A DNA stretch of 43,502 bases, filler included, from Jimgerdemannia flammicorona (Eukaryota): NCBI GenBank assembly GCA_003990765.1. It is 2 parts of 2 records of this genome, joined end to end, with 100 filler letters (N's around TTAATTAATTAA, not from the genome) between each part and the next. Parts side by side here need not be neighbours in the genome. Positions count along the whole stretch, not along the records: positions 21,807 to 43,502 come from RBNJ01001409.1; 1 more part is not named here. The stretch is one strand, 5' to 3'. Below are positions 1-43,502 of this stretch, one piece after another. The notes beneath the pieces were generated by a model. It ran no database searches. It was given only the letters and a program-made list of their open reading frames with translations, and had not been told where the DNA came from. The first letter of the stretch is position 1. Every line of letters starts with the position of its first letter. Both the position numbers and the translations under genes were made by a program.

Positions 1-11
1 AAAAAAAAAAA

Positions 12-714
12 GATAATATCTTTCTCTGATTTTCTTCACTATATCTCTTAGACAGATAGCTATTTCAGCAAACTTCTTGATAAGTTTCTCTATAAGATCA
101 CTATTTCTCTACTGCTTTATAGTTTTTAGTTAAGGTATATTTTAATTAATTATAGTTATAAAAATTATTCTAGTTATCTCAAATACTTCAATTCTGACTT
201 CTATAACTCTCTCTATTATATAGTCTTGAGAGTATCTAACTATTTAATATTACTGAGCATAAGTTATCTTCTATACTAAGTCTAGAACTATTGATGTTTA
301 TTAGATTATTATAGCTATCTCTAGGTAAATTCCTTTTATAAAGATTATTTTAGCTACTTGATCTTTGATAACATTAGTATAATTAGCTAAGATTATCTAA
401 TTATAGATTTAAATATATATAGAAGGTATTTAGGTCTTTATTCTTTTCTTAGTAGATACTATTGAGTTAGTCCTTTAGAGCCTACTTAATTTTATCTATA
501 TAATAGATAGTTTACAATCAGTTCTTCTATACTACTAGTATTGTAGTATTATTATTTTCAATATAAGTTACTACTGTAAATATAGCTCTTACTAGTTCTC
601 AGAGATTGAATAATATTAAAGCTACTTGTTATTATACTGATAGTGTTCTTATAGTAGTATATATATTACTTGAAATCATCAAGAAAGATTATAATTAATT
701 TATCAGAGGTATAT
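12..714 (-). mobile_element. Heavily mutated Ty3/Gypsy gag fragment, an older relative of the element at 12382-18311
   Basis: Co-linear with ~17565-18255. Minus strand reads EKLIKKFAEIAICLRDIVKKIRER versus EELTKRFVEMTAHLGDIVKEIRGR in the younger copy. Differences are mostly C>T/G>A. Cut at ~714 by a LINE poly(A) tail. Confidence 0.8.
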
Positions 715-3536
715 TTTTTTTTATTTTTTTTTATAGTTACTTAAACTTCTACTTTATTACTATTCAGTCTATGTTATACTAATATAGATATACCTATATA
801 TCTCTCATCCAATCCCATAAGAAATCTCCTCCCCCCTCTTCTCTCTTCTCTATCTCTCTAGAAAGTTATCATTCCTCCTACTATTCTAATTCTCTCTCTA
901 CTCTACCTGCAAATCTTCTCTATAAGTCTTCTATAGAACTCTCCTTCAGATATCTACCCCCACTACCAACTATTCAAAAGATCTAGTATCAATCATTCTC
1001 ACCTTATAATCTATACTCTAAGTGTCAACTATTAACTATTCTCAAATACATATAGTCAATATCTAGTAAGCCTAATCCAAATAACCAGAGCCCACTCAAT
1101 AGTTAACTACTCATTATCAATCTCTCTCATCAGCCTCTTCTGGAGATTATCCTATCTCTTACCCACTACTTACTCAGATGGACAGACTCTCATCTAACTC
1201 TTGATAGTTCTTCAAAAGTCTCTCATAATCTCACACTCTCTCAGCCAATGCTCAGGAGTCTATACTACTCCATTCTTCTGCCTAATATTAAGGTACTCCT
1301 CACACTCTAAGATACTTCCTTCTACTAAATATACTGACTGATAGTTCAACATCACATTGCACTATAAGAGCCTCTACTATACTATCCAGAACTTGGAAGA
1401 AATCTATCTCACCACCTACTTGCTCTAAGACCAAATACTATTCCAGTTCTACTCTTCACTAATCTCCACCCCCTGTCAAGTCTTAGGTCACAAATCTCTC
1501 TCATATTTCTAAAGGTATTCTATACTATTTTCTAAACTGAAATTTTCCACTAGTGTATCCCCTAACAGAAGATGGTCTTACCTCTATATCTGGGACCTCT
1601 AGTTTACCTTACTCTCATCATTCTGTCACTAGAGATCAATTTATTGAGCTCTATTAACCACTCTCCACTAGAATTCCCTAAAGTATATCTTCTGGCTCTC
1701 CTTTAATATTATCAGAGAGAGTGAATTGCCAGATATACCACAGAGAGAGAACTGTACTTCTTACACTCTCTGCATAAGGGGTATCTACTCTTGGCTCCTC
1801 AACTTGCTAGCTTACTTCAGCTACTATACTCTCAAGTAGTATAGATGCTTGGTAAAATCCACCAAATCCAGCTCTCTCCAGTCTACTGGTAATGTCAACA
1901 CCTTCCAGCCAATCTAACTCTACTGTCCTGTCTATATCTATATCCTGACTATTTTTAATAATCTCTTGACCACCTATGTTGAGAAGTCCAAATAATACTC
2001 TAGATACTATAGCTTAAGCAGCCAATATATATTTAACACTATTACTCTTCTCACCAGAGAGATATATCAACTGCTCCACTCTAGGAGAGTATTTCCTTAC
2101 TTAATTAGCTACTACTTCTACCATCTTTAAGATAATAAGGAACTATATACTGAGAAGTAGATCTCCAGATACTAGACTGTCTCTTTTACTGGGATAACTG
2201 TTCTAATCATATCCTCTTCTACTATCTCTCTACCTAATACCAGAGTCTCACACTTATATCAGTTAAGCTTAGCACCTAAGTACTCCTCATACTATTCTAC
2301 TGCTCTCTTCAGTACTACCACATCCTCTATAGAGTCCAGTCCTACCACTATATTATTAGCAAAGGCCTCTATCTTCCAGTTTACTCTCAGAATATTCAAT
2401 TCCCCTACTCTGTGTCTAATTCTGTCCAACAAAGGCTCTAGAGAGAGGGTATAAAGAATCAGTGACAGTGAGTCTCTCTGTAGCACTTCTTTGTCTAGAG
2501 AGAATGGCTCTCTCCTATGTCAATTTCAGAATAGTTGCTCAACTTCCCTCTAATAGACTGATCAAATATTACCTAAACTCTGAGAGAACTCTTATATACT
2601 TCAGCACCCCCTCTAGCCATACTTACCAAACTCTATCATAGGTCTTCTCTTGGTCCAGAAATACTAGCTATCTATCTATCTCTATAGAATATACTCCTTC
2701 AATGATATTATAGATCTACACTATTCTATCTCTTATCAAATAACTCTTGATAAAGTCTTTCTACTCTATCTTCAATATCTGCTAAGTTACTTCTTACAAC
2801 CTAGCCACCAATATCTTTATAACTAACTTATAATCTATATTCAGAAGCATGATCAGCCTCCAGTTCTTCTATTTCTCTCTTCTCTTCTTATTCTTACAAT
2901 AGAGCTATAAGACCCAGGTGCTGTCCTCCAATCTAAGCCCCCAAGCCAATAACTTTATTATATATCTATATTATCTCCTCCAAAGCTAACTCCACACTTA
3001 TTATCTACTTCCAGAAATTCTAAGGTAAACTATCTTCTCTAGAGATCATCCTGAGACTCATTGTTACTAATACCCTATAGATCTCCTTCTCTTGAACAGA
3101 TACTCTAAGTTTATCTAAGCCCTCTACCAGGTCTGAGTATCAATTCTCCAGATACTGTTCAATATTCCATATATTCTCTCTATCCTCCTTACTCTATAAT
3201 TACTCCTACTGGGAACTCAACTGGCTCAAGATCTCTAGAGTTCTGACCACCATCTCTTCTACCTCATCCAATACTCCTTCTTACTGCTGCCTCACTCTCC
3301 TCACCTGAAGCCATCTTGACAAGAACTTCATAGGTCTCTCTCACTCTGTTACTATAGCTAAGCTACTATAATCTTCACCTATAGTTCCTCCTCCTACTAC
3401 AGTAGTCTCTTCAGTTTCTCCACCTCTAGCTAGACTTACTAAACCCTCCAATCTCCCTCCTCTCTGTTGTTCAGCAAATCAGCTCACTTTACCAATAGCT
3501 TCTCTAACCTCTAGGAAGCCTATCTTAAATAACTCC
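715..3536 (-). mobile_element. Outer non-LTR retrotransposon (L1/Tx1-like LINE), 3' part: degenerate RT, 3' UTR and poly(A) tail
   Basis: Poly-T at ~715-733 followed by tttatt (AATAAA on minus). RT remnants LDQEKTYDRV (~2635), Q(G>R)DSLSLILYTLSLEPLL and AFA(DD>NN) in ORF 2292-2486, and GAKLN.YKCE. Many stops. Confidence 0.88.
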
Positions 3537-6500
3537 TTTTTTTTTTTATTTTATTTTTTTTATTTTATTTTTTATAGTTACATGGACTTCCACTTTATTA
3601 CTAAACTATCTATGATATACTACTAATACAACTGTACTCCTTACTCAATCTCACTTAGCAGAGCTCTCTTCTCTTCACTATTGCCCCAAAATACTATCAG
3701 TTTCTCTATCATCTCAATTCTTCCCCCACTCTTCCTACAGATTGTCTTTACCAATTGCCACCAATATCCTTCTCCAGTGCCCCCACCCCTTCACCATCCA
3801 TTCAATATATCCATCATCAGCCACTCCTATCTAGCCACCTCTTACTCCCAATGTCAACTATCACTCTTTCTTAAATACAAAGAGCCAATGTTCTGTCAGC
3901 CTGATCCAAATTACTAGTACCTATCCTAGTATCAGCCACTTATCTCCCAACCCCCCCATCAGCCTCCTCTAGAGGTCACCCCACCTCCCTCCTACCACTA
4001 ACCCTAATGATTGTACTCCTAGCCATATCTCAATCTTTTTCCAAAAGTCTCTCATCACCTCATACTCTCTCAGCCAATATTCAGAGGTCTGTACCACCTC
4101 TCTCTTCTGCCCAATATTCAGATACTCCTTATACTCCTGGGTACTCCCTTCTACCAAGTAGTCTATTTGGTAGTTCAATATAACATTATACTATAAAACT
4201 CTCTACCATACTACTCAGAACTTGGGAGAGATCTATCTAGCTGCCTGCTTGCTCTACACTAAATACTATTCTACTCCCACTCCTTGCCAATTCCCACCCC
4301 CTGCCATATCTCAGGTCACAGATCTCTCCCATGTTTTCAAAGATACTCCATACAATTCTTTAAGCAGAAATCATCCACTGGTGCTCTGTCTAACAGAAGG
4401 CAGTCTCACCTCTATATCTGGGGTCTCCATTTCTCCTCTCTCTCATCACCTCTCCATTAAAGACCAATATAATGTGCCCCCTCAGCCACCCCCCACCAAA
4501 ATCTCCTATACTGCATCCTCTAACTCTCCTCTAAAGCTACTAGAGAGAAAAGATCTTTAGTTATATCCTGAGGGGAGAATCAGATCTCCCACACTCTCTA
4601 TATGAGTGGAACTCACTCTCTGCCTCTCAACTTGCTTGCTCACTTCAACCACTATGCCCTCAAACAGTGAAGATATTTAGAAAAATCCACCAGATCCAGG
4701 TCTCTCTGGTCTACTGGCCAGGTCAACACCTCTCAACCAATTTGGCTCTGTCACTCTGTTTATATCCAGGTCCTGACCATCTTCAGTAGTTACTAGATCA
4801 CCTATGCCAGAAAGTCCAAATGGTACCCTAGATACTATAGCTTAGGTAGCCAGTAGATATTCAATACTATTACTCTTACTATCAGAGAAATATAGTGATC
4901 ACTCTACCCCAAGAGAGTGCTTTTCTACTCAGCCAACCTCTGCTTTTACCACTTGTGTGGTAGCAAGGAGTTATATACTGAAAAGTAAATTTTCAGATAC
5001 TAAACAGTCTCTTCTACCAGAACAATTGTTCCAATCATATCCCCATCTACTATCCCTTCTCCTAGCACCAAAGTCTCATACTTATATCAGTTGAGCTTAG
5101 TACCTGAGCACCCCTCATACCATTCTACAGTATCTTTTAGTACTGCAATATCTACAACTAACTCTAGCCTGATCACTATATTATCAGCAAAGGTCTCTAC
5201 CTTTTAATTAATCTCTAGAATATCTAACTCTCCCACTTTTCACTATATTCTATCTAAAAGCAGCTTCAGGGACAGTATATACAAAATCAGCAATAGTAGA
5301 TCTCCTTGTAGCACTTCTCTGTCTAGAGAGAAAGAGACCCCTTTATATCTATTCACTATAATTGCTGTCTGACTCTCTTCCAGCAGACTGACTAAGGTCT
5401 ACCAGACCCCATGAGGGACCCTAATGTACTTTAGTACTCTCTTCAATCATACTCTTCAGACTCTGTCATAGACCTTCTCTTAGTTCAGAAAGACCAGTTG
5501 TCTATTTACTCTAGTAGTGTAAGCATCCTCAATAATGCCATATACCCAGGCTGTTCTATCTCTGATCAGATATCTCTCTATTAATCCTCTCTGCTTGGCT
5601 CTCAGGATCTATTGGGCCACTCTCTGCAGCCTAGCTACCAGAACCTTTATAACCAGTTTGCAATCTATATCTAGAAGTATGATCAGTCTTCAGTTCTTCT
5701 ACTTCTCTCTCTCTTCTTTATTCTTAAACAGCAGAGCTATAAGTCCCAAGCTCTGTTCTTCAATCTATACCCCAGAGTCTATCACTTTATTATATATTAC
5801 TATCATTTTCTCCAGGACCAACTTAACTCCTGCCATCATTTTCCAGAAATCTCACTATAAGTCATTCTCCCCTGGTATAGTCTCAGAGCTCATCATCAGC
5901 AGAACCTACTGAATCTCCTCCTCTTGGACAGCAGTACCAAGATTGTCTAAGCCTGCTGCTGGATCAGAGTACTATTCCTCCAAGTCCAAGTGACTGTCAA
6001 TATCTAACATCTTCTCTTCTCTATTCTCCTCACTCTACAAGTATCTCCACCACCTGCTCAGCTAGTCCAAAATCTTTGATATCTCAATCACCAACTCTCT
6101 AGCCTTATCTAAAACCCTCTCCCACCACTGTCAGACTCTCTTTGCCTGCAATAGTCATGACAAAAACTTGGTTGGCCATTCACTCTCCTCCAGTCCCTAC
6201 TACTATAATCTGATCACTATACTCTTAATCTATAGATCCTCCTCCTGCTACAAAACACCCTTCAGCTCCTCCATCTTCAGTCTGGTCTGCTGCATGTATC
6301 AATCTCCTTTCACTTCTTTATTCATCAGATCTGCCCAAGACACCAACAACCTTACCAATCTTTGGGAGGCCTATCTCATTTGCTTTCTTCTCTGAGTACC
6401 CCACACCCTTCCTACCTTCCCTCAGTATTATTATGCCTCAGACTTCAATCATATTTAGCAATCCCCAATCCTCAGTCCTGCTGTCCTCTAACTAAGAATC

Positions 6501-7261
6501 CTAGAACTAATATCTATTATCTATATCTCTTATAGAGAGGCCTCTCCTAGTAAAGAGATATTCAGTCACCCATATCCAGACCCCACCCCACCTCTCCCAA
6601 AACACCTCTCTCCTAAAAGACCTCAGTGATCTGACCACAGATACCAAACAGTCTCCAAAGATCTTCAGATATCAACTCTCCAGCAATCAGCAGTCAATAT
6701 CCAGTTAATCCTTGAGCTAAGCCCTGCCACTCAGTGAGTAAAAACCCTATAATCTCCCATCCAAGCCTCTCAGCATCTACTAAAGAGCTCAAATATTTGA
6801 CCTCCTCTCAGGCTTCTATACCCCCACTCTTGTCTATTATCTCCTTATCTCTATCAGTTCAGTTAATTTTCTCATCCTATATTATGTTAAAGTCTCTCTC
6901 TATATAATCAATTCCTGTCTCCATCAATACTTCAGACTCTCATAGCCCTCATATCTATTTCATCCTCTCCTCTCTTTCCACCAGACAATAATACAACCCA
7001 ATCATCAAAGGTCTCCAGCCTGGCCTCTTCTAAATACTCTACTACTCTGCTCTCCCAATGTCCAATATCACCCAAGTCCCTCTTGCCCTTTCTAATTAGA
7101 ATGCTTATATATCTTTACCAAATAACCATACTATCTTATTCCTTTATCCAGTTCTAACTATCCAGATCTCTATTACATCTAATATCCTGTAGTAAAAATA
7201 AATCAGCATCTGTCCCTTTCAGCTATCCAAAGATATTTTACTGCCTCACTACTTCTCAGAG
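3537..7261 (-). mobile_element. Inner 5'-truncated LINE of a related family (APE endonuclease + RT + poly(A)), inserted into the outer LINE
   Basis: Poly-T 3537-3573 and a 3' end similar to 715-780. RT motifs (QGDLLL, TFADN, GAKLN) at ~5080-5490. Endonuclease motifs DLFLLQD (~7200), DFN (~6890), SRINWIL and SDH (~6625-6715). Flanked by a ~13-bp TSD: cttaaataactcc (3524-3536) and cccaaatgactcc (7262-7274). Confidence 0.85.
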
Positions 7262-8827
7262 CCCAAATGACTCCTCCTCTGAACACCCCTCTCTCTCTCT
7301 GCCTTCTCCCAGAACTATTGAGTCTCCAATTTTAAATATCTCTAATAATTTCCAATTTCTAGCCCCTATGCTCTCTAGCTAATAATCCTGAAGCTAATGT
7401 CTACCACTCATGTATTCTACAAGAAGGACTCTCCTAGCAATAAAGTATTTAGACACTAATGTCTAGGCCCCTCTCTACTTTCCTAAATCTTCTACAACCC
7501 AGCAGACCCCAGTGATCTGACCATGAGCATCAAACCAAAGAACCCCAGATATCTGCTCCCCAATACTCAGCAGTCAAGATCCAGTCAATCCTTGAAACCA
7601 ATCCTACCACCAAGATATCTGATATCCACCAGTGAGCTCAGACTTTCAATCTCCTCTTAGCCTTCCATATTCCTACTCCTACTAGCCATCTTCCTCCCTC
7701 TATTAGTCTTGTCCAACTATCCATCTCATACTATATTAAAGTCTCCACCCAGACAGTCAATTCTCTCTGCTATCATAGTATCTGTATCTCATAGTCCTCT
7801 AATCTACTCCATATACTCTCCTCTTTCCACTGGATAATAACAAAATTCAATAGTTAAGGAGCTCTAGCCTGGCCTCCTCCACACTCCTTACACCACTCTG
7901 TTCTCTCAATATCTAATGTCTCTAATATCCCCCTTACTCTTCTAAACCAGAATACCCACTCAACTCTGTCATATGGTCACACCCCTCCATTCTCTCATCC
8001 AGTCCAGTATATTCAAGTTCTCATCATATTTAACATTCTATAGTAAGAACAGATCTACATCCAGTCCCTTCAACTAGCTGAAAATATTCTGATGCCTTAC
8101 TGTACTTCTTAATCTATTAATATTTAACAAGAAGATTCTAGTTATACTATTCATATTGAATAATATTTGGAGAAAATCACTTACTCTATAATTCTATACT
8201 CATTATATTACTAATAATATCCAAATTTCTCTCTATCTCAAGCTCATCATCTACCTCTCTCTGCTGAGTATCCAGTGTTTCCAAGATCTTCTAATAGTCC
8301 ACACCATCCCCTGCTTCTATATTAGACAAGTACTTCTTGCATACTATCTACCACTTTGCCAAACCCTTCCTAGGACCCTATAGATAGGCTATATGATTAT
8401 TCACAATTGTCAGAAGCACTACCTCTCTGTTGTCATCTACCTTATTCTCTTCTACCTCCAACAGATCTACTATCAGCTTATTCTGAAGCTTCTATACTAT
8501 CTTCTCTCCTCACAGACCATTACTCCAGTATTTCTTACTAATTATATAAAAATCTACCTTACATAACTCATCTACTACAACATTTATACAACTATCTCTT
8601 ATCTCTTATAGCCTCATTGATACCTAGGACTACTGCCTATCCCTCAACCCCCTGACCTCTCTCAGTATTCATCCTCACTTACTCATCTCAGTCCTCCTTT
8701 AGTATATTCTGCAGCTTATTAGTTTCCCCTCCTCCTATAGACATATTATACTATACTTGGACCTCTTTTACCATTACCTCATCCTTAGTCACTGTACTCT
8801 GTCTAGTACCTCCACCCTCTCCTAGGG
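7262..8827 (-). mobile_element. Outer LINE, middle part: APE endonuclease at the start of ORF2 (~8154) and the 3' end of ORF1
   Basis: Minus strand MNSITRIFLLNINRLRS from ~8154, then DVDLFLL, GGDFN (~7740), SRIDWIL (~7580) and SDH (~7515). Joining 3536 to 7275 restores sequence co-linear with the inner copy at 6366-6402. Confidence 0.82.
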
Positions 8828-9300
8828 TAGAGATTCACTTATGGGCTAAGTCTGATGGACTAGCCCAGGCTAGTCTAGAGTCTAGTCAGCCTGATCTAGC
8901 CTAGACTGATCCATTGAGCTAGATCAGAACTGACCTAGCTGGGCTTATCTATTGGACTGGGCTGTATCAGAAATTTTTACTAGGCTGGCTTATTATATCA
9001 GAAATTTTTTCTACAGCCAGTCTGATTAGTAAAGATCTATAAATTTAAGAGTACTAATTTTCAAAAAGTAAAAATATCAAAGAATATTAATATAGAATAG
9101 AAATAAACTAAATCCAAAGAAAACTACTATATTGGGAGATGATAGAGTTATTATAATTATCTAATTTCAGCTATATAAGCTATACAGGTGAATTTCTACT
9201 ATATGAGATATGTGAGTAAATTTATATAAGCTATATAAGTAAATTCTGAGTCTGTGGTTATCTAATTTTCTTTTCTGATAGTATTCTTAGATATTAATAA

Positions 9301-9570
9301 CAAATTATCATCTTTTTGATAAATTATCATTCTTTTAGCAAATAAATATTCTTTAGCAAATTATCATTCTTTTGGCAATTATCATCCTTTTGGTAAATTA
9401 TTGTTCTTTTGGCAAATCATTATCTTTTTGACAAATCATCATCTTTTTGACAAATTATTATCCTTTTGACAAATCATCATTCTTTTGGTAAATCATTATC
9501 CTTTTGGTAAATTATTATTCTTTTAACAAATTATTATCCTTTTATAAATTATTATTTTAGTAAATTATTT
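9301..9570. repeat. ~19-bp tandem repeat, about 14 degenerate copies (consensus ~CAAATYATCATYCTTTTGR), in the hAT 5' non-coding region
   Basis: Units read directly, e.g. caaattatcatctttttga, caaatcatcatctttttga, caaattattatccttttga. Confidence 0.85.
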
Positions 9571-9699
9571 TTATATTTATTCTTATAGATTTAATTTGAA
9601 AAAAAAAAAAAAAAAAAAAAAAAAACTCCCAACTCTACTTATTATTATAGAAGACAATATAATAGATATAGATTACTCATCCTCTTAAGAAATTACTGG

Positions 9700-10093
9700 T
9701 GTAATTGATATGAAAACAGAATCTACTTCAATAAGCCATATAGATACTAGTTCAATATTACATTTTTACAAATCTGCTAGTAAGTCTTCCAAAACTTAGG
9801 TGAATTATATCAATCTTGAAGGTGATCATAGCAAGTACAATTACTGTTCAATGATAAATAATCATAGCAGCTCAACTGGAACCCTTGGATGTCATATGGA
9901 GAAAAAATATCCTAAGATGCTTACTGAGCTTGATATTAGTACTAATACTGAAATTACTAAGCCATTAAGTATTATCAGTTAATAAATAATTATATGCTAT
10001 TTTCTCAAATAGATAGTATATGATCTTCAGCCTCTTTTAATAGCAGATGATCAGGAGTTTCATCAGTTTATCAAGAGTCTCAATTTACAGTAT

Positions 10094-10095
<2 letters not shown>
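9700..10095 (+). pseudogene. hAT transposase N-terminus: BED zinc finger and DNA-binding region
   Basis: ORF 9800-9982 KYNYC...SSTGTLGCHMEKKYP is BED-like. It is followed by (W)IVYDLQPLLIADDQEFHQFIKSLNLQY at ~10010-10095. Confidence 0.8.
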
Positions 10096-10136
<41 letters not shown>

Positions 10137-11748
10137 CTATAGACTGTAGCCCTATTTATTTACTGTTTATAAGTATGCACTATATCCTCATACCATACTG
10201 GTAGCCTCAATACAATTTCCAAATCAATAATAATCTTAGCACCTTAAGAGTATAAGTTGTGATCTTACTACTTGAGTAACTAGATCCTCCTATCTGATCT
10301 GCCCTATCCAAGAGTGGATATAGATTGTAAGCCCCAACTACCTCAAGTACTTGGCATCTAGTATACCTGGCTTACCCCTATTAGTGCCTCCCTATCTTAT
10401 CTATCTTATCTGTCTTGCCATCTTGCCCATTTTGCCTATTTTTCCTGTCTTACTTGTCTTTCTTATCTATCTTGCCTGTCTTACCTGTCTTGCCTATCTT
10501 GTCTATCTTACCCATCTTGCTCCATCTTGCCCCTGTTGCCTGTTTTGTCCCTGTTGCCTGTCTTGCCATTTTGCTATCTCACCCCCATCTTGCCCCTATT
10601 ATCTATCTTGTCTCTGTTGCTCATCTTGCTTATATTATCTGTTTTGCTTGTTTTGCCTGTCTTATCTATCTTGCCTATCTTGTCTGTCTTACTATCTTGC
10701 CTCTGTCTTACCCCTGTTGCCCATCTTGCCTCTGTTGCCTATATTGCTCATTTTATCTATCTTGTTGTCTTACCCCTATCTTATCCCTGTTACTCATCTT
10801 GCTTGTCTTGCCTGTCTTGTCCATTTTGCCCATTTTGCTATCTTGCTCTCATCTTGCCTCTATTACCCATCTTGTCCCTATTGCTCTTGCCTATATTGCC
10901 CATTTTGTCTATCTTGCCATCTTGCCCCCATCTTGCCCTATTGTCTATCTTGCCCCTATTGTCCATCTTCCCCATATTATTCATATTGCCTATTTTGCTA
11001 TCTTGCCTTTGTCTTGCCCCTGTTACCTATCTTGCCCCTATTGCCCATCTTGCCCATATTGCCCATTTTGCCTATTTTACCTGTCTTGCCCATATTACTC
11101 ATCTTGCCCATCTTATCTATCTTGCCTGTCTTATCATCTTATCATCTTGTCCTTCTTGCCATCTTACTATATTACCATCTTACCATCTTGCCCCTATTGC
11201 CCATCTTACCTATATTGTCTATTTTGTCTATTTTGCCTATCTTACCCATCTTGCCTATCTTGCCATCTTGCCATCATATCTGTTTTACCTATTTTGTCTA
11301 TCTTGCCCATATTGCCCATCTTGCCATCTTGCCATCTTACCCATCTTGTCTATCTTATCTGTCTTGTCTGTCTTGCCTATCTTGCCCATCTTATCATCTT
11401 GCCCTTCTTGCCATCTTGCTATCTTACCATCTTGCTATCTTGCTGTCTTACTCATCTTGTCCTCTGTTGCTTATCTTGACCCTATTACCTGTCTTGTCTG
11501 TATTGCTCATTTTGTCTATTTTGTCTATCTTACCCATATCACCTATCTTGTCATCTTGCCATTATACCTATTTTCCCTATTTTGCCTATCTTGCCCATAT
11601 TGCCTGTCTTACTATCTTGCTGTCTTATCTGTCTTACCTGTCTTGCCCATCTTGCCTGTCTTGCCTATCTTGCCCATCTTGTTGTCTTGTCATCTTGTCC
11701 TTCTTACCATCTTACTATCTTGCCAGAAGTTTGTATAATCCAAATAGT
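10096..11748 (-). mobile_element. Poly(A)-tailed non-coding retroposon (SINE-like or LINE 3' fragment) made mostly of minisatellite
   Basis: Poly-T 10096-10136 with AATAAA on minus at ~10156. ~14-bp TSD atttacagtattat (10083-10096) / actcatagtattat (11749-11762). The hAT reading frame resumes exactly after it. Confidence 0.75.
10391..11725. repeat. ~1.35-kb degenerate 8-9-bp tandem repeat (TCTTGCC(C/T)A/G-like)
   Basis: Continuous tcttgccca / tcttgcctg / tcttgcca / tattgccca units. Explains the three overlapping stop-free L/P/C-rich ORFs. Confidence 0.92.
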
Positions 11749-11762
11749 ACTCATAGTATTAT

Positions 11763-12381
11763 CTCTTATCTAGTAATTATATAAAAAAATCTTATTATAG
11801 AACAGTATCTCTTATAAAATTATTATTATAGCAATCTTATAGAATATACTGAGCTCTATTATATTAACTGTAGATATTTGAAGTTTTATTATAAGTGACA
11901 GTTATCTTAGGCTTATAGCACCCTTTATTGATACTTAGTAGATTATATAGAATATTGTCTTATCTATTGAACTAATGCTAAGTCTATATATCAGTCTTCT
12001 TATCAAAGATATTATTTTGAAAATTCTAGAAAATTTTGGTATTATATATATCTAAACTTCATGTCTTAGTGATAGATAATATAGCAAATATGGTAAAAGT
12101 ATTCAGACTTATTGATGAAAAATTATCTCAGCAAATCTATTATATTTAGTGTTCAGCTTACATATTTCATCTCACTATTCAAGAAAGATTTAAGATCAAT
12201 AATATTAGTAATAAATATAATAATAATGATAATGATAATGATAATAACAATAACAATAACAATAATAATAATATTATCAATAATCTAATTGTCAAATTCT
12301 GACTTTACACCAGCACTATAAAAAGAAGTTCAAAGCTTTCATATAAGCTTTTAGAACTTTGTGAATATAATAATAAACTAT
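11763..12381 (+). pseudogene. hAT transposase catalytic core fragment
   Basis: LTVDI(W)S...SYLRLIAPFID (~11865-11935), IDNIANMVKVF (~12070-12105), CSAYIFHLTIQ (CxxH motif, ~12150-12182). An (AAT)n-like tract follows at ~12197-12283. Confidence 0.8.
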
Positions 12382-12660
12382 TGTAATATAGCAGACACTT
12401 ACTCTTGAAAGTATGTTGGATTTCTATATCTTGAAAACTTGACTGTTCTGACTCTTGCAGAGTCTCTTGAAGTTGTAGGGGAGGGTGGGTGAGTTTGAAG
12501 TGTATCTGCCCACAGGCTTACTAGTTTCTTTGCTATCTCTTTGCTTTGAACTATTTTGATCTGAGGTTTTATTCACTCGAAGATACTGGGTTATTTATAC
12601 AAGTTTGCTAGCTATGAGATGGTTACTGAGTTATGTGGCTAGGTTATGAGTCATTTAACA
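12382..12660 (-). repeat. Putative 3' LTR (~279 bp)
   Basis: Minus strand starts TGTTA (12660) and ends TTACA (12382), where hAT coding sequence resumes. Contains TATAAATA (~12592-12599) and AATAAA (~12568-12573). No second LTR is available to confirm. Confidence 0.55.
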
Positions 12661-12794
12661 CTTTGCGAAATACTATACTATATCGAGAAGCTCGATCTTG
12701 TACTTTGCAAAATATTTAGCAAATGGTGAAATTGGGGACTGCTAACTATGTAGGTATACTACTTTGGGACTAGGTGCAATCAAGTATCTGTTCC

Positions 12795-13305
12795 CTATTT
12801 CCTTCTTCCAAATCTGGCTATATCATCATAACTTCCTTCTGAATAGATGACCTCATCCTTGAAGTATCTATTCAAACTCCCAGGCTTCAATGGTCTGTAT
12901 GGTCTTATATTGTGTGATTTGTTGTATTACTGTTTCCCAATGATATTGCCTGACTCAGTTGAAGTCTGAGGGAGTCACTCCTCGCAGGTGGGCTAGTACT
13001 GGTTCATCCTTACAGAATAGCTTATGGATTCTCTTAGCAATGGTAATCTGGGAATAAGAGAGCTGGCATTCTGTGATCCAATTTTCTTTGGTTATTTCTG
13101 GGTCTTGGTTGAGTACTTGGCTAAGTTTGAAGTACTCTTGAAATTCATTTCAATGCTGATAGGCCTTGAAGTGTGAGATCTGAGAGAGGTGAGTCTGCAT
13201 AATGCTTTGGATACTATTATAAGACTCCTCTATGGTTGGAGGCTCAGTGGTATGCCATTGTCTCTCAATGGCTCTTTGGGCAGTACTAGTAATCTTGAGT
13301 GCCAT
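12795..13305 (-). pseudogene. Extra ORF of unknown function between integrase and 3' LTR
   Basis: ATG at 13305, just after the pol stop (13319). Reads MALKITSTAQRAIERQWH...EFQEYFKLSQVL... then, after one frameshift, IAKRIHKLFCKDEPVLAHLRGVTPSDF...; in-frame TGA codons are explicable as CGA>TGA. Confidence 0.5.
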
Positions 13306-15854
13306 TGCAGTACTTTTGTTACTGGTCATGATATTTCTTGAGTCAGTTTTGGTGAATAGTAGTGGAGATTATTGTGCCTGAGGGCTTTCATAGTCAGAAA
13401 GTGGTCTCTTTTATATCTTGCACCAGGTAAGGTCCTTCCCACTTGGGCTCCAGTTTTCATGACCAAGAAGCTTCTACCATGTTCTGGTATACCAGAACTT
13501 TGTCTCCTATCTTAATAATCTCTAGGGGCTTATGGATCTTTTCCACATTGCTCCATTGTAGTGCCTGTGCCTTGATTATGTAATCCTCTGCCTTTTTCCT
13601 AATTTGATGTAATCTCCATATCTCTATGTCCATATGCTTCCAGACTGTATCATTATTTGCTAACAAACTTTCACTAGAACTTTCTTCTCCAAACAGCATC
13701 TCTCAGGGGGTAAAGTGAGTACTTTGTGATCTGATATCCCAGAGAGCGGATAATGCTATTGGCAGATAGTGATCCCAGTTTTCATAGTTATCACAGATCT
13801 TGGCAATAATATTCTTGAGGGTCTTATTGGTCCTTTCTGCTTGTCCATTTCCTTGGAGGTGATAGGCTGTAGTCCGAATGTACTAGATCTTGTACTTCTT
13901 GTAGAAAACCTCAAAGAGCTGGTTCATGAATTCTGTTCCTCTATCTGTAGTTACTTGTATTGGGGTCTTGAACCAGCAGATGATTTCCTTGTAGAAGAAA
14001 TTGGTGATTAACTGTGCATTGGCTTCCTTGAGGAGTCCTGCTTCTATCCACTTTGTAAAAAGATCTATGATGATAATGATATATCAGTTACCAGTCAGGA
14101 TCAAGGATAGAGGGCTGATTACATCCATTGCTATGTAGGCAAATGGTACTGGTTCTATGTGTGCTGATCTCGGGACCTGGTTTCATTGGTCTTGTTTCTA
14201 TTTCTGGCATTTGTCACAGGTTCTGACAAATTGTCTGATATCTTCTTCCATTCCAGGCTACTACATGGTTCTTCTTGCTTTGTCATATGTATTTGTTCCT
14301 CCTACATGGCCTTGTTCATATACTTCTTTCATTACTTGATTCTTCTGGTGCTTGGGGATGACTAATTGTTGTCCTTTCTTGAGTATTTCTCCACCAGTTT
14401 CGAATTGTTTCTATGTCTGATTAATAATTGTTTTTGTCCATTCTTCTAGATGCAGGGGCATCTTTCGCTGCCTCAGGTAGCTGATGATTCTGTAGTACAG
14501 CTCCCTATTCATGGTGATTTTGTGGGGGTGGGGTCCTTTGGGGTATCTGTGAGAGGGCCTCAGTATTGGCATTGGTTCTTTCAGAGTAGTGAGTGATTGT
14601 GGCATCATATGCTTGCAGCTTCATGATCCATCAGGTGTAGATTCCTTTGGGTTCACTGGTGGTGAGCAACCAGGTGAGTGCTGAGTGGTCTGTCTGGATG
14701 GTGAAGTATCTTCCCACCAGATAATAGTGGAACTTCTCTACAGCCCAGATGACTGCAAGACATTCTAGCTTGTATGACTCATAGGACTGCTCTACTTTGT
14801 GAGTACCTCAGCTGAGATAGGCTACTACATACTCAGTGCCATTCTTCTTCTGTACAAGGACAGCTCTAAGTCTCATTGTACTGGCATCTGTCTGTAGAAT
14901 AAATTCTTGTATCCAGTCAGGTCTTCTCAAGATTGGGGCCTGGGTCAGCCTGATCTTGAGTTCATCAAAGACTAGTTGCTGTTGTTGTGTCCACTGGAAC
15001 TTGACCTCTTTTCTGAACAGATCGTAGATAGGGCTGGTAATGTGGGAGAATCTTCAAATAAATCTCCTGTAATAGGATACTAGTCCCATGAAGGCTTGGG
15101 CTTCAGTGACACTGGTAGGTACTGGATATACTGCTACTGCCTTAATCTTTATGGAATCTGTGTGTGTTCCTTCGCAGTTGATGATGTGTCCAAGGTATGC
15201 AATTTCTTCTTCTCCAAATTTGCATTTCTTGGGCTTGATGTAGAGGCCATTTTTGCAAAGTCTTCTGAGGATTTCCTCAATATGTTCCAAGTACTCCTTG
15301 GCTGGCTTCAGGTGTAAGGCCAATTTGGTAGAATCCTGAGAACAGATCCAGAGTGGTGTAAAATTATGATTCATTCTTCAGCATGATAAGAATGTCATCA
15401 ATGTTGGGCAATGATTGTCTATCCTTCTCTATGACCTCATTGAGTCTTCTATAGTCTGTGCAGAGTCTTGGTGCAAATTCTCCTGATCAGCTTCCTTTCT
15501 TTGGTGTAAGGACAATAGGTGAAGACCAAGAGCTGCTGGCTTCCTTGATGATACCAGATTCCTCCATTTCCTTGATTTCAGTCTTAAGCCATTCCCTATA
15601 TGCTGGTGGAATGGGGTGGGCTTTTTGATAGATTGGTTTCGCATCTCCAGTATTGATATCATGATAGTACAAGAGTTTCTTGGTCTTGATGTCCTTGAAA
15701 TCTGTAGCCAGTATATCTTCAAATGTATGCAAGAGGTTCTGCAACTCCTTCCTAAGGGGAAAGTTCTTTCCGATTATATAAGTGTGTTTGTCTTGGCTTT
15801 CCTCCTTCTTGTGCTCCAATTCTGTAATCTTGGTTGCTGCGAGGACTTCTCTTC

Positions 15855-16265
15855 CTATAGAGCCGAATCCAGCTCTTCCTTACTGAGTTTGTCTGATGTT
15901 TGTGACTTCCTTGATTCTTGGGTTAAGGACAGGTAGGATGAGTATTTGTGCTAGCCGATCCTTTTTCTTTATTTCAAATGAGATTATTGGATTATGATTT
16001 CTAGCGAGGAGGAGGATTTCTCCTATATAGTCTGAATCAATGACTCCTCCTTCTATAGATATTTTGCTTTTCACTAAGCTGCTCCTTGTCTTGAGGATTC
16101 CGACATGATTTGGTGGGATGGTTACTTCGATTTCTGTTCCCAGCATAGTAGTGGTTTGCGGTTTGAGGATTGTGTGTATTGTGGTAGATAGGTCTATTCC
16201 TGCTGTATTCTCTAATTTGTACTATAGCAAGACTGCATCGGGGTAGATTCTTCATATCTTGACTG
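15855..16265 (-). pseudogene. dut: Trimeric dUTPase domain between protease and RT of the Gypsy pol
   Basis: All five dUTPase motifs are recognisable: AGIDL, KTRSSL, GGVIDSDYIGEI, DRLAQIL, (R>*)GRAGFGS. Confidence 0.9.
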
Positions 16266-18311
16266 TGATGTCTTTTTCATCATTGCTGTCATTCAATAGC
16301 TCTGGTGGTCCATCTTCTGGTTCCTCCTGGTTTTTCTTTGGCTTATTGGAGATCTTTTTCACTTTGATGATGCAGGAGTAGCAGCAATCCAAGTGCTGGG
16401 CATAGTATATTCTTTCACCATGGGGGTACCTTCCTAGTGGAGCATATCTGTCTGCAATCCTTTTGTACCATTCTTCCTCTGTCTACTGCTTATCTTTTCC
16501 TTTCTTTATGGTAACCATGTAGGCTTCTTCTTCTTGCTCTTCCCCTATTTCTGGGCAGACTCCTTTGTGGATATTGATGGGAATTCTGATCTTCTTTCCC
16601 TGGTAGATGATTTGCATCTTCTGTGCACTAAGATCGATCATTGCCTTGGCTTTGTGAAGCTATTAATTGCTAATGAGGATATCATAGTTGGTTGCATTAG
16701 TGATGATGACATCTATCAAGATGGTGGCTTCTCCAAACTTGATAGATACATCCCAGATCTTTCTCAGAGGTGTTGCTCATGTTCCATCAGCTGTAACAAA
16801 CACCAATTTGGTGGCTTCTTCTATCTCCCAGCCTAGGTGGTCTACTGCTTTCTTAGTGATGAGACATCTTCCTGCTCCCATATTGATGATGGCTTCAAAG
16901 ACTTGGTCCTCAATCTGGCAGGTAGCATAGGTAGAGGTTTTGCAATTGTCTTCACTTTCTTCTCCTGAGTCCTCTTGAACATTATTGGCCTTGGTTATCT
17001 TCCATCCTTGCTCCTTGGTTGTTTCAGCAAGTCTGAACCTTATTTGTTATCTGAATGTTGGGATTTCTGCGAGCTGACCAAAGGTTGCATTGATCTTTTG
17101 TTAGCTAAGGTCCTTGAAGATATTATACTTGAAAGTTTTGGTCTTGCAAAGTTTCTTTTCTTTTTCTCCTTCACTGGCTGGGGTAGTTCCTCAGATAATA
17201 TCTTGAACTGCTTGTTCCAGCTCCATATCTTGGTCCATCTCTTCAGCTTGGCTTTTGGTAGCCATTTCTATCTGCTTTTCTACTGGGTTCTTCTTGGGTC
17301 TTCCTGGTGGTCTCTTGTAGGGTTCCTTGTGAACATCCTTCTTGGTAGTCTGAGCAGGATAGGCCTCCCATTCTTCTTTATCAGAATCTCCAATTTTCTC
17401 GAAGGTAATTGTATTGGCCTGCTCCTTGTTTCATGTAGCATTGCTTGGTTGAGCCTTGCACTTAGTTTTACTCATACATTCATAGGAGTAGTGGCCTTCT
17501 TCTTCACAAGTATAGCAGGTATCTTTCTTCTTGTCTGAGGTGGCAGCAAACTTCTGGACAGAGCAGCGGTCTCTTCCTCTGATCTCCTTTACTATATCCC
17601 CCAAGTGGGCAGTCATTTCCACAAACCTCTTGGTAAGTTCCTCCAAAGGGTCACTGTTCTTTTGCTGCTCTGTAGCTTTGGGCTAAGGTGTGTTTCAATT
17701 GATCATTGTGGTGGAGATCACACTGGTTGACTTAGGTGCCTCGATTCTGACTCCTGTAACTCTCTCCATTGTATGGTCTTGTGAATGTCTGGCTATCCAG
17801 TATCGCTGAGTATAGGTGACCTTTTGTGGCAGATTCAGAATCACTAGTGATGAGTGGATAGCCATGGCTATTTCTGGATGGACTCCTTTCATGAAGGTTG
17901 CTTCAGCTACTTGATCTTAGATAGTAGCAGCATAATCTGTAAGGACTATCTGATATCGAATTCTGGTATAGAATGTGTTTGGATCCTTGCTCATTCCTTA
18001 GCATATTGTATTGAGCTGATCCTTCAGAGCTTGCTTGATCTCATCTGTATAATATGTATTTCGGAGCCAGATCTTCTGTGCTGTCAGTATAGCATCAGCA
18101 TCATTTTCTGCATGGGTTGTATGTGAATGCTGCTCTGGCAGGACCTCATAGGCTGAAGGGTATGAGAGCTACTTACTGTACTGCTGTCAGGGTCCTTACA
18201 GTGGCATACTGCTTGAAATCAATGAAGGTAATGATTGATTCATTTGAGGTATATCCATAGAATACTGGTGGTCTCATATCCATCTTGTCTGAGTATTGGG
18301 GCTCAGTTTGT

Positions 18312-19720
18312 AAATGGGTTAATGTTATATAATTATTACTTTATAAATTTATTATAATTTAAATATAAATATTATTAAATTGATATTTTAGCCAATAATA
18401 AAGTAATTATATATCTTTTAGAAAATATAAAATTTATCTATATTTGGTTAATTAAATACATAGTTATTACTATTTAAAGTTAAATTAATCATTGGCTCAT
18501 TTTTGTCCCTCACTGTTGTCTTAATGTTATTTATGTCATAATTTATTTTATAATAAAGCTAAATATTTAAATTTTTTTCCATATATTTATTTTGATATCC
18601 TCTATCTCTCTATACCATTTTAACTTCTTTTAAATGATGAAAAAGTTGTCTACTGATATCTGAAACTATATTATCAGTAAGTTGAAGTCTGGCAAGAAAA
18701 ACTAACAGATTGTATAACAAATAGGGGTTGGTATGGTAACCATAAAATATATATGAATGGCAGAGTGCATTAATGTTGAAAAGCATATGAAACAAGGCCA
18801 CCCGCATAAGCTTTCCATTCACAATGAGGTATGGGTCATTCGTCAATGAGGCATGAGTCATTTGTCAGATGATGATGGGCAAGGCAGATACAGCGAAACA
18901 ACTTAAAGATGACAGCAAAGACAATGGCTTAGCATTAGTCCTATGACAATCACCTATTGGATGCCGTGGTACGTCATATACTGCTAAACAATTACTGAAC
19001 TACTCACGTGAAGTAACTCAAGCATTTTTCCTGGTTTTTTTTTTCATACAAATGCCATTGTTATAGGGCTAAATGCTAATGCACATTTTGCTATCATCTT
19101 TGTCATCATCTTTAAGTTGTTTCACCATTATCTGTCTTGCCTGTCATCACCTAACAAATGACCTATGCCTCATTAATAAATGACCCATACCTCATTGCGA
19201 ATGGAAAGCTTATGCAGATGGCCTCATTTCATATACTTTTCAACATCAACGTACTCTACTATTCATATACATTTCATAGTTACCATACCAACCCCTATTT
19301 ATTATGTAATTTGTTGGTTTTTTTTGCCAGACTTCAACTCACTAATGATATGGTTTCAGATATCAGTAGACAACCTTTTCATTATTTAAAAGAAGTTAAA
19401 ATGGTATAGAGAGGTAGAGAATATCAAAATAAATATATAGAAAAAAATTTAAATATTTAGCTTTATTATAAAATAAATTATGGTATAAAGAATGTTAAGA
19501 TAATAGTGAGGGACAAAAATAGGCCAATGATTAATTTAACTTTAAATAGTAATAACTATATAATTAATTAACCAAATATAGATAAATTTTATATTTTCTA
19601 AAAGATATATAATTATTTTATTATTGGTTAAAATATCAATTTAATAATATTTATATTTAAATTATAATAAATTTATAAAGTAATAATTATATAATATTGG
19701 CCCATTTTTGTCCCTCACTG
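18312..19720. mobile_element. Foldback / non-autonomous TIR element with ~650-bp inverted arms and Tc1/mariner-like CAGTG...CACTG-TA end
   Basis: 18312-~18963 is the reverse complement of ~19045-19707, with an ~80-bp spacer. The right end attggcccatttttgtccctcactg is followed by TA. The first ~13 bp of the left end are missing. Confidence 0.85.
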
Positions 19721-20315
19721 TAACAGCAAAACTCTGCCAATATTGGGAAAAGCTTCCAACTGCAATATATCTGGTAACAATACTCTGTCTATATAAAAAA
19801 ACACAGTCACTAATTTACCAAGTTGATATAAAAACAACTGTTAACAAACTCACCAAAATATATACCAATCTTCTCAAATGTTATGCAAAAATCTATGCTA
19901 ACAACCATATGATAGCAATAAAAAATAATACATCTTCATCTGTTATACCAAAGAAATGAAAGCCTGATGTCTCTGCTTAAGAGAAATTTACAGAAAAAAC
20001 TACTTTATTATTAGAGAGTCTGCTAGACTTATCTCAAAAACTGATATTTACAACTCTGATAATAAAGTTATTTTATATACTAATACAACAGTATTATGTA
20101 ATAGTAATCAGTCTCATATATTAGAGTGGTGGAAAATCCATAAAGTAGAGTTTCCAATACTTACAAGTATGGTATATAATTAGCTTATTATTGTAGTAAT
20201 AAGTATGTCTTATAAATCTCTTTTTTCAATTACTAGTAATACTATTATAAAAAATTATAATTGATTAAGTCTACAAACAGCAAAAGCCCTTCTATGTTTA
20301 AAGTTATAATATGGC
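19721..20315 (+). pseudogene. hAT transposase C-terminus including the dimerisation domain
   Basis: KLCQYWEKLPTAIYLVTILCLYKK, then ILEWWKIHKVEFPILTSM...SLFSITSNTI...LSLQTAKALLCLK (~20118-20305). Confidence 0.85.
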
Positions 20316-20354
20316 TTTAACTCTGAATTATTATAATATATTTTTATCAAAATT

Positions 20355-20425
<71 letters not shown>

Positions 20426-21490
20426 ATATCTGCTAAGTAGTATCTTTTTATTTAACAATTCCAAATCCTAGATTTTTCTACAGCATCACATCTATCTCTG
20501 CTCTCAGAAACATAAGAGTTCTATACTTACTGAAATTATAGAATCTACTATATCAAAATTATTAATATTTCAATTTTCATTTTTCTATATTATTTTTATT
20601 TTATATTTTCTATAATTATATACTCCAGCAATATGTCTGAATAAATAATAGTTCAAAACTTTGTAAAATCAACCTATTTTCCAAATAGTTTGCTATCTTT
20701 TGATAAATCAGTATTCTTTTGATATAGAAAGTAGCTAAAGCTACTTATAATATGAAATATTCCTATATGCTAAGAGATGTATTCTATTTAGTTTTGTCTC
20801 ATTTTTAGTTACTATTTAGTTTACTCAGATTTAGAGAGTGTATATCAAAAGTGAGATATACTATATAGTAGTTTTTTTTATAATTGTCATTTTTTTCATT
20901 ACTATTGGTATATAGTTTATATAGCTCAATATACTACTTAATAACTATTAGATAATTATTACCTAATATTTAAGACAAAAGTAGTAGGATGTTTTTATGA
21001 ATATTACAGATATTTGATTTGTAGAAGTCATATAACCTTAGAAATTCAGATAAAGTATGGTATTTGGTTATTAAAAGTGTATATATGGAAAATATATGAT
21101 ATTATCTAATTTTGTATTTCTGATGGATATAGAATGGTCTGATGAGTGTAAGACAGTCTCTAGCTTATTTACCTAAATTTGGGTATAGAAGAGATAGTTA
21201 CCTGATTATCAGTTTTGAGTTCTTATAAATTAAATATAGTGTTATTAAGAGTTTGAATACTAATTTCTAAATTTCCAAAAGCAGTATAGTTCTTTATATA
21301 TGTAGATAATATAATTAAATAGAGTAATTTTCTTCTATCTGCTACAGGAAAATATATAGATATATAGAAATTATTATTAAACTAAGTTTTCAGTCTAATA
21401 GCTTATTGGGCCAGCCCAGGTCAGTCAGGCTCAGTCTGTGATTGAGCCCAGCCTAGCTCAGCCCAGCCTGCTAATATACTTATTCTAGGG

Positions 21491-21700
21491 TCACTATAGG
21501 AGTCACTTTCTTCTCTTCTATCTAAGCACTAGCTCTTAATTCAACTTCTTTAGTAGTAATCTCTCTCTCTATCCTCTTTCTCAGATTTACTAACAAATCT
21601 TTCTGATGCTGTCTCCCTTATATCCTCTCCCAGATAGTCTGATCTAATTATACTCTATCACTACTACTCCCAGGAGTCTCTTTACTAGATCTTATATCTT
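21491..21700 (-). mobile_element. Probable continuation of the outer LINE ORF1 beyond the hAT insertion
   Basis: Follows the hAT TSD and has the same pyrimidine-rich, CpG-free plus-strand composition as 8200-8827. No diagnostic motif seen. Confidence 0.5.
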
Positions 21701-21706
21701 TTTTTT

Positions 21707-21806
21707 NNNNNNNNNNNNNNNNNNNNNNNNNNNNNNNNNNNNNNNNNNNNTTAATTAATTAANNNNNNNNNNNNNNNNNNNNNNNNNNNNNNNNNNNNNN
21801 NNNNNN
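21707..21806. other. Artificial contig-joining linker (44 N + TTAATTAATTAA + 44 N)
   Basis: Exactly 100 bp with a six-frame stop cassette in the middle. Composition changes abruptly across it. Confidence 0.97.
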
Positions 21807-24571
21807 AAAAAAAAAAAAAAAAAAAAAAAAAGAACCGCATCTTGGCATCGGCAAACGATCTCACACCGGACGAGGCGACAACGATCAAGGTGCATATCAC
21901 ACTTATCAAAGGCACACCATCGGCCAAGGTGTGATCAGGCCAGTGTAAAATCCAGAGAAGACGGCATTTCTGATTGTATACGACGAAAATATCATGGAAT
22001 TTCATTTGGGTGACGAAAAGGGTGAAGCCGCCAACATCACCAATTTTCTCCGCCTAGTGATATATATCCAGGAAGTCGTTTGCCGCGACGGGTTGGCAAC
22101 CGAGAATTTCATGAAGAGAAAGCCAACTTCCCGTAGAAGCGTCTACCAATATTTACACCGCATGCCAAGAGAACGAATTTCGTATACAAGTATGTGTGTG
22201 AGATTTCTGTTTTCGTGATGTGTTGATGTTCCCTTTCATAACTTTTATTTTATGGAACAAGAAAACACCTATCTCCGACCTGAGCTCCCCGAGGCGTCGT
22301 TCGTCTTAGGAATTCGGCGGTGAAGTCTCATGCAAGATATATACCAATTTCCGGCTCCATTCGACAAAGGGATACGCGTTTTTACTCCATCATACACTTT
22401 TTTCCCACTTAGCTCACATTCCACTTAGCTGGTGCATTCTTAACTTTGCCCCGCCGGCTTCACCTCACCGAAATTCGCTTCCCTCCCTCCTCCAACTCTC
22501 TATTTAGTGCGGGCCAGGTCTTTCTGCAGGCCCCTTTTTTCGTTCTACATCCCAAATAATAGACATATGGTCCACATGCATAAAACGATCTGTTGAAAAA
22601 CACGAACTCGAAATCACGAACCACTCCCGCTCTCATCTTGTCCTCGAAAAAGCGAAAGAGGCGACGTCATGTTTTCGATTTTATCGAAAACCTCGAGATG
22701 TAGGTGCCGATGGAATAATGAGCGATGTGGCTACTGGATTTCGTGCGCTGTTTGACGTCTTGCAGTATGACCTATTGCCATGTCGTGACCATCAAAGTTA
22801 CTTGAAATCCAAAGTTTGGGTGACAATATTTACAAAGGCATCCAGATGCTCCCAAGTTTTCCGAAATACCGGCATTTAATCAAGAGAACTTGTGAGCACC
22901 ACCACTTGCTCTAGGTGATGGTGGGTGGGGCTCCGCAAAATCCCATTTTGCTGCCATTAATTTAGCGGAGGCAAATTACAAGGGGGGCAGCAGTGTAGAT
23001 TGGCTCAAGCCCCCAGCTACTTTGTCAAAAAGTAACAAAATGTTCAATGGTTTGTCTCAACAAATCTTCAGACTTACTCTAGTAAGCAGACCAAAATATC
23101 TTAAACTAGTGAAGTCCTTCCTTAGAACTTGGCAGCAAATCCTTTGGTGGACCAGAGTAGAATTCAGGTGAAAAAAGCTCCCAATCTCCTTCAACCAAAA
23201 CGGATCCGCATCCATATAAAACAATTTTTCATTCAATCTTACTGAAGCGTCCAAAGGAGGAAAGCAATCACGCTCCAACATACTTCACACCAAGAGGATC
23301 AAAAAGAAGCAAAAAACGAACACCCCATGAGGGAAACTGTCGTGATTTTTATTTATTTTATATATAGATGTTTTGTACGTGAATATAATAAATACACGGA
23401 ATGATGCTTATTACTTCACAGCGACTTTTTCGAGGCTGTCGTTTTGATTTCAAGACCCGTGCTCAGTAATACTGTATGACAAAAATCGGAATCCGAACAG
23501 ACGGGACAGGATCACGATCGATCATGTCCCGATCGGGATGACGTGCCGATCGGACATATCAAATTCTCCGAGGCGGCCTTGAGCCAAGACAGCATATATA
23601 CATGAAATCGTGGTCCTTGAGTGATATGTGCCGAAACATCTTGCAAAACGGTGGTTGCTTTTCTACTATGCTTTTTTCTGTATATTAGAGTAGCATCCAG
23701 ACAGTTCTGTCGCGAGGTCGTCGTTAGCATGTGTCCTTTGCCAAGGTTGGTTTGAATTGGTTTGTAGTTGACACAGCATTCTTGAACTTGGAACTCGCCT
23801 TTAAAAGGTGGTCCTTCAGCATGTTGTCCCCCTCCATATGAACCAATTAGACGAAGAAGAAACAAACCGAATAATTTTCCCGACGATCTGTATCACTCCA
23901 GTCACATGTAATTTTTTTTTATTTGCGCACGGACCAGGGGTTGCATAAATCGCACTGTCGATCTTGTATATACCAACCTAAAACTTATTGAGATTTTGAC
24001 GTCATGCTATGTGATACTTGACACTGGAATTGTTGCGGCCCAAGAGGAGGCCAGGTTTTCCGACACGGAGAACACCGGTCTTGTTGTCCTGAACGCAATG
24101 ATGTGTACTGGATCGCCCTTGTTGAATATTTTTCATGCGCATCGTGCGCAATTATAAGGGAAGAAGTGCCATCGCCGAAACATGCTGTCCTCTTGTTGTA
24201 GGCAGTGCCAATTGCCGTCTATGTGGGAATGCATTTGTTTTCATGGCAGCGGGTTAGAGGATAAAGTCATGGTCTTTGAACGTTGGCTCCTTGTTAGTGA
24301 TGGTGTGCACTTGGTCTAATGCTCAAGATTAATTTGGCGGGTCAAACTTCGTTTATCAGATGTGTTGACATCCTAACTGGTGTGTGTCACTTTTCAAATG
24401 GCATTGGTTGAACTACGTTCATCGCAATCAATATCAATGGTTTCATCACGACATTACGGTAAGAGATAGGATGCGTGATTGGTGCGGTCAATGATATTTA
24501 AAGGAATTATTTATTTACATAATATACAGAGGCCCAAAGTATAAATAAAAGACATGTATTCGCCGCATTAT

Positions 24572-24878
24572 TCACCCTCGCGCGCGATTTAACCACTCCA
24601 CAACCTGAGGTCCGGCCTCCTCTACTCCACCTTCCTGTGCGGATAGTGGCCAACACCAACGTGATCACCTCAACCTGCAGAATTTTGGCCTTACGTCCCC
24701 GAAATCTACGGCCTTGGAACGCAATCACCGGTACCTTGATCTCGGCAACACGCACGCCAAGAGGCTTCACCAAAATCATCCCGCCCAACGCCCTCCCGCC
24801 GGGCCTCTGCAAGTTTGCGCGCGACTCAGCGATGTACGCCTCCTCGACAGGCACAGCGACTTGATAGGATATGTCACC
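24572..24878 (-). pseudogene. Frameshifted C-terminal fragment of an alpha/beta-hydrolase
   Basis: Across frameshifts: EAYIAESRANLQRPGG...EIKVPVIAFQG / DFGD / VGVGHYPH (24637-24660, catalytic His motif) / EEAGPQVVEWLNRARG*. No N-terminal nucleophile elbow found. Confidence 0.55.
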
Positions 24879-25341
24879 TGATAATTATGATCAGGCAACT
24901 TGTGGCGCGTAGGAAAAGGAATCCTCTGAAGAGCCAGTGGATTTGGGTTGCATTATTCGTCCTCTAATTTGAAGAATGTATGGAATCACAGAGATGATGT
25001 CGTTGTGACATTGGTTTCTACAGTATCCCGTGAAAGATCAGGTACAGAGAGACAACGACAATAGCTTATGGTGTCACAGGCGGTGTCTTCCCAAAGTCCA
25101 TTACAACGAGCAGAGGTTACGCGGAAATACGAGCCGGGGGAGGGCATCTATTTACAATTCGTCCGACTCAAATGTGAACATACGAATGCGGGATTGCATG
25201 TTGCTGACCGGACCTTCCGTGTGACTGATCCACCTTTTTTCGTGGCTGAACATCTTTGAATATTTATTTTTTGTGACCCTTTGCTAAAGTTTGAAACCTA
25301 ACACTGTTAAACTATGGCTATATTATAGTATACGTAGTAAA

Positions 25342-28300
25342 TTACATTTTATCATACTTCTTCTTACGCAAAGCCCTCGATGCGCCGGAGTGGGCCGCAT
25401 GCGCGTTTGCCGCAGATGTAGATCGTGCTGCCAGACGACTGGCCAATTTCTGCAAAATATCGTTACGGAAATTTTGAGCACCGTCTCGCAGAGAAACAGA
25501 CTCAGTCCCAATTCAATAAAACTTACCTCTAATTTCTTGGCAATGAAACAATACGTTGCGTGCGTATGGGAGACTAGCAACAACTGCGGAAAATTGAATT
25601 CTACAACCTCGCACAGCTTTTCTTTTGCTTCCGTGGGGAGGTTCAAAATCGGCCAGAATTTTGAAGGATCTTCCGCAATGTGGTAAAATAGCTGTTCATC
25701 AACTCGAATATTACCCTGGGCAACAGACAGATATCGAATCACGAACCGCTTCAGCGCTGTTGCAAAGGCCTGCGCCGGGATCTTGCCTGAGGTCTGGCTT
25801 TGAGTTGAGATTGGCAAGGACGATACGGCATGAGGTTCAACGCCAAAGTCAAGTGCATCGCTCAACTCCCTTTCCACGTTGGGGGGGAGAGCCAGCTTAT
25901 ACTTTTGCTCCAGATACTCCATCGTGACGGCGGACACTATATCTTCAACAAGTTCGTACAGTCCCACAATGTGCTTGAGTTGCAACCTTGCCAACTCAGT
26001 CGTCTGAAATTCTTTCCCGAGCAAGATCGACTGCTTGATCCACTGCTGCAAGTAGGCGATGAGCATCGTTGATGCACCGGTGGACGTTCCACTAGACGAA
26101 GCCATGAGCCGGATGTCGGACTTCGCCACGGTCCCGGTTCTTTTGATGAAAGATAGGAGCAACTCAAGGGCTGACAAAACCTCGGAAGCGCGGTTGCTCA
26201 ACAGGATGTCCGTTTGCAATGCGGTAGCGATGTCCACCGGAACTGACTCCTGCGGGACAATCGCCGCAACCTCGTTCAGAATACCAACGCAGCTGTGGAA
26301 CAGCTCGAGATGGTAAGCGAAGGGCTCCCATTCGAACTCTAAATGGGCTTTTTCAAAGACTAATTCGTGCCCAAGCTCGAGTTCGATCTTGTCCAGGTCG
26401 TAGACAAACTCGCCGCCTATCCCCAACTCCAAGTTCCGCTGGGAGTATTGAAGAATCTCGGGGTCCCATTCGTACGTAATTATTTGCGATGAACGCGCCT
26501 CCATGACGCGAACCGACCGAGCGTAGTGTATTCTGTCGTCCGCGGAGATGAGTTTCCGAGTTACTCCGCGTCGTTTTCTGGAACTGCCATGAAGACCGCT
26601 GCCGTCTTCCATAGATTTGAGAGCACGCGATCCACCAGCGTTGGTCATGGTCTGGGTCAGGAATTCGTTTTGAATGTTGACAAAATGTTCCAAGATGGCT
26701 AGGAGGTATATGGATTCATCCTTTTCTTCCATTACCGCGAATACGATTGATAGATCAAGATTCATTCTAACAATCGGCGCAGTCTCGAAACTATGGCATT
26801 GATAGCTACATATATAAAAATCAAGCTAAGGTTAGAAATATATACAGGAGCAACCACTTGCAGTGCTTTTGTACCGTACGCAAAAGTGCAGATATATAAA
26901 TTTTCAACTAACCGTGTTACGTTGGTCCTGACGGCATTCCAAGCACGGGCGAATCCATCAAAGATTAACAGCAACGCCCGCTGATCATCCTGCTGCTCGA
27001 TGAATTCACGGAAAGTCATGTTGCGTGCTGCTTGGCGTTTTAACCGATAAGCGAGTCTTGCAGAGACAACATGTACAAACTTGGTAATATCAATCAAATA
27101 TTGCAAGCTGCCCAAACGCTCGCGATGCTCGAAAAAGATCGCTAGGAACGGGTATTGCTCCTGCCGGACGGGGTCGCTCCAGTAATAGGCTCGGAAGCTG
27201 TCAAAGCTGACGTCGTCAATGCGACGCCAAAGCCGCGGGAAATGCGTATCAATGTATTCTGGCGACATCAAGGTCTCCACTTCGTCAATTTCGATCTCTA
27301 ACAACGAGGGAAGGGCTGAGGATCGAATCGTTTTGGAAAATTCTGCGGATGTGTGTTGGATGTTGCCAATCGCCAGAAGAACGCATTGATTACTAAAAGC
27401 TGCTTCCCACTGATCGCGAAGCTCAGCAGTCGCGATGGGAGCTGGCAACTGCAATGACTGTAGATTGACAACGACGGCATGAAGAACGAACGTGAGGGTT
27501 TCGTCATTGCAGTTCAAAATGGTCTTGAGCTGATTCCAATCGTTTTCAATATGGCTGAGACAGTACTGTTGCCAATCCGTCATCGTGGCCATCGATGCCG
27601 GTAGCACGGCGTGTACAAACAGGTGAAGAATTCGATATGCCGCCCGGGATAGCAAACGTACGGAGTGTCCAACATGCCCGCAAGTATTGCCATTGGTCAC
27701 CTCTTCAACAATATAGCCGGCTTGATCTAGCACGGAGACATTGGTAACGGGAGCTACATCCAATCTGCTGTTCCCGATATTGGCAACGTATCTTTCACCG
27801 CCGATTTTACTCCCACACTGTGGACAGATACTCTCTTGCTTAACTTTACCACATTCTCCGACAACATAGCAATATCCGCATTGGCAGGACCATCTGTCGA
27901 AGTCATTATAAAATAAATTACATGCTTACAATTGTTTTCACGTTGTGCTCAGCAAAGAAATGAATTGAGAGAACATACCGGCTCAATTGAGGCATGTCCG
28001 GGCCAATTAGAGCGTTCAACACGACCGATTCCGTATCCGATGGACACGCCAAGATGTATGTGGCCTTGATATCGGACGCATCGTGTAAATACATTGCCAA
28101 CGGCGATGCATCCGGCGCCATCGATGCGTGAAGGGCAATCACGTGGACGAGGACCGACTTCAACTGCAGCATCGGAATCGGCACGTCTCGAGTTACTTGC
28201 AGTAACGGATGGCTGTTTTCCAACAAGCTAAGCCCTACCCTTCTATACACGTCGCTCAAGTTGTACTGATGGTCGCTCAGTTGGGTTTGAATCCACGCGG

Positions 28301-31300
28301 CCGCTCGAATCTCGGCGTCATTCAACTCGCGGGTGGCTTGCTTGAACTGGAACTCCATGGCTAGTGCACCTAAAAACGGTAATTTGACGTTGATATCGCC
28401 AGCGGCTTTGCTGAGCAAGCCTTTCAAAGGCCCTTGAATGTTGTTGTCGGCCAGATTGGCCAAAGCGACACCAACGTCGACGTAGGACGGCAGGAATCGG
28501 AACGGATTGAAAGGCAATCGCGTTTCGTCGGTAGTGGATTTCCACGCCAAGTCGGCCAGCCATGGTAGGCGATGGTGGTGGAGGTTGCAAAACTGCTCCA
28601 CATCTCCCATACTCATCTTGGCGCGCAGGCCCTTGAGAAAATATAAGCGTAGCGATTCGACAATTGGAAGTTTCGAATTTTCACCAAGGATCAATTTGAT
28701 GCCCGAAATCACCTCAACAAGAAACTCTGGTGCTTGGTCGATAGGATTCGCGGTGCTTTCGAGCTCTTCAAATTCATCGAGGTAATGTTTCCAAAAGCCA
28801 GAAACGAACTCTTTCATGTAGGCGACAACAAGTATCGATTGTAATACATCCATCTGTTCAACCGCCAGCATAGTCTTCTTGATGTCGCCTAGCATCTCAC
28901 AAAGCTGATCGAATTCAAGCGCGAAGAATTCCTTTTGAACAACGTCACAAGTCAGAGACGCGATTCGCGAGTTCAACCCAGAAAGTGCCAAACTTTCGTT
29001 GATTGCTTGCATACGTGGGTTGGATTCCATAATTTCATCAAATCTTGATGCTGCCTCTTCAGATTCAGTGTTGTCGAAAGAGGTACTCGCTGGGAGAGAA
29101 ACAGCCAGGTCAATCACAATATCGTAACGTATTTCGTCCTCAGCGCGAAGAATTCGCAGAATGATTGGTCCCAAAAGAGGTGTAGCTGCGCTGTCCTCCG
29201 AAAATATTGACCGATAGAGTTCCACACGGGCTATCGAATCCGAAGGAAGGACATTAAGGCACCGCGAAATAAATGTACGCCACAGTTTACTTCCGCAGTC
29301 GGCATACTCGGGTGGCAACGAGTTGAGAAAAGTCAATATTCTGGAGACGAACAGGTTTGAAAAGGCGTTTTCGAATGACGTCGCCGAACTTGCTTCATTG
29401 GTGTTCAAACCTTCGGTTAGAGCGTTGCAAAATTGCGAGAGAGGGAATGCAAACGGTATCACCAGCATTGATACGAAATCGTTGCAAATGCGTAATAGTT
29501 GGAGCGTCAGGGCTGGGCGAGACGACGGAATCCCGGCACAGAATGACAGTAGGGTAGTCGTATTTTGACACCACCGGTTGATATCTAAGTTGTCATTCGA
29601 GGTCAACAGCGCTCGCAACATCTGGAAGCAAAACGTGTCCACCAACAGCTCCTCAAATGAATCATCGGTCGATGCTGCCGTTATGACTAGGTCCTCCAAC
29701 GTCGCAAAGAGGTCATCCAATGGTACTATCTTCCCGCATGAAGCGATAAGGTCGAGTTCGGAGAGGATTATTGCGCTGTGCTTCCACCACTCAGTATGGA
29801 GGCGGACTGGATCTGAAACGTACTGCTTGATTCGGCCTTTGAGAATGAGTTTGAGGATGCGCTCGTGCTGTAAACCAATATCTGTGCGTTTTTCAGGAAT
29901 GTTTCTGGCAATAAAGTCTTCAAAGTATAACTTCGAGTATTTATGGAAAATCTCGGACTGTAGATGCCGGATGTTATTCCTAACATGCTCAGCAAATTGC
30001 TCGTAATATTCTTCCACAATACTCCTGTAAAGCTCCCCAGTTTCTGGATTCAATTTTGCCTCATCTTCCTTTAGAGCATCAGATTCCTCTTGGTAAAGCT
30101 GGCGGTAGCGATCGATCTGATTTGCGAAATGATTGCTGAACGGAAATCGGAGCCGAATAAGATGTGCTGATGACATCGAGTATGCATCTGGTCCTGGCTC
30201 AGCCAAATCGACAATTTGGACAATTTTCCTGTCTTTCAAAATTTCCTCCCAAAACTGCGCCAAATCATCGTTATTCCTTGTTGACAGTTCGTCAGAATTG
30301 CGGACAACAACGTCATCGTCGAAATACTGTTCATTGAGATCTAGGTATGTCGTGATGGTCGACAATCGTTCCAATGAACAAATGATCTTCGCAACGGGAA
30401 TACGAACAACATGACGAACATGTCGGTCAAGAGCAGTTGGGAAAGACGACGAGAGGAGCAACAGTCGCTTGCTCCTAGCTATTTTTGACTGCCAATCTCC
30501 GTGCTCATACTCGTCCAGCCATTCGTCTACGCGCTGTTGGATTTCGCGAATCAATCCAACACTGTCCGGAAGCTTCTGCATGAGCATTTTCATATGCTTC
30601 AACGCCTCTGCCGACGGGGGATATTTCATAGACACCAAGCACCAAGAGAGTTCTTGCCGGAATATCTCATCAAACGGATAGACTGTATTTATCAATTCGC
30701 GGACACTTCTTTGCAAAAGTTGGGAAAGCGGTCGAGGTTGCTGTTCCAAAGTTTCAATGACGACTTGCTGCCAGCCACAGAGAAAGTCGAAATTGACGGA
30801 ATAAGAACTGATTCCCTTGATGTCACGATGAAGATGGAAAATCATGACAACATGTTTTGGCGAGGAAGTGCCCACTTTGGCCAGATGATCTCGTCGTGCT
30901 TGCTCGATAACCCACTTCGCTAGCCTTGTGCTTCCTTCATTGTCGTTTCGCCCGTCGCATTGCATGATCAACATCTCATCCCCAGAATCGTCAGACCAGA
31001 ACGACTTCACCCTGGACACCAACTGCGCCTCTGATTTGAAGGTAGATAATTTGTCTAACTGGCATCGTAGCATGCCATGTAGGCAAGCATCGATGTCTAT
31101 GTTGATGTTTGAGAAGGTCTTGATCATAATCAATTGGTGGTCGCTTGCGGTGGAAGCAGAATATTTTGAAATAAGTGCGGCAATATGTGATTGGAGATCG
31201 TCGTGCCGCTGCTGATTGAAGAACACATCCTTCCAGTGAGCGACTTCAGACGAATCGATCCTCGCGAGTAATGAGTCTCCGGACCGAACCATCGCATCGG

Positions 31301-34300
31301 AGCACGCGTTACTGATCAAGTCTGCTTTGCAGTGTTCGATGAGAGTCGAGCGATCGTGCATTTCACTGCTGTGATAGATAACCAGGCTTGCCAGAGTTAT
31401 TTGTCTGTCAAATCCAACAAACATATCCTCCACAGTAAAGCTCCCCATTGTGCTTTCCTGTCGGTTTTCGCTATCCAATCCATCACTATCGAGTTGCGAA
31501 GAGTTCTCAGCAGGTGTCGATATACGGTTTGTCCATTCCGTTAGGTCGTCAATGACTACCTTTAGAGATGGCTCTAAGGAAACCTCGAAGGAGACGCGTT
31601 GCTTTTCGAATCGATTGAGCAAAGGCGGGTCCGCGTATTGCACGTCGTTTTCATCCAAGACCAGGATCGAACGGAAACGTGGGTGGACAAAACACATAGG
31701 GTTGGCGTATTCCCCGAGAGCAACACGGCAATAGTATTTGGGATCCTTCTTCGATCCTACGGCCATGTAGTTCTGGTTCCATAAGTCATACAGACTCCCT
31801 AGAGTATAAGGGGTGAATTGAACATTTACGCTGTTATATAAACAGAAAAAAAAAAAAGACATACATGTCACATACCATACAGTATTTCTAAGTTCGTCAA
31901 TATCAAAGGGCGCCCACTCTCTACGCACATCAGAATCTTATTGAGGACACTGTACGAATAATCGTTAGTCATTTTATCGTCCGGGAGCTGGCTGCCGTAA
32001 ATAATCAAAGGGTCCAGTCCTTGTTTCCTCATGACGTGTTCAAGGATCCCAATGACCGAACCACTGTTGCCAATCACCATAAGATGCCGACCTTCGACGG
32101 TATCCTCCAAGTTTGCACTTATAAGATCCTTAATCGGTGGCGCCTGGTACACAATCCGATCACCGGGCATGTTGTACACCACTGGTGAAAAGAAACTCCA
32201 GAGCAATTTGTATTCATCCAATCCCCCAAAATTCCTAGCGAGGGCAAAGTGCAAGTTGCCCGGGTTGAGGCTGTTTTTCTTGCTCAAGCTCTTGACAAAG
32301 GCATAGTAGTCACGTAGGCCATGGAAATTTTTATATCTGTAAATGATAACAGATTAACAATATTATCAGCAATGTGAATCCCGAATTTGACAAGGAATGA
32401 CATTCTAACCCTTGTACTCACTTCTGCGCCTTCTCGTATTCAGTGTACGCTTGAGCAATTGTTTCAAGACGTGATTTAGGAATGTGATCACTGCTGGCCA
32501 TCAGATGTGTCGCGGTGTCAACCAAGTCTTCTAAGCGAAGTTCGGGTCTCTGCACCAATAACGCCCGCGAAGTTTTAGAATGGTCCAGCCTCCAATTCGA
32601 TATCCCAATCACTGAAATGTCCGGGCCTTCCGAAGGGTAGCTTGGTTCCAATAGGTAGTGTAAAACCTTCAGTGGGTTGAAAGGCGATCCCTGTTGACAT
32701 AAAATAAAAAATTAGGTTCTATTTCGTAAGTCGAAGAACTTTCAATAACCCCGATTTTTTTCGAAATGCTAAACGCACCTCCGCAAGGCCAATTTCATCC
32801 AGAAGGACAACGGTCCGAATCGGAAACGATTCTGAATTCATCTCTTGGTATTTGCGAGCCGTTTCGAAAACCTTTGTGATACCTTCGGATGTCGAGGATG
32901 AGCTTCCCTGATGTGGTATAATGTATACCTAGAAGCAATTGTGCTGGTCATTAGTTACGAAATTGCATACTAGAAAGTTTTAGAATACTAAGCGTTACCT
33001 GGGGTAAGGTTCGGAAGTATGGGTCATTAGAGTCTGATCCTTTGAGATTTTGGTGAACCAGGCGAATGGCCAGAGACTTTGAGGATCCTGGGGCTCCGAC
33101 CAAGAAAAGAGGAATTCGCGTTAAGATGCACACAATCATTGCCAAGACATTTTCCAGCAGGGCTTCGTTTGAAGCAGTAGATGGCGGAATTATCATTCTG
33201 TCCACGTAATCCAATTCCTCCTTTTGCAAGATATCTTTGAATTTTTCCTCGGTAACATCCCAGTTATGTTGTTGTAGAAGCTTGCTGATTCTTTGGCGGT
33301 ACAGTTGTCTCAATTGCTGATCGTACAAGCGGAACTGATAGGACAATCCCAAAGCGAGTACCATTGCCTTAACACGGTTGCATTTCGCCTTTGATTTCTC
33401 GATATTTCCCCATCTCTTAACGAAACTGTCCAGAAAGAAGTCGGATAACGCAACGGCTCGTTTGACGTCTCGAAGGCTAACGCTATAAGGTCCATCCACC
33501 TCGCGCATAAATTGTTGAGATTCGAACAGAAGCACCGCAAACAGGGCGCCTAATTCTTTTGTTTTCGTCATTATTTTGATATATGCTTGCTCATCTTGAG
33601 GGAGCAATGATCCGAAATCCCATACATAGTCAAGAGCGATCTCGGGGAGAGGTAGAACTTGGTAGACAAGCGGACTTTTCTCTTCATATCGCTTATTCTG
33701 AACTTGGAGTCCAGCAGTTCCGGCATTCCCGATTCCGTCCGAGCGGAGCCGATAGGGATTACAGGCAGCAAAGAACTACAATAGCCAAAAGTGAATAATT
33801 AATGTATATACGCCCATGCCAATCACTCAATATCAACATGTCCCAAACGCTTTTAAGAACAAATTTCTGCTTACCTTCATGCTTCTGCTCACTGGTCGGC
33901 CCAAAAACATTCTATGGCAGATTATATCAACCACAAACGATAAATGGTTACAAGTGTTTACTTCGTCCCAGAAAACCCACACCGTTCCTTCCGTTGCTTT
34001 TTCTTCAGCTTTTTGCATGAATTGGACGATTTTGTTCTCGGTTATCCCGGCATGCAAATTCATAACCTCGAAATGAGACACCTCGACAACGCGCGACAGA
34101 AAGTGAATTAGACTTGTCTACAAATGATGACAATGAAAAGGTAATAGTGAGGCGACCGATTCGGAGAATTTTCGAGGAGAGCGGTGAGGAAACCGCACGT
34201 TGAAAGGGGCCTCGGCATTCCTCTCTCCTATGTAATGAAAATAGAGAAATCAAACAAACCTTTCCACATCCTGCCTCACCGCAAAGAATTACTGGCACGT

Positions 34301-37300
34301 TGGCTCTCACGCGCAGAAGCATGATTGCCATTTTTAGCAAATTGTCGGCACTGAGTGCATACCTTGGATAATTCAACTGACCGAGACTTGATCGCGCAAG
34401 AGCTTCCAGTTTGGAAAGGAGCTTTTCTGGTGTCAACATGTCGTAATCCTCCAACGCCCAAGCTGGAGCCCCAACCCTGCCGCGATGTGATTGGCTTCGC
34501 AATAGCTCTTCGACGTTTTTGGGTACAAGGGCCCGATTGCGGTATAACGCGCTGATCGTATCAGGATACTGAGACTGAAAGAATACTAGCAAATGGTTGG
34601 AATCAACCCATCCGGTGAGACGCAGATTGTTACCAGTGTTTTTTTGTCCAGGTGCGAGATTGCTTGAGGACCCGGCGCTGGAATTTACGGAAGAGAGAGC
34701 TAATTGCGAAAGTTGCACTGTGCTTGTCGCCACCGAACGTGTCGCGAAATCCTTAGAAACGTCGATTAGGGCAGCCACCAGGGTTGATCGAATATCCTTC
34801 CCTTCTTCGACCATTAAGTTCAAGTTTTTAACCTCAAAGAAGGTACTCTTTGACAATCTAGCCAATTGTTCTGCAAGAACGCGAAGGAAAATATCCAGGA
34901 ATCTGAACGAAGAAATTTCGGCACGATTCTGGAAGAAATACTTTTCCAGCAATTGCCGGCAACGGCTATCCTGTTGCAAAACCAGCTTGTTTTCTGGAAA
35001 CCGAACGTCTTTGCGGTCAAGTAGCTTGCGATCTAATAGGTCCAGATAGCTGCATACGATTTGGATGGCACTGTGGGGTTCCTTGCTAACTATCAATCTG
35101 TTGATATCCCAGTGTATATGCGTTGCAGCTAGAGCATTACAAATCCGGAGCGAATGAGCAAGTTCGTGTCCAGGTGTGGACGCGATCTCAATGAATACAT
35201 TCTTTGTTGGCAGCAACGCAATTGTTTCTTTAGAGCTCATGATTCCCAGAACCAACAATTCAAAAAGGAGCATGTTTAGTTCTGCTGGATTGCGGACGCA
35301 TCCGATATCGATATGCAAGCATTCAAAAGTCCTCAATCGGCATTCCTTCAAGAGGCGAACAAGACTTGCACGTAGGATGTCGTCAGAGAGATGAAGGTTG
35401 CGAGGTGTCTTTCTTTGACCAAAGCTAGCCTCCTTTATATATTCGGTTTTTGACTGACCTGCGAGATCAGATGTAACAACGAGGACATGAGGACATAGTT
35501 TTGTCATAATCGTCTTCATGGATTTAGCCGAAAGCCCGTCGATATTGTGAACATAATCGGCAAATTGATCGAGAATATGCATTCCGCCACGTTCGCGATA
35601 GCATACCAATGCCAGAAGATGCTGAGATTTCCTTTCTGTTCTCGTGGGGGCTGGTAAATTCGAGATTGGTTCAACACCCATAGGTGTTCGTCCACTATTG
35701 CAAGTCGTCGACGATGTCAATGTCCGAATACGCTCGACTAGTCTGTGCTGAAGATCGAAACCCAGTTCCTCCAAATTCGCCATGCAGAACAACACATTAT
35801 TATGGCCGCGAATCGGAGCGCGGAAGCATCTCAACAGAAATAAGTCTACTTCCTCCCACGTTGTTGATGAGCGGCACACATACAGCTGATATGGTTGGAG
35901 ACTAGTGCCATGGGTAGCATACAATTCGAGAATGACATTCGGGACACGCGTCTTGTCGTTACATGCTGCAATAAACAATTGTCCCGGTATTACACATCCA
36001 GCAAGGTCGGTATTCTTGTGTTCTAAAATTCCGCTTAAATTATTGGTAGTATGTTGTTGGGTCAAGTTGCCAAAGATGGCGTCAAGCTGTTCTCCAACAG
36101 CGAGCAGCATGCGCAAGTGACAGTCTTCGCTTGGTAATCCGTAATTCGGCAACCAAACTGATTTTCTTTCGCCATTGCAAATCATCGATAGCTTTTGAAG
36201 ATATTTTTCACCAGAGGAGACAAATTTAAGGAGCATTTCACCTTCGCGCAGAGCATCCTCAGAGCTCTCCTTTTCTCCGAAGAAAAGATCGTACAACTGG
36301 AGGATCTGGCGTCCCCGGAAAAACGTCAAATAATAGCTCTGCGCATGAGCAGCTGATACGATTTCTTGCCACTTGCGAAAACCTTCGGTTAACCGTTGCA
36401 GCAGCAAATCCATCTCGGCAATTGAAGTAACGGAACACCAGAACTCGGCAGCATACGTGAAGTGACCAAGATCGATCAACTTGCTGGCAACAATAATCAC
36501 TTCGTTGGCGGTATCGACTAACTTGACGAATGCCATCATTTTCTCTCGCAAGATATTTGATGCGCTTGTAGCTTTCACTGTCGAAGGTTCTGATCCAGAC
36601 GTACTTGTGACATTCTCATCTATATCCATGGTCATTGCAGCTTTGCCGGTCGAACCGGCAATTAAGAGAGCTCGCCCACGAAGATCATAAAGATCGTTTA
36701 AATTGCAAATGGTTCTCCCGCCTTGTCTGTTTTTGTAGGACATAGAAGTAGCGCAGGCCGATCCGTCTTTGGTGCGTTCGAAAATAAACACACCAATGTC
36801 GACAGCGTTGATGATCCGCTCCTTTGTGACCTCTCCTCGGTTTGTGATGTTGGCATACATGTTCTGAAGCGAGGTTTTGTTGTGGTTACAGAGATGCAAC
36901 TTTGTCGCCAATTGCGGGTTCTTTTCTGTTGCTTGATGAATGTAATTAAGAAGTTGATTGATGGCGGCGTTGCAGGTTTCATCGTCGTCGTCCCCTCCTA
37001 TTTTCTCAAAGTATTCCGCGAGCGGGACGAAGAAGCGCTTGACTTCTATCAGAGAAGAGACGGTGTCCTCCTGTAGAAGCTGCTGATCAGACTGATCCTC
37101 AACCGCATTGATTAGATTTCTGAAGTCTTCAGTCAACACGGTCTTTAGAAATCCAATCAGTTCTCCTGATAGTGCCAATTCTTCGATCAAGCTCCAGCCA
37201 TGAAATGATAGTTTGCTGAAATGCTGGAGCTGCTCCAATTTCTGCAACTCTTTCTCTAAATTCTCAACTTTCTGTTCATCATCGGAAAGCAGGTCGATGT

Positions 37301-40300
37301 AAGCGTTGACCCAAGTGCGACGTTTGAAAATGTTGTTAGAGTGCGAAAGTTCCGCTTCGAGCAACATGGCTGTTTTTACGCACACTCTGAAGCTTGTTCG
37401 TTTTGTCTGATATACGCACAATACTACGGAGCATGTTCAACACCGCCTGTTGGTGAGATGTTCTCGTCTCGGATGAGGGCACTCCCGCACACAGTATCTC
37501 TAGCTCTGCCTCGATACGATCCTCGCGAACGTTGCACCACATGGATAGAACCTCAGCTTTGGTGAGCCTCTTCCATTTTAAAGGTGTCACATATGGTCCC
37601 GAAGACTGACGAAAGGTGTCCAAAGCTGCGGAAATTTTTCCCGCAACGTCATTTACTGTGAGTGTATGTGCTGTCCTAGTATTGATGCCAATCAATTCGG
37701 TCAAGTGTGGCGCTATCACAGTTTTGCCTTTGCCTTTGTTAGTATTACTGGCTGAAGCATCAAGAAAATTCGATATCGTCCCCAGAAACACATTCATGAA
37801 CGTGTGCGATTCCACAAATGCTGCGACCTCCTGTGAAATTTGCAAAAGGTTCTGGAAGTCATCCCATTGCGTTTCCAAGCGTATGTCGGCCAACGTCAAG
37901 CACGAGAATCCCTCTCTCATGTTTTTCAAGCGATCTAAATGGTCTTCAGCGTCCCCAACAATCCAGATTTCGGCCTCCGATGTCGCCTCGCCAAAAGATG
38001 CCGCCGTTTTCAAAGGTTTCGCTGTCACCACTGTATCAGAAGCTGTGTCGTGTGCTGCATTACTTTTTCCCATCAACGAAGATCGCGTCGATCGCCTGAA
38101 TAGCTCCCAGGCTGAAGGAGCTTCCATACAAAAACGGGTGATAATTCGTTCAAGTAGCACCCAACGCCGTATATGAGTGTCGGGCAAGGCGTGCGCCTCC
38201 GCAAGTATCTCGCTTGTCACAGCAGAATTTTTGTCACCATCGTCGCTCGTGATCATCCTGGATATACTACACTCCAAAAGTTGAAGTAGCTTAGCATCAG
38301 GGATACTCTGGATGGTTTCGCGAAGCAGTTGCATCGGAATAGACCCATCAATGATCATTTTGTGAAGGACGGCAAGGCATTCACGGGCTGCTTGAAGTCG
38401 CGGATGGTTATGAATACGAGAGACAGATCCAGTCGCTCGGAAAAGCAAGATCCATAATTCGGCGTTATTGAGCAACACCTCGAACATACGCTTGTATTCG
38501 CTGCTGCCGATGGTTTTTGGAGACTCGGAATCTTTGGCTACGGACCAGGTTGATTTGGATGTCGGGTTATGTTGGATGATAGGTGCGCTTTGGTCCAAAA
38601 GATAACATACAACATCTTCGGACAGCCTAATTTATGGAACGAAAAACAAATTAATATCTTTTACAGTTATCGCAGTCGAAATTGGCCTAAATTGATGCTT
38701 ACTGATGTTGAACATGTAATTTCTGCATGTTGCTCGAACACACTTGCTGAAACCTTGTCAAAAGTCGGTTGTTCCACTCGCGGTAAGCAGTTACTGGCGA
38801 ATTTTCCGTAATTCTAGCTGGAACTGGCCCTGTTTCATTAAATCCACCAGTCGTATCCACATTAATGTTGGCTGAAGTCCCATCCACACCGGTAATTTTC
38901 CCCAACATAGCCATCTGATACGCCCCTGGAACGCATTCTGGCTGCAAATGTCCAATTTTAGTCGTTGCAACACACAGAAGATCCTCTGACATAGACTTGA
39001 CACGCATTTGCGCAATGAGAAGGAGATCATTCTGGACGAGGATGGCTTTGATATGGTGTGCATCGACAAGAGGTTGCAAGGCGGTAAGTATTCGGGACAG
39101 CCACAGAAAGCTCCAAAAAACTTCATTGTCTGACGACCCATGTCCGTGGCAAATGTTGAAATTGTCGGTCTTGCTACTTTCACTGCCGTAGGTATCAACA
39201 ACATTTTTATCAATTGACTTGGCGAAAGTGTTGTTGAGCGGCGGTGATATGCGCGTTGGAACTGCTGGTGTTTGAGTCAGATCGCTTGAAAGAAGTTTCT
39301 TAAACCACGGAACACAGTACTGAAGCAGGTCTTGAAATCCCTGTGCTAGCGTTGACCATTGAGGCTCCGACATTGATGGCGAGCCGTGTCGATTTTGCAT
39401 GAGTATTTTTACTTCCAAGAAATGACGAAGCAATTCCGGGAAAGCGGCAAGTAAGACGAAGTCATGAACTTGATGAATATGCTTCATTGCTTGAGTAATA
39501 TAGATCCACGGATCTGACTTGCTATCAGTCTTAGGCGCTGGATCCTGCAACGGGTCGGTACCTGTACGAGCGAGGGCCACCTTTTTCGTGTGCCACCATA
39601 TAAAAATATAGTTAGATAGTGTATTCATTGCAACTTTTTTTTATACTATATATATATATAACTTACCGGAAATAACTCTTCGTCGATAATCAACTGCACG
39701 ACTTCGTCAACAAGCGGCACCGTCCATCGCATATTTTGATTCTCAAGAATATTCAGCACACGCTTGCGGAACACGGAAGGCCCAAGGAATGTTCGTAAAT
39801 TGTCCGGGAGGCTCTCCAAAGTAGGCCTGAGCGAGAGGATTTCGTAGCGATCGATTATAATACGCACTCTCGCTTCGAAGTGTGTATACAAGCTATCTTG
39901 GTGGCCTTCGTTGGTACCGAATGTCGCATGGATCTTTAGGTAATTTTCATACAGGTACAAAAGTGACTCCATGGTGGAAGCACAGGAGATGAGGATCTGC
40001 GCCAGCGACATGATAACACTCGTCAGTGAAAGTCATTTGATTGCGCGTGAAATTATTCAAATATGTAATAACAACAATCTCTCACCTTTATAAGTTGCTT
40101 ATATTCATTTTGAAATTTGGCGGGCATTGTCTCCAGGGACTTCAGCGTCGGCACAATACAGTAATTCAACCTCTCCAGAAAAACCGGATGCTCACACTTT
40201 TTGTACACGCATGACTCCAGTGTATCTAACAACCGTTGTAGCAGCTCGTCGTGAATCGTATGTCCAACACCATCACCGCCAATGACCCGGATACTTGCAT

Positions 40301-41822
40301 CGGATGTAATTGTGGTCAATCGGAAGGCGAACATCCACTCTAATTGGTTTAGTTTCTCTGTCCTATAAAACTCGCTGTTGTGACGGATAAGGGTGGCAAT
40401 TCCATCTGCGTAATTTCTCCAAAGATCCTTGGGTATTTGCGATTGAAGATCCGTAAAACGTGAGGTGCGAATGTCATCGCTAACTTGATGGACGAGAATA
40501 GACAACAGCGAAGTCGACGGGAATTCCGCTGGCAGAGTTACAGTCGACTTTGTTGTCGATTGCGCATAACGTCCCAGAATGATGCATAGGAAGACGAATG
40601 GAGGTATATTGTCGAACGAGATCGAGGTGGGTGACTTTGTTTTGGCTGACCGGTTTTTGGTGCCGGAGTCGTTATCCTTCAGATTACAGATTTCGAATGC
40701 AAGAGCGCGACTGAGATCTACTTTTGACATGACCGTTTGGACGAAGTCGGGCTGAGCTTGACGTAAGATGCTGAAGGCCGTAAGCTTGTAATCAAATGTA
40801 GTATCGGGGTCCATAACTATGTCACGGATGAAGGTACATCTTGACAACTCGTTCCGGCGTTTCTCAGAAGAGCCCAATTTTGGTTTCCACATGTCGAATT
40901 GGCATTCGCAGAAGGTCATTTCTCGATTGTCGTTAGGATCTTCGCCTTCAAATTCTACGCGAGATTGGGATTGTACGACATACTTGTACTGTATTTGACA
41001 GGATCCATTACCGCCCTCCAGATTGTTGACGAGTTTGATGCGCACTGTATCGGATGCCCAGTGCCTGGATCGGGGGCTGACTTGGTGAAGGCGTACTTTG
41101 ATGTCAGATTTCCAAGAGCCTAGTTCCTCTACGTTCCCAACGACGCCGATTATCGGAGTGCCTCGAATACTGTCTGCGGGTATGTGTACGTGGAAGACAG
41201 TCGTAATGGAGGGTACCTTTTCGTCGGCATAAACGTCATTTTGGCCTGCATTTTCAAGTCCGTCGGATGACGAAGTTCCAAGTAAGCGGCCCAGGCCTCC
41301 GACGAACGACTTCGCAAGGTCCTTCAAATTGGGTGCGGCTGACTTGGAAATGGTATGGCCCGAGTTGTCCTCTTTTACACTGTTGCTGTGATGACTTGGA
41401 AGCTGTTTGATCGAGATTGTACCGCGCTGTTGGTATTGATCCGGCGGCGTAAGAGCCGTATGAGTGTAAGACGCGGTGTTGGAGTCGTCTTTTCCCATAC
41501 CAGCGCTGGGAGATTGTTCGACGAGGACAGACTGTTGGTCCAACCAGGTTGTTTCGGATGTCCTGGGGCCATCGGAAATGTCACCACCATCGTTGTCCAA
41601 ATTTGTGCTGCGCGGTTGGTTTTGGTCTTGGGGAGCGGGAGCCGTATTAGTAGAAGCCGTGCTTTCGGAGTTCTCTTCTCCCATTGCAAGATACTCTTCG
41701 ATATCTGCATATTGGTCGTCTAACAAGACTGGGTCGGGCGTTCTTGTCGCATCGGAAACATCCCTTTCAGCTTGTTTCGAATCGTCGTTGTCGCCACCGC
41801 CATTGTGTTTTATTTCAGTCAT
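25342..41822 (-). CDS. RNF213: RNF213 (mysterin)-like giant AAA+ ATPase / RZ-finger E3 ubiquitin ligase, 14 exons, ~5,095 aa
   Basis: Hand-built exons: 41822-40086, 39996-39667, 39580-38703, 38626-37384, 37271-34260, 34117-33875, 33775-32999, 32928-32779, 32690-32422, 32336-31876, 31798-27979, 27893-26913, 26805-25527, 25449-25342. All GT-AG with matching phases; total 15,288 nt, divisible by 3. RNF213 motifs: DNLLKM, GEAGCGKT, VFWDEVNT, AACNPYR, VSLRDVKR, NEALLENV, GAPGSSKS, LLDEIGLAE, PLKVLH, IGISNWRLD, GLRDYY, RNFGG, YGSLYDLWNQNY, PLLNRFEKQ, RZ finger. Confidence 0.93.
27788..27893 (-). other. RZ finger (RNF213/ZNFX1 type), variant
   Basis: Start of exon 12, missed by the ORF track: WSCQCGYCYVVGECGKVKQESICPQCGSKIGGERY. 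Confidence 0.88.
31580..36000 (-). other. Dynein-like AAA+ core
   Basis: Degenerate P-loop SDLAGQSKT (~35445-35472). Active-type pairs GEAGCGK|T with VFWDE (34280-33960), and GAPGSSKS (~33075-33098) with LLDE (~32795-32806). Confidence 0.9.
40915..41207 (-). other. CBM20-like carbohydrate-binding domain of the RNF213-like protein
   Basis: VFHVHIP...VVGNVEELGSWK...HW...IQYKYVV...EFEG...DNR matches the CBM20 pattern (G..xLGxW, W, YKY, E, NR). Confidence 0.8.
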
Positions 41823-42916
41823 ACTGGCTGTCTAGGCTTGTTCACTTTGCTATAATGTGAAAGTTATTAGATGGCCGCAGTACATTTACATTAATAACGG
41901 AAGTAAGAGTAATTGACGACTATGTAGCAAGCTATCATCAATTTTTTGAAGGGATCTTAGAAGTGTTGTGGAATAAGATGTGTACGATTCTCAGGTACAT
42001 ACCAATATCTGTTATTTGCTTCACACTGGGTCACTCTTGCCGTTGAAATGTGATTACTTTGATGCCGTGGGTTTACAATCTTTTACTCGAAAGACGTGGT
42101 ATGTTCAACGAACAAAAGATGCGTTCACAAGTTGCCAAATGTCGTTCGACAGTAAATTGAAACTCAATTTGGGAAATTGCGTTTTTCGGATTTTCCTTTT
42201 TTGGATGCCAAGCCCTAACAAAGATCGCTTATTCACTTGTCTATATGCAGCAACTGCTATGGTCATGGGGTGTGCATAGAAAGTATAGAAAGTCCTCCAA
42301 GTTCTTGTCCTCGTCAAGTTGAGGATCGGCGTAAGGGAAAGTCGCCATTTCGATATTGGACAATGTGAACGGGTAATGCTGTCACCCAGTAGCAGGCCAA
42401 TACCCTGGCTTCCATAGTGATGTTGGACGAGTTTCCCACGGAAAGGTTTGTTTTAACGGGAAACGCCGGTTTGGCGTATTACGGGGAACCGGAAATCCAG
42501 AAGTAGGATGCACGGCAGTCATAAACAGGATTGTTGGATTTGGCCTCTCGAATTTAGCTATTGGAGCAAACTCAAATACATTCAAAGTGTCCTTCGCGTG
42601 AAATGTATGTGAGATGTGTTATGCTAAATCGGGTGTGCTGACGTAAGCTGGGTCGATGGGTTTGGTGAATATGGAAGCATGCGCTTCCCAGGCCCGCCAT
42701 TCGCGTAAAGTGAAGGGGCCGCACATTTATTGTTCCTCATCCAAGAGGGAAGGGCGGGATGGGTTGCGTAAACTGATTGCAGGAACTAACTAAGTATACA
42801 GGCGTAGTCTACGCGCTTGATTGTTAAGATGCGACGCGTACTCAGTCGCTAAGGGGGATATTACATATAATGCATACTGAAACGTTGCTAAGCTATTTGC
42901 CGCTGGCATCTTGCCG

Positions 42917-43053
42917 GGGAACTGAGACTAGGCTAACATTGCATAAGAAACAGCGCAACGGGAACTGAGACTAAGCTAAGATTGCATAAGAAACGGCGTG
43001 GCAGGAAACTGACATAAGCTAAGATTGCATGAAAGACCTGAAAGATTGCATGA
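42917..43053. repeat. ~43-bp direct repeat, three degenerate copies plus a partial copy
   Basis: gggaactgagactaggctaacattgcataagaaac at 42917 and a near-identical copy at 42960; a third, more diverged copy at ~43003. Confidence 0.8.
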
Positions 43054-43502
43054 TAGTGGTTTATCCGTGGCTTGCCGAAGTTTGGGCTACGTTCATAACT
43101 CTAAAAAGTCGTTATACGCAATAGATGTAGGCGCGGAGTGCCATAGGCTGGAAAAATTAAAAAGCACACACCAAGACAGAGGACACGTTGAGCGGACAAA
43201 ACAAGACGATTTGAACACAGCCTATTCTATCGGAACCCAGCTTCATCACAAAATCTACAAAATCCTGGTACCGAACATTGAGTACCATTGGGTATACTTG
43301 CGCCACATATATGTGACGTTGTTTATGATATTCTCCCCAAAAGTTGGCAAGATGCATGTAAATACGGTAAATGCGCTAGGTATTTCTCGCTTACATCATA
43401 CTGCATGTTTATATCATGCTGCATCTTCGTTCAACCAGAATACTAATCTCAGATCCTCAAGTTGTTACTTTGTAATGACACGGGTAACCAACGCTGGGGG
43501 GG

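Follow-up and report, generated by a model that had tools for sequence, protein, structure and literature searches.

Human RNF213 is a ubiquitin ligase known from immunity and from moyamoya disease. Its ubiquitylation of LPS needs the RZ finger, and the RING is dispensable, according to the excerpted text of PMC8567218. This excerpt and that of bioRxiv 10.1101/2025.10.14.682297 provide the roles of the catalytic RZ residues used below, and the latter assigns to H4537 the part of the general base that activates the hydroxyl group. From the excerpts of PMC11549300 we took the human residue numbers of the AAA modules (K2426, E2488, K2775 and E2845), the proposal that the CBM20 domain is a possible receptor domain, and the report that selection on primate RNF213 hits the N-arm.

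Gene model and splicing

The window, by which we mean the whole stretch of 43,502 nucleotides (filler included) that was analysed, carries an RNF213-like gene whose ends had been placed at 41822 and 25342 in an earlier sequence-only reading. Open reading frames reproduce both ends exactly: on the minus strand, translation starts at the first ATG in the open block at the 5' end and ends with the stop codon at 25342-25344. Splice sites were picked as GT..AG pairs with homology as a guide, which yielded 13 modelled introns of 46-142 nt and a coding sequence of 15,303 nt devoid of internal stops (Table 1).

Transcript evidence was taken from the assembled contigs of two public runs, whose RNA nature is a guess and whose depth is low (1-8). 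These contigs remove 8 of the 13 predicted introns with base accuracy, and all eight read CT..AC on the plus strand, corresponding to GT..AG on the gene strand. The gene is thus expressed and spliced, as evidenced by the eight joints at introns 5-9 and 11-13, and the spliced transcript presupposed by the sequence-only reading is real. For introns 1, 2 and 3, no joint was found among the contigs of the two runs, and one contig runs unspliced across the donor of intron 1. The same contigs contain no clean joint for intron 10, where a loose end at 31897 is a hint only. In the 5' third of the gene, they show zero sense-strand joints, and overlapping contigs are spliced in the opposite sense, so the sense joints do not span the full-length gene. 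One contig has an indel at 30474, a position inside the open frame of the window.

Table 1. Features of the RNF213-like locus, ordered along the gene from its 5' end.
Feature	Position	Strand	Evidence or remark
RNF213-like gene, whole coding span	25342..41822	-	14 exons; the model gives 5,100 aa
Exon 1: low-complexity N-terminus, CBM20 domain, start of N-arm	40086..41822	-	Collinear with Endogone P0001 from P0001 residue 115
CBM20 (starch-binding type) domain	40929..41150	-	Pfam PF00686, E 5e-7, score 29.9 bits (threshold 23.3)
Intron 1, 89 nt, GTGAGA..CAG	39997..40085	-	Predicted only
Intron 2, 137 nt	39530..39666	-	Donor GTAAGT clear; acceptor uncertain (39529, 39544 or 39580)
Intron 3, 76 nt, GTAAGC..TTAG	38627..38702	-	Predicted only; top homology score by far, 824 vs 688
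Exons 4 and 5: N-arm and stalk, first AAA units, Walker A of first active module	34260..38626	-	
A5 run where the frame shifts	37373..37377	-	Transcript contig reads A4 (one base absent at 37373)
Alternative 46-nt 'intron 4', GTATAT..ACAG, frame-restoring	37370..37415	-	Kept in transcript contig
Walker A GEAGCGK(T), module equivalent to human AAA3 (K2426)	34260..34280	-	Alignment
Intron 5, 142 nt	34118..34259	-	Confirmed, joint 34117/34260
Walker B WVFWDEVNT, equivalent to human E2488	33953..33979	-	Profile 'lffde' vs human LFFDE
Intron 6, 99 nt	33776..33874	-	Confirmed, joint 33775/33875
Walker A GAPGSSKS, module equivalent to human AAA4 (K2775)	33074..33097	-	Alignment to human RNF213
Intron 7, 70 nt	32929..32998	-	Confirmed, joint 32925/32996, cut +3
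Walker B VVLLDEIGLAE, second active module	32779..32811	-	Aligned with VVLDEIGLAE of Latimeria RNF213
Intron 8, 88 nt	32691..32778	-	Confirmed, joint 32689/32778, cut +1
Intron 9, 85 nt	32337..32421	-	Confirmed, joint 32336/32422
Intron 10, 77 nt, GTATGT..CTAG	31799..31875	-	Predicted; junction peptide LEILYG/SLYDLWNQ fits family consensus
Further AAA+ alpha/beta unit, later part of ring	30738..31205	-	Model residues 126-281 resemble ORC, p97 and dynein AAA domains, Z 8-9.7
Predicted E3 module, all-helical, without RING	28062..30155	-	Structural match to 9jwg_A
Intron 11, 85 nt	27894..27978	-	Confirmed, joint 27893/27979
RZ finger, SCQCGYCYVVGECGKVKQESICPQCGSKIGGERY	27764..27892	-	Pfam ZnF_RZ-type PF20173, E 1.8e-13, score 50.3 bits (threshold 27)
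Post-RZ region and C-terminal domain	25342..27763	-	Profile 3917-4568 corresponds to human RNF213 about 4498-5096
Intron 12, 107 nt	26806..26912	-	Confirmed in both runs, joint 26805/26913
Intron 13, 77 nt	25450..25526	-	Confirmed in both runs, joint 25449/25527

Family identity and domain architecture

Searching the PDB with a profile of the fungal family returned RNF213 only, with nine out of nine distinct matched sequences belonging to it (best E 1.5e-200). The matches form three collinear stretches corresponding to human RNF213 about 1265-1945 (profile 1042-1657, in exons 4-5), 2392-3396 and 4498-5096. Pfam, the PDB profile and Foldseek agree on the layout that had been proposed (CBM20, stalk, AAA+ ring, E3 module, RZ finger), and the assignment to RNF213 rather than to midasin or dynein was borne out by the profile search. 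The gene is therefore a member of the RNF213 family in the broad sense. Midasin or dynein identity was rejected: neither gave a profile match at E<=0.01, and dynein appeared in Foldseek only at E>=1.7e-2, with structural matches that span one AAA unit only (Z about 8). No ZNFX1 chain was present among the matches of the PDB search.

In the N-terminal part, the CBM20 domain is among the better conserved regions, with a mean identity of 39% to 14 fungal homologues. Among the structured parts, the N-arm has diverged most, with 23% identity versus 52% for the AAA core. The region of exons 4-5 matched 652 cluster representatives at E<=1e-3. The dynein-like AAA+ core includes two modules whose Walker A Lys and Walker B Glu match human K2426/E2488 and K2775/E2845. 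Exon 7 aligns to human RNF213 with an E of 2e-22, placing the Walker A Lys on residue 2409 of the human chain, which corresponds to K2775; in this second module the Walker B lies 71 residues past the Walker A Lys, compared to 70 in the human protein. Compared with Latimeria RNF213, model residues 2380-2900 show 33% identity (E 8e-75) and conserve the Walker A and Walker B motifs of both modules as well as the AACNPYR sensor motif. By motif, both ATPase modules are predicted to be catalytically competent.

Over human RNF213 about 3396-4498, the family profile found no sequence match in the PDB. For the 1,200 residues ahead of the RZ finger, an AlphaFold model was used (pLDDT 74.7). When this model was submitted to Foldseek, ranks 1 to 8 were all RNF213 (E 8e-16 to 2e-12), and the next match had an E of 5e-3. 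VIA-align gave a Z of 13.5 to 9jwg_A, the E3 module of human RNF213 (3706-4472), with 578 residues aligned. The stretch from the ring to the RZ finger thus contains a helical E3 module, with the caveat of a helical fold and an rmsd of 11.5. The RING finger is absent from the protein: its two CxxC motifs are both inside the RZ finger, and model residues 3400-4311 contain 14 Cys and 21 His with no Cys cluster. The regular expression used for the RING is weak, as it also missed the Latimeria entry.

The RZ finger matches mouse RNF213 4450-4735 with an E of 1e-6. The nucleophilic Cys (GECG) falls on mouse C4462 and the finger retains the CxxC, while Tyr occupies both His positions of RNF213 (human H4509 and H4537), leaving the finger devoid of either His of the RNF213/ZNFX1 type. 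A CxC motif, with an extra Cys at +2, replaces the zinc-binding His of RNF213, and zinc may be bound through this extra Cys. All 34 fungal fingers compared are of this CxCG type with the extra +2 Cys. At the general-base position they divide into 13 with Tyr and 21 with His, the window copy belonging to the Tyr subtype, which speaks against a simple carry-over of the LPS chemistry to it. The protein ends in ...KKKYDKM*, in agreement with the terminal K[FY]D[AN]M of homologues from Glomeromycotina.

Relatives and host

The best named match is from Endogone sp. (58% identity) and the closest unnamed one reaches 65%. In a FastTree phylogeny with local support values and a midpoint root, the window gene is nested among 22 fungal rows that form one clade (support 100%), as sister (99%) to all 20 Glomeromycotina rows sampled and not among them. 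The Mucoromycota-type fungal host assumed by the sequence-only reading agrees with both results. Latimeria RNF213 and two further rows make up a separate clade (100% support), and the fungal clade groups with invertebrate, plant and protist rows. By this tree, the gene belongs to a separate, eukaryote-wide clade and is not an orthologue of vertebrate RNF213. Named relatives were also seen in animals (amphioxus, molluscs, a starfish and a nemertean), in Pelomyxa, Paratrimastix and a dinoflagellate, and in a green alga and a fern.

Several species contribute many paralogues to the matches, such as Gigaspora margarita with 11 entries and Glomus cerebriforme with 6, numbers that may include fragments and second assemblies. 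Dikarya, Mucorales, Mortierella and Rhizopus do not occur among the named matches of our searches, which were limited by shared words and protein length; this is in line with the statement that typical yeasts and moulds lack the family. The gene probably belongs to a eukaryote-wide lineage that lacks the RING and carries a CxCG-type RZ finger. Among fungi, this lineage as recognised by sequence is seen in Endogonales, in Glomeromycotina, where it has multiplied, and in Basidiobolus.

Proposed mechanism and alternative readings

Taken together, it is probable that the window carries an expressed and spliced gene of an Endogonales-like Mucoromycota fungus that encodes a giant RING-less protein of the RNF213 family, with a mechanism proposed by analogy with mammalian RNF213. 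From N- to C-terminus, the protein comprises a disordered N-terminus, CBM20, a long helical arm and stalk, the AAA+ ring, the RING-less E3 module, the RZ finger and a C-terminal domain. As in the mammalian protein, the two active modules would set the conformation by binding or hydrolysing ATP. A ubiquitin-charged E2 would form a ubiquitin thioester on the RZ finger Cys (GECG), from which ubiquitin would pass to a substrate whose selection may be aided by the N-arm and CBM20. Owing to the Tyr in place of the general-base His, the acceptor would more likely be the amine of a protein lysine than a hydroxyl on a sugar or lipid; alternatively, the RZ activity would be weakened.

The integrity of the copy depends on the A5 run, where the window, read letter by letter, has one extra base and changes frame; the A4 of the transcript contig joins both frames. 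The earlier description of an apparently intact gene of about 5,100 residues holds for size and domain layout, with a caveat on the word 'intact'. The sole rescue within the letters of the window is the 46-nt 'intron 4', shorter than the other 12 introns (70-142 nt); given its retention by the contig, it is probably no real intron. In the A4 reading, exons 4 and 5 are fused with no intron into a protein of 5,115 aa, and this version outscores the one with the intron against P0110 (270 vs 252 bits) and Endogone P0001 (212 vs 197 bits). The frame change and the retained intron would also be expected of a decaying gene or pseudogene, in which the extra A is a true frameshift truncating the protein after about 1,380 residues. 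However, the remaining exons, about 15 kb, are open and stop-free, those downstream of the A5 run are transcribed and correctly spliced, and the contig with A4 and an open frame comes from a roughly 99%-identical source. Since homopolymer length errors are also common in assemblies, we hold a pseudogene to be quite unlikely. That the contig derives from an animal or protist contaminant is extremely improbable: the gene does have relatives in many animals and protists, but its best named match in Endogone sp., its position in the fungal clade (100%) as sister to Glomeromycotina (99%) and its short introns (70-142 nt) all argue for a fungal origin.

As to the function of an intact RNF213-family protein, the architecture including CBM20, a possible receptor domain in the excerpts of PMC11549300, and the requirement for the RZ finger with a dispensable RING in LPS ubiquitylation (excerpts of PMC8567218) would suit a cell-autonomous immune ligase. 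By analogy with mammalian RNF213 and LPS, it would coat or tag intracellular (endohyphal or endosymbiotic) bacteria or other invaders, and the paralogues multiplied in mycorrhizal fungi would constitute an immune repertoire; the many paralogues per Glomeromycotina species and the N-arm as the most divergent structured part (23% vs 52% for the AAA core), a pattern also reported in primates, are consistent with this. However, nothing in the present results links the gene to bacteria, the general-base position is a Tyr, and the family is also found in a fern, a green alga and free-living protists. In addition, the commonest endobacteria of Endogonales and Glomeromycotina are wall-less, Mollicutes-related and devoid of LPS. 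Mortierella and Mucorales host Burkholderia-type endobacteria, and Rhizopus, like Mortierella, also carries endobacteria, yet Mortierella and Mucorales are missing among the named matches, a weak argument given the limits that shared words and protein length set to the searches. We consider such an immune ligase very unlikely. A housekeeping or metabolic ubiquitin ligase and ATPase acting on the cell's own storage bodies, either glycogen (through CBM20) or lipid droplets, also seems unlikely. Mycorrhizal fungi store glycogen and lipid in bulk, mammalian RNF213/mysterin has been reported at lipid droplets, CBM20 is of the starch/glycogen-binding type and relatively conserved (39% identity), and the spread of the family over eukaryotes, plants and algae included, is easier to reconcile with an ancient role in the cell than with an antibacterial one confined to a single lineage. 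On the other hand, a housekeeping enzyme would not usually show such heavy multiplication of paralogues or so fast-diverging an N-arm, and loss from most fungi indicates a dispensable gene.

A more speculative and highly doubtful extension is that the RNF213-like genes of Endogonales and Glomeromycotina provide these coenocytic mycorrhizal fungi with a germline-encoded repertoire that has diversified for surveillance. The variable CBM20/N-arm might recognise glycans on endobacteria, compartments of mycoviruses or foreign nuclei, the ring might drive formation of a coat and the RZ finger might tag the target, with His- and Tyr-type paralogues dividing hydroxyl and amine acceptors between them. 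If true, the immunity conferred by RNF213 in mammals would have an equivalent in fungi, derived from an ancestor shared across eukaryotes.

Comparison with known systems

Mammalian RNF213 is the sole PDB family that matches the window gene both by sequence profile and by fold. RNF213 (mysterin; 6tax, 7oik, 8s24, 9g08, 9jw1/9jwg) has the same order of parts, from CBM20 and N-arm to the C-terminal domain, although identity is only about 33% (AAA3-4 region). RNF213 has a RING, a C-x3-H RZ site and a general-base His, whereas the fungal gene is devoid of the RING and has Tyr instead of the His; the RZ finger reads CxCG in the fungal gene and CPxGH in RNF213. ZNFX1 shares the RZ finger (PF20173) but combines an SF1 helicase with NFX1 zinc fingers and lacks a dynein-like ring. 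Two hypothetical proteins of Endogone sp. FLAS-F59071 and the Glomeromycotina paralogues are collinear with the window gene over the whole length. These homologues show 37-58% identity in exon 5 and carry CBM20 in some cases, and the Glomeromycotina proteins annotated as 'RZ-type domain-containing protein' or 'e3 ubiquitin-protein ligase' (Rhizophagus, Gigaspora, Glomus) share the CxCG finger.

Gene model and reading frame

An ORF scan of the window revealed, between 25342 and 41822, a series of long stop-free blocks, every one on the - strand. Joining these blocks through GT..AG introns, selected for frame-keeping and best fit to full-length homologues, gives a model of 14 exons and 13 introns of 46-142 nt, with a coding sequence of 15,303 nt (5,100 aa) running from an ATG at 41822 to a stop at 25342-25344 (- strand). 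This homology-guided model has the same ends as those proposed by the sequence-only reading. The final exon terminates in ...KKKYDKM*, in agreement with K[FY]D[AN]M, the ending shared by Glomeromycotina homologues.

Where exon block 4 gives way to block 5, the frame changes inside 23 nt. The 46-nt intron 4 (37370-37415) was set aside as the frame repair, being unskipped in a transcript contig and giving a poorer alignment to the two closest homologues, P0110 and P0001 (the latter from Endogone sp.). The contig retains the stretch 37370-37415 and is one A shorter in the A5 run at 37373-37377. Removing one base at this run leads from the upstream to the downstream frame and produces a fused exon and a protein of 5,115 aa, which scores 270 versus 252 bits against P0110 and 212 versus 197 bits against P0001 when compared to the intron reading. 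At the A5 run, the window thus carries either a homopolymer error or a genuine frameshift. A one-base gap at 30474 in a contig of the same run, at a place where the window's own frame is open, indicates that these low-depth transcript contigs are not free of errors and calls for caution on the A5/A4 call. The gene had been described as apparently intact and about 5,100 aa long: the length is borne out by the 5,100-aa model, but as written the window has a frame break at 37373-37377.

Transcripts

Contigs from two public sequencing runs with near-identical sequence, whose RNA status is a guess rather than on record, were aligned to 25200-42000. Eight of the 13 predicted introns are skipped at exactly the predicted bases, so the contigs must derive from RNA. 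At all eight skipped stretches, the CT..AC on the + strand corresponds to GT..AG on the gene strand, and two of the eight were found in both runs.

Predicted introns skipped in transcript contigs
Feature	Coordinates	Strand	Evidence
Skipped intron	25450-25526	-	contig joint, CT..AC on + strand
Skipped intron	26806-26912	-	contig joint, CT..AC on + strand
Skipped intron	27894-27978	-	contig joint, CT..AC on + strand
Skipped intron	32337-32421	-	contig joint, CT..AC on + strand
Skipped intron	32691-32778	-	contig joint, CT..AC on + strand
Skipped intron	32929-32998	-	contig joint, CT..AC on + strand
Skipped intron	33776-33874	-	contig joint, CT..AC on + strand
Skipped intron	34118-34259	-	contig joint, CT..AC on + strand

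Sense transcription and splicing therefore cover the 3' two-thirds of the gene, and the locus first called without any searches has a spliced transcript over that part. No joint was found for introns 1, 2, 3, and 10 among the contigs of the two runs over 25200-42000, and the donor of intron 1 is crossed unspliced by one contig. A loose contig end at 31897 consists of 19 letters matching the last 13 bases of exon 11 and the first 6 of exon 10; its placement is not clean, and it is taken as a hint only of a joint.

Three opposite-sense joints with GT..AG on the + strand (38549-38666, 38783-38910, and 40915-41021, in contigs of run X1) fall in exons 1, 3, and 4 of the RNF213-like gene. They suggest that the 5' third of the gene is overlapped by a natural antisense transcript that is itself spliced. 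Two + strand ORFs scanned within the gene, 34579-35049 and 37610-38176, fall outside the antisense-skipped stretches and have no Pfam match. The listed differences between contigs and window comprise about 40 single bases across 25333-41227 and one 3-base in-frame gap, at 28715, indicating that the runs come from a close, non-identical strain or haplotype.

The remainder of the window

The flanks of the gene contain few genes and many repeats. A long imperfect tandem array occupies 10467-11724, with a 9-base unit (CTATCTTGC) in about 142 copies at 67% matches, and creates artificial open frames in all three + frames. Positions 1-12000 show a GC skew of -0.27 to -0.56 (C-rich + strand), a GC content of 30-41%, and no long ORFs with family matches, and look like repeat-rich non-coding DNA. 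Broken retroelement remnants lie at 15054-16221 (-), where a dUTPase domain (E 6.9e-22) adjoins a fragment of a reverse transcriptase (E 8.7e-6), each in a short frame of its own. Positions 20356-20421 are 66 consecutive T, within an AT-rich stretch that precedes the gene's 3' end in window coordinates, and the filler sequence at 21707-21806 consists of two 44-N runs with 12 bases between them. The ORF at the end of the window has no Pfam match.

Family identity and the ATPase ring

Pfam searches detected a CBM_20 domain in exon 1 (E 5e-7) and a ZnF_RZ-type domain at the start of exon 12 (E 1.8e-13). With one exon searched alone against the PDB, RNF213 was the sole match, at the Walker A of the first active module. 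For exon 7, the match to human RNF213 has an E-value of 2e-22, the Lys of its GAPGSSKS motif being aligned to K2775, the Walker A Lys of human AAA4 (human landmark residue numbers are those in the excerpted text of PMC11549300). The spliced AAA3-4 region shares 33% identity with Latimeria RNF213 (E 8e-75), and the Walker A and Walker B motifs of both modules are retained in this alignment, as is AACNPYR.

Since exon 11, queried singly against the PDB with phmmer, and the short exons 6 and 8, searched separately, gave no match, identification required a family profile and the fold. The profile, which combines exon 11 with 11 full-length homologues from fungi, matched nine distinct PDB sequences, all nine of them RNF213 (best E 1.5e-200), in three collinear stretches corresponding to human RNF213 ~1265-1945, ~2392-3396, and ~4498-5096.

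The E3 module and the RING

For the stretch that links the ring to the RZ finger, neither phmmer nor the family profile gave a sequence match to RNF213 in the PDB. We therefore turn to the fold of this stretch: the 1,200 residues preceding the RZ finger were modelled from a 16-row alignment (pLDDT 74.7, pTM 0.56). In a Foldseek search of the PDB with this model, ranks 1-8 are RNF213, with E-values of 8.4e-16 to 1.8e-12, ~1,300 aligned columns, and TM-scores of 0.38-0.43; rank 9 is Avs4, at 4.7e-3. VIA-align superposes model residues 476-1173 on human residues 3706-4472 (the E3 module in 9jwg) with a Z of 13.5 over 578 aligned residues (rmsd 11.5), and model residues 126-281 form an AAA+ unit. 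As Z-scores near 13 can be common among helical folds, the gap in Foldseek E-values is the stronger argument for an RNF213 fold. Taken together, the CBM_20 domain, the two-module AAA ring, the E3 module recognised by fold, and the RZ finger make up the RNF213 layout that had been proposed for this fungus, and both the PDB profile matches and the leading Foldseek ranks point to RNF213 rather than midasin or dynein.

Judged from its sequence, the protein is without a RING, because its two CxxC motifs both lie inside the RZ finger and no Cys cluster was found in the E3 module. Even for Latimeria RNF213, Pfam reports no RING, and a RING regular expression matched 0 of 138 long proteins; neither is a good RING detector, and the absence call rests on the missing Cys cluster.

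The RZ finger

The RZ finger carries the GECG nucleophile Cys and a CxxC, aligned to mouse C4462, C4471, and C4474. In the same alignment, Tyr stands at both RNF213 His positions and an additional Cys makes a CxC. In RNF213, the excerpted text of bioRxiv 10.1101/2025.10.14.682297 assigns zinc binding to the first His and general-base catalysis to the second (human H4537). All 34 fungal fingers in hand are of the CxC type, with CxCG where RNF213 has CPxGH; the base position is occupied by His in 21 and by Tyr in 13, including the window copy (27764-27892). His-type and Tyr-type fingers are intermixed across tree clades (fungal homologues P0002-P0080 and P0139). The CxCG type is also seen in a dinoflagellate and in further relatives without names.

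Relatives and phylogeny

The exon 5 query, which covered proteins of 2,002-5,000 aa and thus left orthologues above 5,000 aa outside its range, matched 109 proteins. A single match, 58% identical, comes from Endogone sp.; 12 genera of Glomeromycotina contribute 90, at 31-46% identity; and the other 18 are divided among an oyster, a rotifer, Latimeria RNF213, and unnamed sequences. Gigaspora margarita accounts for 11 matches, Gigaspora rosea for 6, and Glomus cerebriforme for 6, counts that may include fragments or second assemblies. Cluster representatives, searched exhaustively with HMMER, gave 652 matches at E<=1e-3, of which 210 reach E<=1e-30; the top one, unnamed, is 65% identical. Among the 20 representatives whose names were looked up, 12 are named, including a second Endogone paralogue, Branchiostoma, Mercenaria, Argopecten, Asterias, and Lineus, as well as Polarella, Pelomyxa, Paratrimastix, Ceratopteris, and Cymbomonas.

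The exon 7 query (proteins of 455-2,000 aa) gave 306 matches; the 120 listed add Paraglomus, Funneliformis, and two Basidiobolus fragments. The latter (P0295 and P0307, Basidiobolus meristosporus) are 43-46% identical to exon 7 and, being of Zoopagomycota type, indicate that the family among fungi is not limited to Mucoromycota. Dikarya, Mucorales, and Mortierella are not represented among the names of the exon 5 matches or of the 120 of 306 exon 7 matches listed; with both searches bounded by shared words and protein length, this is weak evidence of their absence. In Branchiostoma (P0125, P0320), an uncharacterised protein, near the fungal clade and 38% identical to exon 5, exists beside a separate RNF213-named entry with a RING Pfam domain, a pair that hints at two old paralogous lineages in animals.

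A FastTree phylogeny of the AAA core (64 rows, 1,335 columns, local support values, midpoint root) places all 22 fungal rows in one clade with 100% support. The second Endogone paralogue is basal in this clade, and the window groups as sister to the full set of 20 Glomeromycotina rows (99%). One unnamed row is the sister of the fungal clade (81%), invertebrate rows occupy neighbouring clades, and Latimeria RNF213 belongs to another clade, supported at 100%. This tree does not fit a contaminant of animal or protist origin, and the Mucoromycota-type host surmised earlier agrees with the position of the gene beside Glomeromycotina. The tree fits an old eukaryotic gene, kept by few fungal lineages and multiplied in Glomeromycotina after their split from the lineage of the window.

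Possible function and comparison with RNF213

With its architecture, intact ATPase motifs, and conserved RZ nucleophile, the protein may carry out ATP-regulated ubiquitin transfer from an E2 to the Cys and on to a substrate, as in RNF213. According to the excerpted text of PMC8567218, LPS ubiquitylation proceeds without need for the RING, the RZ Cys taking ubiquitin from UBCH7.

The immune or endosymbiont-control role put forward by the sequence-only reading is speculative. Multiplication of paralogues would suit it, as would the N-arm being the part that diverges fastest (23% identity versus 52% in the ring), whereas the Tyr at the base position of the window copy and the matches in free-living algae and a fern speak against it. 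A role at storage bodies, exerted through the CBM20 domain, is another candidate.

Research on RNF213 is, to our knowledge, almost wholly mammalian and concerned with moyamoya disease and ubiquitin coats on bacteria. Our literature search turned up no publication dealing with RNF213-type genes of mycorrhizal or Mucoromycota fungi; among the papers listed, a general autophagy review was alone in containing both RNF213 and mycorrhiza.

The gene is real and well supported, and it belongs to an RNF213 family already auto-annotated in relatives; the locus alone is a well-supported annotation, not a discovery of a new kind. Its interest stems from the variant RZ finger and the paralogue expansion. 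Considered with its relatives, the locus indicates that the whole machine (CBM20, ring, E3 module, and RZ finger) is old and present across eukaryotes, that the RING is missing from this lineage, that a second natural RZ form exists (CxCG with His or Tyr at the base position), and that the family has multiplied in arbuscular-mycorrhizal fungi. The natural RZ variants could serve to test which residues decide between hydroxyl and amine ubiquitylation, and the family is a candidate for study in fungi living with intracellular bacteria. Compared to RNF213, which has a RING, CPxGH, and a general-base His, the window protein has CxCG, a Tyr at the base position, and no RING.
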